Positions 1 to 64,000 of a stretch of DNA of 64,000 bases are shown piece after piece. The stretch lies in contig JAZDHZ010000033.1 of the NCBI GenBank assembly GCA_043805415.1, positions 25,600 through 89,599 of the forward strand, in the 5' to 3' direction. The position numbers and the translations under genes were made by a program. This DNA comes from Candidatus Omnitrophota bacterium (GTDB lineage: Bacteria; Omnitrophota; Gorgyraeia; B26-G9). The notes beneath the pieces were generated by a model. That model saw only the letters and a list, made by a program, of their open reading frames with translations, was not told where the DNA came from and did not search any database. Each line of letters begins with the position of its first letter. Positions within the stretch are counted from its first letter, which is position 1.

Positions 1-177
1 GGAGTTTTTTATTTGTCCAAGACCAGTTGTTTGACCGGCTTATCAATGGCGGTCTAGAATCAATCATTTTAGCTCATTCTCGCATTACATCCTGTAATGC
101 TCCGAGGATGAATCTCTGATTTTGCCGGTCCTGTCAAAATCAGGCTTCAAACCCGCTAAAATGATTATTCTAGCCCT

Positions 178-1581
178 TTACAGTTTGAGTTTTCCTATAC
201 GCAGCAGGTATTGTTCAACTTTTTTTGATGAATTTAAGTTATTATTGATAAGATTCCAGCAGTCAGCGTCTTCCATGCATAGATATACCGGAGTTTTCTG
301 GTCATATCCGCGGATCCACTGAAGCATTTTCTCATAAATCTGTTTGCGGATAAATTTAGGATAGCGGAGTTTTTTATCCTCGCCTAAGAATAGTTCCCCA
401 TAAAAAATATTACTTTCAGGAAATCTCAGCTCAGCAGAGTTTTTAAGTTTCCTTGTGCCGCGCAGGCTGCCGATGCTTATCCAGCTAAAAGGAGGTTTGA
501 CTTTAGCATATAATAAATCAATAACTGGTTTATAGAGTTTTTCCCAATCAGCGGAATATATTACCGGATCAAAGTGAAAGCCAAGGGAAAAGCCTTTTTC
601 CTGAACCGCCAAAGCAGCGGCTAATCTTTGCTCAAGATTTGCGGTTAGCAGCTCTTCAGACTTAACAATTGATTCTGGGTTAAGCGACCAGGAAATAACA
701 ATATTACGGCTAGGGTTTAATTTTAAGATATTAGCAATATTATTGCTTTTGGTTTTCAGCTCAAAATACACCGGCTTATCTTGAAAAAACTCAATCAGTT
801 TCTGCGCATAGCCGGTAATATGATCTAAAGCCAGAGAATCGCAGAATTCACCAGTGCCGATTCGGATGGGACGGTTAATTTTTTTATAAAAATCAGCGAA
901 TTTTTCAAAAAAATCATCGAGATTAGCCGGCAGAACAATGCCGGGAAAATTAGTGTATTGCTGGAGAAAACAATATGAGCAATCATATGGACAGCCGAAA
1001 CCAAGATTAAAGATCCAGTAATTACAGCCAATATGGTTTTTGGTGCAGGGGCAGGGTTTTATAAAATCCCATTTTTCCTGGACAATAAAAACAATGGGTT
1101 TCTTTAAATCTTTTAATTGAAATTGATTGCTTTTAACATACTCAAGGGAATTATTTATTTCAGTGATCGGCGTAGTTGGAAATTCTTCAGCAAAGCGTTT
1201 AGCCAGATAACTGTTTTTTGCTTGTTTTTCAATAAAAATCCTTTCCGGAATAAAAACCGAAGATTTAGGATGCGCCTCAGAAAGCGCGGGTTTTAACTCA
1301 GCAAGAAAAATTTTTGCCGGATCAAATTCCTGGTCTTGACTGGTGAGAGGAAAACGCATATTTATCAAGTCGCGTTTAATATTAACGAATTTATTTCTGC
1401 CGCTACTGTTTTCAATAATAAAATCAGTTTTAAGTTTATTAATGATTTGCTGATCATTAATCTTATCCCGGGTTTTAATTTCATGAAACAGCCGCAGAAT
1501 ATCCTTAGTCTGATTAAGATTTAATCTAAAACCAAAGGTTTTTTCAATAGTATGTTTAAACTTATCTTGATTAGTTCGCAT
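178..1581 (-). CDS. Radical SAM protein, spore-photoproduct-lyase (SPL) family-like, with ~130 aa N-terminal extension
   Basis: CPYDCSYC (CX3CX2C) radical SAM motif followed by GIVLPANLDDFF...IRIGTGEFCDSLALDHITGY, resembling the SPL/DNA repair photolyase-like radical SAM family. Recognition is by motif only. Confidence 0.5.
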   Translation of the reverse strand: MRTNQDKFKHTIEKTFGFRLNLNQTKDILRLFHEIKTRDKINDQQIINKLKTDFIIENSSGRNKFVNIKRDLINMRFPLTSQDQEFDPAKIFLAELKPALSEAHPKSSVFIPERIFIEKQAKNSYLAKRFAEEFPTTPITEINNSLEYVKSNQFQLKDLKKPIVFIVQEKWDFIKPCPCTKNHIGCNYWIFNLGFGCPYDCSYCFLQQYTNFPGIVLPANLDDFFEKFADFYKKINRPIRIGTGEFCDSLALDHITGYAQKLIEFFQDKPVYFELKTKSNNIANILKLNPSRNIVISWSLNPESIVKSEELLTANLEQRLAAALAVQEKGFSLGFHFDPVIYSADWEKLYKPVIDLLYAKVKPPFSWISIGSLRGTRKLKNSAELRFPESNIFYGELFLGEDKKLRYPKFIRKQIYEKMLQWIRGYDQKTPVYLCMEDADCWNLINNNLNSSKKVEQYLLRIGKLKL

Positions 1582-1588
1582 GCTTTGT

Positions 1589-2437
1589 TTATTCCTCGTC
1601 CAGTTCGGAATTATAAGAATTGATTAAATCAGTATAGTGCTTAACTTGTTCAAGTTTATTTCTTTTTTTTGCTCCGGTAATATATATAAGGGATTTTTGC
1701 TTGAGCGCTAAGATAGCGGATTTTCTCTGTTCATCAGTTAATAGCGAGTTTTGCAGCAGTTTGTTTATGGCATAGATTCTTAATGTATCCATTGCCGGAT
1801 ATTGGCGGGAAAGCTGATCAGCATGCCCGCCGTGCTTTATGGTCAGGACTTCAGGAATCAGCTTTACAGGATAAATCGCGCAAACTCTTAGCCATAAGTC
1901 ATAATCTTCGCAAGCCGGCATATTTTCATCAAAACAACCAATTTGCTTAAACAAATCTTTTTTAACCACAGAAGTAGACATGCCGATACAGCAAAGCTGT
2001 AAAGCATTGTCAAAAACAAAACCGTCTGGTTTTTGATGGATTTTTTTCTGGTTGAGCAGCTTTTGATTGCGATACCAGATTTCCTCTGTATGGAAGATAT
2101 TAATATCCGGGAAACGGTTTATATATTCTCTGGCGATTTTGAGTTTATCAGGTTTAAAGCAGTCATCTGAATCTAAAAAAGCAATAAACTCGGCTTTGGC
2201 AAAAGATATCCCCAGATTGCGCGCCGAGGAAACCCCCTGATGCGGCTGATGGATATAGACTAAGCGCTTATCAGCAATATTCTTAATCAAAGCAGCGGTA
2301 TTATCAGTGGAGCCGTCATCAATCACAATCAGCTCAAAATCCGGTTCGGTCTGCGTGAGCACAGATTCAATTGCCTGGATTAAGAAGACACAGCGATTAT
2401 AAGTGGGAATAATAACGCTAAAATAAGGATTTTTCAT
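1589..2437 (-). CDS. Family 2 glycosyltransferase
   Basis: N-terminal SVIIPTYNRCVFLIQAIESVLTQTEPDFELIVIDDGSTDNT and a DSDD motif, typical of the GT2 (GT-A) fold. Confidence 0.8.
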   Translation of the reverse strand: MKNPYFSVIIPTYNRCVFLIQAIESVLTQTEPDFELIVIDDGSTDNTAALIKNIADKRLVYIHQPHQGVSSARNLGISFAKAEFIAFLDSDDCFKPDKLKIAREYINRFPDINIFHTEEIWYRNQKLLNQKKIHQKPDGFVFDNALQLCCIGMSTSVVKKDLFKQIGCFDENMPACEDYDLWLRVCAIYPVKLIPEVLTIKHGGHADQLSRQYPAMDTLRIYAINKLLQNSLLTDEQRKSAILALKQKSLIYITGAKKRNKLEQVKHYTDLINSYNSELDEE

Positions 2438-2561
2438 GGAACCTAGTATAGCAAGTTTTGCTTAAAACGTCTAATTGTTTAGATTAAAAATTTATTGGAA
2501 AGCAGGGGAAGCCTGAAAAAGGAAAATAAATAGGTGTCTGTCCCCAGCATAAATAAATAGC

Positions 2562-2590
2562 TGTAATTATGAGCAGAAATTTGATATAAT
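2562..2590 (+). promoter_or_regulatory. Candidate sigma70 promoter with extended -10 (TGaTATAAT) upstream of hisH-like gene
   Basis: TGATATAAT at 2582-2590 in the divergent intergenic region. The -35 is weak, but an extended -10 compensates. Confidence 0.4.
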
Positions 2591-2636
2591 TATCTCCTGA
2601 TATTTTTCGAATAACTCAAAACCATAAGTGAAGATA

Positions 2637-3266
2637 ATGATAGCAATTATTGATTACAAAATGGGTAATGTGCGCAGCGTGGCCAAAGCTTTTGAGTCTC
2701 TTGGGGCAAAAGTGGAAGTAACTGCCAGCAAAACCAAGCTAGCTAAAGCTAATGCCCTTGTTTTGCCTGGGGTAGGGGCATTCTCAGCTGGAATGAAAAA
2801 CCTGAGAAAAATGGAGCTTATTTCGGAAATTAAAAAAGCAGTTGCTCTTGATAAACCATTCTTAGGAATATGCTTGGGACAGCAGCTATTGTTTAGTCAA
2901 AGCTTTGAACACGGCAAGCACAAAGGCCTGGATATTATTTCCGGAGAAGTGGTTATGTTTAAACCCGGGCTTAAGATTCCGCACATGGGGTGGAATACGA
3001 TAATGCAAGACGCAAGACACAAGACACAAGACACAAGCGGATTGTTGAAGGGCGTGCCGAATGGGAGTTATTTTTATTTTGTGCATTCTTATTATGTAAA
3101 ACCAGTAAGTAAAAAGTGTATCATTGCTATCACAGAATACGGCCAGAAATTTGCCAGTATTGTCGGACAAGGTAATACTTTCGGCATTCAGTTCCATCCG
3201 GAAAAGAGTTCGGATATGGGGCTTAAAATTCTCGAGAACTTTTGTCGGATCGCTGGAGAGATATGA
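2637..3266 (+). CDS. hisH: Imidazole glycerol phosphate synthase HisH-like glutamine amidotransferase (class I GATase); probably WbuY/HisH2-type glycan amidation subunit
   Basis: MIAIIDYKMGNVRSV...LVLPGVGAF...GICLGQQLL...GIQFHPEKS, the canonical HisH signature. ATG 2637 is preferred over GTG 2628. The gene contains an in-frame heptamer repeat insertion (QDARHKTQDTSG). Confidence 0.85.
   Translation: MIAIIDYKMGNVRSVAKAFESLGAKVEVTASKTKLAKANALVLPGVGAFSAGMKNLRKMELISEIKKAVALDKPFLGICLGQQLLFSQSFEHGKHKGLDIISGEVVMFKPGLKIPHMGWNTIMQDARHKTQDTSGLLKGVPNGSYFYFVHSYYVKPVSKKCIIAITEYGQKFASIVGQGNTFGIQFHPEKSSDMGLKILENFCRIAGEI
3006..3037 (+). repeat. Heptanucleotide tandem repeat (CAAGACA)x~4.5 inside hisH coding sequence
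   Basis: Direct reading gives caagacg caagaca caagaca caagaca caag. The 7 nt period is not a multiple of 3. Confidence 0.9.
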
Positions 3267-3270
3267 AAAA

Positions 3271-3294
3271 GGGTGTAGGGGATAGGGTTTAGGG
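3271..3294 (+). other. G-quadruplex-forming motif / telomere-like G-tract cluster (GGGTGTAGGGGATAGGGTTTAGGG) in hisH-hisF spacer
   Basis: Four G3+ tracts with 3-4 nt loops on the coding (mRNA) strand. This is unusual in an AT-rich sequence. Confidence 0.5.
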
Positions 3295-3336
3295 ATTAGG
3301 AAAAACTAAAATTTTAAAAATTTATAATTTATAAAA

Positions 3337-3364
3337 CTTGTGACTTGTGTCCTGTGGCTTGTGA
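3337..3364 (+). repeat. Heptanucleotide tandem repeat (CTTGTGN)x4 in hisF leader (reverse complement of NCACAAG)
   Basis: Direct reading gives cttgtga cttgtgt cctgtgg cttgtga. It lies between the G-rich motif and the RBS GGAGAG of hisF. Confidence 0.9.
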
Positions 3365-3381
3365 CGCGAACGGAGAGAGCA

Positions 3382-4167
3382 ATGCTGGCAAAACGTATTA
3401 TTCCCTGTCTGGATGTTAAAGACGGCAGAGTGGTTAAGGGAATTAATTTTCTTAATTTAAAAGATGCCGGAGATCCGGTTGAACAGGCGGCAATGTATAG
3501 CCGTGAGGGAGCGGATGAGGTTGTGTTTTTAGATATTACCGCAAGTTCTGACCATCGTAAAACTATGCTCGATGTGGTTAAAAGAACCGCGGAACAGGTA
3601 TTTATTCCGTTTACAGTTGGCGGCGGTATCCGCAAACTATCAGACATTGAGCTGATTTTACGCAAAGGCGCGGACAAGGTTTCTTTAAACACCGCGGCAG
3701 TTAAAAATCCTCAGCTAATCAAACGGGCCGCGAGAAAATTCGGCAATCAGTGTATCGTAGTCGCTGTGGATGCCAAAAGAAGGCCATTAGCTATGAGCCA
3801 TGAGCTATCAGCTAGCAAGTGGGAAGTCTATATTTACGGCGGTAGAGAACCTACGGGTATTGATGTGATTGAGTGGGTTAAAAAAGTCGAGTCCTTGGGC
3901 GCTGGTGAAATCCTGTTAACCAGTATGGATAAAGACGGCACGCAATCCGGCTATGATCTTGAGTTGACCAGGGCAGTGTGCGAGGCAGTGAATATTCCGG
4001 TTATTGCCTCTGGCGGCGCGGGAACTTTGGAACATTTATATGATGGCTTGTCTAAAGGCAGAGCAGACGCGGTTTTAGCAGCTTCTATATTTCACTATGG
4101 AAAGTACAAGATTCAACAGACCAAAGCGTATTTAGCGCGTAAAGGCTTGCATATGCGCTGTAAATAA
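3382..4167 (+). CDS. hisF: Imidazole glycerol phosphate synthase cyclase subunit HisF-like (WbuZ/HisF2-type glycosyl amidation-associated)
   Basis: [20 protein letters not shown]...[11 protein letters not shown]...VGGGIR, plus a C-terminal GAD/SIFH motif. RBS GGAGAG lies 6 nt upstream of ATG 3382. The GTG 3340 extension would run through the heptamer repeat. Confidence 0.85.
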
Positions 4168-4249
4168 ATGGGGAATTTAAACGGGGCGAAGTGATTATTA
4201 CCTGCCTATAGAGTAACTTCAATAATTTTTTAAGCGATATTTTAGTTTA

Positions 4250-5068
4250 ATGCTAAATAAAAAAACAGAAAAAAAACTAAATAGTCTTAGAAACACACTT
4301 AGCTCTATGCAAAGCGTGGTTGTTGCTTTTTCCGGAGGCATAGACAGTACTTTATTATTAAAAGTCAGCTATGATGTTTTGCATAAAAATGTCTTGGCTG
4401 TTATTGTTTCGTCAGCTTTTTTAACTAAACAAGAACTGGATTTCGCGCTTAAGACAGTTAAAAAAATAGGCTGCGCGTATAAAGTTATAAACCTGGATAT
4501 TCTTAAAAACAGTAAAATCATTAAAAACCCTAAAAACAGATGCTATATATGCAAAAAGCAGATTATGAGCGAATTGCTCAAAATCGCTAAAACCAATAAG
4601 CTTAAGCATGTAATCGAAGGCTCAAACTTTGATGATTTAAGCCAATACAGGCCTGGCAAGCAGGCATTGCAGGAATTAGGAATCAGCTCTCCCTTGGCTG
4701 AGGTGAAGTTTAGAAAGCCGGAAATCAGGCAGGTTTTAAAAACCTGTGACTTTGCTAATTGGGATATTCCTTCATCGAGTTGTTTAGCTACCCGTTTTGC
4801 CTATGGAACAGTTTTGAATAATATTGACCTGGAAGCAGTTGCTTGCGCGGAAGCTCTTATTAAGTCGTTGGGATTTAAACAAGTCAGGGTACGGATGCAT
4901 GAACGTATTGCCAGGATTGAGGTTAGCAAAGATAAAATTAAACAATTAGTTAAAATCCTGGATAAAAAATTAATTATTAAACTTAAAAAATTAGGGTTTA
5001 GCCGTATTTGCATTGATCTTGAGGGATATCGCAGCGGAAGTATGGATAATATTGCAATTAATCCATAA
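4250..5068 (+). CDS. PP-loop ATP pyrophosphatase, LarE/TIGR00268-like (candidate sugar amidotransferase or sulfur-transferase partner of HisH/HisF)
   Basis: SGGIDS PP-loop motif near the N-terminus, and a conserved Cys in SSCLATRF that matches the LarE sacrificial cysteine context. Confidence 0.6.
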   Translation: MLNKKTEKKLNSLRNTLSSMQSVVVAFSGGIDSTLLLKVSYDVLHKNVLAVIVSSAFLTKQELDFALKTVKKIGCAYKVINLDILKNSKIIKNPKNRCYICKKQIMSELLKIAKTNKLKHVIEGSNFDDLSQYRPGKQALQELGISSPLAEVKFRKPEIRQVLKTCDFANWDIPSSSCLATRFAYGTVLNNIDLEAVACAEALIKSLGFKQVRVRMHERIARIEVSKDKIKQLVKILDKKLIIKLKKLGFSRICIDLEGYRSGSMDNIAINP

Positions 5069-5131
5069 ACTTTTATCAAGAAGCTAATTTTAATTTAACT
5101 ATTTTAACTCTAGTATGTTATGGTGATTGGA

Positions 5132-5160
5132 TTGACATATTTATCCGACGGTGGTAAAAT
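5132..5160 (+). promoter_or_regulatory. Candidate sigma70 promoter TTGACA-17-TAAAAT
   Basis: Consensus -35 TTGACA (5132-5137), a 17 nt spacer and TAAAAT (5155-5160), about 40 nt upstream of the flippase gene. Confidence 0.5.
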
Positions 5161-5198
5161 GCTTTTTTAGATATAAATCAAGAAAAGAACCATGAATA

Positions 5199-6458
5199 AT
5201 GAAGAAAAAATCATTTATAAAAAATGCCGGCATAATGTTTTTTGCCACAACATTGACTGGCATCTTTAATCTGCTTTACCAGCTATTTATGGTTCGGGCT
5301 CTGAGTCCGGTTGATTTTGGTTTATTAGATAAATTATTGGGATTAACGATAATTACTACTATGCCCACCGGAACTTTACAGGCAGTTGTAATTAAGTTCA
5401 TTGCTAGTTTTAAAGCAGAAAAAAAATATAGCAATATTCGGGCTTTTTTACGTTTATTTTTAAGCAAACTAGTGGTAGTGGGAATGGGGATATTGCTTGT
5501 TTTTGTTATCTTTCGTTCGGCTATTGGTGCTTATTATAAAACTGATAATGATTTGCTAATTATTATTGTTGGAGTCTTATTGTTTGTTTCAACAGTATTT
5601 CCTTTGACCTCAGGGGCTTTGCAAGGGCTGGAGAAATTTAAAAGTTTAGGAACAGCTTCTATCGCGAACAGTTTATTAAGATTTGGTTTAGGAGTATTGC
5701 TGGTTAAATTAGGATTCAGCGTTGGCGGAGCTTTAACAGCGCTTATTATAGCTGGAGTAGTGACTTTTCTTATTGCTTTTATACCTTTACGCAAGTATTT
5801 TTTCTTTAGACCGGATTCCGATGAGCAGGATTTGAATGAAAGCCTTGATTTAAGAGATATTGTTAAGTATTGTTTTCCGGCTTTTATTGCTCTTTTTAGC
5901 TTTGGTTTATTAACTAATATGGATTTGCAGTTAATCAGCCCTTATTTCTCCGTGGAAGACGCGGGATATTTTGCTGTAGCTCGGATGATTGGCAAGATAA
6001 TCCTATATTTGCCGGGAGCTGTGACAATTGTGATGTTTCCGAAAATAGCCGCTGAACACACGCAAAATAAGGATACAACCGGTACGCTTAAAAAAAGCTT
6101 GCTGGTTGTGGGGATAATGTGTTGTGTTGCCGGAGCCATATGTATTATGTTTCCTGATTTTATGCTTAAAGCGCTTGCCGGAGCAGTATATCCGCAATGC
6201 ATTCCTTTGGTTATGCCTTTTGTGATCAGCATGAGTTTTTATGCATTATGTAGTGTATTTTTATATTACTATTTGTCAGTACATAATATGAAATTTATTT
6301 ATATCGCAGGAGTGTTTGTTTTTGTCCAGGCAGGATTAATAAGATTTTTTCATAATAGCTTAATTCAGGTAATGTATATGGTTTGTTTTTGCGCGATTGC
6401 ATTGTTTTTAATTAATGTTTTAGGATTAAAAAAGAGTAAAAAAGCACGCGCAAATTAA
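5199..6458 (+). CDS. Polysaccharide biosynthesis protein / Wzx-like oligosaccharide flippase (MOP superfamily)
   Basis: About 12 predicted TM helices and a typical Wzx N-terminus (lysine-rich start, hydrophobic segments). Confidence 0.65.
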   Translation: MKKKSFIKNAGIMFFATTLTGIFNLLYQLFMVRALSPVDFGLLDKLLGLTIITTMPTGTLQAVVIKFIASFKAEKKYSNIRAFLRLFLSKLVVVGMGILLVFVIFRSAIGAYYKTDNDLLIIIVGVLLFVSTVFPLTSGALQGLEKFKSLGTASIANSLLRFGLGVLLVKLGFSVGGALTALIIAGVVTFLIAFIPLRKYFFFRPDSDEQDLNESLDLRDIVKYCFPAFIALFSFGLLTNMDLQLISPYFSVEDAGYFAVARMIGKIILYLPGAVTIVMFPKIAAEHTQNKDTTGTLKKSLLVVGIMCCVAGAICIMFPDFMLKALAGAVYPQCIPLVMPFVISMSFYALCSVFLYYYLSVHNMKFIYIAGVFVFVQAGLIRFFHNSLIQVMYMVCFCAIALFLINVLGLKKSKKARAN

Positions 6459-6503
6459 AAAAAAGGTTTTTAAACTTTAAGACAGGTTTAGTGAGGGATT
6501 AAG

Positions 6504-7442
6504 ATGAATATTTTAGTTACAGGCGGATCAGGATTTTTAGGATCGCATTTATGTAAGAGGTTTATCCAAGAAGGGCATTCGGTAATATGTTTGGATAATT
6601 TTATTACTGGTAAAAAAGAGAATATTGAGGAACTTTTAGCTGAACCTAAATTCAGCCTAGTTGAACATGATATCTCAAATTCGATTTGTTTTGGCGGAAA
6701 ATTAGATTGGGTGTTTCATTTTGCATCAATTGCCTCACCGGTTTTTTATTTAAAATATCCGATTAAGACATTAAAGTCTGGACTTAATGGAACCCATAAT
6801 TGCTTGGGCATTGCCAAAATGCACAAAGCTAAGTTTTTTCTCGCCTCTACCTCAGAAATATACGGAGACCCCTTAGTTCATCCTCAAAAAGAAGATTATT
6901 GGGGCAATGTTAATTCAATTGGGCCAAGAAGCTGTTATGATGAAAGTAAAAGAGCTGCTGAGGCTTTAACCTATGCTTATATGCGCAGCCATAATCTTGA
7001 TGTGCGAGTAATTAGAATTTTTAATACTTATGGGCCGAATATGCAGTTAGATGACGGCAGAGTGGTTTCTAATTTCATTGTATCAGCGCTTAAAAATATT
7101 GATTTAACTATTTATGGCGATGGAGACCAGACCCGTTCATTTTGTTATGTTGATGATTTAATTGAAGGAATTTGCCGATTAATGAATGTGGAATATAAGC
7201 AGCCGGTGAATTTAGGTAATCCGGGTGAATATAAAATGACGGATTTGGCGGAAATGGTTATTAAAACTCTAGGCTCTAAGTCTAAAATCAAGTTTGAACC
7301 ATTGCCGCAAGATGATCCCAAACGGAGAAAACCAGATATTGAATTAGCAAAAAAGATTTTAAATTGGACTCCTGCGGTACCGGTTGAAGCGGGAATTAAA
7401 AAGACCGCGGAGTATTTTGCCAAGCAAATAAAAGGCAAATAA
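6504..7442 (+). CDS. uxs: UDP-glucuronate decarboxylase (UDP-xylose synthase)-like SDR
   Basis: MNILVTGGSGFLGSHLCKRF...VICLDNFITGKKENI...YDESKRAAE. The length and motifs match UXS/ArnA-decarboxylase-type extended SDRs. Confidence 0.75.
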   Translation: MNILVTGGSGFLGSHLCKRFIQEGHSVICLDNFITGKKENIEELLAEPKFSLVEHDISNSICFGGKLDWVFHFASIASPVFYLKYPIKTLKSGLNGTHNCLGIAKMHKAKFFLASTSEIYGDPLVHPQKEDYWGNVNSIGPRSCYDESKRAAEALTYAYMRSHNLDVRVIRIFNTYGPNMQLDDGRVVSNFIVSALKNIDLTIYGDGDQTRSFCYVDDLIEGICRLMNVEYKQPVNLGNPGEYKMTDLAEMVIKTLGSKSKIKFEPLPQDDPKRRKPDIELAKKILNWTPAVPVEAGIKKTAEYFAKQIKGK

Positions 7443-7473
7443 TTTGATAACCAATCAAAAAAAGGATAGAAAA

Positions 7474-8772
7474 ATGAATATTGCCATTGTGGGAACAGGA
7501 TATGTTGGGCTGGTTTCAGGTACATGTTTCGCGGAACTGGGGAATACAGTTATTTGCGTTGATAATAACGCGAAAAAAATAGAAGATTTAAATAAGGGGA
7601 TTATTCCGATATATGAACCGGGTTTAGAAGAATTAGTGGCGAAAAACCGTAAGAAAAAGCGGCTTTTTTTCACTACGGATATGAAACAAGCTGTAGAAAA
7701 ATCAAAAGTAATTTTTATCGCTGTGGGAACTCCGCCGAAATTGGACGGGGACGCGGATTTAAAATATATTGAACAGGTTTCGCGTGATGTGGCGCGGTAT
7801 ATGAATAATTATAAGGTTGTGGTGGAAAAAAGCACGGTTCCGGTGGAAACCAATAAATGGGTTAAGTATATAATGCGCTTGAATAATCATAAAATTGATT
7901 TTGATGTCGCTTCTAATCCGGAATTTCTCAAAGAAGGCTCAGCCATTGAAGATTTTATGCGTCCGGATAGAATTGTCTTGGGAGTGGAAAGTGAAAAGGC
8001 AAGAAAACTTCTGGTTAAACTGTATGAACCGCTAAAAGCTCCGATTGTGGTTACCAATATCCAGAGCGCGGAAATCATTAAGCACGCTTCAAACTCATTT
8101 CTGGCGACAAAAATCTCATTTATTAATGCTGTGGCAAATATTTGCGAGCAGGTTGGGGCGGATATTGAAAAAGTCGCTGAAGGCATGGGCTTAGATAAAA
8201 GAATCGGCAAAAGCTTTTTAAAAGCCGGAATAGGGTATGGCGGCAGCTGTTTTCCTAAAGATGTGCAGGCGTTTATCCGGATTGCCCAAAATTTAGGCTG
8301 TAATTTTGATATTTTAAAAGAAGTGGAAAATGTTAATGAAAATCAAAGAAAAGTTGTTTTTAAAAAAATACAACAAGCCCTCTGGATTTTAAATGAAAAA
8401 AAGATTGGTGTGCTGGGTATTGCTTTTAAACCAAATACCGATGATCTGCGCAGCGCTCCGGCAATTGATATAATAAACATGCTGCAAGCTGAAGGCGCGC
8501 GGGTAAAGGCCTATGACCCAAAAGCAATGGAGCATGCCAGGGAATTATTGCCGAATGTTGATTTTTGTAAAAATGCTTATGACGCGGTAAAAGGCTGCGA
8601 TGCTTTGGTTATTGTCACGGAATGGCCGGAGTTTAAGGATTTAAGTCTTACAAAAATTAAAAAACTCCTAAAACATCCGATTGTAATTGACGCGAGAAAT
8701 ATGTTTGATCCGAAAAAGATGAAAAAACTGGGGTTTAAATATACGAGCGTTGGGCGACCAGAACAAGCATAA
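7474..8772 (+). CDS. ugd: UDP-glucose 6-dehydrogenase
   Basis: MNIAIVGTGYVGLVSGTCFAELG...GGSCFPKDV... The RBS AGGATAG precedes ATG 7474. The ORF track start at 7444 is probably too early. Confidence 0.9.
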   Translation: MNIAIVGTGYVGLVSGTCFAELGNTVICVDNNAKKIEDLNKGIIPIYEPGLEELVAKNRKKKRLFFTTDMKQAVEKSKVIFIAVGTPPKLDGDADLKYIEQVSRDVARYMNNYKVVVEKSTVPVETNKWVKYIMRLNNHKIDFDVASNPEFLKEGSAIEDFMRPDRIVLGVESEKARKLLVKLYEPLKAPIVVTNIQSAEIIKHASNSFLATKISFINAVANICEQVGADIEKVAEGMGLDKRIGKSFLKAGIGYGGSCFPKDVQAFIRIAQNLGCNFDILKEVENVNENQRKVVFKKIQQALWILNEKKIGVLGIAFKPNTDDLRSAPAIDIINMLQAEGARVKAYDPKAMEHARELLPNVDFCKNAYDAVKGCDALVIVTEWPEFKDLSLTKIKKLLKHPIVIDARNMFDPKKMKKLGFKYTSVGRPEQA

Positions 8773-8813
8773 CTTTAAAAGATTAAAGCATATAATAAAA
8801 ATAGGTAATTAAC

Positions 8814-9590
8814 ATGTTTCTTTTTAAAAAAATACTAGCTCCTTTTTTATTTCCTGTGCCATTGACTGTTTTGTGTCTTACCGCGGGCATATTATTACTA
8901 TGGTTTTCAAAAAAGCAGAAAGCAGGGAAGATTCTTATAACAGTTGGGATAATATTGCTTGTTCTGAGCAGTTTTAAAGTCACAGCAGAGGCAATGCTTA
9001 GACCAATCGAATATAAGCAGGCTGCTTTTTTAAGCGGAACTAAATATAATAAAAATCAAAGCAAGCCAGCTTTTGTAGTTGTTCTTGGGGGAGGGCATAT
9101 TTCCAATAATGAACTACCGCTGTTAAGTCAAATTGGAAGCGCGTCTTTAGCGCGCTTAATCGAAGGCATCCGCATCCAACGTGAAATTAAAGGCAGCAAA
9201 TTATTGCTTTCAGGCGGTAAAGTATTTGATCCGATTTCTAATGCGGAAATTATGACTGAAATTGCTAAAGCAATCGGTGTGAAGAAAGAAGATATTATTG
9301 TCGAAGATAGTTCCTTAGATACAAAAGATCAGGCAAGGCTCATAAAAGCAATAGTTGGGGATAAAATGTTTGTTTTAGTTACCTCAGCTTCTCATATGCC
9401 AAGGTCAATGGCTTTGTTTAAAAAAGCAGGGATGCATCCTATCCCAGCTTCAACCGGGCATTTGGTTGTTAAGCCTAATGTATTAAGTCCAGGTGTGTTT
9501 TTCCCATCAGCAGGTAATATTGAAAAAACTGAAATAGCGGTTTATGAAACACTCGGACTTATCTGGGCAAAATTAAGAGGACAGATATAG
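8814..9590 (+). CDS. DUF218 (ElyC/YdcF/SanA family) envelope-biogenesis protein
   Basis: N-terminal TM segment, then VVVLGGGHISN...LLLSGGKVFD...VTSASHMPRS, typical of the DUF218 fold. Confidence 0.6.
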   Translation: MFLFKKILAPFLFPVPLTVLCLTAGILLLWFSKKQKAGKILITVGIILLVLSSFKVTAEAMLRPIEYKQAAFLSGTKYNKNQSKPAFVVVLGGGHISNNELPLLSQIGSASLARLIEGIRIQREIKGSKLLLSGGKVFDPISNAEIMTEIAKAIGVKKEDIIVEDSSLDTKDQARLIKAIVGDKMFVLVTSASHMPRSMALFKKAGMHPIPASTGHLVVKPNVLSPGVFFPSAGNIEKTEIAVYETLGLIWAKLRGQI

Positions 9591-9631
9591 ATTTTAAATT
9601 TATTTAATTAAAAAAAATTAGGGGAACTAAT

Positions 9632-10642
9632 ATGAATCAAAATAGCCAGGATTACGAAGATGGGGAGATTGATCTAATCCAGTACATCAGAATTATTTTT
9701 AAGCATAAAAATACTTTTCTTGTAATATTCTTGCTAACTCTTGCTTTTGGCTTGACTAAAAGTATGCTTTCTCCAAAGATATACAGAAGTTCAATGTTGA
9801 TACAACCGCCGGCTGTTGGGATGTCTTTGACTGGGGCTAATGATATTGATTCCGCGGAAAACTTAAAAGCATTGATTGTAAATAAGGCTTTTAATGAAGA
9901 AGTTTACAAAAGATTGAAATTATATCCCATAAAGGATGCAGTTGAATTCAAGGTTGACATCCCGAAGAAAACTAATATTTTACAAGTTAGCATTGATTTG
10001 GAACGTAAGAATAAGGAATCGGGTATGGTTTTGTTACAAAATTTGAATGCTGTAATCGCTGAGAGCTATGCTAAGCGTATCGAGGCTGAATATGCTGATA
10101 TTGCTAGTCAGACAGAATTCAAAAAGCGTGCGATAATAAACACTGAAAATAAGGCAAAAAATTTTCAAGAACAGATAAAGGAAATAATAGCCAGAAAAAA
10201 TAAGCTAAATGAGGAGATGAAATCTGTAAACGCGAACGCATCGCAGACATTAGAGAAGCTTAAAAAATTACCAACAGGTGATAAATCTTCAGAAAGCGCA
10301 TCAATGTTGTTGCTTTCAAACTATCTTCAGAATAATGCTAACTATCTAAACCAGTTAAATAAAGAATTAAGCGCATTAACCATTCGATTGCATCGACTGA
10401 ATATGAAACTGCAAATCACTACTTCTCAAATAAGTGATTCGCGATTGGAGATAGATAACCTTAATATAAAAAATAATTTCATTTCAAATTTAAAAACTAT
10501 TGCCCAGCCGAGAGTTTCAGAAAAACCCATAAACTCTATTGGAAAGCAAACTGTAGTGACATTAATAGCGCTGGGTCTATTTTTAGGATTAATCGCGGTA
10601 TTTTTACAGGAATTCTGGCTGAATAATATGGTGAAAAAATGA
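9632..10642 (+). CDS. wzz: Wzz-like polysaccharide co-polymerase (chain-length determinant)
   Basis: N-terminal TM ([13 protein letters not shown]), a long coiled-coil periplasmic region and a C-terminal TM ([18 protein letters not shown]). Confidence 0.65.
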
Positions 10643-11685
10643 TTAAGAAAGCGCTTATAACAGGGATAACTGGGCAAGATGGTTCATATTTAGCGGAACT
10701 GCTTTTATCTAAAGGCTATGAAGTACATGGAATAATCCGTCGCGCAAGCACATTTAATACCAGCAGAATAGATCATATTTATGTTGATCCGCATTCTAAA
10801 AACCCCAGATTATTGTTGCATTATGGCGATATTTCCGACGCGGAACAAATCAATAATATTATTTTTAATGTAAAACCGGATGAAGTATATCATTTGGCTG
10901 CCCAAAGCCATGTGCGGGTGAGTTTTGATATCCCTGAATACACAGGAAATATTACGGCTTTAGGCACAACACGCATATTGGAAGCAATACGCCGCAGCGG
11001 CAGGAAAATTAAGTTTTATCAGGCTTCCAGCAGCGAAATGTTTGGCGCAGCGATTCCTCCACAATCAGAAACTACTCAGTTTCAGCCGCAAAGCCCTTAT
11101 GCTTGCGCTAAGCTTTATTCATACTGGATGACAAAAAACTATCGTGAAGGATACAAGATGTTTGCCTGTAATGGGATACTTTTTAATCATGAGAGTCCTC
11201 GTAGAGGGGAGACTTTTGTCAGCAGAAAGATTACCAGAGCAGTGGTTAATATCCTAGCTGGTAAGCAGGATAAACTTTATCTGGGGAATCTAGAAGCTAA
11301 GAGGGACTGGGGTTATGCTCCAGAATATGCAGAAATGATGTGGCAAATCCTCCAGCAAAATAAGCCGGATGATTATGTTACCGGTACAGGACAATCTAAT
11401 TCAGTAAGGGAATTAGTTGAGGCAGCTTTTAGTTATGTGGGGTTAAAGTGGAAGAAATATGTAGAAATTGATCCTCGGTATTTCCGGCCTACAGAGGTAA
11501 ACAGTCTTATTGCTGATATTAAGAAAGTAAAGAAGGTATTTAACTGGCAGCCAAAGATAAAATTCAATGATTTAGTAAAGATAATGATTGATGCTGATAT
11601 GAGAGCTTGCGGTTTAGAGCCAATAGGCGAAGGTGATAAAATACTTAAGAAAAAATTTCCCCACAAATGGTGGAAGGTAGACTGA
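10639..11685 (+). CDS. gmd: GDP-mannose 4,6-dehydratase
   Basis: [35 protein letters not shown] is near-identical in pattern to the Gmd N-terminus. Length 348 aa. Confidence 0.92.
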
Positions 11686-11719
11686 GATACAAAGCGCTAT
11701 GCTAACACAAAGGATTTAA

Positions 11720-12655
<936 letters not shown>

Positions 12656-12673
12656 TAATTTAAAGGAGCGGTT

Positions 12674-13447
12674 ATGAAAGTAGTGATTTTATGCGGAGGA
12701 ATGGGGACGCGCTTAAGCGAAGAGACAAGTACAATTCCAAAGCCGATGATTGAAATCGGAGGCAAACCAATACTCTGGCATATTATGAAAATATTTTCTC
12801 ACTATGGATTTAATGATTTTATTATTTGCTTAGGATATCGAGGTTATTTAATCAAAGAATATTTCTCACATTATTTGCTGCATATGAGTGATGTGACAAT
12901 TGATATGGTGGATAATAAGATGGATATACATAGTACTACTTCTGAACCATGGAAAGTTACTTTGGTTGATACAGGCATTAATACGATGACCGGAGGACGT
13001 ATTAAAAAAATCCAGAAATATATTGGAAAAGAACCGTTTATGTTGACATATGGGGATGGAGTGGCGGATATTGATATTAATAAATTAATCAAAACGCATA
13101 AGAGGAATAAGAAGCTGGCGACATTAACCGGAGTTTTGACTGCCGGAAGATTTGGAATTTTGGATATTCAAAAAGATTCGGTTAAGTCTTTTATGGAAAA
13201 ACCAAAGGGCGAAGGTAATCGAATTAATGCTGGTTTTTTCGTTTTGGAACCTGAAATATTTAAGTATCTTAAAAAAGGGGACGCGACAATATGGGAGAGA
13301 GACCCATTGCGTAAATTAGCTGCAGATGGCAAACTCGCGGTTTATAAACATAATGGTTTTTGGAAGTGTATGGATACATTGAGAGATAAAATAGATTTAG
13401 AAAATATGATTGAGTCTGAATATGCTCCTTGGCAGATATGGAAATAG
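12674..13447 (+). CDS. rfbF: Glucose-1-phosphate cytidylyltransferase
   Basis: MKVVILCGGMGTRLSEETSTIPKPMIEIGGKPILWHIMKIFSHYG...GGRIKK...GFWKCMDTLRDK is nearly colinear with Salmonella RfbF/DdhA. Confidence 0.92.
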   Translation: MKVVILCGGMGTRLSEETSTIPKPMIEIGGKPILWHIMKIFSHYGFNDFIICLGYRGYLIKEYFSHYLLHMSDVTIDMVDNKMDIHSTTSEPWKVTLVDTGINTMTGGRIKKIQKYIGKEPFMLTYGDGVADIDINKLIKTHKRNKKLATLTGVLTAGRFGILDIQKDSVKSFMEKPKGEGNRINAGFFVLEPEIFKYLKKGDATIWERDPLRKLAADGKLAVYKHNGFWKCMDTLRDKIDLENMIESEYAPWQIWK

Positions 13448-13460
13448 GGAAGAACTTATT

Positions 13461-14432
13461 ATGAATAAAAAATTTTGGAAAAATAAAAGAGTATTAATAA
13501 CCGGACATGTTGGATTTTTAGGTTCCTGGTTAACTAATACACTGCTTAATCTGGGAGCTGAAATAATTGGGGTTGATATCCTTAAAACTCGTAATGGGTC
13601 TGTTTTAGCTGCTCAAAGTAAGAATCTTAAGGGAATCAAAGCAGATGTCGCGAATTTAAAATCTCTGACAAAGATAGTTTCTAATTATAATCCGCAGATC
13701 ATTTTTCACTTAGCAGCTGAAGCAATAGTATATAAAGCGAATAAAGACCCGGTAAGAGCATTTAAGTCAAACATTGAAGGTACCTGGAATATCCTAGAAA
13801 TCGCGCGAAAAAGAAAGTCAATTAAAGCTATTGTAATGGCATCAAGTGATAAGGCATATGGCAGTCATGAGGTTTTGCCTTATACGGAAGATGCAGCTTT
13901 AAAAGGTGATCATCCTTATGATGTGTCTAAAAGTTGTGCGGATCTTATTGGCTATACCTATGCTCATACTTATTCGGTACCTGTAGCCACAACTCGTTGT
14001 GGAAATATCTATGGCCCTGGAGACAATAATTTTTCCCGCATAGTCCCGGATGCGATTAGATGTGCGTTGGCTAATAAAAAACTTCTTATCCGCAGTGATG
14101 GAAAATTTACCAGGGATTATGTTTTTGTCGATGACATTGTTAATGGGTATATCCTTGTTGCGGAAAAGTTATCTAGTTTAAAGTTAGGAGGAGAGGCATT
14201 TAATTTTAGCGATGAAAACCCTATAACTGTATTAAAGTTAGTTGATAAAATATATGAACTTGCCGGGAAAAAACCTGATTATATAATACAGAATAAAGCC
14301 AAATATGAAATTAAACATCAATATTTGGATTCCCAAAAGGCCAGAAAAGTGTTGTGCTGGAAAGCAAACTATTCACTGGAACAAGGGTTGAGGCAGACTA
14401 TTGATTGGTATAGTGAATTTTTGAATAAATAA
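13461..14432 (+). CDS. rfbG: CDP-glucose 4,6-dehydratase
   Basis: MNKKFWKNKRVLITGHVGFLGSWL..., the RfbG/DdhB pattern. The RBS AGGGAAG precedes ATG 13461. Confidence 0.88.
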   Translation: MNKKFWKNKRVLITGHVGFLGSWLTNTLLNLGAEIIGVDILKTRNGSVLAAQSKNLKGIKADVANLKSLTKIVSNYNPQIIFHLAAEAIVYKANKDPVRAFKSNIEGTWNILEIARKRKSIKAIVMASSDKAYGSHEVLPYTEDAALKGDHPYDVSKSCADLIGYTYAHTYSVPVATTRCGNIYGPGDNNFSRIVPDAIRCALANKKLLIRSDGKFTRDYVFVDDIVNGYILVAEKLSSLKLGGEAFNFSDENPITVLKLVDKIYELAGKKPDYIIQNKAKYEIKHQYLDSQKARKVLCWKANYSLEQGLRQTIDWYSEFLNK

Positions 14433-14444
14433 AACTTAGAGGAT

Positions 14445-15329
14445 TTGATGAGGAAAATCAAGGTAGGCATTATTGGGACAGGCAATATTGGTAGCGATTT
14501 GCTGATGAAAATAATGCGGTCAAATATTTTAGAATGTGGGATGTTTACTGGCAGAAATCCAGGATCTGAAGGTGTAAAAAGAGCAAAGAGTTTAGGAGTC
14601 AGGGTATCATCCGATTCTGTAAAGGCTATAGAAGATGATCCTGATTGCTGTGAGATTGTATTTGATGCTACTTCAGCAAAAGTACATTTGCATAATGCGC
14701 TTATTCTTGAGAAGTTGGGAAAATATACCATTGATCTAACCCCTTCACAGGTAGGGAAAATGTGTGTGCCTGTAATTAATATGGCAGAATGCCTGGATGT
14801 CAAAAATGTTAATCTCATAACTTGCGGCGGGCAAAGTGTAATACCGATAGCATATGCGATTATGAAGGTGCATCCTGAAACAGAATATATAGAGATTGTT
14901 GCTAGCATATCTTCTAAATCCGCCGGCCCAGGGACAAGAGCTAATATTGATGAGTTTACACAAACCACTCGTGATTCTATATTGTCATTTACCGGGGTGC
15001 CAAAGGCAAAAGCGATTATAGTATTAAATCCCGCTGAGCCGCCAGTTTTAATGCATAATACTATCTATGCGACTATAAAAGAACCTAAGATAGACCAGCT
15101 AAATTTTGAGATTAAAGCAATGGTTAAAAAAATTCAACAGTATGTTCCGGGATACAGATTAAAGCTTGGTCCGTTAGTAGAGAATAACCGAGTTGCTACA
15201 ATGATAGAAGTCGTGGGATTGGGAGATTATTTACCGGAATATTCTGGTAATCTGGATATTATTACCTGTGCAGCGGTAAAGATTGCTGAAGAATATGCAA
15301 AAAGCCGTCTAATAAAACAAAAGAAATAA
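14445..15329 (+). CDS. dmpF: Acetaldehyde dehydrogenase (acetylating), DmpF/MhpF-type
   Basis: KVGIIGTGNIGSDLLMK...DATSA..H...CGGQSVIP...VASISSKSAGPGTRANIDEFT. The last stretch is identical to a DmpF signature. Confidence 0.9.
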   Translation: MMRKIKVGIIGTGNIGSDLLMKIMRSNILECGMFTGRNPGSEGVKRAKSLGVRVSSDSVKAIEDDPDCCEIVFDATSAKVHLHNALILEKLGKYTIDLTPSQVGKMCVPVINMAECLDVKNVNLITCGGQSVIPIAYAIMKVHPETEYIEIVASISSKSAGPGTRANIDEFTQTTRDSILSFTGVPKAKAIIVLNPAEPPVLMHNTIYATIKEPKIDQLNFEIKAMVKKIQQYVPGYRLKLGPLVENNRVATMIEVVGLGDYLPEYSGNLDIITCAAVKIAEEYAKSRLIKQKK

Positions 15330-15334
15330 AAATT

Positions 15335-16372
15335 ATGAATAAGATATTATTTTTTGATTCAACTCTTCGCGATGGTTCTCACGCAGTAGCGCATCAACTT
15401 ACTGGTGAAAACATTAAAAACTATTGCAATGAAATAGACAGCGCTGGAACATATACGGCGATTGTCGGTCACGGAAATGGACTAGGAGCTTCGTCTTTAC
15501 AGGTCGGGTTGTCTGCTTTAACCGACCGTGAAATGTTGTCTATAGCGCGGAATCAAATTAAAAAAACTCGGTTGGGAGTTTTCCTGATTCCGGGGTTTGG
15601 GACGATTAAGGATGATCTGGCTCCAGCACTTAAAATTGGTGTTGATCTTGTTTGTGTGGCTTCACATTGTACGGAAGCGGATGTAACAAGGCAACATATT
15701 GAATATGTTCGGAGCAAAGGTAAGGAAGCCTTCGGAGTCTTGATGATGCAGCACATGACGACAAAAGAGCGCTTACTTGAAGAAGCTTTAAAAATGCAGG
15801 AATACGGGGCTTTAGGAGTAATTTTAATGGATTCAGCAGGAGCCTCTATGCCAAATTCAGTTACGGAGAATGTCGAGACCTTGGTCAGAGGAATGAATAT
15901 TAAAGTAGGTTTTCATGCTCATAACAATCTGGGGATGGCTATTGCGAATTCTTTTGCGGCGATAAAAGCCGGAGCAACAATTATTGATGGTACTTTGCGT
16001 GGTTTTGGGGCTGGCGCGGGAAATTGTCAGTTGGAAGTTCTTGCGGGTTGTTTACATAAAGCAGGTATTGAAACGGGACTTGACTTATATAAATTGATGG
16101 ATGTTAGTGAGAATATTGTTGCTGGAATGATGAAAAGACCTCAGGAAATTAGTTCCTTAGGTTTAATTAGCGGTTTAGCTGGGGTTTTTTCCGGGTTTTC
16201 GACAAAGGTTAAAATTGCCGCAGAAAGATTTGGAGTTGATCCACGGGATATATTTATGGAGTTGGGTAAACGCAAAGTTGTTGGAGGACAGGAAGATTTT
16301 ATAACTGATGTTGCTATGGAACTTGCGGAACAAAAGAACGAAAAAGCTAAAAACCAGGATTTGTCTTTTTAA
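15335..16372 (+). CDS. dmpG: 4-hydroxy-2-oxovalerate aldolase, DmpG/MhpE-type (HMGL-like TIM barrel)
   Basis: FFDSTLRDGSHAVAHQ... Length 345 aa equals DmpG, and it sits immediately downstream of dmpF as in meta-cleavage operons. Confidence 0.88.
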   Translation: MNKILFFDSTLRDGSHAVAHQLTGENIKNYCNEIDSAGTYTAIVGHGNGLGASSLQVGLSALTDREMLSIARNQIKKTRLGVFLIPGFGTIKDDLAPALKIGVDLVCVASHCTEADVTRQHIEYVRSKGKEAFGVLMMQHMTTKERLLEEALKMQEYGALGVILMDSAGASMPNSVTENVETLVRGMNIKVGFHAHNNLGMAIANSFAAIKAGATIIDGTLRGFGAGAGNCQLEVLAGCLHKAGIETGLDLYKLMDVSENIVAGMMKRPQEISSLGLISGLAGVFSGFSTKVKIAAERFGVDPRDIFMELGKRKVVGGQEDFITDVAMELAEQKNEKAKNQDLSF

Positions 16373-16393
16373 AATATTCACTGGAGGATTAAA

Positions 16394-17140
16394 ATGATCA
16401 AAGAACAAATGCGAAATGGAAAATTTGTTTTGGGAACTTGGTGTGAGTTACCGAGCCCGGCAGCGATCAATGTTATGGCTAAGGCGGGACTTGATTTTGT
16501 GATCATTGATATGGAACACAGTGTTATGGACTTTAAGACAGCGCAGGAAATGGTATTAGCCGCGGAAGCTGATGGTTGTGATGCGATTATTAGGGTGTGT
16601 CGTAATGATGAATCGGATATTTTAAGAGCATTGGATACTGGTGCGGCTGGGATTATTGTTCCGCATATAGAAAATGTTGAAGACAGGGAGAAGGTTGTTA
16701 GGTACAGTAAGTTTGCCCCTAAAGGTGATAGAGGGTTTAACCCATATATACGTGCCGGAGGCTATAATAGTGTAGGAGCAGATTATTTTCAATTACAGAA
16801 TGAGAAAGTTTTGGTATGTATAATAGTTGAAGGTAAAGAGGCAATGGCCAATCTTGACGAAATTATTTGTGATTCTGATATAGATGTTGTATATATCGGT
16901 ACATATGATTTATCGGTTGCTTTTGGCGTTCCAGGTGATGTGAAGAATAAAAAAGTTACCAATGCGTTAGTGAATTGCGTAGAGAAAATCATTAAGGCTG
17001 GAAAAAGTGCTGGGTGCATGGTTCATAATGCAGATGATCTTAGGTGGTTTAAACAGATAGGAATTCAGTTTATTGCGTACAAGGCTGATACGGCAATAAT
17101 ATTTGATGCCTTTAGCAGTATGAAAAAGGAGATAAGTTAG
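16394..17140 (+). CDS. HpcH/HpaI-family class II pyruvate aldolase (2-keto-3-deoxy-acid aldolase)
   Basis: LGTWCELPSP...DFVIIDMEHS...GIIVPHIEN...GDRGFNP are HpcH/HpaI/YfaU family hallmarks. Confidence 0.8.
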   Translation: MIKEQMRNGKFVLGTWCELPSPAAINVMAKAGLDFVIIDMEHSVMDFKTAQEMVLAAEADGCDAIIRVCRNDESDILRALDTGAAGIIVPHIENVEDREKVVRYSKFAPKGDRGFNPYIRAGGYNSVGADYFQLQNEKVLVCIIVEGKEAMANLDEIICDSDIDVVYIGTYDLSVAFGVPGDVKNKKVTNALVNCVEKIIKAGKSAGCMVHNADDLRWFKQIGIQFIAYKADTAIIFDAFSSMKKEIS

Positions 17141-18951
17141 TGATAAAATTATCAGATTATATTGTTAAGTTTCTTGAGAAAAATTCAGTAAACCGTATTT
17201 TTATGCTTACTGGCGGCGGTTGTATGCATTTGGTTAATTCTATAGGTAACTCTAAAAAAATTAAATATATTTGTTGTCATCATGAGCAGTCTTGTGCTAT
17301 GGCTGCAGAGGCATTTGCTAAATTCAAAAATGATCTGGGGGTGGTGGTGGTTACCAGCGGGCCAGGAGGGACGAATACTATTACTGGCGTAGCTGGTGCT
17401 TATCAGGATTCTGTACCCTGCATTTTTATTTCTGGACAGTCTAAGCGGCAACAAACAGTTAGGAATTCAAAAATTAAATTAAGACAGTTTGGGGTGCAGG
17501 AAGTCGATATAATTCCAATAGTTGAATCGATAACAAAATATGCGGTTATGGTAAATGAATCTAAAAAAGTAAAATATCATCTTGAAAAGGCTTTGTATTT
17601 GGCAAAATCAGGAAGACCTGGGCCAGTATGGCTAGATATTCCTTTGGATGTGCAGAGCTCTCTTATAGACGAAAATGAACTAATTAGCTTTGATCCCAGT
17701 GAGCTTGAAGAAGATTTTAAAATAGAGCCATTAGCAGATGAAGTTTCCAGGATGGTAAATTATTTAAAGACAGCACAGCGTCCGGTAATTATTGCTGGGC
17801 GCGGAATAAGAATAGCAGGCGCAGTAAAAGAACTGGTTAGTTTTGCTAGAAAATATAAAATTCCGGTTGTTACCCCGATTATGGGTATAGATGTCATCTC
17901 GAGCGATGATAAAAACTATATTGGCCGAGTGGGAACAAAAGGGACCCGCGCAGGAAATTTTGCTATGCAAAATGCCGATTTAATATTGAGTATCGGTAGC
18001 CGTTTAAGCGTATCGGTGGTGGGACACGAATATAAATTATTTGCCCGCGAAGCAAAGGTTGTGGTGGTTGATATTGATACCGTAGAACATAGAAAGAAAA
18101 CTATAAACATTTTCGATTTCATCAATTCTGACGCGAAAAAATTTTTGGAAAAACTTGCGAGCGCATTGAAAAATGAAAAACTTGTATTTTCAGATAATTG
18201 GCTAAGGAAATGCAATGAGTGGAAACATAAATATCCAGTGTGCTTGCCGGAGTATAAGAAAACCAAGAAAAATATTAATTTTTATAATTTTATGGATAAG
18301 CTGAATAAAAAGCTAACTGCGGATATCCCCGTAATATCAGATGCCGGGTCAGCTTTCTATGTGGTGTCCCAAGCTATTCATATAAAAAGTGGACAGAGGT
18401 ATATCACATCCGGGGCTTTGGCAACAATGGGATTCGGTCTGCCGGCAGCTATTGGAGTAGCCGCGGCTCTAAAAAAAGATACCCCGGTGGTAACTATAAC
18501 CGGCGAGGGGTCATTTCAGCTGAATATCCAAGAGTTGCAGACAATTGTTCACAATAAGTTTCCAATAAAAATTTTTGTGATAAATAATAAAGGATATTTA
18601 TCGATACGTCAGACTCAGAAGAGGTTTTTTAACGGAAATCTTGTTGGTGAAGGACAGACATCAGGTTTATCTTTTCCTGATACAAAAAAAATTGCCGCGG
18701 CTTACAATGTTAAGTTTGTAAAAGTGGAAAATAATGAAAAACTCGTAAAAGCCTTAGATGAGGTGTTTGCTCATGAAGGGCCTGTTTTATGTGAGATTTG
18801 CGCTTTGGAAGACCAGTTGATCATTCCGACAAATAGCGCGGCGATTAGGGCTGACGGGTCAATGGTTTCAAAACCATTGGAAGATATGTTCCCTTTTTTA
18901 GATCGCAAGGAGTTCTTGGCTAATATGATTGTTACTCCCTGTGAGGAATAG
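17140..18951 (+). CDS. ThDP-dependent acetolactate-synthase-like enzyme, YerE-like branched-chain sugar synthase candidate
   Basis: Three-domain AHAS-like architecture, 603 aa (N-terminal GGGCMHLV, central domain, C-terminal ThDP-binding GEGSFQLNIQEL). It sits between the rfbFG and rfbH homologues, as YerE does in the yersiniose pathway. Confidence 0.75.
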   Translation: MIKLSDYIVKFLEKNSVNRIFMLTGGGCMHLVNSIGNSKKIKYICCHHEQSCAMAAEAFAKFKNDLGVVVVTSGPGGTNTITGVAGAYQDSVPCIFISGQSKRQQTVRNSKIKLRQFGVQEVDIIPIVESITKYAVMVNESKKVKYHLEKALYLAKSGRPGPVWLDIPLDVQSSLIDENELISFDPSELEEDFKIEPLADEVSRMVNYLKTAQRPVIIAGRGIRIAGAVKELVSFARKYKIPVVTPIMGIDVISSDDKNYIGRVGTKGTRAGNFAMQNADLILSIGSRLSVSVVGHEYKLFAREAKVVVVDIDTVEHRKKTINIFDFINSDAKKFLEKLASALKNEKLVFSDNWLRKCNEWKHKYPVCLPEYKKTKKNINFYNFMDKLNKKLTADIPVISDAGSAFYVVSQAIHIKSGQRYITSGALATMGFGLPAAIGVAAALKKDTPVVTITGEGSFQLNIQELQTIVHNKFPIKIFVINNKGYLSIRQTQKRFFNGNLVGEGQTSGLSFPDTKKIAAAYNVKFVKVENNEKLVKALDEVFAHEGPVLCEICALEDQLIIPTNSAAIRADGSMVSKPLEDMFPFLDRKEFLANMIVTPCEE

Positions 18952-18959
18952 GTGAAGAT

Positions 18960-19916
18960 ATGATTCATGCAAGAAAAAAGTTAGCAAAAAAGCGTATTTT
19001 TATTACTGGTGCCAAAGGTTTCGTGGGCAGAAATCTTGAGGAATATCTTAAGAAACAAAATAACTATGAATTGTTTTGTCCTTCACATAGTGAGTTGGAA
19101 TTGCTGGATCCAGAGCAAGTAGAACAATATATAATTTCTAATAAAATAGAGGTGATTATTCATTCGGCTAATCGGGGAGGTTCGCGTAAAGAAGGATATA
19201 ATAATATCGGCACTGATGTATTTTATAAAAATGTGCGCATGTTTTTTAATTTAGCGCGGACTGTTAAAAAAGGAATTAAAATGCTCCATCTGGGTAGCGG
19301 TGCTGAGTTTGATCGGCGAAATTATATTCCGAAGATGAGAGAAGATTATTTTGATACCTTTGTGCCTGAGGATGATTATGGGTTCTCAAAATATGTTTGT
19401 AATAAATTTATAATGAATACAACGGATTCTGTAATAAATTTACGTCTTTTTGCCAATTTTGGAAAATATGAAGATTATGAGTTCAGATTTATTTCAAACT
19501 CAATATTAAAAAATTTGCTGGGGCTTCCAATTACTATCCGTCAGAATGTTAAATTTGAATTTTTATACGTAAATGATTTAGTCAGGATAATAGAGTATTT
19601 TATCAATAATTATGCTAAGTATAAAGCCTATAATATCGCGACGGGAAAACCAGTTGATTTAGTTTCGATTGCGGAGAAGATTAATAAAACATCTAAAAAC
19701 CCTACAGAAGTAATTGTATGCAATCCCGGATTGAATAATGAATATACCGCTGATAATACACGATTGATGGAAGAATTAAAAGATTTCAAGTTCACTCCTA
19801 TTGAAAAGTCGATACGGCAGCTGTATGAGTGGTATAAGGATAATTTAAATTCTCTGAATATAGATAGTGTTATAAAAGATAAATATATTAACGCTTGCCG
19901 GGTTAGGAAAGAATAG
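18960..19916 (+). CDS. NAD(P)-dependent epimerase/reductase (SDR), CDP-paratose/abequose synthase- or YerF-like ketoreductase candidate
   Basis: ITGAKGFVGRNL Rossmann motif, about 300 aa, next to E1 and the YerE-like gene. Confidence 0.55.
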   Translation: MIHARKKLAKKRIFITGAKGFVGRNLEEYLKKQNNYELFCPSHSELELLDPEQVEQYIISNKIEVIIHSANRGGSRKEGYNNIGTDVFYKNVRMFFNLARTVKKGIKMLHLGSGAEFDRRNYIPKMREDYFDTFVPEDDYGFSKYVCNKFIMNTTDSVINLRLFANFGKYEDYEFRFISNSILKNLLGLPITIRQNVKFEFLYVNDLVRIIEYFINNYAKYKAYNIATGKPVDLVSIAEKINKTSKNPTEVIVCNPGLNNEYTADNTRLMEELKDFKFTPIEKSIRQLYEWYKDNLNSLNIDSVIKDKYINACRVRKE

Positions 19917-19918
19917 TT

Positions 19919-21241
19919 ATGGATAAAAGGGGGAAACTGCGTAAGCAGATTCTAAAAAAAGTAAAGGAATATCATAAAGCGGGTGTACGAGTTCCTTTTA
20001 TTCCAGGGAAATCTAATGTGCCTTATGCCGGTCGAGTGTTTGATGAAAAAGAACTGGTCAATCTAGTTGATGCTTCTTTAGATTTTTGGCTTACTGCCGG
20101 CAGGTTTGCGGATAAATTTGAAAAGGGTCTTGCTGATTTCTTAGGAGTGAAATATTGTCTTTTGACAAATTCAGGTTCTTCTGCTAATCTTCTGGCAATA
20201 TCCGCGTTAACTTCTCCTTTATTGAAAAAACGCCAGCTAAAGGCTGGAGATGAAGTTATTACTACTGCTTGCGGATTTCCAACAACGCTTAATCCTATTT
20301 TGCAAAATAATTTAGTTCCAGTGTTTGTGGATGTGCAATTGGGTAATTACAATATTGATGTTAGCTGTATTGAGAAAGCTGTTTCAAAAAAAACAAAAGC
20401 GATTTTTGTTCCCCATACTCTGGGGAATCCGTTTGATCTTGATAAGGTTTTAAAGATCGCAAAAAAATACGGATTATTTGTTATTGAAGATAATTGCGAT
20501 GCTCTTGGATCAAAATACAAAGGAAAATTTACCGGTACATTTGGTGATATTGCAACCTGTAGTTTTTATCCCGCGCACCATATTACAATGGGTGAAGGCG
20601 GGTCCTTGCTGACCAATGACCCACTGCTGCATCGAATTATTCTTTCTTTTAGGGATTGGGGCCGTGATTGCTGGTGTGACCCAGGCAAGGACAATAGCTG
20701 TAAAAAACGTTTTTTGCAAAAACATGGAAACCTGCCATATGGTTATGATCATAAATATGTGTATTCACATATTGGATATAATTTAAGAGTTACAGATATG
20801 CAGGCAGCTATTGGCGTTGCTCAATTAAAAAAACTTGATTCGTATATAAAACAACGAAAAAATAATTTCGCTTATCTTTTTAAATATCTGTGTAAATTTG
20901 ATAAATACTTTATTTTGCCAAAATCATATCAAGGGACTGAACCAAGCTGGTTTGGTTTGCCCATTTTAGTAAAAAAAGACGCGCCTTTTACCAGGAACGA
21001 TATTGTTAATTATCTGGAGGAGAATAAGATTGCTACCCGAATGCTTTTTGGGGGTAATTTAACTAAACAACCGGCGTACAAAAACGCGATATATAAAGTA
21101 TCTGGGAACTTAAATAATACCGATTTAGTTATGAATAATTTATTTTGGATAGGGGTGTATCCGGGACTTACTAAAAACATGTTGAATTATATCTGTGAAA
21201 AATTTGAAATATTTTTTAAAAAAGTAATTAAAGATAAATAA
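19919..21241 (+). CDS. rfbH: CDP-6-deoxy-D-xylo-4-hexulose-3-dehydrase (E1), PMP-dependent DegT-family with [2Fe-2S] motif
   Basis: DegT/DnrJ fold with YPAHHITMGEGG (His replaces the PLP-Lys, diagnostic of E1) and a Cys cluster DWGRDCWCDPGKDNSC. Length 440 aa. Confidence 0.88.
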   Translation: MDKRGKLRKQILKKVKEYHKAGVRVPFIPGKSNVPYAGRVFDEKELVNLVDASLDFWLTAGRFADKFEKGLADFLGVKYCLLTNSGSSANLLAISALTSPLLKKRQLKAGDEVITTACGFPTTLNPILQNNLVPVFVDVQLGNYNIDVSCIEKAVSKKTKAIFVPHTLGNPFDLDKVLKIAKKYGLFVIEDNCDALGSKYKGKFTGTFGDIATCSFYPAHHITMGEGGSLLTNDPLLHRIILSFRDWGRDCWCDPGKDNSCKKRFLQKHGNLPYGYDHKYVYSHIGYNLRVTDMQAAIGVAQLKKLDSYIKQRKNNFAYLFKYLCKFDKYFILPKSYQGTEPSWFGLPILVKKDAPFTRNDIVNYLEENKIATRMLFGGNLTKQPAYKNAIYKVSGNLNNTDLVMNNLFWIGVYPGLTKNMLNYICEKFEIFFKKVIKDK

Positions 21242-21414
21242 TGCAAACGCGGTTTTACCGTAAGCGATGTTTTATACACTTGTTCGCGGGTTGTTTTTTA
21301 TTTCTCGAACTTTAGGTTGAATTTTAAAGTAGGATTATTTTAATATCATTATTTTGAATTTCTCTTAATGTCAATAATTTATAGTTAGAGAAAAACGATA
21401 AGTCTAGGTAGCGA

Positions 21415-21440
21415 TTTTAGGGTTTGGGAAAAAGGGAAAG
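21415..21440 (+). other. G-rich leader motif TTTTAGGGTTTGGGAAAAAGGGAAAG, related to the motif at 3281-3300
   Basis: Shares TAGGGTTT(A/G)GGGA with the hisF leader. Both lie just upstream of the first gene after an intergenic gap. Confidence 0.4.
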
Positions 21441-21447
21441 ATAAAGT

Positions 21448-22392
21448 ATGACCACTGAGGGGCAGGTCAGGAGGATAATGGATCCAGAAATACGGACAGA
21501 GACTTTAACCAGTTGTCCTATCTGCAATAGCGTTGTAATTTTAATGCTCCTTGAGGCGCGGGATTATGAAAGTAATCTAGGAACATATTCAATATTCAGA
21601 TGCTCAAACTGTAAAGTATGTTTTACTAACCCCAGAGTGATAGAGGAAGATATTCCAAGAATGTATACTGAGAATTTTGGCGGTGTGGATATTGCGACCT
21701 CAAGTAATGTTTCTTACATATTGAAAACACTTAAGATCCGGGGCTACTCCAGGAAAATTCTTAAGGAGTGTCATAAGAAAGAGAATTTACGAGTTCTTGA
21801 TTTAGGGTGTGGTGATGGACTTATAGCTAGCCATTTATCATTTAACAAACTGTGTGCGAGTGTTGTCGCAGCTGATTTTTCTCCCGAGGCACCGGCAATT
21901 TTCAAGAAACACCCAATAAAGAATTTATGCTATATTCAGTATCAAAAACTTTTCAATGATTGTACCGAAAAATTTGACCTTATAGTTTTGCGGCACGTAT
22001 TGGAACACACTATTTCTCCCCGTGAGTTTATTCGTTCTGCAGCCTCACTATTAGCTGATAATGGAACTATTGTCATAGAGATCCCAAATATTGATACGGT
22101 GTGGAGAAATATATTTAAGGGCAAGTATATACAATTAGACGTTCCTTTTCATTTTTTTCACTTTAATAAGCAATCATTTTACTCAACTTTTGGGGGAGAT
22201 TACAATATAAAGAGGTTTCAGTATGCTAGTATCCCTGTTTTGGGTCCGAGCTTGCTTAATTGTTTCGGTCTAAGAGTAAACAGGGTTGGATTGATGGCGA
22301 TTATGTTTTATCCAATACAATTAGTTTTTAATTTTATATTTCAAGGCTATCCTGCGATGCTAATTTCGTTACAAAATAAATCACCTGATTAG
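21448..22392 (+). CDS. Class I SAM-dependent methyltransferase with N-terminal zinc-ribbon
   Basis: CPICNS...CSNCKVCF zinc ribbon, VLDLGCGDG SAM motif I, and a C-terminal IPN...W...LDVPFHFFHF motif shared with the 30827 and 60952 paralogues. Confidence 0.75.
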   Translation: MTTEGQVRRIMDPEIRTETLTSCPICNSVVILMLLEARDYESNLGTYSIFRCSNCKVCFTNPRVIEEDIPRMYTENFGGVDIATSSNVSYILKTLKIRGYSRKILKECHKKENLRVLDLGCGDGLIASHLSFNKLCASVVAADFSPEAPAIFKKHPIKNLCYIQYQKLFNDCTEKFDLIVLRHVLEHTISPREFIRSAASLLADNGTIVIEIPNIDTVWRNIFKGKYIQLDVPFHFFHFNKQSFYSTFGGDYNIKRFQYASIPVLGPSLLNCFGLRVNRVGLMAIMFYPIQLVFNFIFQGYPAMLISLQNKSPD

Positions 22393-22487
22393 TTGTCTAC
22401 TCACAAAAACGGACAAAATGAAGACCATATTGAAGTATGTTTTGATAATTTCTTAGTTTAAAAAATAAGTTTATCCCAGAGGTAAAG

Positions 22488-23423
22488 ATGCATAAAATAA
22501 GCGTGGTAACGCCTTGTTATAATGAAGAAGAAAATGTGGAAGAATTGTATGTAAAAGTAAGAGACATATTCCACGAGCTTAAGGGGTATAGCTATGAACA
22601 TATTTTTATTGATAATGCTTCTTATGATAAAACTTTGCCGATTCTTAAGAGATTAGCCCTCAAGGATAAGAATCTTAAAATAATCGTGAATATAAAGAAT
22701 TTTGGACATATTCGTTCCCCGTATTATGGTTTGCTTCAAGCTAAAGGGAATGCTGTGATTTTTATGGCCTCTGATTTTCAGGATCCTCCTGAGTTAATTA
22801 AGACTTTTATCTCTAAATGGGAAGAAGGCTATAAAATAGTTATAGGTGTTAAGGATAAAAGTGAAGAAAATCCAGCTATGTTCGCGATAAGAAAGTTATA
22901 TTATTTGTTGATTAAGAAATTCTCATATGGGGTAAGGCAAATAGGGAATTTTACTGGATTCGGGTTGTATGACCGGTCTTTTGTAAATATTTTAAAAACT
23001 CTTAATGAGCCGTATCCATATCTACGGGGGTTAGTGGCAGACTATGGCGTGGAACTGGCAGAAGTTGAGTTTACGCAGCCTGAAAGAAAAAAAGGAGTGT
23101 CCAAGAATAATTTATATACTTTATTTGACATGGCTATGCTGGGCTTCGTAAGTTACTCTATGGTTCCATTGAGAATTGCCACTTTTTTTGGTTTCTGCGC
23201 TTCGGCAGTAAGTTTCCTTATAGCGATAATCTATTTTATATACAAGATTATTTTTTGGAATAGATTTCAATTAGGAATAGCTCCAATAATAATTGGTTTC
23301 TTTTTTCTTTTTTCTATCCAGTTATTTTTTATTGGGATAATGGGAGAATATGTAGGTGCTGTTTTTACTCAAGTAAAGGGTAGACCTTTGGTGATAGAAA
23401 AAGAGAGGATTAATTTTAACTGA
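22488..23423 (+). CDS. Polyprenyl-phosphate glycosyltransferase (GT2; GtrB/ArnC/DPM-synthase-like) with C-terminal TM helices
   Basis: ISVVTPCYNEEEN...IFIDNASYDKT...ASDFQDPPE with two C-terminal TM segments. Confidence 0.8.
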   Translation: MHKISVVTPCYNEEENVEELYVKVRDIFHELKGYSYEHIFIDNASYDKTLPILKRLALKDKNLKIIVNIKNFGHIRSPYYGLLQAKGNAVIFMASDFQDPPELIKTFISKWEEGYKIVIGVKDKSEENPAMFAIRKLYYLLIKKFSYGVRQIGNFTGFGLYDRSFVNILKTLNEPYPYLRGLVADYGVELAEVEFTQPERKKGVSKNNLYTLFDMAMLGFVSYSMVPLRIATFFGFCASAVSFLIAIIYFIYKIIFWNRFQLGIAPIIIGFFFLFSIQLFFIGIMGEYVGAVFTQVKGRPLVIEKERINFN

Positions 23424-23447
23424 ATAAAATAATGGATAATTACTGCT

Positions 23448-25052
23448 ATGAATATTAAAAATCCCAAAACCATCATTAATCCATGTTTTCTGGAAAATAA
23501 AAGCAAACTATTAAAGCTTTTTTTCATAATACCATTAGGGATCATAGTAACTGCGATCGCGTATTATCTGCTTACACAGATCTTTTACTATTTTCCCGGG
23601 GGTGTAGGTGGGAAAGAGGTATTCCTTTATCCACGTTATTGCTCTCCACAAAATGGTTTACCTTCTGGGGTATTTCATCAATGGCGACAATTAGGGCTAG
23701 TAATAATTACTGGTATTGCTAGTGTTTTTACTGCACTTTATTTGAGCAGAAATAAAAAAATCACATTAGGTAAGTTCCTCGTTGTTATATATATATTGGC
23801 TCTAACCCTAGAATTTATGTTTGTATTGCTTACTCCGAACGGGTTTGGGCATTTAGGATTACAGGCAAAATCAATTAATAATGGGATTTGGTTAAGTTTG
23901 GATGTGATTAATAATACTATTCAGCAGCGCCATTTTAATTTTGTGGATACTCTGAGATATATTTATGTAGATTTGGGAGGGAATAAGTGCGGCTATACTC
24001 TTCCCGGCACTACCCATCCTCCCGGCATTTTCCTGGTGTCAATCGCGATTTTTAGGTTGGCTACTCATATTTTTCGTTTTCTCCATAATCCATCGCTGGC
24101 TTGGGCAATTACTGTGACTTTAATAAATACTCTTTTAATTGGTATGGTTGCTTTAATTGCCAAAGAAGTATTTTCAACGCGTATTGCTAAATTAACTGCG
24201 ATCTTTCTTTTGACTGTGCCTTCTGTGTTAATGCATTTTTCTGCTATGCTGGACGGCATAGCATCTTTATTTACGGCAACCAGTGTTTTTATGATGATTA
24301 AAACTCTGAAATATTTTCGCGAAGATGCCTTCATTAGGAATAGAACAAAATCGTTTTTAATGGGTATGCTTTCTGGATTATTTTTTATGCTTTGTCTGCA
24401 AATGACTTATGGGCATGCTGTACCAATAGGTGCTTTAGTATTAGCTTTTATTGTTTTGGTTGATAAAAAAGATTTTAAAAATTTATCCATGTTTATGTTT
24501 GGGATGATTATGATCGCGCTTATGTATTTTAGTTTTGAATATTTGATAAGCCATGGAACTTCTTTTTGGTTTAAGCGGGCATTCAGAATAGCGAAAATTG
24601 TTGGCAATGGGCTTGCCAGTCGGCCATATCCTTTGTCACAAGTAGCTAATTTTGTTGTGCTTTCAGTAATGGGGGGGATTTTATTCCTTCCCGGTGTTAT
24701 TCTTGTGGTCGGGTATAGCTTTGGTTTTTTATGGCGATTGATCAAAGGGCAATTATCTTTCTCTAATTCCAGAGCTCTCTGCAGGGGTTTTTTATGGTTC
24801 TCTGCGGTATTAGCATTATCATATCTACTTTTTCAAAGGACTGTTCGCCTTGAAACGGAGAGGACATTACATTGGTTTCTTATTTTTATCTGGAGCTTGT
24901 CAGGGATATTCTTTATTTCGATTGATGCTTTCTGCAGAGAAATATTTAGAGGCATGTTTATTCGCAATAAAAAAATTGGTGTGTTAGTTTTTATTTTATT
25001 GCAGTTTGTAATAACCTTGACTTTGGCTATGAGTATTCAAGATTACTATTAA
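23448..25052 (+). CDS. Polytopic membrane protein, possible GtrC/GT-C-like partner of the preceding polyprenyl-P glycosyltransferase
   Basis: About 12-14 hydrophobic segments. The position mirrors the gtrB-gtrC / arnC-arnT arrangement. I recognised no specific motif. Confidence 0.35.
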   Translation: MNIKNPKTIINPCFLENKSKLLKLFFIIPLGIIVTAIAYYLLTQIFYYFPGGVGGKEVFLYPRYCSPQNGLPSGVFHQWRQLGLVIITGIASVFTALYLSRNKKITLGKFLVVIYILALTLEFMFVLLTPNGFGHLGLQAKSINNGIWLSLDVINNTIQQRHFNFVDTLRYIYVDLGGNKCGYTLPGTTHPPGIFLVSIAIFRLATHIFRFLHNPSLAWAITVTLINTLLIGMVALIAKEVFSTRIAKLTAIFLLTVPSVLMHFSAMLDGIASLFTATSVFMMIKTLKYFREDAFIRNRTKSFLMGMLSGLFFMLCLQMTYGHAVPIGALVLAFIVLVDKKDFKNLSMFMFGMIMIALMYFSFEYLISHGTSFWFKRAFRIAKIVGNGLASRPYPLSQVANFVVLSVMGGILFLPGVILVVGYSFGFLWRLIKGQLSFSNSRALCRGFLWFSAVLALSYLLFQRTVRLETERTLHWFLIFIWSLSGIFFISIDAFCREIFRGMFIRNKKIGVLVFILLQFVITLTLAMSIQDYY

Positions 25053-25070
25053 TTATAGTAAGGATAATAT

Positions 25071-26594
25071 ATGGTTACGAGAACTAATAAGGCTATTAAA
25101 GGCACAAGTGTGAGTTTTCTGCAATATGGTTTGCAGATTGTGCTACAAGCTATACTCATGCCTTTAATATTAAAAATAGCCGGGAGAGAAACATTAGGCG
25201 CGTATGCTATTCTAATGCAGGTTATCGGCTACGGAATTCTTTTAGATTTGGGATTTGGAGCAGCCTTAGGCAGATATTTAGCCCAAGCTTTTGGTTTTGA
25301 TGATAATGGTGTTAGATTTGTTCAAACTTTTAATATAGGGCGAACGTTTTACTTATTTACTAACTTAATATTTGGTTTGTTAGTTATTATTTTCAGTTTT
25401 TATGTTAATAAGTTTTTACTTGTTGATGAGAGAATTCTTGCGCAGGCACGATTATCTTTGTATCTATATGGATTGTGGATAATAATTCGCACTCCGCTTG
25501 TTATTTATAATTACAACTTAAATGCTACCCAAAATATGTCTGCTTCAAATCTTATCGCTATTTTAGGAAACGCGAGCAGGTTGATTTTTTCTTTAATTCT
25601 TGTTTTTATGAAGGCAGGGCTGGTTGGGTTGATATCAGCAAACATAATAGCTGAAATAGTAATTTCGGGGTGTAGTTTCATGTACTTCAAAAAAATATTT
25701 CCAATTTATAAGTTTGGCTGGGGGATAAGGGATTGGACATTATTTAAGGATATGTTTGTTTTTGGCAGAAGATATTGGGGAGTTAATGTCGCAGGTTTAT
25801 TAATGTTTGGTACTGATAATATGATTGTGGGCTATTTATACGGAGCAGCAATAGCGTCAGTTTACTACACCACTAAAATACCTGTATTTTTATTATTTCA
25901 AGCAATCTTTAAATTATCTGAAAATGCTTCTCCTGCGGCAAATGAATTATTCGCGAGAAAAAATTTTACTGCGTTACATAATGCTTATTTTAGGTTAATG
26001 CGATATTCAATGCTTTTGGTTGTGCCGCTGGCTTTGGGAATAATAAGTATGAATAGATTATTGGTTTCTGTCTGGGTTAGCCCCCAGCAATACGCAGGTG
26101 ATCTTATGACTATTTCTTGTGCGATTTTTGCAATTGCCGCAGTGTTTAATAATGTAAACGCTACAATTGTTGTTGTTTTTAACAATATACGCGATTGGTC
26201 TACTGTATCGATTGTATCGGGAATAGCGGGTTTATTATTAGCATTACTTTTAGGTAAGTCTTTGGGTTTTCAAGGGGTCGCTGTTTCAATAGTTTTAACT
26301 TGTTTGCCTAGTTTAATATTTCTCTTGCGCCGTAGTATGCAATCTCTTAGAATTAATTTTGCACAATTATGGAAAGAAGTGTATAAACCAACAATAATTT
26401 CCAGTATTCCTATAGCGATATTGACTATCATTATAAAGTATTATCAGGTAACACCTTCAGTTAGAGCTCTATTTATGCTCACTGGGCTATATGTCATATT
26501 CTGGATTATTGGAGTTTACAGCTTTGGTATAAATGATAAAGAGCGGAATACTATTAACCATTATTTGCAATTAAAGTTTGCGGGGAATATATGA
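25071..26594 (+). CDS. Wzx-like polysaccharide flippase (MOP superfamily), second copy
   Basis: 507 aa, about 12-14 TM, with an N-terminus typical of Wzx/polysaccharide biosynthesis protein families. Confidence 0.6.
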   Translation: MVTRTNKAIKGTSVSFLQYGLQIVLQAILMPLILKIAGRETLGAYAILMQVIGYGILLDLGFGAALGRYLAQAFGFDDNGVRFVQTFNIGRTFYLFTNLIFGLLVIIFSFYVNKFLLVDERILAQARLSLYLYGLWIIIRTPLVIYNYNLNATQNMSASNLIAILGNASRLIFSLILVFMKAGLVGLISANIIAEIVISGCSFMYFKKIFPIYKFGWGIRDWTLFKDMFVFGRRYWGVNVAGLLMFGTDNMIVGYLYGAAIASVYYTTKIPVFLLFQAIFKLSENASPAANELFARKNFTALHNAYFRLMRYSMLLVVPLALGIISMNRLLVSVWVSPQQYAGDLMTISCAIFAIAAVFNNVNATIVVVFNNIRDWSTVSIVSGIAGLLLALLLGKSLGFQGVAVSIVLTCLPSLIFLLRRSMQSLRINFAQLWKEVYKPTIISSIPIAILTIIIKYYQVTPSVRALFMLTGLYVIFWIIGVYSFGINDKERNTINHYLQLKFAGNI

Positions 26595-27397
26595 GGCCAA
26601 TATTATCGATTGCTATCCCTACGTATAATCGTGCAAATAAACTTAAGCGTCTTTTAGAGCTATTGCAGGATCAGATTAGGGCAGCTAATTTGGTTGATCA
26701 GATTGAGGTTTTAGTTAGTGATAATGCTTCTATTGATGATACCTATGATTTAATGATGTCCGTAACTTCAATGGATAGTAAAATTAAGTATTTCCGGCAG
26801 CAGGAAAATTTAGGATTTGATGGTAATTGTAGATTTCTCTATGATCAAGCGAAAGCGGATTATGTTTGGTTTTTCGCTGATGATGATATCCCTTTCCCTT
26901 GTTCTTTGCCAATAATTTTAGAGGGATTACGGAATAATAATCCGGATGTACTTATTTTTTCTTTTGAGCAGCCCATGGGAAAAAGAAACAATGCTTTTAA
27001 TTTTTTAAATAAATATGAAATACTTACTGAACCGCATAGAATAATAGAACTTATTTCAATATGGCCGAAAATCAGCACTTATGTTATGCGGAAAATACGC
27101 TTAAACTCTCTGCAGTGGAAAGAACTAGAACCGTTTTTGGAAAATGGCTTTTTTTTCCTTGACCTTGCATTTTCGATTATGGATACTAGTAAATATCCGA
27201 AATTGTGTGTTATTTCGCAGGCATTAGCGAGTTGTGATGAAGATTATATGAATTTTACTTTTGATCCTAAGATTTTTTTTGAATCATATAAGATTTTTTA
27301 CCATCCTTTTGTTGCTAAATATTTACCTGGTTTGGCTGAAAGTAAAAAGATCGCTCATACTGCGATGGTATACAATTTATTTTTGCCGCTAAATTAG
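26591..27397 (+). CDS. Family 2 glycosyltransferase
   Basis: LSIAIPTYNRANKLKRLLELL...LVSDNASIDDT and a DDD motif. Confidence 0.75.
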   Translation: MRPILSIAIPTYNRANKLKRLLELLQDQIRAANLVDQIEVLVSDNASIDDTYDLMMSVTSMDSKIKYFRQQENLGFDGNCRFLYDQAKADYVWFFADDDIPFPCSLPIILEGLRNNNPDVLIFSFEQPMGKRNNAFNFLNKYEILTEPHRIIELISIWPKISTYVMRKIRLNSLQWKELEPFLENGFFFLDLAFSIMDTSKYPKLCVISQALASCDEDYMNFTFDPKIFFESYKIFYHPFVAKYLPGLAESKKIAHTAMVYNLFLPLN

Positions 27398-27605
27398 GGA
27401 CTTTAATTACTTCAAAGCCTGAGTTGCTTGATATCGGACTTAAGAACGCAGGTATTCGTGTGTTTATTTTACTTAAGAATTTAAAAACACTAGGTCAGTT
27501 TTTGCTTATAAAAATGAATTTAATTAAAACGTATATGTTAATGAAACCTTTAATTAGTTTTTTTAGAATTCGATTGCTAAGCGGTAGAAAATCTTCAGGA
27601 GGAGT

Positions 27606-28367
27606 ATGAAAAAAGTAGCCATGATGTTTTATCGTTTATTAATTCCGATGCTTGACCCTTTGCAGTTAATTCGAGGTTTATTTGCTTATCCAGGGTATAT
27701 AAGGGATTGGTTAAGTTATGCCAGTATGCATGGTGCTGAGATGCTGTCTATTTTCGATGCCCAGCCGCAATTGCATGAACGTACTGAAGTTACCAAAGTT
27801 GATGCCCATTATTTCTATAGCAGCGGTTGGGTTATGCGACGCATATTAGCTAATCATCCATTGCGGCATGTAGATATTGGTTCATCGGTTATGTATGTTA
27901 ATCTTCTTAGCGCAGTGCTTCCTGTAACTTTTGTGGATTATCGTCCTTTAGACGCGAGTATAGAGGGTTTAACTAACTGCAGCGGAGATATTCTTAACTT
28001 GCCTTTTAAGGATCGTTCGATTAATTCTCTTTCCTGTTTGCATGTGGCTGAACATGTTGGTTTGGGCCGATATGGTGATGCCCTTAATCCTTATGGGACT
28101 CAACAGGCTTGTGCTGAGTTAATGCGGGTATTGTCTCCGGGAGGTTATCTCTATTTTGCCCTGCCGGTTGGTAAACAGAGGGTATGTTTTAATGCCCACA
28201 GAATCTATAGTCCAAAGACGATAGTTGATTATTTTGCAGGCCTTGAACTCGTAGAGTTTTCCGGAGTTCATGATAATGGGTGTTTTGTTGAACAAGTGGG
28301 CTTGGATGAATTTTTTAAATGCCGCTACGCTTGTGGGATGTTTATATTTAAAAAAAAGGCTGATTAA
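27606..28367 (+). CDS. DUF268-family predicted SAM-dependent methyltransferase
   Basis: VDIGSS...LPFKDRSINSLSCLHVAEHVGLGRYGD matches the DUF268 pattern (class I MT-like). Strong RBS GGAGGAG. Confidence 0.55.
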   Translation: MKKVAMMFYRLLIPMLDPLQLIRGLFAYPGYIRDWLSYASMHGAEMLSIFDAQPQLHERTEVTKVDAHYFYSSGWVMRRILANHPLRHVDIGSSVMYVNLLSAVLPVTFVDYRPLDASIEGLTNCSGDILNLPFKDRSINSLSCLHVAEHVGLGRYGDALNPYGTQQACAELMRVLSPGGYLYFALPVGKQRVCFNAHRIYSPKTIVDYFAGLELVEFSGVHDNGCFVEQVGLDEFFKCRYACGMFIFKKKAD

Positions 28368-28369
28368 AT

Positions 28370-29836
28370 ATGATTTTTGGAAAAGAAAGAATCATTTATC
28401 CTTACGCGCGTAACCTATTGTTTTTGTTGGCGTTGCTAGCTTCGTTATATATAATAGGGGTTATTGTAGTGAATGATTATCAGATTATTGTGCCAGTAAC
28501 TTGGCTGATTTTTATGGGTTTATTTTCTATTTACAAATATACAAATAAAAATAGAAGGTACTATACTCCGATAATTTTGACTATTTTTTATTTTTTTGGG
28601 TATTTGCTTTCCTTAGCAAATACCCTTATGAACAAAAGCAATCTGCGCGCTATTGGATTTAAAGCAATAGGTTCTTTTGGTTTTTCATTTTGGGAATATC
28701 TTTCGCTCACTTTTATTATTAGTACGGGTATGCTTGGTATTTTGTGTTCCGTGGTATTTATGGAAAAATTTAAAAACTCATGCCGATCTTTGTTTAGGTA
28801 TTTTAATCCTAATAAAAAGCAAATTATTAGGATTAATTATGTAATAATTAGTTTATTGATATGGTTTTTAATTTCAACAGCAATTTTTTTATATATGAAC
28901 AAAATTGGAATAGGAAGAACAGGGTTAAAACCGGAAACCCTTTTACCTTTTAAATTAGTGGGCATATTATTCTATGTAAAATTGATATTGATTCCTTGTT
29001 TAGGCTGTTTTTTGTTTGGGGTAATATTGGAAACAAACAATAAAATACTTATAAATCTGTCAATAATATTACTTATTCTTTTGGGTATAATAGGGTCTAT
29101 TTCGGGAATAAGCAGGGGTAGTTTAATCTTTAGTGTCTTACCCTCATTTATCTATATGTTATTTAAAAGTCATAAAAATGATTTTAAACGAAAAATACTG
29201 AAATCATATTCAATAATAGCAATACTTTTACTTATGATATTGATTCCGCTGGTGCTAGGCATGAGAAATATAGGGTATGCTGGTGGAAAAATAGATTTTA
29301 GCACGGCCATTAATATTTTAAAGTCTTTTAAGGTAGCTGATTTGCCTGGCGCAGCAGGATCGCTTATTTCGTTGATATTAGATAGAGTCATGGGAATAAA
29401 TGAATTGTATGCTGTTTTTAGCTCAGGAATTAAAGACTTGTATGCGCCATGGGCTCTTTTTATCACTGATGGCGCTTACTTGGAAAAAATCATAAAAGCT
29501 GTTTTTGGATTTGTCCCCTCTAATGAAGGGAATTTAGCTTTTGGGGTTGGTTTTGGTTTATGGGGAGTTTTGCAGTTAAGTGGAAGCTATAGTGTAATTT
29601 TTCTAGGTACCTTCGTGGCATGTAGTTTATCAATGGCTATAGAAGAGATATTTATTCGCAATGGGATGTATTATGTAGCTTGTTTTTTCGCGATCAATTT
29701 TGGCATGCTAGTATGGGAGGGATTGTATGTTTCAAGGTTAAGCCGTACTTTATTAATGATATTTATTTGTTTAATTATAACAGTAAGTTTGAAGAAGTTA
29801 TTTTATAGACGTATAACATGTGAAACGAGTTTGTAG
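28370..29836 (+). CDS. Polytopic membrane protein, possible Wzy-type repeat-unit polymerase
   Basis: 488 aa with about 12 TM. It has no Wzy_C motif, and the call rests on context only. Confidence 0.3.
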   Translation: MIFGKERIIYPYARNLLFLLALLASLYIIGVIVVNDYQIIVPVTWLIFMGLFSIYKYTNKNRRYYTPIILTIFYFFGYLLSLANTLMNKSNLRAIGFKAIGSFGFSFWEYLSLTFIISTGMLGILCSVVFMEKFKNSCRSLFRYFNPNKKQIIRINYVIISLLIWFLISTAIFLYMNKIGIGRTGLKPETLLPFKLVGILFYVKLILIPCLGCFLFGVILETNNKILINLSIILLILLGIIGSISGISRGSLIFSVLPSFIYMLFKSHKNDFKRKILKSYSIIAILLLMILIPLVLGMRNIGYAGGKIDFSTAINILKSFKVADLPGAAGSLISLILDRVMGINELYAVFSSGIKDLYAPWALFITDGAYLEKIIKAVFGFVPSNEGNLAFGVGFGLWGVLQLSGSYSVIFLGTFVACSLSMAIEEIFIRNGMYYVACFFAINFGMLVWEGLYVSRLSRTLLMIFICLIITVSLKKLFYRRITCETSL

Positions 29837-29930
29837 ATTATAGTATCTGGTAAATTGTAATATTATTTTTGAGAATTATTAACAGAGTAGGTGTTTTTAC
29901 CCTGCAATCTATTTATAAGTTAGGTTTTGT

Positions 29931-30806
29931 ATGAGTAAAGTGATTGTTCGGATTAAAGGTGGTCTTGGGAATCAACTTTTTTGCTACACAGCGGCGCGGC
30001 GTTTGTCATTAGTCAATAATGCGGAATTGGTTATTGATAATGTGACTGGATTTGCGCGTGATTATCTATATCGGCGGCAGTATGCATTGGATTGTTTTAA
30101 TATTAATGCCCGCAAAGCAACGCCTGCTGAACGGATGGAGCCGTTTGAGCGTTATCGTCGAGGAATAGCGAAATTTGTGGCAAAACAACTTCCTTTTCAA
30201 AAAAGACATTATCTTGAGCAGGAAGGTCTGGATTTTGATCAAAGGTTGATTGATTATCGTTTAAAGAATGGGACGCTTTATTTAGATGGGCTTTGGCAGA
30301 GTGAGAATTATTTTAAAGATGAGAAAGAGATTATATTACAGGATCTGAAAATTAATCCCCCTAAAGATAAAGATAACCTGAGCATGTCTGAGCGTATTTT
30401 GGCTAGAAATGCAGTTGCGGTACATGTGAGATTTTTTGATAGTTCAGCTGATATTGAAATCGATTATTATAAACATGCTATTAAAGAGTTGTTAAAGGAG
30501 GTTGCAAACCCTCATTTTTTTCTTTTTTCAGACAAACCTGACGCGGCTCAACAGAAGATAGGACTTCAGAAAGATCAAGTTACTTGCGTTAATCATAATG
30601 GAGAAGAAGTTAATGCGTATGCTGATTTATGGCTTATGGCTCAGTGCAAGCATTGCATAATCGCTAATAGCACTTTTAGTTGGTGGGGGGCATGGTTGAT
30701 GGAATCCATGAATCAGAAGCCTATTATTATCGCTCCTGATCGATTTCCGAGCAAAGATACTGTCCCAAATCGTTGGAGCCGTCTTAATTCTGGCGGGGAA
30801 ACTTAA
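29931..30806 (+). CDS. Alpha-1,2-fucosyltransferase (GT11)
   Basis: GGLGNQLFCYTAARRL matches the GT11 GGLGNQMFQYA signature, and the C-terminal NSTFSWW motif is present. GDP-fucose genes sit upstream. Confidence 0.8.
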   Translation: MSKVIVRIKGGLGNQLFCYTAARRLSLVNNAELVIDNVTGFARDYLYRRQYALDCFNINARKATPAERMEPFERYRRGIAKFVAKQLPFQKRHYLEQEGLDFDQRLIDYRLKNGTLYLDGLWQSENYFKDEKEIILQDLKINPPKDKDNLSMSERILARNAVAVHVRFFDSSADIEIDYYKHAIKELLKEVANPHFFLFSDKPDAAQQKIGLQKDQVTCVNHNGEEVNAYADLWLMAQCKHCIIANSTFSWWGAWLMESMNQKPIIIAPDRFPSKDTVPNRWSRLNSGGET

Positions 30807-30826
30807 GAGCAAAGGAAAGCTGCTAA

Positions 30827-31753
30827 ATGGGTTTATTAGAATATACAAAATGTCCGTTTTGCGAATCAGGCAAATATAAACAGTTATTTTCAGGAAAAGA
30901 TTTTCTTTTTTCTAAAGAAGAATTTTCAGTTGTAAAATGTCAAGATTGCGGATTGCGATATACTAATCCGCGGGTTAAACAAGATCAGATAAAAAGTTAT
31001 TATTATACTGGATACTCTTCATATGAAAGTCCTGATTTAGGACTTAATAAAAAAAATAAAAACGTATTATATCGTTTTTTTGGAAACATTCATTTTGAAG
31101 TATTGGAATTCATTAAATCAGTCAATGCCAGAACTGTATTAGAAATCGGGCCGGGGAACGGGAGTTTGCTTTATTTTTTAAAAGATCAAGGTTTTGATGT
31201 TTGCGGGGTTGAATTGGATAGTAGTTCTGCCCAAAAGATCATGGAGCATGGTGTCAAGTGTTATTCAGGAGATTTAAATTCTGTTATAAGTGAGATGAGT
31301 GGGAAAAAGTTTGACATTGTAATCCTATGTCAGGCATTTGAACATTTATATAACCCTAAAATGACACTAACTAATATACATAAAATTCTGAATGATAATG
31401 GGGCTCTTTATCTGAGTTTGCCTAACAGCGGTTCAATGGAGGCAAGACTATTTGGAAAGTTTTGGCGGGGGTTTGATTTGCCTCGGCACATTGTACATTA
31501 TGATAAAAAAACGATTAAATCAATGCTAAATAAATCAGGATTTAGTGTTATTGCCCAGTACAATCAAAATTTCCCATCGTCTTTTGTGGAGAGTCTTGGT
31601 TTTTGCTTATTCAGGAAAAGAAAGATATCTACTAAATTGTATTATTTTTTATACTATTTATGGAAATTGATTAGTCCGATTCATTTAAGGCTAATTGGTT
31701 CAGGGGTTATGACAGTAATATCAGTTAATCAAAAGGGTTGTGAAAGAAAATGA
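30827..31753 (+). CDS. Class I SAM-dependent methyltransferase with N-terminal zinc-ribbon (paralogue of 21448 and 60952)
   Basis: CPFCES...CQDCGLRY zinc ribbon, VLEIGPGNG motif, and C-terminal LPN...W...DLPRHIVHYD. Confidence 0.75.
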   Translation: MGLLEYTKCPFCESGKYKQLFSGKDFLFSKEEFSVVKCQDCGLRYTNPRVKQDQIKSYYYTGYSSYESPDLGLNKKNKNVLYRFFGNIHFEVLEFIKSVNARTVLEIGPGNGSLLYFLKDQGFDVCGVELDSSSAQKIMEHGVKCYSGDLNSVISEMSGKKFDIVILCQAFEHLYNPKMTLTNIHKILNDNGALYLSLPNSGSMEARLFGKFWRGFDLPRHIVHYDKKTIKSMLNKSGFSVIAQYNQNFPSSFVESLGFCLFRKRKISTKLYYFLYYLWKLISPIHLRLIGSGVMTVISVNQKGCERK

Positions 31754-33114
31754 AGATCTTGTTTGTGAATGCAATAGACATTTCTAAAGGGATAGAGACG
31801 GCTTATCCTCCGTTGGGACTAGCATATTTATCCGCTATTTTGAAAAATAATTTTAAGGATATTCAGATTAAAATTATTGACCGTGATGTTGAGCCAGTAA
31901 TTAAATCTTTTTGTCCTGATGCAGTAGGGGTTTCATCGGTTTCCCAAAATTATGGGAGAGCTATTGAAGTGGGGAGATTGTGTAAATCATTGCAAATCCC
32001 CGTGTTTATCGGCGGGGTGCATATCACGTTACTTCCGGAATCTTTGTCAGCGGAATTTGATTTCGGGGTGTATGGAGAGGCTGAAGAGACAATTATTGAT
32101 ATTATTAAGTATTTTAAAAAAAGTATCCCATTAGATTGCATAGGATTGGCTGATATTAAAGGGCTTATTCTACATGCGCAGGATGGAGTAAAATTAACTG
32201 CCCCAAGACCTCTTATTGAGAATCTTAATTCGATCCCTTTTCCAGCTAGAGATTTATTGAGTATTCCCATAGGACAGAGTACATATATGTTTACTTCCAG
32301 AGGATGTCCTTATAAATGTGCTTTTTGTGCTTCTACGAGATTCTGGAATAATGTTAGATGGTTCTCGGCTGAATATGTTGTGAATGAAATAGAAGAAATA
32401 ATAAGGAAATATAAGCCGTTTGCCATATCTTTTTATGATGACCTTTTTATTGCCAATACCAAGAGACTTGAGAAAATCATTGACCTACTGTGTGCTAAAG
32501 GTATAAATAAAAAAGTTAAATTTAGTTTTGCTTGTCGGGCTAATCTTGTTAATGAGAAATTGATTAAAATTTTAAAACCTTTGGATATTCAGATGATTTG
32601 TATGGGATTGGAATCCGGTTGTCAAAAGACATTGAGCTATTTGAAGGGAAGTGCAATTACGATTGAGCAAAATAAAAAAGCCATAAATATTTTCGCAGAT
32701 GCTAAGATCAATATTCAGGCCACGTTCATTATTGGGTCTCCTGAAGAAACTGAGGACGAAATATTGCAGACATTGCAGTTTATTAAGGACAGTAAACTTA
32801 CCAATTTTGAGGTGTACCTGCTGAGCCCTTTTCCCGGGACTCCGGTTTGGGAAACTGCTAAATCAATGGGATTGGTTTCCAATCAAATGGATTGGGCAAA
32901 ATTAGCAGTAGATTCTCAAAATTGCTTTGACAACAGGATAATACTGTCTAAGATAAGTAAGACCAGGCTTTCTGAGTTATACGGACTTTTTTCTCATGAA
33001 AAGAAAAGAAGGAAAATACTTTATATACTTAAAATGGGAATTTGTAATCCATTATGGGTGCTAACAAAAGCACGCGCTGTTATTTTAAATGTTTTACAAG
33101 GTAAAGATAGTTAA
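31750..33114 (+). CDS. B12-binding radical SAM enzyme (class B radical SAM methyltransferase candidate)
   Basis: N-terminal cobalamin-binding-like Rossmann region and SRGCPYKCAFCAS (CX3CX2C). Confidence 0.75.
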   Translation: MKILFVNAIDISKGIETAYPPLGLAYLSAILKNNFKDIQIKIIDRDVEPVIKSFCPDAVGVSSVSQNYGRAIEVGRLCKSLQIPVFIGGVHITLLPESLSAEFDFGVYGEAEETIIDIIKYFKKSIPLDCIGLADIKGLILHAQDGVKLTAPRPLIENLNSIPFPARDLLSIPIGQSTYMFTSRGCPYKCAFCASTRFWNNVRWFSAEYVVNEIEEIIRKYKPFAISFYDDLFIANTKRLEKIIDLLCAKGINKKVKFSFACRANLVNEKLIKILKPLDIQMICMGLESGCQKTLSYLKGSAITIEQNKKAINIFADAKINIQATFIIGSPEETEDEILQTLQFIKDSKLTNFEVYLLSPFPGTPVWETAKSMGLVSNQMDWAKLAVDSQNCFDNRIILSKISKTRLSELYGLFSHEKKRRKILYILKMGICNPLWVLTKARAVILNVLQGKDS

Positions 33115-33131
33115 TAATTATGAATTACAAA

Positions 33132-33160
33132 TTGAAATGCAATGTTCAGTATAGTATAAT
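33132..33160 (+). promoter_or_regulatory. Candidate sigma70 promoter TTGAAA-17-TATAAT
   Basis: TTGAAA at 33132-33137, a 17 nt spacer and TATAAT at 33155-33160, in the 142 bp gap before the 33257 gene. Confidence 0.5.
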
Positions 33161-33256
33161 GATGTTAATTCTTTTGGCCCAAGGGAATAGGAACATTAAT
33201 GAACTGGAAATAAATCAGTTGTGCAATGTATAACCTGTAAATAAGAGTAGGTAATA

Positions 33257-34267
33257 ATGAAAGTATTGATTTATGGAGAAGCTTATGGATATGCTTTAGC
33301 TCCTCAAATAAAAAGATCGTTTGTGCAATTAGGTTGTGATGCCGAAATTTTTAATTGGACAATGTATCTCTATACTGAGAGAGGAATTAACTTAAAAAAT
33401 CGAGTCTTCAATAGAATTATGCTAAAGTCAATTGCTGCGAAGATAAACCGCGATTTTATAAATGTTGTAAAAAAAAATAAATATGATCTTGTTCTAGTCA
33501 ATAATGGGTGGCATCTTACTGGAGATACCATTGATGCTGTTAAGAAATATGCAAAAAAAGTCGTGAATTGGAGTACTGATGAGCTTTTTAATAAGGTATT
33601 TGCTCGATTTATTCACGTTGAATCTTATTCGAAGTATGATTGTATCTTTTCGCAAAGGAAACATCTCTTTGATTCCTATCTCACTAAGGGTATAAAAAGG
33701 GTTGAGTTTTTGCCTTTATTTTATTATCCAGAACATCATCCTGTTGTTGTTTCGGAAAAAGATAAACTTTTATGGGGTAGCGATATAGCCTTCATGGGAA
33801 CATGGAACAAAGAGAGAGAAAAAATTATTGAGGCTTTAACTGGGTATAATGTTAAAATTTGGGGTGCCCAATGGAACAGGAGTAAACCAAGTTTTAAGAA
33901 GAAGTTTGAAATTACTAATAAAATCGCATGGTTAGAAGATATGTCAAAAGTTGTGAGTTCTACCAAAATAATTGTTGATAATCTAACTAAGGGGCAAACT
34001 GATAAAGTAAATATGAAGAATTATCAGATACCTGCTTGCGGTGGAGTTCTTTTAACTCAAAGGACTGATGTTATACAGGAATTATTTGAAGAGAACAAAG
34101 AAGTTATTTGCTATGATTCGCTTGAGGAATTGAGGGAAAAATGCGAGTATTATTTGAAGAATGAAGCCGCAAGAAACTCAATAGCGGTTAATGGATATAA
34201 AAAAGTTGTAAGTGCTCCTAACACAATATTAGATAGAATTAAAGATATATTACAGGTCTGCAGCTGA
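33257..34267 (+). CDS. CgeB-like/DUF3880 glycosyltransferase-family protein
   Basis: N-terminal DUF3880-like region and a C-terminal GT1-like segment (YQIPACGGVLLTQ...). Confidence 0.45.
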   Translation: MKVLIYGEAYGYALAPQIKRSFVQLGCDAEIFNWTMYLYTERGINLKNRVFNRIMLKSIAAKINRDFINVVKKNKYDLVLVNNGWHLTGDTIDAVKKYAKKVVNWSTDELFNKVFARFIHVESYSKYDCIFSQRKHLFDSYLTKGIKRVEFLPLFYYPEHHPVVVSEKDKLLWGSDIAFMGTWNKEREKIIEALTGYNVKIWGAQWNRSKPSFKKKFEITNKIAWLEDMSKVVSSTKIIVDNLTKGQTDKVNMKNYQIPACGGVLLTQRTDVIQELFEENKEVICYDSLEELREKCEYYLKNEAARNSIAVNGYKKVVSAPNTILDRIKDILQVCS

Positions 34268-34297
34268 TAGTTTGAAAGAAAGTAAGGGAGTGATAAT

Positions 34298-35239
34298 ATG
34301 AAATCAAAACTGATTTTTGTTACGGGTGGACTAGGTTTTATCGGAAAACATTTTGTTCAACGTTGTTTGGATATAGGGCATTTTATAACCAACGTTGATA
34401 TGGTCAATTATGCTGCTGACCGGATAGCGAATGATAAGTTTAAGAATCATAAAAATTATAGACATATTCAGGAGGACATTGCTAATCTGAGTCATCTTCC
34501 TGAGAGTGATTTTTTGGTGAATTTTGCTGCGGAATCACATGTGGATAATTCTATCGCCAATAATCGGCAGTTTTGTCATTCTAATATTATTGGTGTTCAA
34601 CGTTTACTTGAATTGACAAGAGCAAAAACTGCTTCCGGGTCACCACATTTTATCCAAATAAGCACTGATGAGGTTTATGGCGATATTATGAATGGAAGAC
34701 ATAGCGAATCAGATCCGCTACGGCCTTCGAATCCTTACTCGGCAACTAAGGCCGCAGCCGATATGCTTGTAATCGGATGGGCGCGGACATATGGAGTTAG
34801 GTATAATATTGTCAGAATGACGAATAATTATGGACCGAATCAATATCCGGAGAAGCTTATTCCAAAATCGGCATGGCGAATGCATCGGGGCTTGCCTGCG
34901 TTGATTCAAGGCGATGGTAGCTATATCCGGTCTTGGTTACATGTTAATGATTCAGTAGAAGCTATTTTAACTATAATCGAGAAAGGGAAATCTAATGTAA
35001 TTTATAATGTACATAGTGACTACGAATTGTCAAATCTTGAAGTGGTTAATAAAATCGCTGCCATTCTTGGAGTATCAAAGAAAGATGCATACATTCATAT
35101 TCCTAACAGGGTAGGGCAGGATGTTCGCTATAGTCTTGACGATACGCTCATTCGAGAGTTGGGATGGAAACCGTTGCGCGATTTTGATACAGAGATTAAG
35201 AAGATCGTCGAAGAAGACGATTTCAAGCGGTTTATTTAG
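34298..35239 (+). CDS. rfbB: dTDP-glucose 4,6-dehydratase-like NDP-sugar dehydratase
   Basis: VTGGLGFIGKHF...FAAESHVDNSI...ISTDEVYGD...NNYGPNQYPEKLIP matches RmlB/RfbB catalytic and NAD motifs. Confidence 0.85.
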   Translation: MKSKLIFVTGGLGFIGKHFVQRCLDIGHFITNVDMVNYAADRIANDKFKNHKNYRHIQEDIANLSHLPESDFLVNFAAESHVDNSIANNRQFCHSNIIGVQRLLELTRAKTASGSPHFIQISTDEVYGDIMNGRHSESDPLRPSNPYSATKAAADMLVIGWARTYGVRYNIVRMTNNYGPNQYPEKLIPKSAWRMHRGLPALIQGDGSYIRSWLHVNDSVEAILTIIEKGKSNVIYNVHSDYELSNLEVVNKIAAILGVSKKDAYIHIPNRVGQDVRYSLDDTLIRELGWKPLRDFDTEIKKIVEEDDFKRFI

Positions 35240-35303
35240 GTTTTTTTGCACTAGTTTAATTAACTATTAACGTAATATTCAATTATTTTCGGAGGGAAAA
35301 AGC

Positions 35304-35705
35304 ATGAAGAAAGATAGTTTAGTGAATGGGGCCATTGTCCCTTTGGATAAACCATTTAAAGATGCAAGGGGGGATATCCAGACGTTGGTTGTTGGCGGTA
35401 TACAGAGTGTTCAGATTATTACATCAAAGGCGAATACAGTTAGGGCTAATCATTATCATAAAACTGATTCCCATTACATGTATTTAATTAAGGGAGTAAT
35501 GAAATATTTCCACAGACCTGCTGGTGATAAAACCGAACCAGCATGTTTTATTATTAAACCAGGGCAGATGGTTTTTACTCCTCCCATGGTAGAACATGCT
35601 GTAGAATTCCTCGAAGACTCTGAATTTATTAATATAACTGGTAAGCCACGAGATCAAGGATCATACGAAGACGATCTTGTCCGTGTTGAACTCCACAAGC
35701 TTTAA
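35304..35705 (+). CDS. Cupin-fold NDP-4-keto-6-deoxyhexose 3,4-ketoisomerase-like (FdtA/QdtA/WxcM family)
   Basis: 133 aa cupin with ANHYHK...HY His cluster. Its size and context match FdtA-type isomerases. Confidence 0.55.
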   Translation: MKKDSLVNGAIVPLDKPFKDARGDIQTLVVGGIQSVQIITSKANTVRANHYHKTDSHYMYLIKGVMKYFHRPAGDKTEPACFIIKPGQMVFTPPMVEHAVEFLEDSEFINITGKPRDQGSYEDDLVRVELHKL

Positions 35706-35723
35706 ATAAAAAGGAATAGTATA

Positions 35724-36974
35724 ATGATGCTGCCTTATCATCACAAGCGAATGGATTGCCGCTTATGCTCTTCTAACGCGCTGGAACGGGTTTTAGAGCT
35801 TACTCCTACGCCTCCGGCTAATGCATTGGTTTCTGCCGCAGAAAAATATAAAGAGCAGACAGTTTATCCTTTAGATGTTTATAGGTGTGTAGACTGTGGT
35901 CATTTACAATTGCTTGACATTGTTGACCCTAAAATTTTGTTTTCTGATTACCCCTATGTGTCAAGTACTTCTCATGTAATGGTTGATTTTCTTAAAAGTC
36001 AATCTACGTCTATTATAAGCCGATTAAAACTTAAACCAGGAGATTTGGTGGTTGAATTTGGCTCCAATGACGGAACGTTGCTTCGTTTCTTTAAAGAGGC
36101 TGGGATGCGTGTTCTTGGAGTAGATCCTGCAGTTAATGTGGCTCCTGAGATAAATGATATTGAAAATATCCGCGATTTTTTTAGCGCAGAATTGGGCAAA
36201 AAGATACGTGAACAATATGGTCCAGCAAAAGCGATTTGTGCTTACAATGTTTGTGCTCATATTGATGACCTCCGTGGAGTTATTGAGGGAGTACGCTCAT
36301 TGTTAGCGCAGGATGGGCAGTTTGTTTTTGAAGTTGGTTACTTGCTAGATGTTTACCGCAAAACATTATTTGATACTATTTATCATGAGCATCTTGATTT
36401 TCACCATGTGGAATCATTAAAGAGATTCTTTTTTTCTAACGAGCTGAAACTTTTACATGTCGAGCATTCCGACATTCAGGGCGGAGCCTTAGTGGGTTAT
36501 GTGGGTGATTCAATTGGATTGGAAGATATCACAGTTGAGGAATTTATAAATAGGGAGCATGTTGAGGGTATTCATCTCGTAGATACTTTTTTACACTGGG
36601 GAGATATGATCAAGCAGACCGGAGAAAAACTAATGATGTTGTTGCTTGACCTTAAAGCAAAAGGCCAATCTATTGCTGCCTATGGAGCTACTGCGAAGGC
36701 AACGACACTGATGTATCACTTTGGCTTAAATAGCTCTGTTATTGATTATATTGTTGATGATAATCCTCTAAAACAGGGGTTGTTTAGTCCTGGATTGCAT
36801 ATCCCTATTTTATCTCCGGAAGTACTTTATCAAGAAAAACCTGACTATGTGTTGGTACTTGCTTGGAATTTTGCTGAGCCGATTATAGCTAAACACCGAT
36901 TTTATGCCGGAGATGATAGCCGATTTATTATACCGCTTCCAGTATTAACTGTTATTAAAAAAGGTAATGGGTAA
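35724..36974 (+). CDS. NDP-hexose C-methyltransferase (TylC3-like: zinc-ribbon + SAM MT + C-methyltransferase C-terminal domain)
   Basis: CRLCSS...CVDCGHLQ zinc ribbon, VVEFGSNDG motif I, and a roughly 150 aa C-terminal domain as in sugar C3-methyltransferases. Confidence 0.7.
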   Translation: MMLPYHHKRMDCRLCSSNALERVLELTPTPPANALVSAAEKYKEQTVYPLDVYRCVDCGHLQLLDIVDPKILFSDYPYVSSTSHVMVDFLKSQSTSIISRLKLKPGDLVVEFGSNDGTLLRFFKEAGMRVLGVDPAVNVAPEINDIENIRDFFSAELGKKIREQYGPAKAICAYNVCAHIDDLRGVIEGVRSLLAQDGQFVFEVGYLLDVYRKTLFDTIYHEHLDFHHVESLKRFFFSNELKLLHVEHSDIQGGALVGYVGDSIGLEDITVEEFINREHVEGIHLVDTFLHWGDMIKQTGEKLMMLLLDLKAKGQSIAAYGATAKATTLMYHFGLNSSVIDYIVDDNPLKQGLFSPGLHIPILSPEVLYQEKPDYVLVLAWNFAEPIIAKHRFYAGDDSRFIIPLPVLTVIKKGNG

Positions 36975-37891
36975 TGCGAATTGGTTTAATCGGTGCCGGC
37001 CGTTGGGGTAAACGTTATATTGAGACACTGAGCAGGATTCCTGGCATTGAACTTACTCACTTGGCTAGCAAAAATCCAGATAGCAGTTTACTTGTTTCCT
37101 CTGCTTGTAAAATAATTACACATTGGCAAGATCTTTTAAAAGAGCGTTTGGACGGTATTATAATAGCTACGCCACCACAAACCCATTTTGAAATAGCGTC
37201 AGCAGCGATAATAGCAGGAATCCCTATTTTAATAGAAAAGCCTATGACGCTTTCTCTATTGGAAGCGAGAAAGCTTGTTCAAGCAGCCACTGATTATGGT
37301 GTTTTAACAATGGTTGGGCATACTCATTTATTTAGTGCTGCTTTTAGGAAGCTTAAAATTATAAGTCAGCGAATGGGTAAATTAAAGCATATTATTTCTT
37401 TAGGAGGTAACTGGGGGCCGTTTAGAATTGATACTCCGCCGCTTTGGGATTGGGCGCCGCATGACATTGCAATGAGTCTTGAACTTACAGGTAACTATCC
37501 TTTACATATTGAGGCGAAACGTATTGAATTTATAGAACAGTCTCAGGGAATTGGAGAAACTGTTAATATTATGCTTAGTTTTGATTCCGGCTCCTACGCC
37601 GATATACAGGTAAGTAACATTCAGAAAAATAAAACAAGGTTTTTTGAGGCGGTGTATGAAAATGGGTCATTAGTTTATGATGATCTTGCTGATAATAAAC
37701 TTGTTCTCAGCGTTTCTTCAGAGGCAGTCCCTACACCTATTATTCTTGATAAATCTCTGTCGCTTACTAATCTTGTGTATGAGTTTTCTCACGCTATCTC
37801 TGCAGGCAATAGATATGACAGGAGTCTGCACCTTGGTTTGCAGGTGGTTGAAGTCCTTGATGAATGTCAAAGAAGGCTAACCGGGAAATAA
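36974..37891 (+). CDS. Gfo/Idh/MocA-family NAD(P)-dependent oxidoreductase (sugar ketoreductase/dehydrogenase candidate)
   Basis: MRIGLIGAGRWGKRYI Rossmann N-terminus and the EKPM motif typical of the family. Confidence 0.7.
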   Translation: MRIGLIGAGRWGKRYIETLSRIPGIELTHLASKNPDSSLLVSSACKIITHWQDLLKERLDGIIIATPPQTHFEIASAAIIAGIPILIEKPMTLSLLEARKLVQAATDYGVLTMVGHTHLFSAAFRKLKIISQRMGKLKHIISLGGNWGPFRIDTPPLWDWAPHDIAMSLELTGNYPLHIEAKRIEFIEQSQGIGETVNIMLSFDSGSYADIQVSNIQKNKTRFFEAVYENGSLVYDDLADNKLVLSVSSEAVPTPIILDKSLSLTNLVYEFSHAISAGNRYDRSLHLGLQVVEVLDECQRRLTGK

Positions 37892-37893
37892 TA

Positions 37894-38820
37894 ATGGACA
37901 GGGATATCATAGTTAAACCTAAAGTTTGTGTAATAATACCCAATAAAGATGGATTATCCCATCTGAAATATTCTTTACCATTACTAATGGGGACAAGCTA
38001 CGCAAATTATTGCTGTATCCTGGTAGATAATAACTCCAGAGATGAGTCGATTTCTTTTGTCAGAAATAATTATCCGGTTATTCAAATACTTGAAAATAAG
38101 CTTAAAAAAGGTTTTGCCAGTACTGTAAATATAGGGATAAAGCATGCTTTGGCGCAAAATGCTGAGTATATCGCGATTTTTAACAGCGATATAAAAGTGT
38201 TACCTCAATGGATAGATGTGGCTATGGATATTTTTAAAACACGAAAGAATGTAGGATTAGTCGGCTATACTGAAATATTAAAAGAAAATGAAAGTCTTTA
38301 CTATTCTGATCAAAAAACAGAAGTATCTTATCGGAAAGTAAAAAGGCTGTCCGGTTGTTTGTATCTTTGCCCTTCCACGGTTTTTAGACAAATAGGGTTT
38401 TTTGATGAAAAATATTTTATGTATGGCGAAGATAATGATTTTTTTTCCAGGTTAATACAGGCGGGATATGTGATTTTAGAGACAAATATCCCAGTGTGGC
38501 ATTATGGAGAAGGAGCTTCTCAGGGGAGAAGCTTTAAAATGACATGGCTGGCTTATCGTAATGCCATAAGGTATTCGCTTAAAAATGATAATTTTTTTGG
38601 TATTGTTAAAATGTTGCTATCGCTTTTAAATCAAGGGTGCAATCCTTTTATGCTTCGGAAGGTGAGTGATGCGTCTTCAAGAAGGATCAGACGGTATAAT
38701 CCGGTTGTAAATTTCCTGCTTATTTTAGCAAGCTGCGCGTGGAATTTATTAAATATAGTTCAAACTATTCAGGCAAGGCATAATTGTAGGCAGTTGATTA
38801 AGAAAATTAAACTTAATTAA
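37894..38820 (+). CDS. Family 2 glycosyltransferase
   Basis: VCVIIPNKDGLSHL...ILVDNNSRDES. The ATG at 37894 directly follows the upstream stop. The ORF track start at 37864 overlaps by 28 nt. Confidence 0.7.
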   Translation: MDRDIIVKPKVCVIIPNKDGLSHLKYSLPLLMGTSYANYCCILVDNNSRDESISFVRNNYPVIQILENKLKKGFASTVNIGIKHALAQNAEYIAIFNSDIKVLPQWIDVAMDIFKTRKNVGLVGYTEILKENESLYYSDQKTEVSYRKVKRLSGCLYLCPSTVFRQIGFFDEKYFMYGEDNDFFSRLIQAGYVILETNIPVWHYGEGASQGRSFKMTWLAYRNAIRYSLKNDNFFGIVKMLLSLLNQGCNPFMLRKVSDASSRRIRRYNPVVNFLLILASCAWNLLNIVQTIQARHNCRQLIKKIKLN

Positions 38821-38940
38821 TGTTTTAATTGAGCAGGGCATAAAAATAGTTTTAATTAGTCTGATAAAGATTTAGCTTCATCTTTGTTTTGCAATGAAAA
38901 TGAATGAAACTTAGAATTTTCTTAAAAAAGGTGTAATAGG

Positions 38941-40074
38941 ATGAAAGTTGCAATTCTAAATATTACTAATGGCGGAATAAGCGGCGGTTATAAAAAATAT
39001 CTTTTAAATATTATTCCTTGTTTAGCAGTTAATAGTAATATTAAATCATTACTATGCGTATCCCCAAGTTCTTTACATGTTGATACCTGGTTTAAATCAA
39101 TGCCCAAGGTGGAATTTGTAGATTGTTCTCCCCATGATTTTATTCAATATGGATTAGGCCGGACGTTAAAAGAAAAATTAAAACAATTTTCACCGGATTT
39201 AATTTTTGTTCCGGTTGCGAGAAGTTTTAGTTTTGAAGGTGTGCCTACTTTAAATATGATGCAGAACATATTTCCGTTTTTGCGCAATAAAGTTCAGGGT
39301 TTATCTTTTAGAGATAGGATTGTTTTTGCTCTGCAATATTTTGCATCAATAAGGGCTTTTAAGCAGGCTAAAAGAATAATCGTTACTTCAAATTTTGCTA
39401 AAGATTATTTAATAAATAACTTAGGCATTCCTTTGGATAAAATCTCATTAATATACTTTGGTAAGGATGCATATATTCAGAATAGTAGTAGACCGAACAG
39501 TATCCCTTTTGGCTTGGAGAAAAAGTTTTTGTTTACCGCGGGTTCTTTAGAATCATACCGCGGGGTTGAAGATATCATTGAAGCTGCGATATGTTTAAAG
39601 AATGATTTTCCTGATTTAAAGCTTGTAATTGCCGGTAAAGCAAGACCCGCAATGCAAGGATATCACAATAGACTATTAAGATTATGTGAGTCTTATGACT
39701 TGGCTGTTAACATTATTTGGGCAGGACAATTGAACCAGGTTGAGCTTGCCTGGTGTTATCAGAATTGCGCAGTGTTTATAATGACTACTCGAATGGAAAC
39801 ATTTGGAATGATAGCTCTTGAGGCAATGACTAATGGTTGTTTGTGTATCGCAGCGGATAATCCTCCATTACCAGAGATTTTCTTGGATTCTGCGTATTAC
39901 TATCCACCTAAGGATTATCGTGTTTTGGCAGATATAATTAAAAAGGTTTTAGTTTTAGATGATAAAACAAAGCTGGAGATAAAGAATAAAGCTAAAACCC
40001 GTGCTGATTATTTTACGTGGGATAAAGCTGCCGAAGGTTTGATAAAAGAATTTAAAGCGGTCATAAAAGGCTAG
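38941..40074 (+). CDS. Family 4 (GT-B) glycosyltransferase
   Basis: C-terminal GT1-type domain (E...E motif region FGMIALEAMTNGCLCIAAD). Confidence 0.7.
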   Translation: MKVAILNITNGGISGGYKKYLLNIIPCLAVNSNIKSLLCVSPSSLHVDTWFKSMPKVEFVDCSPHDFIQYGLGRTLKEKLKQFSPDLIFVPVARSFSFEGVPTLNMMQNIFPFLRNKVQGLSFRDRIVFALQYFASIRAFKQAKRIIVTSNFAKDYLINNLGIPLDKISLIYFGKDAYIQNSSRPNSIPFGLEKKFLFTAGSLESYRGVEDIIEAAICLKNDFPDLKLVIAGKARPAMQGYHNRLLRLCESYDLAVNIIWAGQLNQVELAWCYQNCAVFIMTTRMETFGMIALEAMTNGCLCIAADNPPLPEIFLDSAYYYPPKDYRVLADIIKKVLVLDDKTKLEIKNKAKTRADYFTWDKAAEGLIKEFKAVIKG

Positions 40075-40083
40075 GAAAATAAA

Positions 40084-41313
40084 ATGAAAATTTTGGTTGT
40101 AACTCAATACTTTTGGCCGGAAAATTTTCGGATCAATGATTTAACCGCCGGCTTAGTTGAAAAAGGGCATGAGGTTACGGTTTTAACCGGTATTCCTAAT
40201 TATCCAACAGGAAGTTTTTTTCCGGGGTATGGGATGTTTAAGAACATGAGGCAGGAATATCAGGGCGCAAGAATTATTCGAGTGCCGCTAATCCCTAGAG
40301 GGAAAAGCGGGAAACTTTCTCTAGTGTTAAATTATTTCTCGTTTGCTTTTTTTGCTAGTGTTATGGCTCCGTTTGTTTGCCGGGGGAAGTATGACCTGAT
40401 ATTTGTTTATCAGCTTTCACCTGTAACAGTTGCTATTCCGGCTTTATTATTAAAAAAATTGAAAGCATTACCAACAATACTCTGGGTGCAGGATCTTTGG
40501 CCGGAAAGTCTTTCCGCGACTGGTGCGGTAAACTCTTTGTTATTGTTGAAGTTAGTGGGAAAACTGGTTCATTGGATATACCATAAATCCGACTTAATCC
40601 TTGCGCAGTCAAAGGCGTTTATACCCTATATCAAAAATTTCGAAGTAAAACCAAGCAAAATTACGTATTTTCCCAACAATACAGAGGCTTTTTATCATCC
40701 GGTTGAGGTGGAAAAAGATGCGCCAGAACGCAAAAAAATTCCTCAAGGCTTTATTGTTATGTTTGCCGGTAATATTGGAGCTGCTCAGGATTTTCCCACG
40801 CTTATTTCCGCGGCGGAAAAATTAAAGAATTATCCGGATATATATTGGGTAATTCTCGGTGATGGAAGAAGGCGTCAATGGGCTGAAGAAGAGGTGCAAG
40901 CGCGAAATTTAAGTCAAAAATTTATATTTTTAGGCAGGCATGCTCCTGAAAATATGCCGCGGTATTTTGCTTTAGCCGATGTTTTGCTTGTTACGCTTAA
41001 AGATGAGGAAATATTTAAGCTTACTGTCCCATCAAAAGTTCAGTCATATCTGGCATGTGCTAAGCCGATCATTGCTTCATTGGCTGGGGAAGGGGCAAGG
41101 ATTATTGAAGAGGCTGGAGCCGGATTTTCCTGTAAGCCGGAAGATCCTCTATCTCTTGCGCAATTGGTTTTAAATGTGTATAATATGCCAAAAGACGAGT
41201 TGTACAGAATGGGAATAAAGGCAAGAAAGTATTTTGAAAAGTATTTCGAACGATATAAGCTTTTAGATCAGCTAAACGAAATAATTGTTGGCTTAAAAGG
41301 AGCAAAAAGATAA
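40084..41313 (+). CDS. Family 4 glycosyltransferase, WbuB/WcaI-like (L-FucNAc/L-RhaNAc/L-QuiNAc-type transferase candidate)
   Basis: MKILVVTQYFWPENFRINDL is the characteristic WbuB/WcaI N-terminus. It is adjacent to the UDP-2-acetamido-2,6-dideoxy-L-hexose pathway genes. Confidence 0.75.
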   Translation: MKILVVTQYFWPENFRINDLTAGLVEKGHEVTVLTGIPNYPTGSFFPGYGMFKNMRQEYQGARIIRVPLIPRGKSGKLSLVLNYFSFAFFASVMAPFVCRGKYDLIFVYQLSPVTVAIPALLLKKLKALPTILWVQDLWPESLSATGAVNSLLLLKLVGKLVHWIYHKSDLILAQSKAFIPYIKNFEVKPSKITYFPNNTEAFYHPVEVEKDAPERKKIPQGFIVMFAGNIGAAQDFPTLISAAEKLKNYPDIYWVILGDGRRRQWAEEEVQARNLSQKFIFLGRHAPENMPRYFALADVLLVTLKDEEIFKLTVPSKVQSYLACAKPIIASLAGEGARIIEEAGAGFSCKPEDPLSLAQLVLNVYNMPKDELYRMGIKARKYFEKYFERYKLLDQLNEIIVGLKGAKR

Positions 41314-42191
41314 TGCGTATATTGATTTTTGGCGGAAGCGGGATGCTGGGCCATACACTATGGGAGCATTTATCTGTTTGTTTTCCTGAAACATTTGTAG
41401 TGATAAGGCATAGCCGCGAGACCTATAAAGGGTTTAAACTGTTTGAAGACTCCGAACATGTAGTTGATAATATCGACGGCATGGATTTTCCCATAGTTGA
41501 AAGTGTCTTAAGTAAGGTAAAGCCGGATATTATTCTTAACTGTATTGGGATTACTAAACGCCACGAAACGAAAAATGATCCAATAGCTAGTATTACTCTG
41601 AATTCGCTTTTTCCTCATAAGTTAGCAAAATGGGGCAATAATAATAACGCTAAAGTGATTAGTTTTAGTACGGATTGTGTTTTTGATGGAAAATCCGGTC
41701 ACTATACTGAGGAAAGCCTGACTTCTGCCGAAGATATTTATGGAAAAACAAAAGCATTGGGAGAAGTCAAGATCGGTAATGCTCTGACATTACGGTCCTC
41801 TTTTATTGGTCCTGAGTTGTTGCATGGTTCAGAGCTTCTGGAATGGTTTCTTGCTCAGACGGGAACTGTTAAGGGGTTTAGAAAGGCCATTTATTCCGGG
41901 CTAACCACCTTAGAATTGTGCAGAGTAGTGGAGAAGATTATTTCTGATTACCCGGAGGCAAAAGGACTTTATCATGTATCCAGCGAACCAATTACAAAAT
42001 TTGATTTATTATTATTGATCAAGAAAAAAATGGGGCTTAGTATTGAGATTATTCCAGAAGACAATTTTTATTGTGACCGCAGTTTAGACTCTTCTAGATT
42101 CCGTGGGGAGTTTAATTATACGCCTCCATCATGGGAAACTATGATTGATGAACTGGCAGCAGAGTTGAAAGGAAAAAACGATGATTCTTAA
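41313..42191 (+). CDS. RmlD-like NAD(P)H 4-ketoreductase (WbvR-type UDP-4-keto-6-deoxy-L-HexNAc reductase candidate)
   Basis: MRILIFGGSGMLGH... and dTDP-4-dehydrorhamnose-reductase family length (292 aa). Confidence 0.6.
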   Translation: MRILIFGGSGMLGHTLWEHLSVCFPETFVVIRHSRETYKGFKLFEDSEHVVDNIDGMDFPIVESVLSKVKPDIILNCIGITKRHETKNDPIASITLNSLFPHKLAKWGNNNNAKVISFSTDCVFDGKSGHYTEESLTSAEDIYGKTKALGEVKIGNALTLRSSFIGPELLHGSELLEWFLAQTGTVKGFRKAIYSGLTTLELCRVVEKIISDYPEAKGLYHVSSEPITKFDLLLLIKKKMGLSIEIIPEDNFYCDRSLDSSRFRGEFNYTPPSWETMIDELAAELKGKNDDS

Positions 42192-43248
42192 AGGGAAAAC
42201 TATTCTAGTAATTGGCGGTACAGGGTCTTTAGGAAAAGTTTTTGTTAAAAGGGTATTGAGCGGAAAACTCGGGACTCCCAAAAAAGTAATAGTGATGTCT
42301 CGTGATGAAGCAAAACAGCATGATATGCGCATGTCCTATTTACATAAACTGGTTGCTACTGATGAGGTTATTTATAATAATTTCAAAAACGCGCTGGAGT
42401 TTCGAATCGGAGATGTTCGTGATTACGCGGATGTTTGTTCCGCAGTAAAAAACGCGGACATTGTTGTTAACGCGGCAGCGTTAAAACAGGTTCCGACATG
42501 CGAGTATTTTCCCACACAGGCAGTTTTGACAAATTGCATAGGTGCTTCAAATATAGTACGCGCTATTGAAGAGAACAGTTATCAGGTTGATACTGTTATC
42601 GGTGTTAGTACAGATAAAGCTTGTAAACCGCTAAATGTTATGGGAATGACTAAAGCGGTTCAGGAAAGAATCTTTATATCGGCAAATATCTTAAATCCAG
42701 GAACCCGTTTTGTTTGTGTTCGTTATGGTAATGTTCTAGCTTCACGCGGTTCAGTTATTCCTCTTTTCCATGAACAAATTAAAAATAATGGGCCTGTAAC
42801 AGTAACGGTTCCGGAAATGACCCGGTTTTTATTGAGCTTGAATCAGGCAGTGGATACTTTATTTGCGGCATTACGTTTTGCGAAAAAAGGGGAAACATAT
42901 GTGCCTAATGTACCTGCTTCAACAGTGATTAATGTGGCAAAGGCATTGATCGGCCAAAGAAAAATAAATATAAAAATTACCGGTATTCGGCCCGCGGAAA
43001 AAATGCATGAGATAATGGTTTCGGAAGAGGAAGCAACGCATTGTGTTCGGCGGGGAAATTATTACGCTATATTACCAATGCTTCCGGAATTGCGGAAACT
43101 TGGCAAAACTGAATCTCGCGCTTTAAAAAAAGAATTTAGTTCCGAGGATACCGCGCTTGATTTGAACGGAACCATTGCTTTGTTAAAGCAACATAAGCTG
43201 ATGGTTGAGGATATTGATCTGTCACAGGGTGAGGAATTACTCCGATAG
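42181..43248 (+). CDS. fnlA: UDP-N-acetylglucosamine 4,6-dehydratase/5-epimerase (FnlA/Cap5E/WbvB-type)
   Basis: ILVIGGTGSLGK...AAALKQVPTCEYFP...RYGNVLASRGSVIPLF is highly similar to Cap5E/FnlA. Confidence 0.88.
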   Translation: MILKGKTILVIGGTGSLGKVFVKRVLSGKLGTPKKVIVMSRDEAKQHDMRMSYLHKLVATDEVIYNNFKNALEFRIGDVRDYADVCSAVKNADIVVNAAALKQVPTCEYFPTQAVLTNCIGASNIVRAIEENSYQVDTVIGVSTDKACKPLNVMGMTKAVQERIFISANILNPGTRFVCVRYGNVLASRGSVIPLFHEQIKNNGPVTVTVPEMTRFLLSLNQAVDTLFAALRFAKKGETYVPNVPASTVINVAKALIGQRKINIKITGIRPAEKMHEIMVSEEEATHCVRRGNYYAILPMLPELRKLGKTESRALKKEFSSEDTALDLNGTIALLKQHKLMVEDIDLSQGEELLR

Positions 43249-43275
43249 GTTGTTTTTGTAAGAAAGGATAAATTT

Positions 43276-44397
43276 ATGAAAATTATGACTATAGTTGGCA
43301 CACGTCCGGAAATTATCAAGCTTAGTCGAGTAATGAGTGAAATAGAAAAATACCATAAACATATTCTTGTTCATACTGGGCAGAATTATGATTATGAGCT
43401 TAATGAAATTTTTTTTAAAGAAATGGGTGTTAGAAAACCTGATTATTTTCTCAATGCTGTAGGCAAGACACTGGCGGAAACTATTGGGAATGTCATCGCA
43501 AAATCTGATAAGATTATGGAAAAGGAATTGCCCGAGGCAGTTCTTCTTTATGGAGACACTAACAGCTGTTTGTCTGTAATTGCCGCGAAAAGGCGGAAAA
43601 TACCGGTTTTTCATATGGAAGCCGGCAATCGCTGTTTTGATCAGCGGGTTCCTGAGGAATTAAACCGGAGAATAGTGGATCATTTAAGTGATATTAATAT
43701 GACGCTTACGGAACATGCTCGCAGATATTTGATTGCTGAGGGGGTAAAGCCGGAAACAATCATAAAAACAGGTTCACCGATCAAAGAGATTCTGGATTTT
43801 TATATGCCGTCTATTTTAAAATCAACAGTGTTAGAGAAATTAGAATTGAGTGAGGGTAAATATTTTGTCGTAAGCGCGCATCGTGAAGAAAATATAGATA
43901 GTGAACAAAATTTTAGTGATTTGCTCGATGCTTTAAATAAAATAGCGCGTACGTTTAAAAAGAAAATAATTGTTTCGACGCATCCTCGAACCAGAAAGAA
44001 ACTGGAAAGCGGAAAAAAGAAAAATTTTGATTCCAGGATATCTTTCCTCAAGCCGCTGGGTTTTTTTGATTATATCAAGTTACAGATGAATGCCGCTTGT
44101 GTAATATCTGATAGCGGGACTATAACAGAGGAGTCGTCGATACTTAATTTTCCGGCGGTAACGATTCGTCAGGCTCATGAGCGTCCTGAAGGAGTCGACG
44201 AGGGGACTTTGATCATGTGCGGACTGAAAGCTAACGATATTATTAATGCGATTAAGACTGTAACTGCTCAGTATTCAAAGAGTAACCGTCAATTTAAAAT
44301 AATCCCGGATTATGATGTGGATAATGTTTCCAAGAAAGTATTGAGAATTATTATGAGCTATACGGATTATATAAACCGCACGGTGTGGTATAAGTAA
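43276..44397 (+). CDS. wecB: UDP-N-acetylglucosamine (UDP-2-acetamido-2,6-dideoxy-L-hexose) 2-epimerase, non-hydrolysing
   Basis: MKIMTIVGTRPEIIKLSRV...HTGQNYDYELN...VSAHREEN are WecB/Cap5G/FnlC hallmarks. Confidence 0.88.
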   Translation: MKIMTIVGTRPEIIKLSRVMSEIEKYHKHILVHTGQNYDYELNEIFFKEMGVRKPDYFLNAVGKTLAETIGNVIAKSDKIMEKELPEAVLLYGDTNSCLSVIAAKRRKIPVFHMEAGNRCFDQRVPEELNRRIVDHLSDINMTLTEHARRYLIAEGVKPETIIKTGSPIKEILDFYMPSILKSTVLEKLELSEGKYFVVSAHREENIDSEQNFSDLLDALNKIARTFKKKIIVSTHPRTRKKLESGKKKNFDSRISFLKPLGFFDYIKLQMNAACVISDSGTITEESSILNFPAVTIRQAHERPEGVDEGTLIMCGLKANDIINAIKTVTAQYSKSNRQFKIIPDYDVDNVSKKVLRIIMSYTDYINRTVWYK

Positions 44398-44497
44398 ACC
44401 GTATTTTTCAGTTTTAAACGATAATGACTTTAATAACTGAGGATTTGTTGTCTTCAATCTGTGTGTATTTTATGGTTATTTTGTTTGAGGATTCGTG

Positions 44498-44506
44498 TGC
44501 TATAAT
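44498..44506 (+). promoter_or_regulatory. Extended -10 promoter element TGcTATAAT
   Basis: TGCTATAAT at 44498-44506 in the 210 bp gap, about 100 nt upstream of the strongly SD-led small ORF. Confidence 0.4.
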
Positions 44507-44607
44507 ATATGCTATATTCCTGTAGTTTGGGCTTATGAGTCATATTTTAAATTAAAATCATTGATTTGTTAATATGGGCCAAAATGAAAATTTAAAAAGG
44601 GGGCAGG

Positions 44608-44826
44608 ATGTTTAATTTAAAAAGGAATTTTTATTTCCGATTATGTATGGTTATTTTAATCTGTATGTTTTTCACAAAAAACGCTTATGCTTATTTAGAT
44701 CCGGGAACTGGAAGTTATATTATACAAGTATTAATTGGCATTGTGATGGGCGGGATTATTACCATTAAGTTCTATTGGAAAAGGATTAAAGATTTTTTAA
44801 AGAATCTCTTTAACCCGCAAAAGTGA
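44608..44826 (+). CDS. Small single-pass membrane protein (72 aa), translationally coupled to downstream gene
   Basis: Strong SD AAAGGGGG 5 nt upstream of the ATG, one hydrophobic helix, and the stop overlaps the next start (ATGA). Confidence 0.5.
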   Translation: MFNLKRNFYFRLCMVILICMFFTKNAYAYLDPGTGSYIIQVLIGIVMGGIITIKFYWKRIKDFLKNLFNPQK

Positions 44827-46208
44827 TGAAACTTATTAAACCTATTCAAAGCTCTTTTAGAGATCCGAGCGGTTTCCTTTTTTTTCGGAATGGCTTGCTG
44901 TGTCGTCAGATAAATAAAATATATAAGGAAGAGTATGATCATTTGATGATCTCAGGCCTTTATAATAGGCTTGTAAAAGAGAAATTACTTATACCGCATG
45001 TTGAAACAGAGGGGATAGCCGGACAAATTGAAGCCTATAAAATTGTTCAACCAGAATTCATACCTTTCATTTCCTATCCTTACGAATGGTGTTTCAGCCA
45101 GTTAAAGGACGCAGCTTTAACAACATTAAAGATACAAAAAATAGCTATTGAATCAGGTATGTCTTTGAAGGACGCAAGTGCGTATAATATACAATTTAAC
45201 GAGGGCAAACCTGTATTAATAGATACTCTGTCTTTTGAAAAATATAATGAAGGCAAGCCTTGGATTGCGTATAGACAGTTTTGCCAGCATTTTCTTGCGC
45301 CTTTATCTTTGATGAGCCTTACCGATGTTCGAATGAGCCAACTTTTTAGGGTGTATATAGATGGTATCCCTTTAGATTTGGCGAGTCTATTATTACCTAA
45401 AAATAGCTGGTTAAGGTTTTCTTTATTTTTTCACATTCACATTCATGCTAGAGGACAGAAACATTTTGCTGACAAGCAAGTTGATACACAAAGGCATAAA
45501 TTAAGTAAATTGTCCTTATTGGGAATAATTGAAAATCTTGAAAAAACAATACAAAAATTCAACTGGAGACCTAAGGGAACTGAATGGGCTGATTATTACG
45601 CTAATACTAATTATTCTGCTGAGGCGCTACAGCATAAAAAGGATATTGTAGCCGAATTCTTGTCCAAAGCTGATCCGAAAACTGTATGGGATATTGGCGC
45701 CAATGAAGGGGTATTTAGCGGTATTGCCAGTGATAAAGGGATAAAGGTGGTATCTTTTGATAACGATCCTGCGGCAGTGGAAAAAAATTACCTTAAGTGT
45801 AAATTACAAGAAGAAACAAATACTCTGCCTTTGTTGATCGACATAACTAATCCGAGCCCGGGCATCGGATGGGAAAATGAGGAAAGAGAGTCTTTTATAA
45901 AACGCGGTCCCGTGGATATGGTTTTGGCACTGGCCTTGGTACATCATTTAGCGATCTCTAATAATGTCCCATTAAATAAAATCGCTAACTTTTTTAGCAA
46001 TATTTGTACTTGGTTGGTTATTGAATTTATTCCCAAATGTGATTCGCAGGTCCAAAGGCTTTTGGCAAACAGGGCGGATATCTTTTCGAATTATACTCAG
46101 CAGGATTTTGAAGTTTCTTTCCAAGATGATTTTTTAATACTCCAAAAGGTACGGAATATAGACTCTCAGCGCATACTTTATCTTATGAAAAAAAAGGGGC
46201 ATGATTAA
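44823..46208 (+). CDS. Bifunctional kinase-like (N-terminal) / class I SAM methyltransferase (C-terminal) protein
   Basis: N-terminal Gly-rich FRDPSGFLFF, LKDASAYN (D-x4-N catalytic-loop spacing) and LIDTLSFE (DFG-equivalent) fit a protein-kinase/APH/Kdo-kinase-like fold. C-terminal VWDIGANEGVFS is SAM motif I. Confidence 0.55.
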   Translation: MMKLIKPIQSSFRDPSGFLFFRNGLLCRQINKIYKEEYDHLMISGLYNRLVKEKLLIPHVETEGIAGQIEAYKIVQPEFIPFISYPYEWCFSQLKDAALTTLKIQKIAIESGMSLKDASAYNIQFNEGKPVLIDTLSFEKYNEGKPWIAYRQFCQHFLAPLSLMSLTDVRMSQLFRVYIDGIPLDLASLLLPKNSWLRFSLFFHIHIHARGQKHFADKQVDTQRHKLSKLSLLGIIENLEKTIQKFNWRPKGTEWADYYANTNYSAEALQHKKDIVAEFLSKADPKTVWDIGANEGVFSGIASDKGIKVVSFDNDPAAVEKNYLKCKLQEETNTLPLLIDITNPSPGIGWENEERESFIKRGPVDMVLALALVHHLAISNNVPLNKIANFFSNICTWLVIEFIPKCDSQVQRLLANRADIFSNYTQQDFEVSFQDDFLILQKVRNIDSQRILYLMKKKGHD

Positions 46209-47607
46209 TAAAATAACGATACATCCATATTGTTTCGCATTATATTATATATTACTTGCAGCTACCACGCAATTCAGGCCGGCTTTATTGAATTTATTTT
46301 TTTCGACTTTAATTCTATTAGCGCTAGTGTTGGTATTCCATCTGATATTGTGGTTCAGGCTTAGGGATATTTTGAAGGCCGGGATTATCGTTACTATTAT
46401 TTTATTCTCGTTTTTATTTTATTCACAGATATATCAGATGGTTTCTGATATATCTACTAAATTAGCCAGGCACAGATTTCTCGTTTTTGGAGTATTAACT
46501 TTTACGATTTCATCAATTTTTTTCATTACAAAGACAAAAAAAAAGCTGTGTAATCTTAATTCCTATCTTAATCTTGTTTCCGTGGCATATGTTATTTATG
46601 GAATAATACTGGTATCCCAAACATACGCAAAGCCTTATGATAGTTCGCTGGAAAATCAAGTTTATGATATTAAATTCGAAAAAAGTGCGAGTAGCGTGGA
46701 GGAAATAAAGAAATTACCGGATATTTATTATATTATTTTAGATAGCTATACCAGTTCAGCTGCTCTAAAGAAATACTTTAGTTATGATAATAATGAGTTT
46801 GTGCATAATTTACAAAAAAGAGGATTCTATGTAGCAGAAACTAGCCGTTCGTTTGCAAATTCCACTGCTATTTCCATAGCTTCAACCTTTAATATGACTA
46901 ATGATCATAGATTATTAGCTGAACCTACCGAAATTTGCATGAAATTAATCGAAAATAGTTTGGTAGTAAAATATTTGAGCTCCCGATCATATGAAATAAC
47001 AAATTATTCTTTATTTTGCTTAGCTGATAAACAGCCATATTATACATATTTTTCATCTTTCAATGGATTCAATCCCTGGAAAATGTTAGAAAATAACCTT
47101 TTCAATGTAGCCTTCCAAAATTTTCAAAACGGAGATATGTATAAGATTAATAAGAGCATAATTTTCGAATTAAAGCGAATGCCCGAGGTCAGGCAAAATC
47201 AGCCGAGATTTATATATGCTCACCTGTTTATTCCTCATGAGCCTATGATATTAGATCGGGAGACAAACATTATTCCGTGGTGGAAACGCAAAAGTATTTT
47301 AGATAAGAAGGCCTATGTTGAACAGGTGCAAGGAACAAATAAGTTAGTTTTGGAAGTAATCGATAATATATTGGGTAAATCAAAAGTTCAGCCAGTTATT
47401 ATTATACAAGGAGATCACGGGTATAGACATGGGGAACATTCCAAGGTGACCGGTTTTTCCATATTAAATGCTTATTATCTTCCTGATAAGGATTATAAAT
47501 ATTTATATCCGAACGTTTCTCCTTTTAATTCTTTTAGGATAATATTCAATCTATATCTAAAGACTAAATATGAATTATTAAAGGATGATTATTGGGGCAA
47601 TGAATAA
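46201..47607 (+). CDS. Membrane-anchored sulfatase/alkaline-phosphatase-superfamily transferase (LtaS/EptA/OpgB-like phospho-substituent transferase candidate)
   Basis: Five N-terminal TM helices, then IILDSYTS (sulfatase N-terminal motif) and QGDHGY near the C-terminus. Confidence 0.6.
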   Translation: MINKITIHPYCFALYYILLAATTQFRPALLNLFFSTLILLALVLVFHLILWFRLRDILKAGIIVTIILFSFLFYSQIYQMVSDISTKLARHRFLVFGVLTFTISSIFFITKTKKKLCNLNSYLNLVSVAYVIYGIILVSQTYAKPYDSSLENQVYDIKFEKSASSVEEIKKLPDIYYIILDSYTSSAALKKYFSYDNNEFVHNLQKRGFYVAETSRSFANSTAISIASTFNMTNDHRLLAEPTEICMKLIENSLVVKYLSSRSYEITNYSLFCLADKQPYYTYFSSFNGFNPWKMLENNLFNVAFQNFQNGDMYKINKSIIFELKRMPEVRQNQPRFIYAHLFIPHEPMILDRETNIIPWWKRKSILDKKAYVEQVQGTNKLVLEVIDNILGKSKVQPVIIIQGDHGYRHGEHSKVTGFSILNAYYLPDKDYKYLYPNVSPFNSFRIIFNLYLKTKYELLKDDYWGNE

Positions 47608-47691
47608 AAATACAATCCTATTTGCTTTCGAGTTGGCTGTTTTTAAGGCGCTGTTTACTCTTGAACAGGGGATTAGGGAAACTGTAACATA

Positions 47692-48264
47692 GTGCAAATA
47701 AATATGAAACGAATTTTTGATTTTATTTTGGCTTTTATTTTGATGAGTTTGTTTAGCGTGCCGATGTTACTTATTGCAGCATATATTAAGCTAATATCTA
47801 AGGGGCCGGCTATATTCTGGACTGATCGCGTGGGTATAAATAATATCATTTTTAAAATGGCAAAATTTAGGACTATGAAATTAAATACGCCCCAGGTAGC
47901 GACTCATTTAATGAAAAACCCGGAAAAATATTTAATTCCAGGAGGAAAGTTTCTGCGTATATCAAGCCTTGATGAGCTGCCGCAATTATTTAACATTTTA
48001 AAGGGAAATATGAGTTTCGTCGGTCCTCGCCCCGCATTATTTAATCAGGATGACCTCGTGGAATTGCGTACTAAGAAAAATATCCATAAGCTTGTTCCCG
48101 GTATTACGGGTTGGGCGCAGGTAAACGGAAGAGACGATTTAGAGATTCCTGTAAAAGTTTCTTTTGATGAATATTACCTCAGGAACCGTTCTTTTGCCTT
48201 TGATCTTAACATTATTTTTTTAACTGCGATAAAAGTTTTAAAAAGAGATGGTGTTAAGCATTAA
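47692..48264 (+). CDS. Initiating sugar-phosphate transferase (bacterial sugar transferase, PglC/WbaP C-terminal domain type)
   Basis: One N-terminal TM, then PAIFWTDRVG...KFRTM...DELPQLFNILKGNMSFVGPRP, the monotopic phosphoglycosyl transferase core. Confidence 0.88.
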   Translation: MQINMKRIFDFILAFILMSLFSVPMLLIAAYIKLISKGPAIFWTDRVGINNIIFKMAKFRTMKLNTPQVATHLMKNPEKYLIPGGKFLRISSLDELPQLFNILKGNMSFVGPRPALFNQDDLVELRTKKNIHKLVPGITGWAQVNGRDDLEIPVKVSFDEYYLRNRSFAFDLNIIFLTAIKVLKRDGVKH

Positions 48265-48287
48265 AAATAGACTCACATAGCCTGACA

Positions 48288-48326
48288 ATATCAATGAAAT
48301 GGTTGTAAAAACCATTTCATTGATAT
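48288..48326. promoter_or_regulatory. Perfect 17-bp inverted repeat (ATATCAATGAAATGGTT-gtaaa-AACCATTTCATTGATAT) overlapping a TTGTAA-17-TATAAT promoter
   Basis: Arms at 48288-48304 and 48310-48326. The -35 TTGTAA (48303-48308) spans the arm/loop junction and the -10 TATAAT is at 48326-48331. No U-tract follows, so it is not a canonical terminator. Confidence 0.6.
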
Positions 48327-48396
48327 ATAATATAACCCTACGTAAAATGAATAAAATTTCTTATAACATATTGATACTTTTGGTGTTATAGATTTT

Positions 48397-50271
48397 ATGT
48401 CAAGAAAAGACGCAAAGAGGATATACAAGATGAAAGTAAAATTTAGAAAATTGATTATAGTTGCTGTTGATTTGTTGTCAATTAATGTTTCCATATTTCT
48501 TGCGTTTATGATCCGTTTTGACTGGAATCCATCTCCTTTGATGAGAGAAGCGTGCGTTTATTTCATGGTTTTGGCAAGTGTGATCAGAGTTAGTATGTTT
48601 TTTGTTTTTGGCGCGTATCAGTGGTCTTTTCGGCATGCCAGCATGAGCGAAGCCATGAATATTTTTAAAGCTGTTACTGTCGGAAGCCTAGTGATTATTA
48701 CTTCGGCATTTTTTTTGCGGCAAGATGGGCTGCTGGGCATAGGGCGTACGGTACTGTTGATTGATTATCTAATTTGTTTTTTTCTGATCAGCGCTTCGCG
48801 GTTTTTGCCCAGGTTTTTGATTAAGTTTCGAATCTTGCACCGGAGCAATCTCAAACGATTGCTTATTGTAGGGGCGGGAACTGCTGGAGAAATGGTTGTT
48901 CGTGAGTTGCTTAATGTGGAGGAGGGGATGTATCTTCCTATTGGTTTTGTCGATGATGACCATTTGAAACTGCATTCACGAATACATGGCATAAAAATAT
49001 TGGGAGTGACTGATGATATAAAAAAACTAGTCACTGATCATGGGATAGAGGAAATTGTCATTGCTATGCCTTCGGCCAATGGCCGGACTATAAGAAATAT
49101 TGTTTCTAAATGTGAAAATTTAGGCGTAAAGATTAAAATCATTCCTGGATTGCATAAAATAATGTCAGGAGAAGTATCTATAAAGCAAATTACTGACGTC
49201 CAGCCGGAAGATCTTTTGGGCCGGCAGATGGTGGAAATGGACGAGAGTGATGTCCAGGCGTTTCTCAAAGAACAGGTTGTTCTTGTTTCCGGTGCGGGCG
49301 GAACTATCGGATCGGAATTATGCCGGCAAATAGTAAAATTTAATCCAAGACTCTTAATCCTCTTTGATTATAATGAAAATGATATTTATTTTTTGGAACT
49401 GGAGTTGAAAGAAAAATACCCATATTTGAATTTTAAAACAATAATTGGTGATATTAAGGATGTGGGATTGCTCAAACATACATTTTCCAGCTATAAACCC
49501 GATATTGTGTTCCATTCCGCCGCGCATAAACATGTGCCGCTTATGGAGGAAAATCCAGTAGCAGCAGTTAAAAATAATATTATAGGAACCCGTAATCTTA
49601 TGTATGCTTCCGAGCATTACGGGGTCAAAAATTTTGTAATGATATCTACAGATAAAGCAGTTAATCCTACAAGTATTATGGGTGCTTCAAAGCGAATAGC
49701 GGAAACAATGATTCAGGCAAAGGCACAGGTTTCCAGAACAAAATTTATGGCGGTTCGTTTCGGTAATGTTATTGGTTCCAGCGGAAGTGTTATTCCGATT
49801 TTTAAAAAACAGATTGAAAAGGGCGGCCCTATAACCGTTACTCATCCCGAGGTCAAAAGATATTTTATGTCAGCCAGCGAAGCAGCCCAACTGGTAATTC
49901 AGGCTGGGGCTATTGGCAATGGAGGTGAAATCTTTATTTTGGATATGGGCGAACAGATTAAAATTACTGATCTTGCCAAAAATCTGATAACATTATCCGG
50001 GCTGGAAGTTGATGTGGATATTGAAATTAAGTATATTGGATTACGGCCGGGAGAGAAGATGGAGGAGGAGACATTGCTTGATATTGAGCATGATAGGGCA
50101 ACAAAATACAATAAAATTTTCATTGCTCAGCCGAATAATTTTGATTTACGTAAGATGCGTAGGGATATAAGAGCGCTGGAAGTAATGGCTAAAGTTATGG
50201 ACAGCCAGCGCATAGTTAATAAAATTAAAAAGATGGTCCCCTTCCATAATTCTAATGCAGCGATAAAATGA
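48397..50271 (+). CDS. Membrane-anchored UDP-GlcNAc 4,6-dehydratase (WbpM/PglF/CapD-type polysaccharide biosynthesis protein)
   Basis: Four N-terminal TM helices, then two Rossmann-like domains (LIVGAGTAGE; VSGAGGTIGSEL) and the CapD-type catalytic core. ATG 48430, with RBS AGAGGA, is an alternative start. Confidence 0.88.
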   Translation: MSRKDAKRIYKMKVKFRKLIIVAVDLLSINVSIFLAFMIRFDWNPSPLMREACVYFMVLASVIRVSMFFVFGAYQWSFRHASMSEAMNIFKAVTVGSLVIITSAFFLRQDGLLGIGRTVLLIDYLICFFLISASRFLPRFLIKFRILHRSNLKRLLIVGAGTAGEMVVRELLNVEEGMYLPIGFVDDDHLKLHSRIHGIKILGVTDDIKKLVTDHGIEEIVIAMPSANGRTIRNIVSKCENLGVKIKIIPGLHKIMSGEVSIKQITDVQPEDLLGRQMVEMDESDVQAFLKEQVVLVSGAGGTIGSELCRQIVKFNPRLLILFDYNENDIYFLELELKEKYPYLNFKTIIGDIKDVGLLKHTFSSYKPDIVFHSAAHKHVPLMEENPVAAVKNNIIGTRNLMYASEHYGVKNFVMISTDKAVNPTSIMGASKRIAETMIQAKAQVSRTKFMAVRFGNVIGSSGSVIPIFKKQIEKGGPITVTHPEVKRYFMSASEAAQLVIQAGAIGNGGEIFILDMGEQIKITDLAKNLITLSGLEVDVDIEIKYIGLRPGEKMEEETLLDIEHDRATKYNKIFIAQPNNFDLRKMRRDIRALEVMAKVMDSQRIVNKIKKMVPFHNSNAAIK

Positions 50272-50355
50272 GACTAACTCCTTATCCATGATGAGCGTGG
50301 GGAAATTAAAACGCTTCTGTTTGTAGTCGGTCACTTAGGGTTGGTTTTGGAATAA

Positions 50356-51558
50356 ATGAGAATGAAAGAAAAAATAATACACTTTCTTAAAAATACACTC
50401 TTGGCAAATATAGCAATTTTTATAATACTTGCTCCTTTTTCCAAAAAAGCTATTAAGATCAGTCTGCTCATTGCTCTTTTTTTATGGATAGCCATAACAA
50501 TAGCGGAGTTTGGAAGCAATTTTTACAAGCATTTAATTACAAGAATACCAATCGCCATACCGTTGGAATTATTTTGGATAGCACTTTTACTGTCGACTGT
50601 TTTTAGCCTGGATCCGTATTATAGCCACGCTGTTTTACTGGAACGCTATTTAGGTTATATTCTATTTTTTCTCTTGGGGTGCTATCTGGCAAAAGATATT
50701 CGGATGATTTATTGTCTGGTAGGGGCAACTCTGTTTGGGGGGATAGTGATTGGAATCGGAAGCTTGTGGAATTATGTTCAGTTTCAACCTGTTCGATTAT
50801 ACGACTGTTTCAGGTATTCGATCAGTCTTGCTCGTTTTCTAGTCCTTTACACGCCTATAACTTTTATTGTTTTGTTTTTTGTAAAAAATAAATTCCTTAA
50901 ATTTATCGCACTGGTTAGCGGCTTACTTTTAGTCCCATGTTTAATTCTTAACGCTGCGCGCGCGGCCTGGGTTTCAGTTTCTTTTTCTCTTTTAATCGTT
51001 TCTTTTTTTAAGAGTCGAAAACTTGCTTGTTGTGTGTTGATTTGTATTATTATAATTGGTCTATTTTTGCCTTTGCAGTTAAAATGTCGGGCAATTACGA
51101 CTGTTAATCCACTGACATGGGGCGAAAGATTGCCTTTGTGGAAGATGTCACTGCAAATGTTTGCTGATTTTCCAGTATTTGGGACAGGATTGGGAATGCG
51201 TGAGAAGCTTTTCACAAGTTATTGGCATAAATCGGCTCTATTCCCCCGATTCCAATATCAAGATGCGCATAATAATTATTTAGAAATCGCATCAGAATCA
51301 GGCAGTATTGGTTTAATCGCGTTTATATGGATTTTTATCGCTTTTTTTAAGCATGTGTTTGCAGCTATTAAAAAAATGTCAGGAGACCGGCAAGCGGTAT
51401 TAATGACTTTTACCAGCAGTGTTATCGCTGCTTTGCTTTTTGCCTGCTCTGCTTCAAATATTACTGGCGGAGTTGAGGAGGTCGTGGTATTCTGGTTTAT
51501 TTTCGGCATGGCTTCGGGGCTAAGCGGATTAAGAGAGAATCAGGAAACTATAGCATAA
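50356..51558 (+). CDS. O-antigen ligase family protein (Wzy_C domain; WaaL or Wzy)
   Basis: Polytopic protein with AHNNYLEIASESGSIGLIAF, which matches the Wzy_C HNxxL...E.G..G signature. Confidence 0.7.
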   Translation: MRMKEKIIHFLKNTLLANIAIFIILAPFSKKAIKISLLIALFLWIAITIAEFGSNFYKHLITRIPIAIPLELFWIALLLSTVFSLDPYYSHAVLLERYLGYILFFLLGCYLAKDIRMIYCLVGATLFGGIVIGIGSLWNYVQFQPVRLYDCFRYSISLARFLVLYTPITFIVLFFVKNKFLKFIALVSGLLLVPCLILNAARAAWVSVSFSLLIVSFFKSRKLACCVLICIIIIGLFLPLQLKCRAITTVNPLTWGERLPLWKMSLQMFADFPVFGTGLGMREKLFTSYWHKSALFPRFQYQDAHNNYLEIASESGSIGLIAFIWIFIAFFKHVFAAIKKMSGDRQAVLMTFTSSVIAALLFACSASNITGGVEEVVVFWFIFGMASGLSGLRENQETIA

Positions 51559-51642
51559 TTTTAATTTTCATAAGGAATTATTTAAAATGAAAACAAATAG
51601 TTTAATTTTTGATTAATACTCTGGAGTGAAAAAGGCAAGAGC

Positions 51643-52419
51643 ATGAAAAATATAGAAGGAAAGAAAATATCAATAATAATGCCTGCCTATAATGAAGCAG
51701 ACAGGATCGTTGAAAGTCTTAAAGAAACTATGAAGACTTTTGACGATTTTAAAGCTAATTATGAAATAATAGTTGTTGATGACGGCTCAAGCGATCAAAC
51801 TTATGAGAAAACCAAGAAATTCGCACAGGATATCAGTAATGGCAAAATAATTGTTCAGCGTAACCGTGCTAATTACGGTAAAGGTAGAGCTTTGTATAAA
51901 GGGTTTCGCTATGCTACTGGAGATTTTATTATATTTCTTGACGCGGATATGGACTTGCATCCCGGACAGATAGATACATTTTTTGATCTTATGGAACTGA
52001 CTGACAGCGATATTGTAATCGGTTCTAAGCGGCATCCTAATTCAAAATTATTCTATCCCAAGGACCGTAGGATTTTGAGCGCAGGATATTTCTTTCTTGT
52101 AAAGATACTTTTTGGTTTGCCGATTAACGACACTCAAACAGGACTAAAACTGTTTAAAGCTCATGTTTTAAAGGCAGTTTTTAAGGAGTTTATCAGTAGA
52201 GAATTTGCTTTTGATCTGGAGCTTTTAGTAACCGCGCATAGATTTGGCTTTAAAATCGCGGAAGCACCTGTGTGTATTAATTCACAGAGAGGATATAATC
52301 GGATTGGGATAGGAACTGTATATAAAATGACTATTGATACTTTGGGAATTTATGCGCGTTTTCTGCGTAATAAAACTAAAAAACTGACATCAAAAATTAA
52401 AAGAAAAATAAAAAAATGA
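51643..52419 (+). CDS. Family 2 glycosyltransferase (DPM1-like, soluble)
   Basis: ISIIMPAYNEADRI...IIVVDDGSSDQT...LDADMD. Confidence 0.75.
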   Translation: MKNIEGKKISIIMPAYNEADRIVESLKETMKTFDDFKANYEIIVVDDGSSDQTYEKTKKFAQDISNGKIIVQRNRANYGKGRALYKGFRYATGDFIIFLDADMDLHPGQIDTFFDLMELTDSDIVIGSKRHPNSKLFYPKDRRILSAGYFFLVKILFGLPINDTQTGLKLFKAHVLKAVFKEFISREFAFDLELLVTAHRFGFKIAEAPVCINSQRGYNRIGIGTVYKMTIDTLGIYARFLRNKTKKLTSKIKRKIKK

Positions 52420-53429
52420 GTAATCTATCAGTAGCGATTATAATTCCGGTTAAGTGTTTTAATGATAATTTAAAAAAGTCTATGGAAGAATGCCTTAAGC
52501 TTGATTATCCAAACTTTGAAGTGCTTGTTTTTCCCGATGAAATAAGCGAGGGATTTATTCCTTTTAAGGGAAAAATTAAAGTTATTCCCACTGGCAGTAT
52601 GGGCCCGGCTTTAAAAAGGGATATGGCGGTTGAGCATTCAAAAGCGGATATATTTGCTTTTTTAGATGATGATGCTTATCCAGAGCCTGATTGGTTGAAG
52701 AATGCAGTAAAACACTTTAAACAACAGGAAATAGCTGCTGTTGGCGGGCCGTCGGTAACACCCCCTGAAAGCACTTTTGCTGGTATGGCAAGCGGTTATG
52801 CTTTTGCTTCACTTACGGTTTCCGGCCCATATACATATCGCTATGTTCCAGGCAATAAAATTATGAAAGTAGATGATTATCCATCCTGCAATTTTCTGGT
52901 GCGTAGGGAAATATTCGCAAAACTGGGCGGTTTTGATAGCAGTTTTTATCCAGGAGAAGACACAAAACTTTGCTTGGAAATTACGAAAAAATTAAATAAA
53001 AAAATAATTTATGATCCGGATGTTCTGGTTTATCATCATCGTCGGGATTCTTTAAACAGGCATATAAAGCAGATAGAAAATTATGCTACTCATCGCGGTA
53101 ATTTTGCCAAGCGATTTCCGGAAACATCCCGGAAAATTGCATATTTTGTCCCCAGCTTATTTGTCGGATTGCTTGTTAGCGGAGCAGGATGGTCTTTGAT
53201 ATCGCCTGTGCTAAAATCTGTCTATTTATGCTGTATATTGCTTTATTTAGCGATTATCGCGGCGAATGCCGCGTGGGTGCTGCTGATGGATAAAAAAGTT
53301 TCTTTTTTTAAGAAGCTTTTACTGCTTATCCCGGTTATTGTATTTATTGTTGTTACTCATATTACTTATGGCATATTTTTCATTAAAGGTATTTTTTTAA
53401 AACAATTAAAAGAAGAAAAGAGTAAATGA
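52416..53429 (+). CDS. Family 2 glycosyltransferase with C-terminal TM helices
   Basis: VAIIIPVKCFNDNL...FLDDDAYPEPDW, with C-terminal hydrophobic segments. Confidence 0.7.
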   Translation: MSNLSVAIIIPVKCFNDNLKKSMEECLKLDYPNFEVLVFPDEISEGFIPFKGKIKVIPTGSMGPALKRDMAVEHSKADIFAFLDDDAYPEPDWLKNAVKHFKQQEIAAVGGPSVTPPESTFAGMASGYAFASLTVSGPYTYRYVPGNKIMKVDDYPSCNFLVRREIFAKLGGFDSSFYPGEDTKLCLEITKKLNKKIIYDPDVLVYHHRRDSLNRHIKQIENYATHRGNFAKRFPETSRKIAYFVPSLFVGLLVSGAGWSLISPVLKSVYLCCILLYLAIIAANAAWVLLMDKKVSFFKKLLLLIPVIVFIVVTHITYGIFFIKGIFLKQLKEEKSK

Positions 53430-53433
53430 ATTT

Positions 53434-53605
53434 CTAATTTCTAATTACTAATTGACCTAAAATAAATAAAAAAATAACTAATAAATTACTAATGGATCTA
53501 AAATTATTAAAAAAGAGTTTACTGAATAAAGTACTGATTGACTTAAAATAGATAAAAATAAAATAAGAGTTGAGTAAATTACTAATTATTAGTAGACCTA
53601 AAATG
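53434..53605 (+). repeat. Repeat-rich leader: (CTAATTN)x3 heptamer array followed by four degenerate ~45-bp tandem units (core TTACTAATNGACCTAAAAT) ending at the 4HB start codon
   Basis: CTAATT at 53434, 53441 and 53448. Unit cores start near 53446, 53494, 53533 and 53582. The last unit contains the ATG of the four-helix-bundle gene. Confidence 0.8.
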
Positions 53606-53962
53606 AATGAAAATAAAGATAAAAAGTATGATTTAGCTGAGCGTACTGCCAAATTTGGTGAGGAAATAGTTCGTTTTGCAAAGAGAGTAAAGACGGATAA
53701 TATTACCGTAACGATAATAAGACAGTTAGTAGCTGCAGGAACATCTGTTGGAGCGAATTATTGTGAAGCGGATGATGCGGAGTCTAAGAATGATTTTAAG
53801 CATAAAATTGGGATTTGTAAAAAAGAAGCGAGAGAAACTAAATATTGGTTAAGAATTGTATTAGTGACAAGTCCTGAGCTTGAAAAAGAAGCAAAAATAC
53901 TCTCTAATGAAGCAAAAGAACTGAATCTGATATTTAACGCGATAGTTAATAAGCTGAAATAA
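53603..53962 (+). CDS. Four-helix-bundle protein (TIGR02436 / 23S rRNA intervening-sequence protein family)
   Basis: KYDLAERTAKFGEEIVRF...RQLVAAGTSVGANYCEA...KHKIGICKKEARETKYWLRI is the canonical pattern of this family, and the size matches (about 120 aa). Confidence 0.8.
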   Translation: MNENKDKKYDLAERTAKFGEEIVRFAKRVKTDNITVTIIRQLVAAGTSVGANYCEADDAESKNDFKHKIGICKKEARETKYWLRIVLVTSPELEKEAKILSNEAKELNLIFNAIVNKLK

Positions 53963-53986
53963 TTTTGACATTGGTAATTATTTAGA

Positions 53987-54013
53987 AATTAGATTAATTA
54001 GGTTAATTAGATC
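53987..54013 (+). repeat. (AATTAGNNN)x3 array, inverse complement of the CTAATT array upstream of the 4HB gene
   Basis: AATTAG at 53987, 53996 and 54005 with a 9-bp period. Together with 53434-53453 it forms inverted hexamer arrays that bracket the 4HB gene. Confidence 0.7.
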
Positions 54014-54037
54014 AATTGAGGAAAGTGTAATCAAAAT

Positions 54038-55531
54038 ATGAAGGTAATAATTTCTTATCCGCCATTAAATAAAGAAAAGGGAACGCCTTTACTTTCTCAG
54101 AATAGGCAGTTTCAATATTTTAAAGATCCGACTTATATTTATCCGGTTGTTCCAGCGCAAGCGGCATCACTGCTTAAACGGGAAGGATTTGATGTTATCT
54201 GGAATGATTGTATTGCCATGGACTGGGAGTATCAGCGGTTTATCGAGTTCATAAACAATGAAAAACCTGATATTATAGCAATGGAAACAAAGACACCTGT
54301 TGTTAAAGAACACTGGAAAATCATCAACGACATTAAAAGACTATCGACCATTGACTATCGACCATTGACTGTTTTATTCGGCGACCATGTTACCGCAATG
54401 CCTGAGGAATCAATGCAAAATTGCCAGGTTGATTTTGTGCTAACAGGAGGTGACTATGATTTTCTGTTGTTAAATTTGTGTAATGCATTAAAAGCCACAA
54501 GCCACAAGCCGCAAGCCGCAAGCATAAAGGATAAATTAGAGCAGGGCATTTGGTATAGGAAAACAGGACAGATAAAAAACACAGGGAAGTTTGAACTGAA
54601 ACATGATCTTAATACTCTTCCGTTTATTGACCGCGATTTAACCCAGTGGAAATCATACGCTTATAAAAATGGTAATTACAGAAAAACTCCGGGAACTTAT
54701 ATTATGAGCGCACGGGATTGCTGGTGGGGGACGTGCACTTTCTGTTCCTGGCCCCAACTTTTTCCTGAATTTAGAAGCCGAAATCCGGAAAATGTGCTGG
54801 ATGAGATCGAGCTGTTGGTGGATAAATTTCAGGTTAAGGAAATAATGGATGATTCCGGGACATTTCCTGTGGGGAAATGGCTGAAAGAATTTTGTTTGGG
54901 AATGATTGACCGGGGTTTGCATAAAAAAGTTACGCTTGATTGCAATATGCGTTTTGGCGCTTTGAGCTTTGAAGAATATAAATTGATGCAAAAAGCCGGT
55001 TTTCGTTTCCTTCTCTTTGGTATTGAGTCAGCTAATCAAAAAACGCTTGATAAGATAAAGAAGGGTCTAAAAGTAGAAGACATTATCCCGAGCTGTAAAG
55101 ATGCCAGACGCGCAGGGCTTTATCCGCATATTACCATAATGTTCGGCTATCCCTGGGAATCCTATGAAGATGCCCAAAATACCCTTAAACTGGGGAAATT
55201 CTTATTAAAAAAAGATTATGCTTATACCATGCAGTCAACAGTGGTTGTGCCTTATCCGGGAACTCCTTTATTCGAAGAATGCAAGGCTAATGACCTTTTA
55301 TACAGCACGAATTGGGAAGATTATGACATGAAGTGTCCGTTAATGAAAACAGATTTTTCCAAGGAAAAGCTTTTACAGCTTGTCCAGAGCCTTTATTCTG
55401 TCAGCTATTCCCCGGAATTTGTGGCCAGGAAAATTCTTAGCATTAGAGAGTTTGATGATATAAAATATTTCGGCCGGGCGTTCATGAAAGTTGCTGGGCA
55501 TATATTTGATTTTAAAAAGAAAAAAGCGTGA
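54038..55531 (+). CDS. B12-binding radical SAM enzyme with atypical CX4CX2C cluster motif and in-frame heptamer-repeat insertion
   Basis: N-terminal B12-binding-like domain, then DCWWGTCTFCSW. The repeat-encoded KATSHKPQAASIKD segment lies between the two domains. Confidence 0.65.
   Translation: MKVIISYPPLNKEKGTPLLSQNRQFQYFKDPTYIYPVVPAQAASLLKREGFDVIWNDCIAMDWEYQRFIEFINNEKPDIIAMETKTPVVKEHWKIINDIKRLSTIDYRPLTVLFGDHVTAMPEESMQNCQVDFVLTGGDYDFLLLNLCNALKATSHKPQAASIKDKLEQGIWYRKTGQIKNTGKFELKHDLNTLPFIDRDLTQWKSYAYKNGNYRKTPGTYIMSARDCWWGTCTFCSWPQLFPEFRSRNPENVLDEIELLVDKFQVKEIMDDSGTFPVGKWLKEFCLGMIDRGLHKKVTLDCNMRFGALSFEEYKLMQKAGFRFLLFGIESANQKTLDKIKKGLKVEDIIPSCKDARRAGLYPHITIMFGYPWESYEDAQNTLKLGKFLLKKDYAYTMQSTVVVPYPGTPLFEECKANDLLYSTNWEDYDMKCPLMKTDFSKEKLLQLVQSLYSVSYSPEFVARKILSIREFDDIKYFGRAFMKVAGHIFDFKKKKA
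54331..54358 (+). repeat. 14-bp (2x7) perfect tandem duplication CTATCGACCATTGA x2 inside radical SAM gene
   Basis: Read directly from the sequence. It encodes STIDYRPLTV. Confidence 0.9.
54493..54520 (+). repeat. Heptanucleotide tandem repeat (AAGCCRC)x4 (= CCRCAAG register) inside radical SAM gene
   Basis: aagccac aagccac aagccgc aagccgc. It shares the CACAAG core with the hisH and hisF-leader repeats. Confidence 0.9.
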
Positions 55532-55554
55532 TTTTTTAGAAATAATGTTTTAGG

Positions 55555-56271
55555 ATGAAACAGTTTATGAAATTAGATGAATATTCAAAAAAATATATCC
55601 ATTATTATTCAGATGAATTGCCGGCGCTCATTAAGGCTACTTTTAAGGAAAACAAGATAAAAAGATTTGCTGATTTAGGATCAGGTGATGGTTCGATTTT
55701 ATTCGCTTTATTTAAAAATGGCTTACTTGATAATGCTGAGAGTATTATTGCTGTTGATGTATCAGAAGACCGAATAAGGAATGTGAAGAATATTAGTGAT
55801 AGAATTTGTTGCATTGTTACTGATGTGGGCAATATGCCGATGATTGCTAATGAAAGTCTTGATTTTGCTATATCCAATCAAGTGATTGAGCATATGATTG
55901 ATGAGGAGGGGTTAATCAAAGAAGCTTTTCGAATTCTGGCTAAAGATGGGATGTTATATCTTTCGACAGTATTTAAAAAATGGTATGGCTGGTACTTCTA
56001 TCGCTGTAACGGCAAATGGGCGCTTGATCCTACTCATTTAAAAGAGTATACATCGGAAGCTCAATTACTGGATAAAATTAAAAAATATGGCTTTAAGATA
56101 TTAGTTAATAAAAAAAGTATGTTTTGGTTTCCGGTGACTGATTTTATTTTTAAACGTATAGGGATTAGCCGGAATGCTTATGATAATAGATTTTTAAGGT
56201 TACTTAGATATATCAGGATTCCAATTATCGGATACTATAATTGGGAAATTGTTTTAAGAAAGAACGTGTAA
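55555..56271 (+). CDS. Class I SAM-dependent methyltransferase (Methyltransf_11-like)
   Basis: FADLGSGDGSILFAL motif I and an acidic motif II (DFAISNQVIEHM). Confidence 0.7.
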   Translation: MKQFMKLDEYSKKYIHYYSDELPALIKATFKENKIKRFADLGSGDGSILFALFKNGLLDNAESIIAVDVSEDRIRNVKNISDRICCIVTDVGNMPMIANESLDFAISNQVIEHMIDEEGLIKEAFRILAKDGMLYLSTVFKKWYGWYFYRCNGKWALDPTHLKEYTSEAQLLDKIKKYGFKILVNKKSMFWFPVTDFIFKRIGISRNAYDNRFLRLLRYIRIPIIGYYNWEIVLRKNV

Positions 56272-57293
56272 TAATGACAGATATAAAAAAGGGGTTAAAA
56301 GAAAAAGTCAGTGTCTGCATACCGGTTTATAATGGGGCAGGTACAATATTAGAAACTGTAAACAGCATTCTTAAGCAAACTTTTACTGATTTTGAATTGC
56401 TTATTGTCGATAATCTTTCTACTGATGATACAATCGCAAAAGTAAAAACAATTAAAGACCCGCGAATAAAAATTATTATAAATGAAAAGAATGTCGGATG
56501 CGGAGGTAATTTAAATGTTTGCAAAGAAAAAGCAAGCGGCGATATTATTTACTATCTTTGCGCTGATGATATAGCGGATATTAACGCGCTTAAGAGAATG
56601 TATGAAGCTTTTCAAAAATCAGATAATATCGGAATTGTAACAAGATCGTATTATTGGTTTATTGAATCTGTTGCTCAAGCAGTTAGGGTTAAGAAACAGT
56701 TTAAATCAGATGTTACTGTATCAATAAATAATAATTTTGAAGATGTTAGGGATGTTATCGCTTTATCAGATCAGATATCAGGCATCGCTTTTCGTAAAAA
56801 GTTCATGCAAGATTTTAGTTTTCTGAATCAAGCATTTGTAGAAATGGCGTCTATGGTTGTCCAAGTTTTAAAAATAAGTGATGCGGTTATTTTAAGAGAT
56901 AATACAATTGCAGTAAGAATTGATCGAAATGGCTCAATGAATCCGGCTATTTATGTTAAATCACCGATGATGGTTTGGTATGATTTGATAATTAAATCAT
57001 TTGATGAAGAAAAATTTATTCCGTTAAGAAGATATTTGATCGATCATTTTATAGCAAATAATTATATTGGCCTTGTGCAAATTAGAAGTTTTGGCGGAAT
57101 CAGGTATGCTTTAAGAGAAATATATTATTTAATTAAGCTTCGATGGGAGAATGTGTTTAATCTTAGGTTCTGGTTTTTTTCTTTAGGAGTAATTATCATA
57201 CCGAATAGATTGTTACAGGGATTAGTGGTTTATTTTAAGAATAGAGTTAATAGCAATTTTTTAAAAAATATTAAAATCAACTTAGAATTATGA
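56241..57293 (+). CDS. Family 2 glycosyltransferase
   Basis: VSVCIPVYNGAGTI...LLIVDNLSTDDT. The start is uncertain (ATG 56241 or 56275). Confidence 0.7.
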   Translation: MGNCFKKERVIMTDIKKGLKEKVSVCIPVYNGAGTILETVNSILKQTFTDFELLIVDNLSTDDTIAKVKTIKDPRIKIIINEKNVGCGGNLNVCKEKASGDIIYYLCADDIADINALKRMYEAFQKSDNIGIVTRSYYWFIESVAQAVRVKKQFKSDVTVSINNNFEDVRDVIALSDQISGIAFRKKFMQDFSFLNQAFVEMASMVVQVLKISDAVILRDNTIAVRIDRNGSMNPAIYVKSPMMVWYDLIIKSFDEEKFIPLRRYLIDHFIANNYIGLVQIRSFGGIRYALREIYYLIKLRWENVFNLRFWFFSLGVIIIPNRLLQGLVVYFKNRVNSNFLKNIKINLEL

Positions 57294-57336
57294 CTATAGA
57301 GAAGTTTTTTGATTTAAATCCTGTCTTAATAGGAAT

Positions 57337-58563
57337 ATGAATTACATGAAACAAGAATGTTTTTTTATTGCCAATAACAATATCGGAGATTCCGGGTTGA
57401 GCGGCGGTTGCCGGGTTTTTATTGAATTAGCCAGGTATTGGAAAGAATCTTTAAATTTAAAAATGATTGCTACGGAAGAGGCAATCACTGTTTGTAAAAA
57501 CTATGGGCTTGGCGATCTTACATTCTATAGGTCCTCAAGCAAATTAGGATTTAAGAATGTTTTTACTCTGAGAGCGGTTTTTGCTAATTTTTTTAAGAAA
57601 TTAACAAATGGTATATTATTTATATTACGGAACAAATGCTTATTTAAAAATAATCCCTGGGTTTATTCAGTATCTGACTTTTACCCTGATCTTATTCCGG
57701 CTTTTTTAATAAAGTTAATAAACCCAAAAGCAAGGTGGATTGCCGGATACTATTTATTCGCGCCTGCTCCTTGGGATAAAGATAGTCCCTATAAAGGGAA
57801 AGATTTGTTTCGAGGATTTTTATACTGGCTATCGCAAAGGCCAACTTACTGGCTTGTGAAAAATTTCGCTGATATAGTTTTTGTCACATCTGAGCCGGAT
57901 AAAAATAAATTTATCACTAAAACCAGGGACGAGAGTAAAATTTTTGTTATTCGCGGAGGGGTTAATATCGAAGCCTCTACCGCGTATTTAAATAGTTCAA
58001 AGGTTATTCCTATCAATAAAAGAAAATATGACTGTTGTTTTGTGGGTAGATTCCATCAGCAAAAAGGGGTTTTGGTTTTAATGGAAATATGGAAAAAAGT
58101 TATTGCTGTGTTACCAGAAGCTAAACTGGCGATGATTGGAAATGGGCCGCTGGAAGAAAATGTTAAAAATAAAATCAATGAATATAAGTTGAATGGAAAT
58201 GTTGATTTGTTTGGTTTTATGGATGGAGAGGATAAGTTCAATATTTTTAAACAAAGTAAAATTGTAGTGCACCCGGCGACCTTTGACAGTGGCGGAATGG
58301 CCGCGGCAGAGGCAATGGCTTGGGCTTTACCAGGCATAAGCTTTGATCTGGAAGCGTTAAAAACGTATTATCCTCAAGGTATGATAAAAGTTCCTAAGGA
58401 CGATTATAATCAGTTTGCTGCTGAAATAATTAAAGTTTTATCAAACTCTGATTACTATAAAATAATTTCCGGGCAAGCTCGTGAGTTAATAGTGGAGCAA
58501 TGGGATTGGAAAAAAAGAGCACAGCTGATTCTGGAAGGGTTGTTAATCAATAATAATGGATAA
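57337..58563 (+). CDS. Family 4 (GT-B) glycosyltransferase
   Basis: C-terminal GT1 domain (GRFHQQKG...SGGMAAAEAMAWALP). Confidence 0.7.
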   Translation: MNYMKQECFFIANNNIGDSGLSGGCRVFIELARYWKESLNLKMIATEEAITVCKNYGLGDLTFYRSSSKLGFKNVFTLRAVFANFFKKLTNGILFILRNKCLFKNNPWVYSVSDFYPDLIPAFLIKLINPKARWIAGYYLFAPAPWDKDSPYKGKDLFRGFLYWLSQRPTYWLVKNFADIVFVTSEPDKNKFITKTRDESKIFVIRGGVNIEASTAYLNSSKVIPINKRKYDCCFVGRFHQQKGVLVLMEIWKKVIAVLPEAKLAMIGNGPLEENVKNKINEYKLNGNVDLFGFMDGEDKFNIFKQSKIVVHPATFDSGGMAAAEAMAWALPGISFDLEALKTYYPQGMIKVPKDDYNQFAAEIIKVLSNSDYYKIISGQARELIVEQWDWKKRAQLILEGLLINNNG

Positions 58564-59413
58564 TATTAAGGTTTCAATTATAATCACTACAAAAAATGCT
58601 GAACAGTATATTGCCGACTGCTTGGGTTCGATAAAGTCTCAGAATTATAATCAATCTGAGATTGAAGTTATTGTTGTTGATAATAATTCAAATGACAAGA
58701 CAAAATCAATCGCGTATCAATTTACGGATAAAGTCTATAATATAGGCCCGGAACGTTCAGCTCAAAGGAATTTCGGAATAAATAATGCATCAGGGGAATA
58801 TGTGCTTTATCTTGATGTGGACATGATGCTTTCCAGAAATGTGCTCTTAGAGTGTGTGAAAAAAATAGAAACAGAAGATTTGAGCGGGTTGTATGTCCCG
58901 GAAGTAATTGTCGGCAAAGGGTTTTGGATAGAGGTGCGAAACTATGAACGCGGTTTTTATAACGCGACTGTGGTTGACTGTGTTCGGTTTATAAAAAAAG
59001 ATGCATTTGTAAAAATAAAAGGTTTTGATGAAAATTTAACCGGCCCGGAAGATTGGGATTTTGATAGAAGAATAAATCAGGTTGGAAAAACCGCGATAAT
59101 AAATTCTCCGATTTATCATAATGAGGGGAGATTTAATTTAAGAAACTATTTACTGAAAAAAAGCTATTATTCAAAAACATTTGAAAAATATATTCAAAAA
59201 TGGGGAAAAAATGATCCAATTATAAAAAAACAGCTTGGTTTTTTTTATCGGTTTATTGGTGTATTTATAGAAAAGGGAAAATGGAAAAAACTTATTAGCC
59301 ATCCTGTTTTTACTTCAGGGATGTATTTTTTAAGATTTTTAGTCGGGATCACATTCTTGGCAGCAGGAATCGGTCGAAATCCTTTAAAAAATAAAGGTAA
59401 TATCTATGAGTAA
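58556..59413 (+). CDS. Family 2 glycosyltransferase
   Basis: VSIIITTKNAEQYI...VIVVDNNSNDKT...LDVDM. Confidence 0.75.
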   Translation: MDNIKVSIIITTKNAEQYIADCLGSIKSQNYNQSEIEVIVVDNNSNDKTKSIAYQFTDKVYNIGPERSAQRNFGINNASGEYVLYLDVDMMLSRNVLLECVKKIETEDLSGLYVPEVIVGKGFWIEVRNYERGFYNATVVDCVRFIKKDAFVKIKGFDENLTGPEDWDFDRRINQVGKTAIINSPIYHNEGRFNLRNYLLKKSYYSKTFEKYIQKWGKNDPIIKKQLGFFYRFIGVFIEKGKWKKLISHPVFTSGMYFLRFLVGITFLAAGIGRNPLKNKGNIYE

Positions 59414-60926
59414 AAATAGTTCGATCAAGAAAGTTTTGTTTGTTTCTCCGCCTTCTAGAGCCTTTAACCACTATCGACCGCCTTTGGCATTAATGTATCT
59501 TTCCGGTTATTTAAAAAAACAGGGTATTCAAACGGAAATTATTGATTGTATTATTAAGGATCAGGTTAGAAGCAAGTCTTTTGATCGAAATAAGGATATT
59601 TATTTAGCTAAAGTAAGGGAAAACACAATAAAGCATATAATTGAAACGGATACTGATATAGTTTGTATAACTTGTTATACTCCTGAATTACAAGAAGTTG
59701 AAACCCTAGCTGCTGAGATTAAAAATAAAAAAAAAGGAATAAAGATTGTTGTCGGCGGAGTCCATCCTATGTTTTTCCCTGAACATTTCATTTGCGATAA
59801 TTCTAATTTTGATTTTGTGGTTATAGGTGAAGGCGAGGTAACTCTTTTTGAATTAGTCAAGGCAATTAGGAATAATGCTTATCAATATAACTTGGTTGAC
59901 GGTATAGCATACTGGGATAAACAATCAAATAAGCTGATAATAAATAAAAGACGAGTTTTGGCTGAAAATTTAGATGAGATATCATTTCCTGATTATGAAG
60001 ATTTAGATATGGATTTTTATACAACAGCATCGCCGTATGCGATAAGAGGAGTTTTTTCTAAAAGTTTTTATGTTTTATCATCTAGAGGTTGTCCATCTTC
60101 TTGTACTTTTTGTGTGTCGAAAAAATTGAGAGAATTTTACTCAGGTGAGCGTTTTGTCAGGCTGCGTTCTCCTGAATCCTTGTATAAGGAGATTAAGGAT
60201 TTAAGAGACGAATATAAAATTGATTCGTTTTATTTTATTGATGACCTCTTTACCTTAAAAAAAGAAAATGTTCGCCAGTTCTGCCAATTAATGATTGATG
60301 ATAAATCTCCTTTGATCTGGGGCTGCTCATCTAAGGTTAACACAGTTGATTACGAAATGCTTAAAATTATGGCTGATGCCGGTTGTGTGCAGATTGATTT
60401 TGGGGTTGAAAAAGGAACGGATAGTGAGCTTAAACAGCTTAAAAAGGGAATCACTCTTGCCCAGATAGAAAAGACTTTTAAAAATTGCCGAAAACTAGGT
60501 ATTCGTACTTTTGCTAATATGCTGGTTAATACTCCCGGGGAACAGGAGGCTGATTTGCGGTCATCTTTGGCTTTTGTTCAAAGAATTAAGCCAACCATTG
60601 TTTCTTTTAATGTTTTTGCCCCATATCCAGGGTGTGAAATTTTTAATGAGCGATGCGGGAATATAAAAAGAGAAGATTATCCGGCTTTAATGAATACAGT
60701 GTTATTGATAAAAGATAAGCCTGAGAAATATAGGTTTGCAGAGCATTCGGTGGATTTGCTTGATTGGGTTATCCGTGCAAATAGAAAATATAATAAGGTT
60801 TTACCTAACTTATCAATATATTTTAGCGTCAAATATATTAAAAATATTATAAGCTCGAAATCCAAAATGGAATATTTGAAAAGGTTCGTGAGTTTATTAA
60901 AAGAATTTATAAATCAAAAATTTTAG
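59406..60926 (+). CDS. B12-binding radical SAM enzyme (third copy)
   Basis: N-terminal B12-binding-like domain and SRGCPSSCTFCVS (CX3CX2C). Confidence 0.75.
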   Translation: MSKNSSIKKVLFVSPPSRAFNHYRPPLALMYLSGYLKKQGIQTEIIDCIIKDQVRSKSFDRNKDIYLAKVRENTIKHIIETDTDIVCITCYTPELQEVETLAAEIKNKKKGIKIVVGGVHPMFFPEHFICDNSNFDFVVIGEGEVTLFELVKAIRNNAYQYNLVDGIAYWDKQSNKLIINKRRVLAENLDEISFPDYEDLDMDFYTTASPYAIRGVFSKSFYVLSSRGCPSSCTFCVSKKLREFYSGERFVRLRSPESLYKEIKDLRDEYKIDSFYFIDDLFTLKKENVRQFCQLMIDDKSPLIWGCSSKVNTVDYEMLKIMADAGCVQIDFGVEKGTDSELKQLKKGITLAQIEKTFKNCRKLGIRTFANMLVNTPGEQEADLRSSLAFVQRIKPTIVSFNVFAPYPGCEIFNERCGNIKREDYPALMNTVLLIKDKPEKYRFAEHSVDLLDWVIRANRKYNKVLPNLSIYFSVKYIKNIISSKSKMEYLKRFVSLLKEFINQKF

Positions 60927-60951
60927 GTATTAAATAATCCTAGGGGATATT

Positions 60952-61878
60952 ATGAATTGCAGGTTATGCGCAAGCGGTGGCGTGAGAGAATTATTTCTTG
61001 CTCAAGACATTCATGGCAGACATATTTTAAGTGAAGATAAATTCGCTATACTTCAATGTGAAGCTTGCGGTGTTACTTTTACGGAAGTTGAAACCGATAG
61101 TGATTATTACAAAAAATACTATCGGGAGAATTATTATCCTCCAATTAATTCAAATAGTTTTATTGATAGGATCTTGTCCTGGATGCAAAACTTTAGTTTT
61201 AAGCAGAGATTGAAATTAATCGAAACTTATAAAAGCTCTCAGGGAAATAGAGTGCTTGAAATTGGTTGCGGCAGAGGCGAGTTTTTGAACTTTCTTCCGG
61301 ATGTTTATGAGAAAAATGGAGTTGAAATAAATGAAAAAGGATATAATTTTGTAAAAGAAAATTATAAGAATATTGATGTCCATAACCTGAGAATCAATGA
61401 TCGAACTTTTGAAGCTTCAATACTGGGTAAATTTGATGTGATAATTATGTGGCATGTGTTTGAACATATTAATGATCCAGTTATTTTTGCAGAAAATCTC
61501 GCAAAACTTTTAGCTGAAAATGGAGTGATAATCTTTGATATCCCTAATAGAAATAGCTTTGGATTTAGTTGGTGCAAAAAATGGTGGTTTCATTTAGACG
61601 CGCCGCGGCATTTATTTCATTATGACTATAATAGTATGCGTGACTTAATTAAACGCAGTAAGTTAGAAATAATTGAATTTTTGGGAAATTTCAGGGATTA
61701 TCCTCAAGATTTGCCAGCTAGTTTTTATTCAAGGTTTAAAACAAATAATTTTATCAGCAATCTTTTCCTGTTCATTTTTGTTTTACCTATAGCGACAATT
61801 TTTAGATTAATAATCGCCCTGTTTTTACCGAAACGAGCTGAGATCAATACCTATATAGTAAAACATTATAAAGGATAG
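60952..61878 (+). CDS. Class I SAM-dependent methyltransferase with N-terminal zinc-ribbon (third paralogue)
   Basis: CRLCAS...CEACGVTF zinc ribbon, VLEIGCGRGEF motif, and C-terminal IPN...W...LDAPRHLFHYD. Confidence 0.75.
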   Translation: MNCRLCASGGVRELFLAQDIHGRHILSEDKFAILQCEACGVTFTEVETDSDYYKKYYRENYYPPINSNSFIDRILSWMQNFSFKQRLKLIETYKSSQGNRVLEIGCGRGEFLNFLPDVYEKNGVEINEKGYNFVKENYKNIDVHNLRINDRTFEASILGKFDVIIMWHVFEHINDPVIFAENLAKLLAENGVIIFDIPNRNSFGFSWCKKWWFHLDAPRHLFHYDYNSMRDLIKRSKLEIIEFLGNFRDYPQDLPASFYSRFKTNNFISNLFLFIFVLPIATIFRLIIALFLPKRAEINTYIVKHYKG

Positions 61879-62009
61879 ATAGAGCCGCTAAATCAAGATC
61901 ATATTATGAAGCGCAGCAGTTTAAAACCAGGAAAATCCGTTTAGATTTAAAAGCTGTTTATGTTATAATAAAAACTTCTTATTTATGTTTTTTTAAGAAA
62001 GGCAATTTA

Positions 62010-62915
62010 ATGGGGCTATCGGTTAGAGATATTAAATATGTTATCAAAACAGTAGATAAATATAAAATCCAAGGGCCATTGCTTACTTTGGGAAATCAGG
62101 ATATTTATGCTACTGAGCAACAGGTTACTGGCTGGATGAAAGAATATAATTGCAAACAATGCGTGCCAAGTTCAATTGAATATTCCACTAGCGCCAGCAC
62201 AGCGAAAATTAATACAGAAGCGAGAAAATATATTCATGCGAAAACATTCTTTGAAATGTTAGGCATTCCGGCAGATCAATACTATGATGTGGATAAGTTT
62301 GATTTTGATAAGCCGAAAATATTGTTTGATATGCAGGATGAAGTTGAGCAGAAATTCCGCGATAAGTTCAATTTTATTTTAGACAGCGGAACTTTGGAAC
62401 ATATATTTGATATAAAAGGGGTGTTGAGTAATATTGTAAAAATGACTAACTTAAACGGATATGTCCTGCATCTTATCCCTACGCATAACTTTGTAAACCA
62501 TGGATTCTATCAGTGCTGTCCTACTTTATTTTATGATTTTTATATGGCGAATGGGTTTAAGATTGTGGAGTCTTATATGGTAGAGATCAAGCCTTTATTT
62601 AATAGATATCATAAATATACACAAGAACAGGATTATTTAGGGATGTATATTTCCCCGACTAATAGATATGCTAGTGTTTTTCTTGTTCAGAAAATAGCTG
62701 AGCAGCCTAGGATTGTTAATCCAGACCAGTATTTATATAGCAAGTTAGCTCAGAATTCTGATGCTGTTAGTGCGAATTTTAATAAATCATTTATTGATAA
62801 AGTCACTAATTTTTTACGCCACATTATTCCGATCAAGTTTCATGGCGTATTTTTTAGTATATGGCAATTAATGAAACGTTTAGAAGATAAGCGAGAGTAT
62901 TTTGATATTGGATAA
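62010..62915 (+). CDS. Hypothetical protein, possibly methyltransferase-like
   Basis: ILDSGTLEHIFD resembles the motif II/III region of class I MTs. No further recognition. Confidence 0.3.
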   Translation: MGLSVRDIKYVIKTVDKYKIQGPLLTLGNQDIYATEQQVTGWMKEYNCKQCVPSSIEYSTSASTAKINTEARKYIHAKTFFEMLGIPADQYYDVDKFDFDKPKILFDMQDEVEQKFRDKFNFILDSGTLEHIFDIKGVLSNIVKMTNLNGYVLHLIPTHNFVNHGFYQCCPTLFYDFYMANGFKIVESYMVEIKPLFNRYHKYTQEQDYLGMYISPTNRYASVFLVQKIAEQPRIVNPDQYLYSKLAQNSDAVSANFNKSFIDKVTNFLRHIIPIKFHGVFFSIWQLMKRLEDKREYFDIG

Positions 62916-63009
62916 ATGCGAATGGTTTTAATTTTTAGGAAGTTTTTGTGGTAACATTTTTCAAAAGTGAATAAAAATTTAACCGGTGATAGGGAGTAAG
63001 TTATAAGCT

Positions 63010-64000
63010 GTGAACATAAAAAATCGCCTAGTGAAAAACATTTTAGTACTCAGTATTTTTATTCTTGCCGGGATTTTAGCAGTAAGCCCGATTATTAATG
63101 ATTTTTCCGGGAAAGTATTTGGAGAGCCTAATGATGCGCTGGTTACGGTCTGGCATTTTTGGTGGTTGCAAACAGCCCATGACCAGGGGGTTTCCGAATT
63201 AAAAATTCCGATTGTCTCCGCTCCTTTTGGTGCGGACTATTCAAGGTATCCATATTATCCGGTATGGAACTTTATAAACATGCACCTTTCCTGCGCGATA
63301 GGAGAAGTGGCTGCGTACAATATTCAGATACTACTAGGATTCATTCTCTCCGGGCTTGCTATGTATTATTTTATCTTCTTTTTAACGAAAAATATGTATG
63401 CTTCAGTGCTCACTGGTTTGATCCTTACATTTTCCCCATATCATTTTTCGCATGCTTTTGAGCATCTGGGTCTTTCTAATATGCAGTGGCTTGTTTTTTA
63501 CATGTTAAGTTTATTTAATTTTCTAAAAAAACCTTCCTATATAAGCGCTGTTTTATGCGGAATCTTGTTCGCTGTAATAGGTTTTTTTGATTATTATTAT
63601 CTTTATTTTGCCGGCATATTCTCAGCTGTTCTGTTTATATATTATTGTTTTTATTACTACGCTTCATTAAGGAAAAAGATTTTTAAAAATTGGCAGTATC
63701 TTATTTTGGGCGTTTTAGTATCAGCTGTTTTATTGTTCCCGTCATTATTCCACATAGCTAAATTTTTAATCATTAAGTCTCCGGAGACTTCGGTGATAGT
63801 CACTGATTATGCGCGTCCTTTTGGCCAGCTTTTTGCTGACTCGGCGAGAATCCTTAACTATATTTTACCTGCATATTTTCACCCGATTTTGGGATGGATC
63901 ACAAGGCCTTTTATTGGTACATTTTTATATGGAGATAATCCTCCAGAGCAAACACTTTATCTCGGATGGTTTGGCTTGCTGTTTGCTTATTTCTGGGTTA
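63010..64000 (+). CDS. Polytopic membrane protein, N-terminal 330 aa (partial; continues beyond window)
   Basis: Uninterrupted reading frame from GTG 63010 to the window end (verified codon by codon). It is rich in aromatic and hydrophobic segments. The ORF track omits it, probably because it has no in-window stop. AGGGAG lies 13 nt upstream. Confidence 0.5.
   Translation, partial: MNIKNRLVKNILVLSIFILAGILAVSPIINDFSGKVFGEPNDALVTVWHFWWLQTAHDQGVSELKIPIVSAPFGADYSRYPYYPVWNFINMHLSCAIGEVAAYNIQILLGFILSGLAMYYFIFFLTKNMYASVLTGLILTFSPYHFSHAFEHLGLSNMQWLVFYMLSLFNFLKKPSYISAVLCGILFAVIGFFDYYYLYFAGIFSAVLFIYYCFYYYASLRKKIFKNWQYLILGVLVSAVLLFPSLFHIAKFLIIKSPETSVIVTDYARPFGQLFADSARILNYILPAYFHPILGWITRPFIGTFLYGDNPPEQTLYLGWFGLLFAYFWV

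Follow-up and report, generated by a model that had tools for sequence, protein, structure and literature searches.

Branched sugars built on CDP-4-keto-3,6-dideoxyglucose have a published biosynthetic route. Steitz et al. (2022) described YerE-like enzymes that decarboxylate aldolase-made 4-hydroxy-2-oxo acids and add the resulting unit to this sugar (PMC9306805). For erwiniose the proteins are ErwE, ErwF and the DmpG/DmpF-like pair ErwI/ErwJ, and in vitro ErwE accepted 4-hydroxy-2-oxopentanoate and rejected pyruvate (PMC9306805). Caryophyllose requires MMAR_2331, a member of the HpcH family, and the ThDP enzyme MMAR_2332, the knock-outs having no caryophyllose, and the aldolase of Mycobacterium marinum and of Rhodopseudomonas palustris CGA009 is the proposed maker of a long 2-oxo-acid donor (PMC9306805). 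A sequence-only reading of the locus described here had suggested that no genetic basis was reported for such sugars, which is wrong in view of this work. Its mechanism, in which DmpF supplies acetaldehyde, DmpG makes 4-hydroxy-2-oxopentanoate and the YerE-like enzyme acts on a long 2-oxo acid, is well supported in kind but is not new.

The window, which is the whole 64 kb stretch of DNA that was analysed, comes from an Omnitrophota MAG of 36% G+C. Between positions 12674 and 21241 it holds eight tightly packed plus-strand genes in the order RfbF, CDP-glucose 4,6-dehydratase-like SDR, DmpF, DmpG, HpcH/HpaI aldolase, YerE-like ThDP enzyme, SDR and RfbH (E1), with intergenic gaps of at most about 25 nt and a 1 nt overlap between the HpcH stop and the GTG start of the ThDP gene (Table 1). 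Profile searches bore out all eight assignments made from the letters alone. There is one ThDP enzyme and one set of CDP-sugar genes in the window, and the surroundings form a 60 kb glycan locus. We think it likely that the eight genes are a single operon for a CDP-activated, 4-C-acyl-branched 3,6-dideoxyhexose with a side chain longer than C2; judged from sequence, the product is most likely a rare sugar of the cell surface that bears a long carbon branch.

Table 1. Genes of the putative branched-sugar operon and of the region downstream, with the matches on which each assignment is based.
Feature	Coordinates	Strand	Evidence
RfbF, glucose-1-phosphate cytidylyltransferase (makes CDP-glucose)	12674..13447	+	TIGR02623 equivalog, 400.6 bits vs cutoff 300
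CDP-glucose 4,6-dehydratase-like SDR (RfbG)	13461..14432	+	TIGR02622 top match; PF16363/PF01370
DmpF/BphJ/ErwJ-like acylating acetaldehyde dehydrogenase	14445..15329	+	TIGR03215, 400.7 bits vs cutoff 282; PF09290
DmpG/BphI/ErwI-like class II pyruvate aldolase	15335..16372	+	TIGR03217, 389 bits vs 286; DmpG_comm domain
HpcH/HpaI-family class II 2-oxoacid aldolase; its stop overlaps the ThDP start	16394..17140	+	PF03328, 100 bits
YerE-like ThDP-dependent carboligase (C4-branching enzyme)	17140..18951	+	three TPP domains; GEG...NN cofactor motif
Extended SDR, YerF/ErwF position	18960..19916	+	PF01370
RfbH/E1, CDP-6-deoxy-L-threo-D-glycero-4-hexulose 3-dehydrase	19919..21241	+	NF011936 equivalog, 719 bits vs cutoff 423
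SAM-dependent methyltransferase	21448..22392	+	PF13489 and related families; after 206-nt gap
PgfS/ArnC-like GT2 (polyprenyl-phosphate sugar transferase type)	22488..23423	+	NF047588 168 bits, PRK10714 108 bits, both below cutoff
Polytopic membrane protein, ~14 hydrophobic segments	23448..25052	+	hydropathy count
Wzx/MATE-like flippase	25071..26594	+	PF13440/PF01943/PF01554

Of the genes for the acceptor sugar, RfbF has homologues that adjoin the ThDP gene in most related loci, and RfbH carries the motifs CWCDPGKDNSC (C-x-C-x7-C at residue 251) and YPAHH, the latter with His in place of the PLP lysine; its catalytic residues are intact. The dehydratase scores 244.7 bits against TIGR02622, under the cutoff of 278 although this is its best match, and its open reading frame (13410-14432) opens at a TTG at 13410, the junction sequence suggesting that the ATG at 13461 is the likely true start. 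No gene for an E3 (AscD/RfbI) reductase was found anywhere in the 64 kb window, so that the E1/E3 deoxygenation step is without its E3 here, a point overlooked in the earlier reading. In Yersinia, by comparison, the pathway has an E3 reductase of its own, DdhD.

Both motifs previously pointed out in the aldolase-dehydrogenase pair, a 21-residue signature in DmpF and TLRDGSHA in DmpG, are present. The catalytic Cys127 of DmpF is intact within ITCGGQ, and alignment of DmpG to 1NVM shows Arg12, Asp13, His16 and the two metal-binding His residues intact. Phe83 and Phe285 of this DmpG occupy the positions of BphI Leu87 and Tyr290. All 12 glycan-linked DmpG homologues in which both positions are readable have Phe, Tyr or His at the first and Phe at the second, while the catabolic enzymes 1NVM and 8IH7 have Leu and Tyr. 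The engineered BphI variant L87W/Y290F is (4R)-specific (PMC3962088); the glycan-linked signature resembles this variant, which fits the preference of ErwE for the (4R) donor (PMC9306805). From two solved catabolic references and this one mutagenesis study, the DmpG of the window is predicted to form (4R)-4-hydroxy-2-oxopentanoate.

The HpcH aldolase scores under the HpaI, GarL and RhmA equivalog cutoffs and gives about 120 bits against solved HpaI/GarL-type structures, with His42, Arg67, Glu146 and Asp172 conserved. It is 48-50% identical to the HpcH of loci that have HpcH without DmpFG. In a scan anchored on HpcH (identity of at least 49% and sufficient downstream sequence), the ThDP gene follows directly in 17 of 21 loci. 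The closest solved relatives of the ThDP enzyme are 8rph (415 bits) and PpYerE 5ahk (287 bits), AHAS enzymes giving at most 250 bits, and it misses every AHAS cutoff.

Cassettes with the order DmpF-DmpG-HpcH-ThDP recur elsewhere. They occur in Roseburia faecis (L001-3), a human gut bacterium in which the cassette adjoins a flagellin gene, in Omnitrophota (L004/5), Elusimicrobia (L006), Desulfobacterales (L009), a Magasanikiibacteriota bacterium of the CPR (L022), Desulfitobacteriaceae (L088) and L087, and on the metagenome contigs L089, L098, L109, L111, L112 and L119. The co-occurrence of dmpFG with rfbH and yerE homologues that had been suggested as a check is thus found, the order recurring across phyla. 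By their ThDP enzymes these loci group in one clade, just outside which L022 branches, and DmpFG-only and HpcH-only loci fall in separate clades. The two aldolases had been proposed as alternatives; the comparative data point instead to one donor module that integrates all three enzymes and has a ThDP clade of its own.

By analogy with the published work on ErwE/ErwI/ErwJ and MMAR_2331/2332, RfbF, the 4,6-dehydratase and E1 would form CDP-4-keto-3,6-dideoxyglucose with an electron donor encoded outside the locus. DmpF, running anabolically, would reduce acetyl-CoA to acetaldehyde and channel it to DmpG, which would condense it with pyruvate to 4-hydroxy-2-oxopentanoate. We infer that HpcH, encoded directly upstream of the ThDP gene, would then convert this compound to the actual donor 2-oxo acid, most likely a C7 acid formed by a second aldol step. 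The YerE-like enzyme would decarboxylate the donor and transfer the acyl anion to the C4 ketone, and the SDR would reduce the new side-chain ketone at C1'. The earlier proposal of such a reduction, and of an erwiniose- or caryophyllose-like product, appears right in kind, the final sugar being our tentative assignment from the gene set.

Elsewhere, HpcH of the same type is placed after another HMGL-like enzyme (L030 and L095), and in L095 it has no ThDP enzyme and lies beside a CMP-transferase. A product that moves on to either a ThDP enzyme or a CMP-transferase fits the idea that, in a module with two aldolases, HpcH makes the final 2-oxo acid. Several observations weigh against the scheme. 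The window has no E3 gene, and its dehydratase falls short of the CDP-glucose dehydratase cutoff. 4-Hydroxy-2-oxopentanoate cannot serve as the aldehyde of HpcH without decarboxylation, for which the single ThDP enzyme is the only candidate. In L093 the two aldolases belong to separate modules. The window and its closest relatives also do not share an orthologous SDR after the ThDP gene, that of the window being unrelated to the SDRs at this position in L004/L006/L007.

Downstream, a PgfS/ArnC-like GT2 is the probable enzyme for transferring the sugar to a lipid carrier on its way to a surface glycan, and many related loci have homologues with 49-64% identity close to their ThDP gene. The flippase matches a protein of the ThDP locus L060 strongly, at 439 bits. 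The membrane protein, which has no Pfam match and no homologue in any of the other loci, is possibly a GT-C-type transferase. The methyltransferase is a possible tailoring enzyme, its association being weak insofar as related loci hold only weak homologues.

The product could instead be erwiniose itself, or a stereoisomer that carries the identical C4 branch; DmpFG would then suffice to supply the donor, and HpcH would be an auxiliary or redundant source of 4-hydroxy-2-oxopentanoate or would recycle the unused enantiomer. Given pyruvate and acetaldehyde, HpaI does yield racemic 4-hydroxy-2-oxopentanoate, a use to which Steitz et al. put it (PMC9306805), DmpFG-only loci with the same Phe/Phe signature exist (L063, L067), and the SDR of the window is 43% identical to the one after the ThDP gene in L063. 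However, every clade member, in several phyla, keeps HpcH, whose gene shows translational coupling to the ThDP gene. Where DmpFG and HpcH occur together, the ThDP enzymes branch apart from those of DmpFG-only loci and share only 44-45% identity with them, which argues for a different donor. We regard this explanation as unlikely. Somewhat less likely still, DmpFG and HpcH may make different 2-oxo acids, a promiscuous ThDP enzyme then giving two branched sugars, or HpcH may serve another pathway of the glycan locus; HpcH would here use an aldehyde from metabolism, for instance lactaldehyde or a deoxytetrose. In L093 the modules DmpF-DmpG-ThDP-SDR and HpcH-ThDP are separate, each with its own ThDP enzyme, which indicates that the two aldolases are able to work independently, MyGE shows that broad promiscuity is possible for YerE-like enzymes (PMC9306805), and the HpcH of L095 adjoins a CMP-transferase. 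Against this stand the single ThDP enzyme and CDP-sugar gene set of the window, where no CMP-ulosonic acid-type cytidylyltransferase lies beside HpcH, the strict gene order and the coupling of HpcH to the ThDP gene. That catabolic meta-cleavage-type genes landed here by chance beside an ordinary acetolactate synthase is highly improbable and already refuted by the synteny, for although the top-scoring NCBIfam equivalog of each of the three proteins is a catabolic or AHAS model, the same order recurs in at least six phyla, always beside rfbF/rfbG/rfbH, family searches of the window found no hydratase, dioxygenase or AHAS small-subunit genes, the ThDP enzyme is nearer to solved YerE-like enzymes than to AHAS, and the stereo-determinant residues of DmpG are unlike those of catabolic enzymes.

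Known systems compare with the locus as follows. DmpFG/BphIJ of aromatic meta-cleavage pathways (1NVM; 263 bits) match it in their two-protein architecture, their catalytic residues and the communication domain, but the pair described here would run anabolically, lacks the catabolic partner genes and has Phe/Phe rather than Leu/Tyr where the C4 stereochemistry is set in BphI. Yersiniose A of Yersinia pseudotuberculosis (YerE/YerF with DdhABCD) shares the acceptor sugar, the C4 chemistry and the ensuing ketone reduction, whereas YerE takes pyruvate and needs no aldolase. The erwiniose cluster of Pectobacterium atrosepticum SCRI1043 likewise brings together a YerE-like ThDP enzyme, a reductase, a BphI/DmpG-like aldolase, a BphJ/DmpF-like dehydrogenase and the CDP-4-keto-3,6-dideoxyglucose genes (PMC9306805), with a donor made from pyruvate and acetyl-CoA-derived acetaldehyde. 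The window differs from it in its Omnitrophota host and in carrying one more aldolase, HpcH, placed after DmpG and before the ThDP gene; its ThDP enzyme lies in another clade than those of DmpFG-only loci. In the M. marinum caryophyllose genes and the related R. palustris CGA009 cluster an HpcH/citrate-lyase-family aldolase adjoins the YerE-like enzyme, as here, but no DmpF/DmpG pair is described there (PMC9306805). HpcH-only loci (L030, L035, L097, L099, L104, L105) lack DmpF/DmpG and have instead an HMGL-like protein, which in L030 and L035 is fused to an MptE-like domain. We found no description in the literature of both aldolase types in one cassette. The route itself was published in 2022; what appears new in this locus is that the aldolases of both published routes, to erwiniose and to caryophyllose, are combined in a single cassette.

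Eight plus-strand genes, separated by gaps of at most about 25 nt, make up the operon at 12674-21241 of the window, and profile searches upheld every family assignment that the sequence-only reading had made for them (see table). The HpcH stop overlaps the start of the ThDP gene by one base; a scan for promoters and terminators gave counts not above those of shuffled sequence. The active sites are intact in DmpF (Cys127), in DmpG (Arg12, Asp13, His16 and two metal-binding His) and in HpcH, which retains all catalytic residues (His42, Arg67, Glu146, Asp172). In E1, the RfbH protein, a His replaces the PLP lysine (YPAHH at residue 217) and the iron-sulfur motif C-x-C-x7-C reads CWCDPGKDNSC at residue 251.

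The best solved matches of the ThDP enzyme are 8rph (415 bits) and PpYerE (5ahk, 287 bits), AHAS structures reach at most 250 bits, and the protein scores under every AHAS equivalog cutoff. Its HHEQ motif with the cofactor-activating Glu49 is invariant in our alignment A1 and dominant among relatives. The ThDP/Mg motif is GEG...NN (GEG at residues 455-457) as against the canonical GDG-X(24-27)-NN, which is a conservative change: 11 of 84 relatives carry GEG, including those of Roseburia faecis, L007, L009 and L035, while 72 have GDG, and JanthE has CDG, so the motif is variable. The genes rfbF, rfbG and rfbH adjoin the ThDP gene both here and in most of 85 related loci. The enzyme is predicted to carboligate onto the C4 ketone of a CDP-sugar.

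Features of the window and of surveyed loci (L numbers) that carry homologues of the window ThDP enzyme or HpcH
Sequence	Coordinates	Strand	Feature	Match or remark
Window	178-1581	opposite to 2628-5068	spore-photoproduct-lyase-like radical SAM gene	
Window	2628-5068		HisH-like glutamine amidotransferase, HisF-like cyclase, NAD-synthase-like protein	in succession
Window		+	RfbF	TIGR02623, 400.6 bits
Window		+	CDP-glucose 4,6-dehydratase-like SDR	best match TIGR02622, 244.7 bits, under cutoff 278
Window		+	DmpF	TIGR03215, 400.7 bits
Window		+	DmpG	TIGR03217, 389 bits; DmpG communication domain present
Window		+	HpcH/HpaI aldolase	PF03328
Window	17140-18951	+	ThDP enzyme	three domains, PF02776/PF00205/PF02775
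Window	18960-19916	+	extended SDR	
Window		+	RfbH/E1	NF011936, 719 bits
Window	22488-26594		PgfS/ArnC-like GT2, 14-segment membrane protein, Wzx-like flippase	3' of operon
Window	30827-33114		class I SAM methyltransferase/B12-binding radical SAM pair	
Window	54038-56271		class I SAM methyltransferase/B12-binding radical SAM pair	
Window	59406-61878		class I SAM methyltransferase/B12-binding radical SAM pair	
Window	35724-37891		NDP-hexose C-methyltransferase-type protein, GFO/IDH/MocA oxidoreductase	Methyltransf_13/14; adjoining genes
L001-L003	2089-16786		DmpF-DmpG-HpcH-ThDP-SDR, two NTP-transferases, dehydratase, RfbH	R. faecis
L004/L005	6576-7316		MBL-fold hydrolase	before YerE-like enzyme
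L030	within 5003-6725		MBL-fold hydrolase	before YerE-like enzyme
L004	11812-12708		SDR at position of window SDR	unrelated to window SDR
L006	3448-4392		SDR at position of window SDR	unrelated to window SDR
L007	11838-12791		SDR at position of window SDR	unrelated to window SDR
L030	7476-9206		Arg-Asp-Tyr DmpG-like protein	Pfam: HMGL-like fused to MptE-like domain
L035	2-646		Arg-Asp-Tyr DmpG-like family	fragment; Pfam: MptE-like domain
L075	7144-8895		Arg-Asp-Tyr DmpG-like protein	
L081	8364-9983		Arg-Asp-Tyr DmpG-like protein	
L095	2480-4198		Arg-Asp-Tyr DmpG-like protein	Pfam: HMGL-like fused to MptE-like domain
L095	2480-7501		HMGL/MptE fusion, LdpA-like Fe-S protein, HAD phosphatase, HpcH, CMP-type cytidylyltransferase (CTP_transf_3)	no ThDP gene
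L063	2344-4180		split transketolase	upstream of DmpF
L086	7863-10797		class I/II aminotransferase	directly upstream of ThDP gene
L093	1392-8533		DmpF-DmpG-ThDP-SDR, then immediately HpcH-ThDP	soil metagenome

The ThDP family is very large (8000 scored matches below 1e-30). Genome matches numbered at least 600, in Bacteria as well as Archaea, so the route occurs very widely. We annotated 85 loci using the window proteins; nearly all of sufficient length have rfbF, rfbG and rfbH beside the ThDP gene. The co-occurrence of dmpFG with rfbH and yerE homologues that the sequence-only reading had proposed to look for in other genomes was found there, the order DmpF-DmpG-HpcH-ThDP being conserved in R. 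faecis (L001-3, ThDP enzyme 60% identical to the window's), another Omnitrophota genome (L004/5), Elusimicrobia (L006), an uncultured bacterium (L007), Desulfobacterales (L009), a Magasanikiibacteriota bacterium (L022), Desulfitobacteriaceae (L088) and L087. In a second, HpcH-anchored scan of metagenomes, restricted to loci whose HpcH is at least 49% identical and which extend far enough downstream, the ThDP gene lies directly 3' of HpcH in 17 of 21 loci, and close DmpG or DmpF-DmpG homologues lie directly 5' of it in nine. A neighbour-joining tree of the ThDP enzymes places the DmpFG+HpcH loci in one clade, with L022 just outside, and the loci that have DmpFG only (L063, L067) or HpcH only (L030, L035) in two further clades; identities to the window enzyme are 52-67%, 44-45% and 46-47%, respectively. 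This co-variation of clade with donor module argues for a separate donor acid in each ThDP clade, and for HpcH as an integral component of the module in the window. Modularity is seen in the donor-supply genes before the ThDP gene, which may be DmpFG, HpcH, both, HMGL-like/MptE-like fusions or an aminotransferase; the HMGL-like gene before ThDP in L075 and L081 was called by weak similarity to DmpG.

HpcH, which shares 48-50% identity with its counterparts in HpcH-only loci, should by homology join the enolate of a 2-oxo acid to a carbonyl compound, and we lean slightly towards a sequential role for it after DmpFG. Its gene is immediately upstream of, and coupled to, the ThDP gene; the gene order mirrors a plausible reaction order; and in L030 and L095 an HpcH of this type comes after a different HMGL-like enzyme, with a HAD phosphatase and an LdpA-like Fe-S protein also preceding it. 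These features suggest that DmpFG supplies HpcH, whose product would be the direct donor. The two comparison layouts suggest that an HpcH-type product may pass to the ThDP enzyme in L030 and to the CMP-transferase in L095. The L095 module itself suggests a route to a CMP-activated 3-deoxy-2-ulosonic acid via an HpcH aldolase; four further metagenome loci (L108, L118, L120, L124) share part of this layout: they have HpcH, with a distant DmpG-like gene some 3.5 kb before it, and lack a ThDP gene.

Three couplings of DmpFG to HpcH can be drawn. The 4-hydroxy-2-oxopentanoate could be decarboxylated to 3-hydroxybutanal, which with pyruvate would give 4,6-dihydroxy-2-oxoheptanoate, an option that needs two jobs of the single ThDP enzyme. 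It could instead attack a second acetaldehyde as nucleophile, which would give a forked C7 acid, or serve as electrophile for pyruvate, which would give a carboxylated C8 acid. That the product is erwiniose-type, with HpcH as an auxiliary, we consider unlikely. Less likely still are two independent donors. In L093, which has both published module types side by side, each module has a ThDP enzyme of its own, and this separation counts against an obligatory coupling of DmpFG and HpcH; the window has a single ThDP enzyme. Direct addition of pyruvate to the sugar C4 ketone by HpcH, as in a shewanellose-like sugar, was rejected because the ThDP enzyme needs that ketone, where a single C-C bond can form.

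Aligned to 1NVM, the window DmpG has Phe83 and Phe285 at the positions of BphI Leu87 and Tyr290. All 12 glycan-linked DmpG homologues that are readable at both sites pair Phe, Tyr or His at the first with Phe at the second, whether or not HpcH accompanies them; a thirteenth, the L006 fragment, is readable at the second alone and has Phe. In 1NVM and 8IH7, the catabolic enzymes with solved structures, the residues are Leu and Tyr. In BphI, Leu87 and Tyr290 give (4S) specificity; stereocontrol is lost in Y290F and turns to (4R) in L87W/Y290F and L87N/Y290F (PMC3962088). By analogy with these mutants, the natural Phe/Phe pair predicts a (4R)-selective DmpG, matching the donor preference reported for ErwE, and such an enzyme would be a ready-made aldolase for biocatalysis. 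When the check was widened to the 150 best representatives from a library of 1.84 billion proteins, three main groups emerged: about 19 with Phe/Tyr/His first and Phe second, 13 with Leu/Tyr, and 82, mostly of 600-700 residues, with Phe/His and with Arg-Asp-Tyr replacing Arg-Asp-His. Proteins of the Arg-Asp-Tyr type, L075 and L081 included, occur in the surveyed loci upstream of HpcH or of the ThDP gene; we know of no described function for this large family of DmpG-like aldolase-domain proteins. A DmpG-HpcH fusion was sought among the long DmpG-like representatives, and one of them, P0248, is a DmpG-methyltransferase fusion instead.

FAD_binding_6, NAD_binding_1 and Fer2 are all absent among window ORFs of at least 150 aa, so the electron donor of E1 must be encoded elsewhere, and no E3 (AscD/RfbI) is visible in the closest related loci either. 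SpnQ, a homologue of E1, is served by general reductases of the cell. L086 has a NAD_binding_1 gene, and the LdpA-like Fe-S protein of L030 (one is also present in L095) could stand in for the missing E3. The window SDR matches those of DmpFG-only and other loci (43% identity to that of L063), and in the closest cassette relatives the SDR at this position appears to be swapped for a non-homologous subfamily, so that the stereochemistry of reduction may differ within the clade.

The operon belongs to a glycan locus that spans about 60 kb and also encodes Wzx, Wzz, Wzy_C, numerous glycosyltransferases and further sugar-nucleotide enzymes. The GT2, membrane protein and Wzx-like flippase genes that follow it, together with GT2 homologues (49-64% identity) that adjoin YerE-like genes in many loci, suggest that the branched sugar is carried on polyprenyl-phosphate and added outside the cytoplasm. 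For the 534-aa membrane protein encoded after GT2, neither a Pfam family nor a homologue in related loci was found; that it is a GT-C transferase is only a guess. Within each set, the three methyltransferases and the three B12-radical SAM proteins are distant paralogues (22-28% identity), and the cassettes of L004/L005 and L095 are likewise flanked by B12-radical SAM genes; these pairs may serve C-methylation or other radical tailoring of the glycan. The genes at 35724-37891 hint at a second, C-methyl-branched sugar from the same locus, and the trio at 2628-5068 resembles the WbuX/Y/Z-type trio for acetamidino sugars.

In R. faecis a flagellin gene, an MptE-like (Maf-type) protein and a GT2 immediately precede the cassette, and NeuB/CMP-sugar genes follow it, in what looks like a flagellin glycosylation island; the contig collection lists the ThDP protein of this cassette in 1551 blocks. 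A literature search found no branched sugar on Roseburia flagellin. Flagellin glycans influence immune recognition. We tentatively propose, as possible rather than probable, that the DmpF-DmpG-HpcH-ThDP clade makes an undescribed branched deoxysugar for surface glycans of several phyla and for R. faecis flagellin, with a donor built from acetyl-CoA and pyruvate by two successive aldol steps. Candidate donors are 4,6-dihydroxy-2-oxoheptanoate and 3-(1-hydroxyethyl)-4-hydroxy-2-oxopentanoate, and with either of them the 3,6-dideoxyhexose would carry a C6 side chain; the linear one would yield an '8-deoxy-caryophyllose'-type skeleton. The most useful lead is the identical cassette in the flagellin island of R. 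faecis, a cultivable, medically relevant and abundant human gut commensal in which the sugar could be identified.

The general chemistry has a published precedent. A 'unifying scheme' for acyl-branched sugars was put forward, and in part proved, by Steitz et al. 2022 (PMC9306805); its mechanism is essentially that of the sequence-only reading, in which the YerE-like enzyme decarboxylates an aldolase-made acid instead of pyruvate; that chemistry is sound, and the accompanying statement that such sugars had no reported genetic basis was wrong. Long-branched bacterial sugars have thus had a known general route since 2022, and our finding opens no new field; what it adds is a DmpFG + HpcH module without a described product. 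Our literature search found nothing on both aldolases together, which the supplement of Steitz et al. or an in-silico survey from 2024 of clusters with YerE-like enzymes (doi 10.1002/anie.202403535) may list.

In Pectobacterium atrosepticum, the YerE homologue ErwE and the reductase ErwF adjoin the BphI-like aldolase ErwI, the BphJ-like acetaldehyde dehydrogenase ErwJ and genes for CDP-4-keto-3,6-dideoxyglucose, and ErwE takes 4-hydroxy-2-oxopentanoate, refuses pyruvate and selects the enantiomer that leads to the (1R,4R) product (PMC9306805). The window likewise has a DmpG-like aldolase and a DmpF-like dehydrogenase near a ThDP enzyme and reductase, but its ThDP enzyme falls outside the clade of L063 and L067, and an extra HpcH gene lies between DmpG and ThDP. 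The best 120 matches to a DmpFG-only gammaproteobacterial ThDP query included no Pectobacterium; all were environmental (65-90% identity). In Mycobacterium marinum, the ThDP enzyme MMAR_2332 adjoins MMAR_2331, an HpcH/citrate-lyase-family aldolase, and mutants in these genes are without caryophyllose (PMC9306805). The window also has an HpcH-family aldolase directly beside its ThDP enzyme, which nevertheless falls outside the clade of L030 and L035. With catabolic DmpFG/BphIJ the window pair shares the catalytic residues (Cys; Arg/Asp/His; two metal-binding His) and the communication domain but not Leu87/Tyr290, and genes for a meta-cleavage hydratase, dioxygenase or hydrolase are absent from the window and related loci. 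The E1 conforms to the E1/E3 system of RfbH/DdhC with AscD/DdhD, whereas a dedicated E3 flavin/[2Fe-2S] reductase gene is absent from the cluster. Judged from its genes, the window locus is strictly neither erwiniose-type nor caryophyllose-type: it appears to combine the donor enzymes of both with a ThDP clade of its own.

Follow-up and report, generated by a model that had tools for sequence, protein, structure and literature searches.

Class B radical SAM enzymes form a very large group, most members of which have no assigned function, and their characterized sugar chemistry comes almost wholly from antibiotic pathways and hopanoids. MoeK5 works on a sugar that is already lipid-linked, following a glycosyltransferase step, and CysS extends a methoxy group, which fits the 3-methoxy and 3-ethoxy ligands in the titles of PDB entries 9n1b and 9n1c. 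HpnJ, BchE, and OxsB are non-methylases. GenK, GenD1, and MoeK5 are B12-radical SAM sugar C-methylases (PMC9204698, PMC12931638). AprD4 and ArsL-type proteins have the class B architecture without binding cobalamin (PMC12931638), and for OxsB, which acts on a sugar ring, a CX4CX2C cluster motif has been reported, the only such case among structurally characterized class B enzymes (PMC9204698). In a literature search, we found no description of B12-radical SAM enzymes in LPS, polysaccharide, or O-antigen-like loci, or in Omnitrophota.

We analyzed a 64-kb stretch of DNA (the window) from a Candidatus Omnitrophota metagenome-assembled genome. It represents a Wzx/Wzy-type locus for surface polysaccharide, ~60 kb long, in which all genes lie on one strand (+, as do all features described below). 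The host is an uncultured member of the PVC group. GC content, the one-strand layout, and an IVS-protein gene had first suggested a Leptospira rfb locus, which we rejected because proteins identical to those encoded here (MFH1062518.1, MFH1062538.1, and MFH1062543.1) come from a Candidatus Omnitrophota metagenome-assembled genome. Three genes encode radical SAM proteins: rSAM_31750 (31750..33114, 454 amino acids), rSAM_54038 (54038..55531, 497 amino acids), and rSAM_59406 (59406..60926, 506 amino acids). In all three, the radical SAM core (PF04055) carries a three-cysteine [4Fe-4S] motif and scores 63-73 bits (70.3, 62.9, and 73.4 bits, respectively). The motifs are CPYKCAFC (CX3CX2C, nt 32305-32328) in rSAM_31750, CWWGTCTFC (CX4CX2C, nt 54719-54745) in rSAM_54038, and CPSSCTFC (CX3CX2C, nt 60090-60113) in rSAM_59406. 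An N-terminal B12-binding domain (PF02310, gathering score 32.1 bits) scores above threshold in rSAM_31750 (56.6 bits) and rSAM_59406 (71.2 bits) and is borderline in rSAM_54038, at 29.2 bits just below the gathering score. Each protein contains a GG/GD-x-H loop. Two AF2 models (pLDDT 90 and 74.5) match TsrM, MgmA, OxsB, TokK, and CysS over both domains, and profile searches match the N-terminal domains of the rSAM_31750 and rSAM_59406 families (families A and C) with the cobalamin-binding domains of CysS and TokK. Judged by domains, motifs, and predicted folds, the three proteins are class-B-architecture radical SAM enzymes, and cobalamin binding is predicted for families A and C.

None of the proteins reached a curated NCBIfam cut-off. 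The best scores were 121 bits against a cut-off of 481 for BchE, 149 against 578 for HpnJ, and 172 against 575 for Sden_1168. We compared curated methylase models for PhpK, Sden_1168, KedN5, HpnR, MgmA, TsrM, and the RiPP C-methyltransferases; the further best scores, also below cut-off, were 129 against 282 bits for TIGR03975 and 100 against 360 bits for MgmA. The best NCBIfam models were the non-methylases BchE and HpnJ for two of the proteins and Sden_1168, ApyD, and HpnJ for rSAM_59406. Profile searches of solved structures placed AprD4, a diol dehydratase, level with the methylase MgmA. Foldseek gave TM-scores of 0.6-0.72 to methylases and to the non-methylases OxsB and AprD4 alike; the best matches of the rSAM_31750 model (pLDDT 90) were TsrM, MgmA, OxsB, AprD4, CysS, and TokK. 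Identity to characterized class B enzymes is 15-30%. The sequence-only reading that preceded this work had proposed unusually heavy C-alkylation of sugars. This was an extrapolation, as no cut-off is reached and the nearest relatives by profile and fold mix methylases (MgmA, TokK, CysS, TsrM) with sugar-acting non-methylases (AprD4, HpnJ, OxsB). Nor are three such genes in one locus unusual in these lineages, since 38 of the 171 loci we compared carry at least two and one carries seven. Given their partners, a conserved zinc-ribbon methyltransferase for two and glycosyltransferases for the third, the three B12-type radical enzymes probably modify sugars in uncharacterized ways, and C-methylation is a plausible form of that chemistry for all three.

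Pfam domains agree with the earlier observation that each radical SAM gene adjoins a class I methyltransferase gene (Methyltransf_23/11, at 30827-31753, 55555-56271, and 60952-61878). They do not form one module in three copies, as had been suggested: the radical SAM proteins are only 23-26% identical, the order of their genes varies, and every family has a separate set of orthologs. The low identity and differing gene order are not those of a duplicated module. Mutual identity is no higher than identity to HpnJ, and on sequence comparison we regard the proteins as members of three anciently diverged families.

With 7 or 8 methyltransferase genes in the window, the radical SAM and methyltransferase genes could be independent tailoring genes, lying together since methyltransferases abound in the locus. 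Across the compared loci, only ~16 of 235 B12-radical SAM genes (~7%) lie directly beside a methyltransferase homologous to those of the window, and the adjacency of rSAM_54038 to its methyltransferase is not conserved. We nevertheless consider a lack of coupling very unlikely. When the 57 gene labels were shuffled, all three radical SAM genes adjoined a methyltransferase in 0.7-1.0% of 200,000 permutations (p ~0.01). Moreover, ortholog pairs of radical SAM enzyme and zinc-ribbon methyltransferase (ZnMT) persist across phyla at 54-92% and 45-61% identity, respectively, their genes often overlapping or closely spaced. Two of the three pairings, which we call cassettes A and C, are backed by conserved context.

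Cassette A (30827-34267) consists of ZnMT_30827, a class I SAM methyltransferase (30827..31753, 308 amino acids, Methyltransf_23 82 bits) whose stop overlaps the rSAM_31750 start by 4 nt; rSAM_31750 itself; and a downstream GT1_2 glycosyltransferase (33257..34267, PF13524). Immediately upstream of the rSAM_31750 orthologs in loci L173 and L174 are orthologs of ZnMT_30827 (57% and 49% identity), and orthologs of GT1_2 (44%, 39%, and 63%) directly follow the pair in L173, L174, and L175. The pair is adjacent in L173, L174, L175, and L176, and a looser arrangement with the methyltransferase within one or two genes occurs in L001, L002, L003, L005, and L020. Other contigs with the pair, some also with GT1_2, are Omnitrophota-like or belong to Elusimicrobia and Pacearchaeota; the rSAM_31750 family is found in Omnitrophota, Elusimicrobia, Margulisiibacteriota, Collierbacteria, Pacearchaeota, and Aenigmatarchaeota. 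Beside the cassette, Pfam identifies an epimerase/dehydratase, a cupin, a TylC3-type C-methyltransferase, and a GFO oxidoreductase (34298..37891). The C-methyltransferase (35724-36974), correctly singled out before, has the TylC3/TcaB9 architecture, with the zinc-binding N-terminal Methyltransf_13 domain (PF08421, 67 bits) and the C-terminal Methyltransf_14 domain (PF08484, 157 bits). These assignments mark the block as a classical NDP-sugar C-methyl branch inserted beside cassette A. Three of its proteins share 75-84% identity with counterparts in L175, an Elusimicrobia-labeled contig in which the block likewise follows the rSAM_31750 ortholog and GT1_2.

Cassette C (57337-61878) begins with two glycosyltransferases (57337..59413), a GT4 (57337-58563) and a GT2 (58556-59413) that overlaps rSAM_59406 by 8 nt, and ends with ZnMT_60952 (60952..61878, 308 amino acids), the partner of rSAM_59406, which has a predicted C-terminal transmembrane helix. 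All four genes also occur in Omnitrophota and Nitrospina (L167/L168 and L171/L172). The GT4 and GT2 are 83% and 80% identical in L167 and 49% and 46% identical in Nitrospina L171, and ZnMT_60952 orthologs (61% and 45%, respectively) lie directly downstream of the rSAM_59406 orthologs. A distantly related pair (~29% identity) is adjacent in Nealsonbacteria L071. The rSAM_59406 family is found in Omnitrophota, Kiritimatiellae, Nitrospina, and Firestonebacteria; the Kiritimatiellae ortholog has no methyltransferase alongside, which counts against C-methylation.

Where L167 and L171 have a second B12-radical SAM gene, the window encodes a 301-amino acid protein (62010..62915) with a weak methyltransferase-like signal (Methyltransf_23 E = 9e-4, below threshold). 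Sandwiches of a methyltransferase gene between two radical SAM genes recur in L002, L167, and L171. They are consistent with sequential alkyl building as by CysS and TokK, in which an O- or N-methyl group is added first and the radical SAM enzyme then extends it to ethyl, isopropyl, or larger ethers. Such chemistry would account for both the obligate pair and the sandwiches, and both CysS and TokK came up in the structure and profile comparisons. It is quite improbable here, as our sequences are no nearer to CysS and TokK than to other class B enzymes, and the methyltransferase may lie on either side of the radical SAM gene or one to two genes away. We also know of no O-ethyl or O-isopropyl sugars in natural glycans.

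The methyltransferases of cassettes A and C are zinc-ribbon paralogs, and a fourth such gene, ZnMT_21448 (21448..22392), has no radical SAM neighbor and served as an internal control. As the sequence-only reading held, ZnMT_30827, ZnMT_60952, and ZnMT_21448 are all zinc-ribbon proteins; we located the ribbon at an N-terminal CxxC...CxxC (amino acids 9-41 in ZnMT_30827). They are 25-28% identical pairwise, with four invariant cysteines and conserved EH and P-R-H motifs, and ZnMT_21448 has a predicted C-terminal transmembrane helix at amino acids 280-298. Comparison with a TylC3-type C-methyltransferase using hhalign gave 97.7% probability (E = 1.3e-12) over the ribbon and methyltransferase core. 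With the TylC3/TcaB9-type NDP-hexose C-methyltransferases, the ZnMTs have in common the N-terminal four-cysteine ribbon and the Rossmann methyltransferase core. However, Pfam detects neither PF08421 nor PF08484 in the three ZnMTs, so the three-domain TylC3/TcaB9 architecture is incomplete: in place of the C-terminal Methyltransf_14, their sequences close with a conserved D-x-P-R-H segment plus a hydrophobic tail. Solved-structure searches with the three methyltransferases returned generic class I methyltransferases only.

The third enzyme, rSAM_54038, is HpnJ/BchE-like, with homologs 56-86% identical across Omnitrophota metagenome contigs. Its CX4CX2C motif, noted from the start, is real and family-wide: 75 of 84 orthologs have it, the remaining nine have CX7CX2C, and the canonical CX3 spacing never occurs. 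The repeat-derived insert ascribed to this protein is a heptanucleotide repeat, (AAGCCRC)x4.6, at 54492-54523 in an inter-domain linker that varies in every family member. Since the linker equals those of the closest homologs in length, there is no net insertion; a 14-nt perfect repeat at 54339-54370 likewise causes no length change.

Upstream of rSAM_54038 is a conserved block (50356..53429) encoding a Wzy_C-domain membrane protein, an ArnC/PpgS-like GT2 (51643-52419), and a membrane GT2 (GT2_52416, 52416-53429). A GT2_52416 ortholog is the immediate upstream neighbor of the rSAM_54038 family gene in 58 of 66 loci, in the usual order Wzx, GT2, GT2, rSAM, and the two genes overlap or lie at most 60 nt apart in 61 of 73 loci. 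From this spacing, relatives of rSAM_54038 are translationally coupled to the membrane GT2 and not to a methyltransferase. Downstream of rSAM_54038 is MT_55555 (55555..56271, 238 amino acids), a class I methyltransferase without a zinc ribbon. Because a methyltransferase follows the rSAM_54038 ortholog in only three of 63 loci (MT_55555-like in one, ZnMT in two), the proposed pairing with MT_55555 does not hold as a conserved feature; the kept partners are the upstream GT2 pair and the Wzx flippase. In the window, an AT-rich insertion of ~600 bp (53430..54037) separates GT2_52416 from rSAM_54038. It carries a four-helix-bundle ("23S rRNA IVS") gene (53570-53962; PF05635, TIGR02436), 41-45 nt tandem repeats at 53443-53558, and a 15-nt inverted repeat (53433-53447 / 53979-53993). 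A promoter and terminator scan around the 53.4-54.0 kb insertion gave nothing above background, and an Rfam scan found no cobalamin riboswitch or other RNA.

The explanation that we tentatively favor, though with slightly less than even confidence, is that the cassettes tailor a sugar added by a glycosyltransferase, with the radical SAM enzymes of cassettes A and C acting as C-methylases, the ZnMT adding a second methyl, and rSAM_54038 performing either chemistry. Each cassette would tailor the sugar just added by its neighboring glycosyltransferase. The glycan would probably still be polyprenol-linked at the membrane, because two ZnMTs have predicted tail anchors and there is overlap between the radical SAM and glycosyltransferase genes. 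By analogy with MoeK5, GenK, and GenD1, the B12-radical SAM enzymes of cassettes A and C would most likely use a 5'-deoxyadenosyl radical and methylcobalamin to methylate an unactivated sugar carbon. The ZnMT, a remote TylC3 relative without the NDP-binding C-terminal domain, would put a second, polar methyl on the same residue. The odds for rSAM_54038 are roughly even between methylation and a non-methylating rearrangement. Against C-methylation are the identity of the top solved relative of families A and C (AprD4), the sub-threshold PF02310 score of rSAM_54038, and the unpaired ZnMT_21448.

In related loci the clusters stay with sugar genes rather than being conserved away from them, in keeping with the original proposal, and from phylum to phylum the recurring neighbors encode glycosyltransferases, flippases, and NDP-sugar enzymes. 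These steady neighbors make it most unlikely that the enzymes merely ride in a glycan locus and act on a lipid carrier, lipid A, another membrane lipid, or a protein. Such substrates would fit weak matches to HpnR and to ladderane-type TIGR04072 (77-109 bits), both lipid-directed models, and the methylation of lipid carbons by HpnP and HpnR (named in PMC12931638), but the scores are far under cut-off.

The three enzymes belong to a known class, of which they are uncharacterized variants in a setting not previously reported. They define three widely distributed families with kept partners, a zinc-ribbon methyltransferase for two and a coupled membrane GT2 for the third, and these families are tractable expression targets. 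Expressing them could uncover new radical modifications of cell-surface sugars in Omnitrophota, Nitrospina, candidate phyla radiation bacteria, and DPANN archaea, and would link the surface chemistry of such organisms to cobalamin availability. If the enzymes are ordinary C-methylases, the advance is incremental but useful, a spread of GenK/MoeK5-type chemistry to structural polysaccharides. A bolder reading, which we judge improbable, is that B12-type radical SAM enzymes form a widespread post-glycosyltransfer tailoring layer on the polyprenol-linked surface glycans of uncultivated anaerobic bacteria and DPANN archaea, yielding undescribed sugar products. The radical SAM enzyme and ZnMT would then be an obligate two-step unit, in which either polar methylation follows radical activation or a methyl group is extended to a larger alkyl group. 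The CX4/CX7CX2C family, coupled to its membrane GT2, would not methylate a lipid-linked sugar but alter its carbon skeleton by rearrangement.

A rival explanation is that one or more of the three enzymes, above all rSAM_54038, performs non-methylating radical sugar chemistry (dehydration, oxidation, epimerization, or ring contraction) of the kind known from AprD4, HpnJ, and OxsB. In cassettes A and C, the TylC3-related ZnMT could then add a C-methyl group to the keto product beside its carbonyl, which would account for retention of the pair and draws on the remote homology of the ZnMTs to keto-sugar C-methyltransferases. AprD4, the apramycin radical SAM 1,2-diol dehydratase (PDB 6FD2), outscores the other solved relatives of families A and C. 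It is the top solved match for profiles A1 and A3 (E = 7e-22 and 3e-20), has the highest TM-scores (0.72/0.72 and 0.68/0.74), resembles both families in size and overall fold, and acts on a sugar. However, the AprD4 match is limited to the radical SAM core. In families A and C the N-terminal domain aligns to true cobalamin domains, those of TokK and CysS, while AprD4 is a protein that binds no cobalamin (PMC12931638). The AprD4 model NF033070 scored 60.6 bits for rSAM_31750 and 76.7 bits for rSAM_59406 against a cut-off of 500, and rSAM_54038 was unlisted.

For rSAM_54038, the nearest curated model is that of HpnJ (149 bits, aligned nearly full length). In the HpnJ/HpnI hopanoid cyclitol-ether pathway, a B12-type radical SAM gene overlaps a membrane GT2 gene, an arrangement mirrored by rSAM_54038 relatives and their GT2, and an FCxWPQ or FCxYPQ signature follows the cluster cysteines in HpnJ, in a Lawsonia radical SAM protein, and in rSAM_54038. 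On the other hand, HpnJ has CX3CX2C, not CX4CX2C. The HpnJ model TIGR03471 gave 106, 149, and 168 bits against 577.6, and hopanoid genes are absent from the window. We rejected HpnI/HpnJ orthology: GT2_52416 has no BLAST similarity to HpnI, and HpnJ matches rSAM_59406 and rSAM_54038 equally (116 bits each). OxsB, which catalyzes oxetanocin ring contraction (PDB 5UL2-4), has CX4CX2C (PMC9204698) and is a Foldseek match for both AF2 models. It is much larger (744 amino acids), with extra N- and C-terminal domains and only 15-19% identity, and the rSAM_54038 family profile (A2) did not detect it. Since a reductase (AprD3 analog) and a deacetylase (HpnK analog) are also absent beside the cassettes, we regard non-methylating chemistry as somewhat unlikely overall.

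The Lawsonia protein, the best plasmid-collection match to rSAM_54038 by BLASTP and tblastn (28-29% identical), is encoded on Lawsonia intracellularis plasmid NZ_CP107057 in the order GT2, GalE, GT2, radical SAM, methyltransferase, radical SAM, four methyltransferases, GT2. It has CX3CX2C, comes from a different phylum, and is likewise uncharacterized. For the C-methylation that we favor in cassettes A and C, the likeness is to MoeK5, GenK, and GenD1 of moenomycin and gentamicin biosynthesis and lies in architecture and context: class B enzymes with a sugar substrate, encoded in clusters with glycosyltransferases and class I methyltransferases. Those enzymes belong to actinomycete antibiotic pathways, whereas the window comes from an uncultured bacterium of the PVC group and is a Wzx/Wzy locus for surface polysaccharide.

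By predicted gene content, the window is a Wzx/Wzy-type surface-polysaccharide locus. Nearly all ORFs from ~2.6 kb to the 3′ end lie on the + strand, and GC content is 32-41%. Using Pfam and NCBIfam, we annotated two Wzx-like flippases (5199 and 25071), a Wzz protein (9632), a Wzy_C-domain membrane protein (50356), a small PglC-type initiating transferase (47692) accompanied by a PglF/WbpM-type dehydratase (48397), and about 17 glycosyltransferases. The nucleotide-sugar branches include GDP-mannose dehydratase and fucose synthase, accompanied by a GT11 enzyme; a CDP-hexose branch that has a thiamine-diphosphate enzyme as well as an aminotransferase; an FnlA/RmlD-like/2-epimerase trio; UDP-glucose dehydrogenase; and a TylC3-type C-methyl branch. 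Three proteins from a Candidatus Omnitrophota MAG (MFH1062518.1, MFH1062538.1, and MFH1062543.1) are 100% identical to window proteins, with slightly different called lengths.

Several other features of the locus were apparent. The CDP-hexose branch (12674-21241) encodes a nucleotidyltransferase, a 4,6-dehydratase-like enzyme, an epimerase/reductase, a DegT aminotransferase, DmpFG-like acetaldehyde dehydrogenase and 4-hydroxy-2-oxovalerate aldolase, an HpcH/HpaI aldolase, and an acetolactate-synthase/YerE-like thiamine-diphosphate enzyme, a set that suggests a two-carbon-branched (yersiniose-like) amino sugar as product. In a related Omnitrophota locus, L167, the thiamine-diphosphate and DegT genes of this branch adjoin a further B12-radical SAM gene. 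The locus starts with a HisH-like glutamine amidotransferase, a HisF-like cyclase, and a PP-loop ATPase (2628-5068), resembling WbuX/Y/Z-type sugar amidation or acetamidino formation; the three also stand at the head of related locus L081. Just beyond the locus, a - strand gene (178-1581) encodes a 467-aa radical SAM protein of the spore-photoproduct-lyase family, which falls outside class B and has no bearing on our finding. At ~63010-64000, a multi-pass membrane protein begins and continues past the window end.

Three genes encode radical SAM proteins with a B12-binding domain. rSAM_31750 (454 aa; cluster motif CPYKCAFC) scores 56.6 bits against PF02310 (B12-binding; gathering score 32.1 bits) and 70.3 bits against PF04055, and rSAM_59406 (506 aa; CPSSCTFC) scores 71.2 and 73.4 bits. 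For rSAM_54038 (497 aa; CWWGTCTFC), the PF02310 score is sub-threshold (29.2 bits) and the PF04055 score is 62.9 bits. Each gene adjoins one for a class I methyltransferase (30827, 55555, and 60952); when the 57 gene labels were permuted, every radical SAM gene touched a methyltransferase in 0.7-1.0% of shuffles. These adjacencies and domains bear out the sequence-only reading, as does the gene at 35724, which encodes a full TylC3/TcaB9-type C-methyltransferase.

That reading had also taken the pairs as three copies of one module, which our comparisons contradict. Identity among the three radical SAM proteins (23-26%) is not above that of each to Paraburkholderia HpnJ (28-31%); the methyltransferase gene precedes the radical SAM gene in the first pair and follows it in the other two; and the orthologue sets are separate. 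Relatives of rSAM_31750 are found in metagenomes (57-75% identity) and in Margulisiibacteriota, Collierbacteria, Aenigmatarchaeota, and Pacearchaeota (43-49%); those of rSAM_54038 in very many Omnitrophota contigs (56-86%); and those of rSAM_59406 in Omnitrophota, Kiritimatiellae, Nitrospina, and Firestonebacteria (47-92%). Having three B12-radical SAM genes is not exceptional in itself, since several per locus are common among relatives: 38 of 171 fetched loci contain at least two, 16 at least three, and one contains seven. Uncultured bacteria and archaea also carry three to seven of these genes in tandem in glycan-type loci such as L009, L027, and L036, and a methyltransferase gene flanked on both sides by B12-radical SAM genes is seen repeatedly, in L002, L167/L168, and L171/L172.

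Two of the three pairs belong to cassettes whose orthologous pairs are kept in other genomes. Cassette A (30827-34267) consists of the methyltransferase ZnMT_30827, rSAM_31750, and the glycosyltransferase GT1_2_33257. Its order, continued by GT2_37864 and GT4_38941, is retained in L173 and L174, with identities of 57% and 49% for ZnMT_30827, 71% and 64% for rSAM_31750, and 44% and 39% for GT1_2_33257; methyltransferase and radical SAM genes are separated by 20 nt in L173 and overlap by 4 nt in L174. In L175 (an Elusimicrobia-labelled contig) and L176 (a Pacearchaeota genome), a shorter MetW-type methyltransferase gene directly follows the radical SAM gene, and in the more distant L001, L003, and L020, the methyltransferase is one gene off. 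We also observed that the epimerase, cupin, and TylC3-type C-methyltransferase encoded at 34298-36974 are 84%, 77%, and 75% identical to proteins encoded at L175:8033-10673, where the block follows the rSAM_31750 orthologue and GT1_2 and is followed, as in the window, by a GFO oxidoreductase gene. This match suggests a horizontally transferred tailoring cassette or a mis-binned contig.

Cassette C (57337-61878), with the order GT4, GT2, rSAM_59406, and ZnMT_60952, is kept in L167 at 83%, 80%, 92%, and 61% identity. Nitrospina L171 has GT4, radical SAM, and ZnMT genes in the same order (49%, 54%, and 45%), with the orthologue of GT2_58556 (46%) farther upstream, right after a CX4CX2C radical SAM gene whose product is 34% identical to rSAM_54038. 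Thus, the gene content of 54038-61878 is mirrored in another phylum. In L171, a YfhO-family membrane protein gene follows the cassette on the opposite strand. The Kiritimatiellae rSAM_59406 orthologue lacks the methyltransferase.

The pairing of radical SAM and methyltransferase genes therefore holds as a module for cassettes A and C but not for rSAM_54038 and MT_55555, which encodes a 238-aa methyltransferase without a zinc ribbon. We surveyed rSAM_54038 neighborhoods in 80 metagenome loci and two genome loci. Directly downstream of the orthologues, a methyltransferase gene was present in 3 of 63 cases (one MT_55555-like, two ZnMT-like). Directly upstream, an orthologue of the membrane glycosyltransferase GT2_52416 was present in 58 of 66 informative cases, usually preceded by an ArnC/PpgS-like GT2 (51643 in the window) and a Wzx flippase. 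In 35 of 73 loci, the radical SAM gene and the GT2_52416 orthologue overlap (by 4 nt in 26), and in another 26 they are separated by ≤60 nt, which makes 61 in all. The window pair is split by an AT-rich stretch of ~600 bp (53430-54037) that looks like a small mobile insertion: it contains a gene for a four-helix-bundle/"23S rRNA intervening-sequence protein" (53570-53962), 41-45-nt tandem units (53443-53558), and a terminal 15-nt inverted repeat (53433-53447/53979-53993).

The unusual cluster motif of rSAM_54038, pointed out from the sequence, is a family trait. All 14 homologues that were aligned have RDCWWxxCxFCSW, and among 84 orthologues from fetched loci, 75 have CX4CX2C and nine have CX7CX2C (RDCWHRKxGGCTFC; L090, L091, L098, L100, L114, L118, L133, L145, and L158). 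Spacer length after the first Cys thus varies within this family but is never the canonical three residues. Six distant relatives have CX3CX2C (four) or CX4CX2C (two, both Nitrospina). For the rSAM_31750 and rSAM_59406 families, 144 of 145 other full-length ORFs in the fetched loci have CX3CX2C, and one has no recognizable motif. Among solved class B structures, CX4CX2C is noted for OxsB only (PMC9204698). The AF2 model of rSAM_54038 has its lowest confidence exactly at the cluster-motif loop.

A "repeat-derived insert" had also been ascribed to rSAM_54038. The heptanucleotide repeat is real, (AAGCCRC)x4.6 at 54492-54523, encoding KATSHKPQAAS in the inter-domain linker, but this linker, variable in sequence in all homologues, has the length found in the four closest ones, indicating that nothing was inserted. 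Other short perfect or near-perfect repeats lie in or beside genes: CAAGACA x4.6 in the HisH-like gene (3006-3037), intergenic AATTTCT x3.6 (53429-53453), and a 14-nt repeat (x2.3; 54339-54370) that is read in two frames. Since gain or loss of a 7-nt unit shifts the frame, slipped-strand switching at the heptanucleotide repeats is possible.

The methyltransferases of cassettes A and C are zinc-ribbon paralogues, as had been recognized. ZnMT_30827, ZnMT_60952, and the stand-alone ZnMT_21448 share an N-terminal four-Cys ribbon and 25-28% identity, and the existence of ZnMT_21448 shows that this family can work without a neighboring radical SAM gene. Eight family members have in common four invariant Cys, the SAM-binding glycines, an E-H pair, and a P-R-H motif. 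In profile-profile comparison, the ZnMTs match the TylC3-type enzyme of the locus over ribbon and core (97.7% probability, E = 1.3e-12), and they lack the C-terminal Methyltransf_14 domain. ZnMT_60952 and ZnMT_21448 have a predicted C-terminal transmembrane helix. These features fit a sugar-directed methyltransferase acting at the membrane, with O, N, or C as candidate acceptor atom.

Tailoring probably takes place on lipid-linked intermediates rather than free NDP-sugars. We base this on radical SAM/glycosyltransferase gene overlaps (8 nt at 59406, and 4 nt in most of the overlapping GT2/rSAM_54038 orthologue pairs, 26 of 35), the C-terminal transmembrane segments of GT2_52416, the resemblance of GT2_51643 to polyprenyl-phosphate sugar synthases, and the predicted tail anchors of two ZnMTs (60952 and 21448). 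Free NDP-sugars may instead be the substrates, as the substrate of Fom3 is nucleotide-activated.

All three radical SAM proteins have the class B tailoring architecture and are predicted to work like such enzymes, outside all curated functional families. None reached the cut-off of a curated NCBIfam model; for the models that scored best, the shortfall is several hundred bits. The best models were BchE (121 bits), HpnJ (106), ApyD (105), MgmA (100), and PhpK (99) for rSAM_31750; HpnJ (149) and BchE (119) for rSAM_54038; and Sden_1168 (172), ApyD (169), HpnJ (168), and BchE (161) for rSAM_59406. Searches of solved structures with single sequences and family profiles ranked MgmA (9CCB), an MCR glutamine methylase (PMC11796369, PMC12931638), about equal with AprD4 (6FD2), followed by OxsB, TokK, CysS, and TsrM. 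AprD4 matches were confined to the radical SAM core, and the CysS and TokK cobalamin domains aligned with the N-terminal domains of the rSAM_31750 and rSAM_59406 families. AF2 models (pLDDT 90.0 and 74.5) matched the MgmA, AprD4, OxsB, TokK, CysS, and TsrM folds with TM-scores of 0.6-0.72 that did not discriminate among them. HpnJ, BchE, and OxsB are non-methylases, and AprD4 binds no cobalamin; in similarity networks, Fom3, MoeK5, and HpnJ group together (PMC9204698, PMC12931638). Since methylases and non-methylases are mixed among the relatives, "methylase" cannot be called from sequence alone.

For the enzymes of cassettes A and C, we prefer C-methylation, the sugar C-alkylation first proposed, at a little under an even chance, because their B12 domains score well, their methyl-transfer partner is conserved, and GenK, GenD1, and MoeK5 provide a precedent. 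For rSAM_54038, a non-methylating reaction is about as likely as methylation, given its sub-threshold B12 domain, altered cluster loop, HpnJ-like signature, and coupling to a GT2.

These families are well defined, widespread, and testable, and they are unusual both in their partners and in a cluster motif; their functions are predicted, and they do not settle any long-standing question. In our literature searches, B12-radical SAM enzymes were not described for O-antigen-type loci or for Omnitrophota. A similar arrangement, likewise uncharacterized, is present in Lawsonia intracellularis, an obligate intracellular pathogen, on the small plasmid NZ_CP107057 (11959-27066). There, a block of GT2, GalE, and GT2 genes precedes DUF2304 and SIS-domain genes; next come two radical SAM genes flanking a methyltransferase gene that is broken into two ORFs, and the series closes with four further methyltransferase genes and one GT2 gene. 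This plasmid locus is the closest example of the radical SAM/methyltransferase glycan theme in the annotated record of a named organism.

Follow-up and report, generated by a model that had tools for sequence, protein, structure and literature searches.

A three-gene unit related to the Lani_1193/NoeA/NoeB cassette in a glycan cluster of an uncultured Omnitrophota bacterium

Arrangement of the three genes

What do three overlapping genes, encoding a small membrane protein, a kinase-like protein fused to a methyltransferase, and a larger membrane protein, contribute to the glycan cluster in which they are found? The locus was analyzed within a stretch of 64,000 nt from an uncultured Omnitrophota bacterium (the window). 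All three reading frames were located on the + strand exactly where the first-pass annotation had placed them, and the following features were assigned.

44608-47607, + strand: three overlapping open reading frames of 72, 461, and 468 aa (read as ORFs), inside a large Wzx/Wzy-type glycan cluster
44597-44603, + strand: Shine-Dalgarno sequence AAGGGGG, read from the sequence, 4 nt 5′ of the small gene's ATG at 44608
44608-44826, + strand: small membrane protein of 72 aa, Lani_1193 family, ATG start; homologues lie 5′ of kinase-methyltransferase genes
44823-46208, + strand: bifunctional protein of 461 aa, NoeA/Lani_1194 family by homology to NoeA; start at GTG 44823 or ATG 44826
44844-45572, + strand: atypical protein-kinase-like domain (residues ~8-250 of the 461-aa protein)
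45585-46205, + strand: class I SAM-dependent methyltransferase domain (residues ~255-461 of the 461-aa protein)
46201-47607, + strand: membrane protein of 468 aa, NoeB/Lani_1195 family by family-level PF00884 matches and alignment to the NoeB profile

The Shine-Dalgarno sequence is as strong as had been claimed, and on that side the small gene is separated from an FnlC/WecB-like gene by an intergenic gap of 210 nt. Matches were at chance level both in a promoter scan of this gap and in a terminator scan around the cassette, and composition analysis gave no foreign-island signature. Where the small gene meets the 461-aa gene, the sequence reads ...CAAAAGTGATGAAA. An ATGA overlap had been described here, but the sequence gives either GTGA, in which a GTG start at 44823 overlaps the stop of the small gene, or TGATG, if translation begins at ATG 44826. 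The proposed translational coupling of the two genes is supported by their overlapping reading frames. Further downstream, the 468-aa gene overlaps the 461-aa gene by 8 nt. Elsewhere in the window, a Wzx-like Polysacc_synt_3/MatE protein is encoded at 25071-26594 and a Wzy_C protein at 50356-51558; no ABC transporter family was present among the families listed in Pfam scans of the window ORFs.

The kinase-methyltransferase

The 461-aa protein was matched to noeA on pSymA of Sinorhizobium meliloti by tblastn (34% identity, 98% coverage, E = 7e-67) and, over residues 8-457, to the NoeA protein by BLASTP (E = 3e-86). Its full-length homologues number more than 8,000, at 63-73% identity, and relatives occur in at least 571 GTDB species. 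An exhaustive HMMER search with a profile of the N-terminal domain recovered 4604 cluster representatives at 50% identity, and the best 150 matches listed consisted only of full-length family members and fragments. The family is very large and unusually conserved, with members in many bacterial phyla and in some archaea. Hydropathy analysis gave no transmembrane segment for the 461-aa protein, which is cytoplasmic.

Its N-terminal domain has an atypical protein-kinase fold, with the D-N-D catalytic set intact and Arg in place of the β-3 Lys. The kinase-like spacing noticed at first reading was recovered: LKDASAYN forms the catalytic loop D117-x4-N122 (nt 45171-45188), and LIDTLSFE contains the DFG-equivalent D134 (nt 45222-45224), 12 residues past N122. 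Both motifs, as well as FRDPSGF (residues 12-18), a glycine-containing N-terminal stretch, were invariant or nearly so among 39 homologues, and R28, D117, N122, and D134 were invariant in the homologue alignment. We propose R28 as the equivalent of PKA K72; equivalents of PKA D166, N171, and D184 are retained, as in an atypical kinase. The kinase-like half of the NoeA family has no Pfam model. Direct searches of the domain against Pfam, NCBIfam, and PDB sequences returned nothing useful, its profile had no match in the PDB, and a phmmer search of the 461-aa protein against all PDB chains (E ≤ 10) gave 3e8s as the sole match.

The C-terminal domain matches the methyltransferase fold. It comprises motif I (W289-D-x-G-x-N-x-G296, nt 45684-45710), two acidic residues after β-2 (D313 and D315), and a conserved N343-P-S-P after β-4. 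The suggested fusion of a kinase-like domain to a class I SAM methyltransferase stands. No biochemical activity has been reported for any member of the NoeA/NoeB cassette families, and a search of the recent literature on kinase-methyltransferase glycan enzymes found nothing relevant.

The two membrane proteins

A hydropathy scan of the 72-aa protein gave two hydrophobic segments. Residues 1-28 end in A-Y-A directly before the conserved motif YLDPGTGS (residues 29-36, nt 44692-44715), and this first segment looks, from its sequence, like a cleavable leader. The motif is followed by a transmembrane helix (residues ~37-55) and a basic tail, KFYWKRIKDF. The mature peptide of ~45 aa would be single-pass, with a predicted N-out/C-in topology. 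The earlier description as a single-pass protein would apply to this mature form. The Tyr, Asp, Thr/Ser, and Ser of YLDPGTGS are invariant across homologues, and no conserved Ser, Thr, or Tyr occurs in the cytoplasmic tail among the aligned homologues. A literature search on the motif found nothing relevant. In S. meliloti, the small gene 5′ of noeA encodes the counterpart of the 72-aa protein (E = 2e-12), likewise a YLDPGTGS peptide, and overlaps noeA.

The 468-aa protein itself had no Pfam, NCBIfam, or PDB sequence match and stayed below every Pfam and NCBIfam threshold. Among its 2328 homologues, many carry PF00884, and Pfam Sulfatase (PF00884) was matched by 32 of 37 family members. The family profile aligned with NoeB over 390 columns (hhalign probability 97.2%, E = 2.9e-11). 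Because of these homologue matches and the match to NoeB, the protein can be assigned by sequence to a divergent sulfatase/alkaline-phosphatase family. A search of the PDB with the same family profile in HMMER found no EptA or LtaS chain, and the partner protein in Singulisphaera carries the PGAP name 'LTA synthase family protein'. For Lani_1195, an HHpred match to EptA has been reported (3.2e-27; PMC9758233 supplement), and the designation of the downstream protein as LtaS/EptA-like with a sulfatase fold agrees with all three lines of evidence (PF00884, NoeB, and HHpred).

Hydropathy gave four clear transmembrane segments (residues 32-50, 57-80, 93-111, and 121-143) and a weaker one at ~9-27. 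Four segments of the 5-TM anchor ascribed to this protein are thus evident, whereas the fifth, N-terminal one is less so; five helices, or four to five within residues ~9-143, are plausible. The catalytic domain (residues ~170-468) is probably extracytoplasmic. D181, T222, S225, H341, H346, D405, and H406 show no or almost no variation in the family alignment, and by analogy D181, T222/S225, H346, and D405-H406 may represent metal-ligand-like and nucleophile-like residues.

Identity and conservation of the cassette

The trio is almost certainly the Omnitrophota copy of a portable Lani_1193/NoeA (Lani_1194)/NoeB (Lani_1195) cassette, judging from the homology to NoeA, the homology to NoeB, the small-peptide homologue overlapping noeA, and the published description. 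It adds no new kind of system, as the cassette was already described in 2022 as Lani_1193-1194-1195 in Legionella anisa, without an assigned function (Krysinska et al. 2022; PMC9758233). Genetic work had already established the founding members of the family, noeA and noeB, as host-range genes in 1995. Cultured carriers of the cassette include S. meliloti, L. anisa, Singulisphaera, and Thermincola.

Gene neighborhoods were surveyed at 80 reference loci. The small gene lay directly 5′ of the kinase-methyltransferase gene in 66 of 76 loci, and a NoeB-like gene was present in 41 of 65 (directly downstream in 32). Since roughly one locus in three has no NoeB-like gene next to the cassette, the peptide and its kinase-methyltransferase may work without this protein. 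No fourth gene conserved with the cassette was found in the survey. Dozens of unrelated genomes show the identical order of genes, which puts the arrangement far beyond chance; together with these counts and the overlapping frames, this upholds the view of the trio as a single functional unit. Identity among the kinase-methyltransferases is 54-66% from phylum to phylum, archaea included, in contrast to 24-32% for the NoeB-like partner at the same loci. The high conservation of the former could also reflect recent horizontal spread; some copies of the cassette are plasmid-borne and adjoin IS elements.

The link to glycan genes inferred on first reading was recovered as an enrichment among neighboring genes, though not a universal one. 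The window cluster is of glycan type, and in a set of 130 neighboring genes the families GT2, GT1, NTP-transferase, and Wzy_C were found repeatedly. The cassette of Dehalococcoidia lies between an STT3/AglB oligosaccharyltransferase gene and sugar-nucleotide genes, that of S. meliloti follows nodL, and that of Legionella anisa follows an OafA acetylase gene. Some loci, among them those of Anaerolineae adjoining a topoisomerase gene, are without nearby glycan genes.

Possible function

Three observations narrow the mechanism: the Wzx/Wzy- and oligosaccharyltransferase-linked loci, the YLDPGTGS peptide partner, and an inner enzyme conserved to a far greater degree than its outer partner. The chances appear evenly balanced that the cassette decorates an envelope glycan or glycolipid by phosphoryl and methyl transfer. 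Against such a role, Ardourel et al. reportedly found in 1995 that noeA and noeB mutants had no detectable change in Nod-factor structure.

As a specific route we tentatively suggest one via a donor lipid, although it is by itself rather unlikely to be the correct one. The basic cytoplasmic tail of the peptide would tether the kinase-methyltransferase to the cytoplasmic side of the membrane. There, with ATP and SAM, the enzyme would add phosphoryl and methyl groups to a membrane-bound substrate common to all lineages, possibly a polyprenyl-phosphate-linked intermediate or the head group of a lipid. The modified product would then move to the outer face, and the NoeB-like enzyme would transfer the methylated phospho-group to the envelope glycan of the host, as EptA, LtaS, OpgB, and BcsG use lipid head-group donors. 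The target in the window might be a FucNAc-containing Wzx/Wzy-type polysaccharide. An invariant inner substrate combined with lineage-specific outer acceptors would fit the unequal conservation of the two enzymes. Also in favor of this route, the kinase-methyltransferase has no transmembrane segment yet is tied to a membrane peptide, and the characterized enzymes of the EptA/LtaS class use phospholipid donors. On the other hand, we know of no flippase for the proposed donor and of no other kinase-methyltransferase that produces a donor lipid. If true, the donor-lipid route would constitute a previously unrecognized, portable, two-sided glycan-decoration system of bacteria and archaea, and would at last account for noeA and noeB as host-range genes.

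Several other explanations have to be considered. The glycan might be modified directly at the cytoplasmic face, the kinase phosphorylating a sugar hydroxyl and the methyltransferase O-methylating that phosphate, on a lipid-linked repeat unit or, in rhizobia, on the lipo-chitooligosaccharide. This would correspond to WbdD chemistry, with the NoeB-like enzyme separately adding a second phospho-substituent outside the membrane; we consider it unlikely. The small peptide could also be the substrate rather than an anchor, such that its YLDPGTGS stub or its tail is modified by the kinase-methyltransferase and perhaps also by the NoeB-like enzyme. The outcome, a membrane peptide altered in a RiPP-like manner or in one resembling the phospho-form pilin modification by PptA, would serve as signal or carrier. 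The peptide gene is indeed the most faithful and a translationally coupled partner, the motif offers its invariant Tyr, Asp, Thr/Ser, and Ser, a co-inherited peptide would account for the conservation of the enzyme across phyla, and some EptA-class enzymes (EptC, PptA) modify Ser/Thr of proteins. In the predicted topology, however, YLDPGTGS lies on the outer side of the membrane and the enzyme on the inner side, the cytoplasmic tail lacks conserved Ser, Thr, and Tyr, and we know of no precedent. We regard this reading as distinctly improbable. Even less probable is the synthesis of a soluble head group by an ethanolamine/choline-type kinase combined with a phosphoethanolamine N-methyltransferase, yielding phospho-(N-methyl)ethanolamine or phosphocholine for the decoration of a glycan or lipid.

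The first-pass annotation had raised an analogy to WbdD; in a reading of this type, the enzyme would add methyl-phosphate to the non-reducing end of a polymer under synthesis and thereby set chain length. The 461-aa protein and WbdD have in common their kinase and methyltransferase domains and their glycan-cluster setting. The domain order is opposite, as had been recognized at the outset: in the 461-aa protein the kinase precedes the methyltransferase, which in the model forms the C-terminus with no coiled coil predicted. Moreover, the phmmer search against all PDB chains (E ≤ 10) gave no similarity to WbdD, the cluster contains a Wzx-like flippase and a Wzy_C protein but no ABC transporter among the families listed, and the cassette is also found away from polymer clusters. 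Finally, the family named as WbdD-like in the Legionella study is that of Lcin_0519, itself only remotely related to WbdD (PMC9758233). WbdD-type capping, as a mechanism of termination or length control, was therefore rejected on the grounds of the reversed domain order, the missing coiled coil, the lack of sequence relation, and the Wzx/Wzy-type cluster; we consider it the least credible of these explanations and scarcely probable at all.

Comparison with known systems

WbdD of E. coli O9a is an O-antigen terminator consisting of methyltransferase, kinase, and coiled coil (PDB 4ax8), and it operates in an ABC-transporter (Wzm/Wzt) pathway, of which nothing was seen among the window families listed. 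The model of the 461-aa protein ends in the methyltransferase β-sheet, without a long terminal helix. WbdD also has neither a small-peptide partner nor a partner of the alkaline-phosphatase fold, unlike the 461-aa protein, whose family is a distinct kinase-methyltransferase family separate from WbdD. The 468-aa protein resembles EptA/MCR-1, LtaS, OpgB, and BcsG in combining an N-terminal multi-TM anchor with a C-terminal sulfatase-fold domain.

The closest counterparts are NoeA/NoeB of S. meliloti (nodL-noeA-noeB operon, nod box n5) and Lani_1193-1195 of L. anisa, to which all three proteins are homologous and with which the trio shares gene order and overlaps. NoeA and Lani_1194 have the atypical kinase residues (Arg for Lys, with D/N/D kept) and the methyltransferase motifs in common with the 461-aa protein. 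The distance from S. meliloti is nevertheless considerable, with 34% identity to NoeA and a NoeB-like partner detectable only by profile. Whereas the known units lie in a nod operon or next to OafA, the copy in the window is part of a Wzx/Wzy cluster of an uncultured Omnitrophota bacterium.

Organization of the cassette

Three ORFs were read from the sequence at the positions reported in the first-pass annotation, all on the + strand:

44608-44826, + strand: small membrane peptide, 72 aa
44823-46208, + strand: kinase-methyltransferase, 461 aa
46201-47607, + strand: sulfatase-like protein, 468 aa

The strong Shine-Dalgarno sequence described for the small gene was found again (AAGGGGG, 4 nt before the first ATG). 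The ATGA overlap described between this gene and the next was misread, as the stop and the following start actually read GTGA or TGATG. The 461-aa and 468-aa genes overlap by 8 nt. Ahead of the cassette lies an AT-rich, non-coding gap of 210 nt (44398-44607) in a cluster that is otherwise tightly packed and operon-like. An internal promoter or regulatory element may be present in this gap; consensus scans across it gave matches no more than chance.

The encoded proteins

For the 461-aa protein, the sole match in curated libraries was a sub-threshold methyltransferase (residues 274-377), and the N-terminal half had no match in these searches. The kinase-type motifs proposed for this half (D117-x4-N122 in LKDASAYN and, twelve residues on, D134 in LIDTLSFE) are invariant in 39 homologues. 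Predicted folds and conserved catalytic-type residues bear out all three earlier domain calls, i.e. the kinase-like N-domain, the methyltransferase, and the sulfatase-like partner. More than 8,000 full-length homologues with 63-73% identity were detected across widely differing lineages, archaeal MAGs among them, and the number of GTDB species with a relative is at least 571. A profile search with the N-domain retrieved 4,604 cluster representatives (at 50% identity). Fusion of the two domains appears to be the norm, since full-length proteins among the best matches listed have ~455-470 aa. No TM segments were found in the protein. Residues 343-346 (45849-45860) form an invariant N-P-S-P after beta-strand 4 of the methyltransferase domain, also kept in NoeA of S. 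meliloti. We take this motif to resemble the (D/N)PP(Y/F) of amino-group methyltransferases, a likeness that points tentatively to N- instead of O-methylation.

The 468-aa protein itself had no match in curated libraries, but many of its 2,328 homologues carry PF00884, and 32 of 37 aligned relatives matched Pfam Sulfatase. Invariant residues of the family (D181 in PDIYYIILD-x-Y, T222/S225, H341...P-H346, and Q-G-D405-H406-G) fit an alkaline-phosphatase-superfamily site and have putative catalytic roles by analogy. Hydropathy indicated 4-5 N-terminal TM segments. P0121, the 389-aa gene call deposited for this protein, begins ~80 residues later than the ORF and agrees with part of it at 100% identity. 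The N-terminal TM region that it leaves out is conserved in homologues (e.g. an H-P-x-L motif near residue 8), which makes it likely that the long ORF is correct and the deposited call truncated.

Small-peptide homologues from 68 loci share the motif Y-[LI]-D-P-G-[TS]-G-S, followed by one TM helix and a basic tail (consensus K-x-[YF]-W-x-[KR]-[IV]-K-x-F). A hydrophobic leader with an A-x-A end directly before the motif is present in most; those of Chloroflexota have none and begin a few residues ahead of the motif. Judging by charge distribution, the mature peptide would be ~45 aa long, with the 8-residue motif outside the membrane and the tail inside. A Dehalococcoidia peptide (loci L081/L082, 9742-10017) carries the variant YIDAGTGS (Pro to Ala), with a partial duplicate, SIDAGTSG, ~14 residues before it, an arrangement that looks like a duplication of the motif.

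Conservation and genomic context

The cassette was surveyed in 80 loci from reference genomes. Of the 76 loci with sufficient flanking sequence, 66 had a small gene as the immediate upstream neighbour of the kinase-methyltransferase gene. A sulfatase-like gene was present in 41 of 65 loci, in 32 of them directly downstream on the same strand. No further gene family travelling with the cassette was found among the surveyed loci. Median identity to the window proteins across these loci fell from 58.7% (kinase-methyltransferase) through 44.5% (peptide) to 27.4% (sulfatase-like protein). At two Aminicenantes loci (L032 and L034) the order is small peptide, sulfatase-like gene, kinase-methyltransferase, so that the peptide gene keeps the leading position although its two partners are swapped.

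Among 130 flanking genes, GT2 (9), GT1 (5), NTP-transferase (4), and Wzy_C (3) recurred, alongside housekeeping genes, and in one Dehalococcoidia genome the cassette stands between an STT3/AglB oligosaccharyltransferase gene, upstream, and sugar-nucleotide genes, downstream. Homologues thus do co-occur with glycan genes, contrary to the pattern that the first-pass annotation named as refuting its proposal; such genes are enriched around the cassette without being universal there. A Singulisphaera plasmid carries the trio as well, with the partner annotated as 'LTA synthase family protein'. Plasmid-borne cassettes on Singulisphaera acidiphila pSINAC01 (locus L085, 4847-4897) and S. meliloti pSymA (locus L084) lie beside IS elements (IS4, ISRm1), which would fit horizontal spread. 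On pSINAC01, tblastn detects the small ORF, which the (incomplete) PLSDB gene table does not list.

In the window, the trio is embedded in a long glycan locus, all on a single strand:

5′ of the trio: GT4-type genes and an FnlB/FnlA/FnlC-like set for a 6-deoxy-N-acetylhexosamine
3′ of the trio: PglC-like initiating phosphoglycosyl transferase, PglF-like dehydratase, Wzy_C protein, GT2 genes
25071-26594, farther from the trio: Wzx-like flippase

Additional glycosyltransferases, several methyltransferases, two B12-radical-SAM enzymes, and sugar-nucleotide enzymes also lie farther away. No ABC transporter family was seen among the families listed for the window's ORFs. The polysaccharide made by this cluster may be heavily methylated, possibly C-methylated, as suggested by the two B12-binding radical-SAM enzymes (31750-33114 and 54038-55531), at least four stand-alone SAM methyltransferases (21448, 30827, 35724 [C-methyltransferase], and 55555), and a DUF268 protein (27606-28367). 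Two ORFs of 534 and 488 aa (23448-25052 and 28370-29836), one adjoining the flippase gene, matched no Pfam family at E<=1e-6 and may encode divergent polymerases or membrane proteins.

Possible function

The peptide and the sulfatase-like partner are of membrane character, the genes are translationally coupled, and the cassette is conserved and has glycan-rich neighbourhoods. Phospho/methyl decoration of a glycan by the trio, as first proposed, is plausible in outline. The peptide would tether the kinase-methyltransferase to the inner face of the membrane, where this enzyme would phosphorylate and methylate a membrane-bound substrate; the NoeB-like enzyme would then transfer a phospho-group outside the membrane. 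The version that we favour, for all that we give it a low probability, has the inner enzyme preparing an invariant lipid-linked donor and the outer enzyme transferring from it onto lineage-specific glycans. It is favoured because the inner enzyme is strikingly conserved and the outer one divergent, because the cassette moves between unrelated glycan loci, and because lipid head groups serve as donors for characterised enzymes of the EptA/LtaS class. Viable rival schemes would have the glycan methyl-phosphorylated directly in the cytoplasm, the small peptide itself serving as the substrate, or the inner enzyme making soluble phospho-(N-methyl)ethanolamine.

Comparison with known systems

WbdD, the methyltransferase-kinase-coiled coil terminator of the E. 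coli O9a O-antigen, gave the closest structural match to the methyltransferase domain of the 461-aa protein. The likeness breaks down in three respects: the two domains come in reverse order and the coiled coil is absent, no sequence similarity is detectable, and the window's cluster is of the Wzx/Wzy type, whereas WbdD belongs to an ABC-transporter-type pathway. For these reasons, and because the family regarded as WbdD-like in PMC9758233 is another one (Lcin_0519), the chain capping initially considered is unlikely.

A closer counterpart is found in Legionella anisa (Krysinska et al. 2022; PMC9758233). Lani_1194 is an atypical kinase fused to a class I methyltransferase, with Arg in place of PKA K72, equivalents of D166/N171/D184 kept, and the alpha-C glutamate not found; the fusion is kept in 94% of ~2,000 homologues. 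Its neighbours are Lani_1193, a ~65-aa hypothetical protein conserved in 65% of 816 neighbourhoods, and Lani_1195, an alkaline-phosphatase fold (EptA HHpred match 3.2e-27) conserved in 38%. The same study identified S. meliloti NoeA and NoeB as homologues. In our comparisons, the 461-aa protein aligned with noeA on pSymA across 98% of its length (E 7e-67 at 34% identity; BLASTP 3e-86) and NoeB matched the 468-aa family profile (hhalign 97.2%, E 2.9e-11, 390 columns). An annotated 71-aa 'hypothetical protein' overlapping the noeA start is the same small peptide (E 2e-12; junction ...VPAHA|YLDPGTGS...). Because of these three matches, the trio is, as judged by homology, a new member of an already described family, and novelty is limited to that of a new member of a known cassette of putative function. 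Our additions to this family are modest: (i) how the small peptide is built, and that it also lies upstream of noeA; (ii) the conservation asymmetry between inner and outer enzymes; (iii) occurrence in Wzx/Wzy and oligosaccharyltransferase contexts; and (iv) a much larger size and wider taxonomic range.

Follow-up and report, generated by a model that had tools for sequence, protein, structure and literature searches.

A perfect palindrome overlapping a putative conserved promoter at a possible operon boundary in a glycan-biosynthesis island of a Candidatus Omnitrophota bacterium

In a stretch of 64,000 nucleotides from a Candidatus Omnitrophota bacterium (hereafter the window), we found that the gap between a sugar-transferase gene and the gene of a PglF/WbpM-like dehydratase contains a 17-bp perfect palindrome interlocked with the promoter sequence TTGTAA-17-TATAAT (Table 1). 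The palindrome is real and non-random. The promoter sequence, which is retained in two sister lineages, is probably a conserved internal sigma-70-type promoter upstream of the dehydratase block. Taken as a whole, the site may tentatively be read as an operon-boundary module that combines this conserved promoter with a hairpin closing the upstream transcript, if the repeat acts at all. The site would then be an ordinary operon-boundary signal of kinds that are already known, with a history that can be traced through lineages.

Table 1. Features at the boundary between the sugar-transferase and dehydratase genes (positions counted from the first nucleotide of the window).
Feature	Position	Strand	Remarks
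Small phosphoglycosyl (sugar) transferase gene	47704-48264	+	Pfam Bac_transf, E = 1.8e-56; last gene of the upstream unit
Left arm, ATATCAATGAAATGGTT	48288-48304	.	Spans about -50 to -34 of the promoter, with the upstream element and bases 1-2 of the -35 hexamer
Conserved island (52 nt)	48289-48340	+	Only intergenic part aligning significantly with orthologous regions
-35 hexamer, TTGTAA	48303-48308	+	TTGAAA in both sister lineages
Loop, GTAAA	48305-48309	.	Includes bases 3-6 of the -35 hexamer; GAAAA in the sister lineages
Right arm, AACCATTTCATTGATAT	48310-48326	.	Occupies the promoter spacer; final base is the first T of TATAAT
-10 hexamer, TATAAT	48326-48331	+	Invariant in three of three lineages, exactly 17 nt from the -35 hexamer
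Conserved discriminator and predicted start region, ATAACCCTA	48332-48340	+	TTAAACCTA and TTAACCCTA in the sister lineages
Ribosome-binding site, AAGAGGA	48416-48422	+	7 nt before ATG 48430, read from the sequence
PglF/WbpM-like membrane-anchored UDP-GlcNAc 4,6-dehydratase gene	48430-50271	+	Pfam Polysacc_synt_2, E = 4.6e-116, and CoA_binding_3

The window is a single long plus-strand glycan-biosynthesis island of about 36% G+C in which we found no tRNA genes, and the gap between the transferase and dehydratase genes measures 165 nt. The transferase, a protein of 186 aa, is 100% identical to a database protein annotated as a sugar transferase of Candidatus Omnitrophota, and its NCBIfam matches are confined to the C-terminal catalytic domain of WcaJ/WbaP-type phosphoglycosyl transferases. 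The N-terminal membrane half of these enzymes is matched by residues 13-258 of the dehydratase encoded next to it. The dehydratase is built from an N-terminal membrane/CoA_binding_3 region and a C-terminal Polysacc_synt_2 SDR domain, and its best PDB match is PglF/WlaL of C. jejuni (5BJU, E = 1.2e-93, residues 256-592). These Pfam and PDB matches bear out the initial annotation, which had described a WbpM/PglF-like dehydratase downstream of the palindrome, and the gene product is assigned to the PglF/WbpM-type UDP-GlcNAc 4,6-dehydratases, with a putative activity. Its start codon is most likely ATG 48430, and not position 48397 as given by the ORF finder, because a ribosome-binding site precedes this ATG and because the resulting protein of 613 aa is 100% identical to the database protein P0001. 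The identical database proteins assign the window to a Candidatus Omnitrophota MAG. A conserved downstream block (dehydratase, Wzy_C, GT2, GT2) begins with the dehydratase gene, and the downstream gene order is the same in the relatives L001, L002, L003 and L210.

On the upstream side, the window carries two genes without a Pfam or NCBIfam match (44823-46208 and 46201-47607, G+C about 0.32), and there is a 425-nt gap on the way from the Epimerase_2 gene to the transferase gene (44398-47607 region). The counterpart of window 44398-47607 in L210 (3042-3998) is one epimerase gene of 318 aa. Because the two lineages differ here, the upstream side of the palindrome belongs to the strain-variable part of the locus. 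Elsewhere in the island, a 608-nt gap (53430-54037) contains a 130-aa gene of the 23S_rRNA_IVP family (four-helix bundle; 53570-53962), which is flanked on both sides by runs of short TAATTA/CTAATT-like repeats. The presence of three B12-binding radical SAM genes (31750-33114, 54038-55531 and 59406-60926) and at least seven methyltransferase genes across the island suggests heavily methylated sugars.

The arms of the palindrome pair at all 17 positions, as established both by reading the sequence and with a repeat finder, and the next outer bases, A48287 and A48327, are unpaired. It begins 24 nt past the last base of the transferase stop codon TAA (48262-48264), and the tail that follows the stem, ATAATATAACCC, contains no T-run. 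The -35 hexamer has its TT in the left arm and its GTAA in the loop; the 17-nt spacer (48309-48325) consists of the last loop base and the right arm, and TATAAT begins on the last base of this arm. The perfect arms with their GTAAA loop, the distance from the stop codon, the missing U-tract and the overlap with the promoter had all been pointed out in the initial annotation, and we recovered each of them at exactly the positions described.

This is the longest perfect inverted repeat of the 64-kb window, and in 20 Markov simulations the longest perfect inverted repeats had arms of 9-12 nt. Analytically, a repeat as perfect as this one is expected about 1e-4 times per 64 kb and 0.005 times per 3 Mb. 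The RNA of the palindrome folds with -22.2 kcal/mol (z = -6.7), an energy reached by none of 200 shuffled sequences, and each DNA strand folds with -16.2 kcal/mol (z = -8.4). Two further perfect inverted repeats lie within coding regions, one at 28803-28836 (13-nt arms, 8-nt loop) and one at 46427-46455 (12-nt arms, 5-nt loop), the latter in one of the two genes without annotation that precede the transferase gene.

Searches for related copies were negative. The half-site had no second copy in the 64-kb window with up to two mismatches, and its matches with three mismatches were at chance level (9 against 6.3 expected). In genome collections, the 17-mer gave at least 119 single matches in unrelated phyla, and none was palindromic among the matches listed. 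Rfam 15 gave no match at the gathering score, and a permissive Rfam search returned for the hairpin only weak matches to eukaryotic miRNA precursors, far below the threshold. Viral contigs contained neither the conserved island nor the palindrome core, and a distant DNA search of plasmids found similarity in coding regions only, in unrelated taxa.

Taken alone, the promoter match is not above chance in AT-rich DNA such as this. The TTGTAA-17-TATAAT site scored 10/12, and four scans for promoter-like sites returned 24, 80, 77 and 97 of them, compared with 21, 70, 80 and 82 in shuffled sequences; what supports the promoter is its conservation. Three lineages could be compared, namely the window, L003 and L210, both sisters having an intact transferase-dehydratase gap. 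The L003 type comprises five metagenome contigs and one NCBI MAG with identical intergenic DNA (P0077 and P0003-P0006 are of this same lineage, likewise with identical intergenic DNA), and the second sister lineage is represented by L210/L209. The dehydratases of the sisters are 84-85% identical to that of the window, the three lineages being 82-85% identical to one another, and the dehydratase lineages as a group are star-like, at 81-88% amino-acid identity.

The intergenic gap of 165 nt in the window corresponds to 434 nt in L003, which has about 270 nt extra between the transferase stop and the island (615-880), and to 256 nt in L210. The island gave a local alignment score of 51, compared with a shuffle maximum of 34. 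Across the three lineages, the -35 hexamer is identical at 5-6 of 6 positions, the -10 hexamer at all 6, and the spacing is 17 in every case, while identity within the spacer amounts to 8-11 of 17 positions. In the 11 nt after the -10 hexamer, 7-9 positions are identical, and the first nine of these bases read approximately (A/T)TAA(C/A)CCTA. In L003, the island promoter has the top score among the promoter-like sites of the region (11/12). Because this footprint is conserved while the remaining intergenic DNA cannot be aligned, we accepted the promoter that the initial annotation had placed upstream of the dehydratase, with its -35, 17-nt spacing, -10 and start region kept in two independent sister lineages. 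Transcription would start near 48338-48340.

Relatives at 63-70% dehydratase identity have no gap before the dehydratase. Besides one locus that was already known, a metagenome scan with the dehydratase revealed two loci of 63-64% identity in which an aminotransferase gene lies directly before it, and in the relative at 70% identity the dehydratase overlaps its upstream gene. From the relatives at 64-70% identity that are devoid of the gap, it follows that the island appears together with the gap. Three independent metagenome or MAG contigs of close relatives (L001 1-16, L002 1-5 and L086 1-12, corresponding to window 48301-48345) start inside the island or no more than about 10 nt past it, which points to heterogeneity among strains or to an assembly fault at the boundary. 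The L001/L002 type has the -35 hexamer and the start of the spacer, and TATAAT is apparently absent at the homologous distance; the contigs begin there.

Other signals near the site were considered and rejected. Another promoter-like sequence (TTGATA-17-TAAAAT, 48320-48348) is kept in neither L003 nor L210; a promoter on the minus strand that would use the symmetric loop (TTTACA) lacks a -10; and stop codons, together with a 1-nt deletion in L210, rule out a leader peptide or a small ORF spanning the island. An antisense site with a 12/12 match to the sigma-70 consensus, TTGACA-16-TATAAT, is found on the minus strand at 48454-48481, within the first 50 nt of the dehydratase gene and facing the palindrome; it scores 9/12 in L003 and is absent in L210, and its chance expectation is about 0.1 per window. 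The other best plus-strand promoter-like sites all lie in gene gaps and may be further internal promoters of the island: TTGACA-17-TAAAAT with a TG (5132-5160), TTGAAA-17-TATAAT (33132-33160) and TTTAGA-18-TATAAT with a TG (61940-61969).

The two arms of the palindrome differ in their conservation. The left arm, upstream of the -35 hexamer, is better conserved (14 of 17 positions identical to L003, 12 to L210, and 13 between L003 and L210) than the right arm in the spacer, for which the corresponding values are 11, 11 and 8 of 17. The pairing is degraded in both sisters: L003 has 10 Watson-Crick pairs and one G-T pair out of 17, and L210 has 11 and two, with a bulge. Neither fold of the palindrome region is better than those of shuffled sequences (z = +0.6 and -0.6, respectively). 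At the central node of the three sequences, a majority rule gives 14 Watson-Crick pairs and one G-T pair, or 15 if 48318 was A as in L210, and we infer that the ancestor carried a near-palindrome with at least 14 of 17 pairs.

Since this node, the island has undergone 7, 8 and 7 changes per lineage. The four arm changes of the window all form or preserve a pair (48288 G>A, 48316 C>T, and 48296 T>G together with the change of 48318 to C); the first 16 nt of L001 favour an ancestral C at 48316. Each of the arm changes in L003 disrupts a pair, and in L210 one double change from C-G to T-A preserves a pair and the other arm changes break pairs. Pairing in register was found in 82% of cells, compared with 26-48% when the partners were slid, and two pairs changed on both sides among the three sequences, although the covariation over these three sequences was not significant (117 of 500 shuffles were as good). 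The palindrome thus appears to have been perfected in the window lineage by pair-forming changes only and to have decayed elsewhere. Because the arm changes of the window all form or preserve pairs, a constraint or a correction would act on nucleic-acid pairing, and we lean towards base pairing, and not protein contacts, as what has shaped the palindrome. Since the hairpin was lost in two of the three lineages, any function it might have would be non-essential; judged from the two sisters that keep the promoter without it, the hairpin is dispensable.

This history also matches the signature of quasipalindrome correction, in which an imperfect ancestral repeat acquires derived changes that only raise its complementarity. 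Template switching at quasipalindromes yields perfect or more perfect repeats without any selection (PMC7202029), and the pattern seen here is inseparable from selection on pairing. A strong rival to the transcript-end hairpin role, and close behind it, is a palindrome without a selected role, although in itself this is rather unlikely. The promoter would be the sole functional element, an inverted duplication would have replaced its spacer, and template switching would recently have perfected the repeat. Such an origin fits the position of the right arm, which lies exactly in the 17-nt spacer, the promoter part that tolerates any sequence, and also the decay of this arm at about 5 of 17 positions per sister lineage, in contrast to the retained hexamers and left arm. 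It likewise fits the passage from an imperfect ancestor to a perfect repeat, since one substitution and one conversion tract explain the double change at 48296/48318, and it agrees with the absence of other copies in the 64 kb, of an Rfam family and of a regulator gene among the scanned ORFs of the window. What speaks against it is that both arms changed (48288 in the left one, 48316 and 48318 in the right one), which calls either for a fortunate point mutation or for two or more events of opposite direction, and that template switching failed to restore the repeat of L003 and that of L210. In addition, this is the sole structured gap among 16, at a place suited to a boundary signal. The template-switch hotspots described at quasipalindromes (Ripley 1982; Lovett laboratory; PMC7202029) resemble the present case in that an imperfect repeat is perfected, including a paired double change; however, they are mutations that arose in the laboratory, in reporter or coding genes, whereas here the pattern is deduced from three natural lineages.

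The conservation of the arms also bears on an operator, the main meaning that the initial annotation had given to the palindrome: a dimeric DNA-binding regulator bound to two 17-bp half-sites would occlude the -35 hexamer, the spacer and the edge of the -10 hexamer, and would repress the dehydratase block, controlling its committed step. The geometry proposed for this operator is sound insofar as a dyad site does overlap the promoter, but the two half-sites are not both conserved, with 10-11 of 17 pairs left in L003 and L210. The perfect dyad is centred at about -32 and spans the whole RNA polymerase contact region, and its outer blocks TAnnAA/TTnnTA are symmetric in three of three lineages. 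Long operators that overlap promoters exist, such as the 40-bp bioO. However, fully symmetric half-sites of 17 bp exceed what protein contacts need, the right half-site decays in both sisters while the left arm and the promoter persist, so that the left arm is not kept as one half of a dimer site, and the pair-preserving double substitutions (T-A to G-C in the window, C-G to T-A in L210) are unlike base-specific recognition. The search for half-site copies proposed along with the operator found none in the 64 kb at up to two mismatches, and a Pfam scan of the window ORFs of at least 150 aa and of three small ones revealed no DNA-binding domain, seven ORFs being without a match. In comparison with the palindromic operators of bioO/BirA, LexA boxes or the TetR type, the dyad here similarly covers the -35 to -10 region with a geometry compatible with occlusion. 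Natural operators are usually imperfect and are conserved in both halves, whereas this site has perfect 17-bp symmetry in one lineage and a decaying half in the others, and neither a regulator nor a regulon was found in the 64 kb. We regard the operator as quite unlikely, and in view of the decay of the right half and of the pair-directed changes the palindrome has a more modest meaning than control of the dehydratase step by a dimeric regulator. An operator should not be deduced from perfect dyad symmetry across a promoter alone.

The functional reading that we prefer for the repeat is an RNA stem-loop, in keeping with the RNA stability or processing hairpin that the initial annotation had named as the alternative, although it is the least certain part of the explanation; a selected role of the palindrome as a transcript-end hairpin is possible, if on the doubtful side. 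The sigma-70-type promoter would start the PglF-like dehydratase/Wzy_C/glycosyltransferase block with a leader of about 92 nt. The palindrome would be an old inverted copy of the upstream element of this promoter (-50 to -34) placed in the 17-nt spacer, which is the promoter part with a free sequence and a fixed length, so that the copy could settle there without damage to the promoter. When transcription of the sugar-transferase gene runs on into the gap, the RNA would fold into a stem-loop of -22 kcal/mol that ends just before the new start. This stem-loop could weaken read-through or shield the strain-variable upstream unit at its 3' end, resembling a terminator without a U-tract. Transcripts of the internal promoter would begin past the hairpin and would therefore not contain it.

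The 16 same-strand gene gaps of the window provide a background for this stem-loop: the fold is significant only at the palindrome (z = -6.7), the others having z values from -1.1 to +1.4. A single place in the window is clearly the end of a transcription unit, namely the region downstream of the minus-strand gene at 178, and it also folds stably (-37.4 kcal/mol, z = -4.5). This region (60-180, minus strand), past an SPL-like gene (178-1581), has no U-tract and no Rfam match, and it contains the nested perfect repeats AATCATTTTAGC/GCTAAAATGATT, CTGATTTTG/CAAAATCAG and GCATTAC/GTAATGC. Its structure may be the form that transcript ends take in this organism, or an undescribed small RNA. In L003, an unrelated imperfect hairpin (616-684; -25.4 kcal/mol, z = -3.3) starts 2 nt after the same stop codon, and between the stop codon and the promoter of L210 we found no significant hairpin.

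A canonical intrinsic terminator, as defined in model bacteria, was rejected, in line with the initial annotation, which had noted that the structure does not fit a simple one. The hairpin shares with canonical Rho-independent terminators its position soon after a stop codon and a strongly negative folding energy; it differs from them in its A/U-rich 17-bp stem with four G-C pairs and in having no U-tract, and the terminator scan made no call. A parallel may be found in the colanic acid operon of E. coli, for which a stem-loop transcriptional attenuator has been described within the cluster, immediately after wzc (PMC2516531). The two cases are analogous in that a stable stem-loop lies between same-strand glycan blocks just after a stop codon, where it could uncouple their expression. 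In the colanic acid cluster, however, downstream expression depends on read-through and the stem-loop has no promoter fused to it, whereas here a promoter overlaps the hairpin. The ops/JUMPStart motif GGCGGTAG occurs once in the window, at 3838, which is the chance level, and there is no such element at the palindrome.

A bolder version of the boundary module would be a designed insulator made of a terminator and a promoter, in a phylum that ends its transcripts at hairpins without U-tracts, and supercoiling or the traffic of RNA polymerase from upstream may gate such a promoter. We consider this very unlikely. If it were true, one 44-bp element would stop the strain-variable upstream unit and restart the conserved downstream unit. 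Supercoiling would have a more direct role if the perfect A/T-rich palindrome extruded as a cruciform under negative superhelicity, which would take the -35 hexamer and the spacer out of the duplex, so that the promoter sensed the superhelical density. The DNA strand fold (-16.2 kcal/mol, z = -8.4), the perfect A/T-rich arms, the 5-nt loop and a centre within the -35 hexamer are what would be expected of such a switch, but the feature is dispensable in the sister lineages and its 17-bp arms are close to the shortest that would extrude at physiological superhelicity, which makes this reading highly improbable. Horwitz and Loeb reportedly built in 1988 an engineered E. coli promoter regulated by cruciform extrusion. 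That construct likewise has a palindrome centred on the -35 region, but it is artificial and its behaviour was shown experimentally, whereas such a switch in the window is hypothetical.

We also considered that the palindrome might be a dispersed repeat, the end of a mobile element or a site-specific recombination site placed at the junction of the strain-variable and conserved parts of the glycan locus. The three contigs whose first bases fall inside the island or no more than about 10 nt past it (L001, L002 and L086) would be compatible with this, as would the upstream DNA, which differs between lineages by large insertions and deletions and also in gene content. On the other hand, a mobile or repeated element is at odds with the lack of a second copy in the 64 kb, with the negative search of viral contigs, and with the 17-mer matches in at least 119 genome stretches, which are single, come from unrelated taxa and are in no case palindromic among the matches listed. 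No recombinase or transposase gene was found near the palindrome, and the conserved outer motifs of attC-type sites are absent. The core spacers of tyrosine-recombinase sites measure 6-8 nt and those of serine-recombinase sites 2 nt; attC, dif/lox-type and serine-recombinase sites were rejected in view of the odd 5-nt spacer and the missing motifs. On this evidence, a mobile or recombination element is extremely improbable.

The known signals closest to the site include the internal sigma-70-type promoters that open the conserved part of polysaccharide clusters, which it resembles in having TTGTAA/TTGAAA-17-TATAAT before a conserved block and in being kept across lineages. It differs from them in that the upstream element and the spacer are exactly complementary, its start site is predicted and its host is an uncultivated member of the Omnitrophota. 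Our understanding of polysaccharide loci is unchanged by this site. It provides a natural example of a promoter spacer that hosts an inverted copy of neighbouring DNA, and an example of a near-palindrome that was apparently perfected in one lineage and decayed in others. There is also a hint that gene ends in Omnitrophota carry stable hairpins without U-tracts. We know of no mapped promoter or terminator in this uncultivated phylum, and the site, as a phylogenetically footprinted E. coli-like promoter (TTGAAA/TTGTAA-17-TATAAT), may be used to annotate the transcription units of Omnitrophota.
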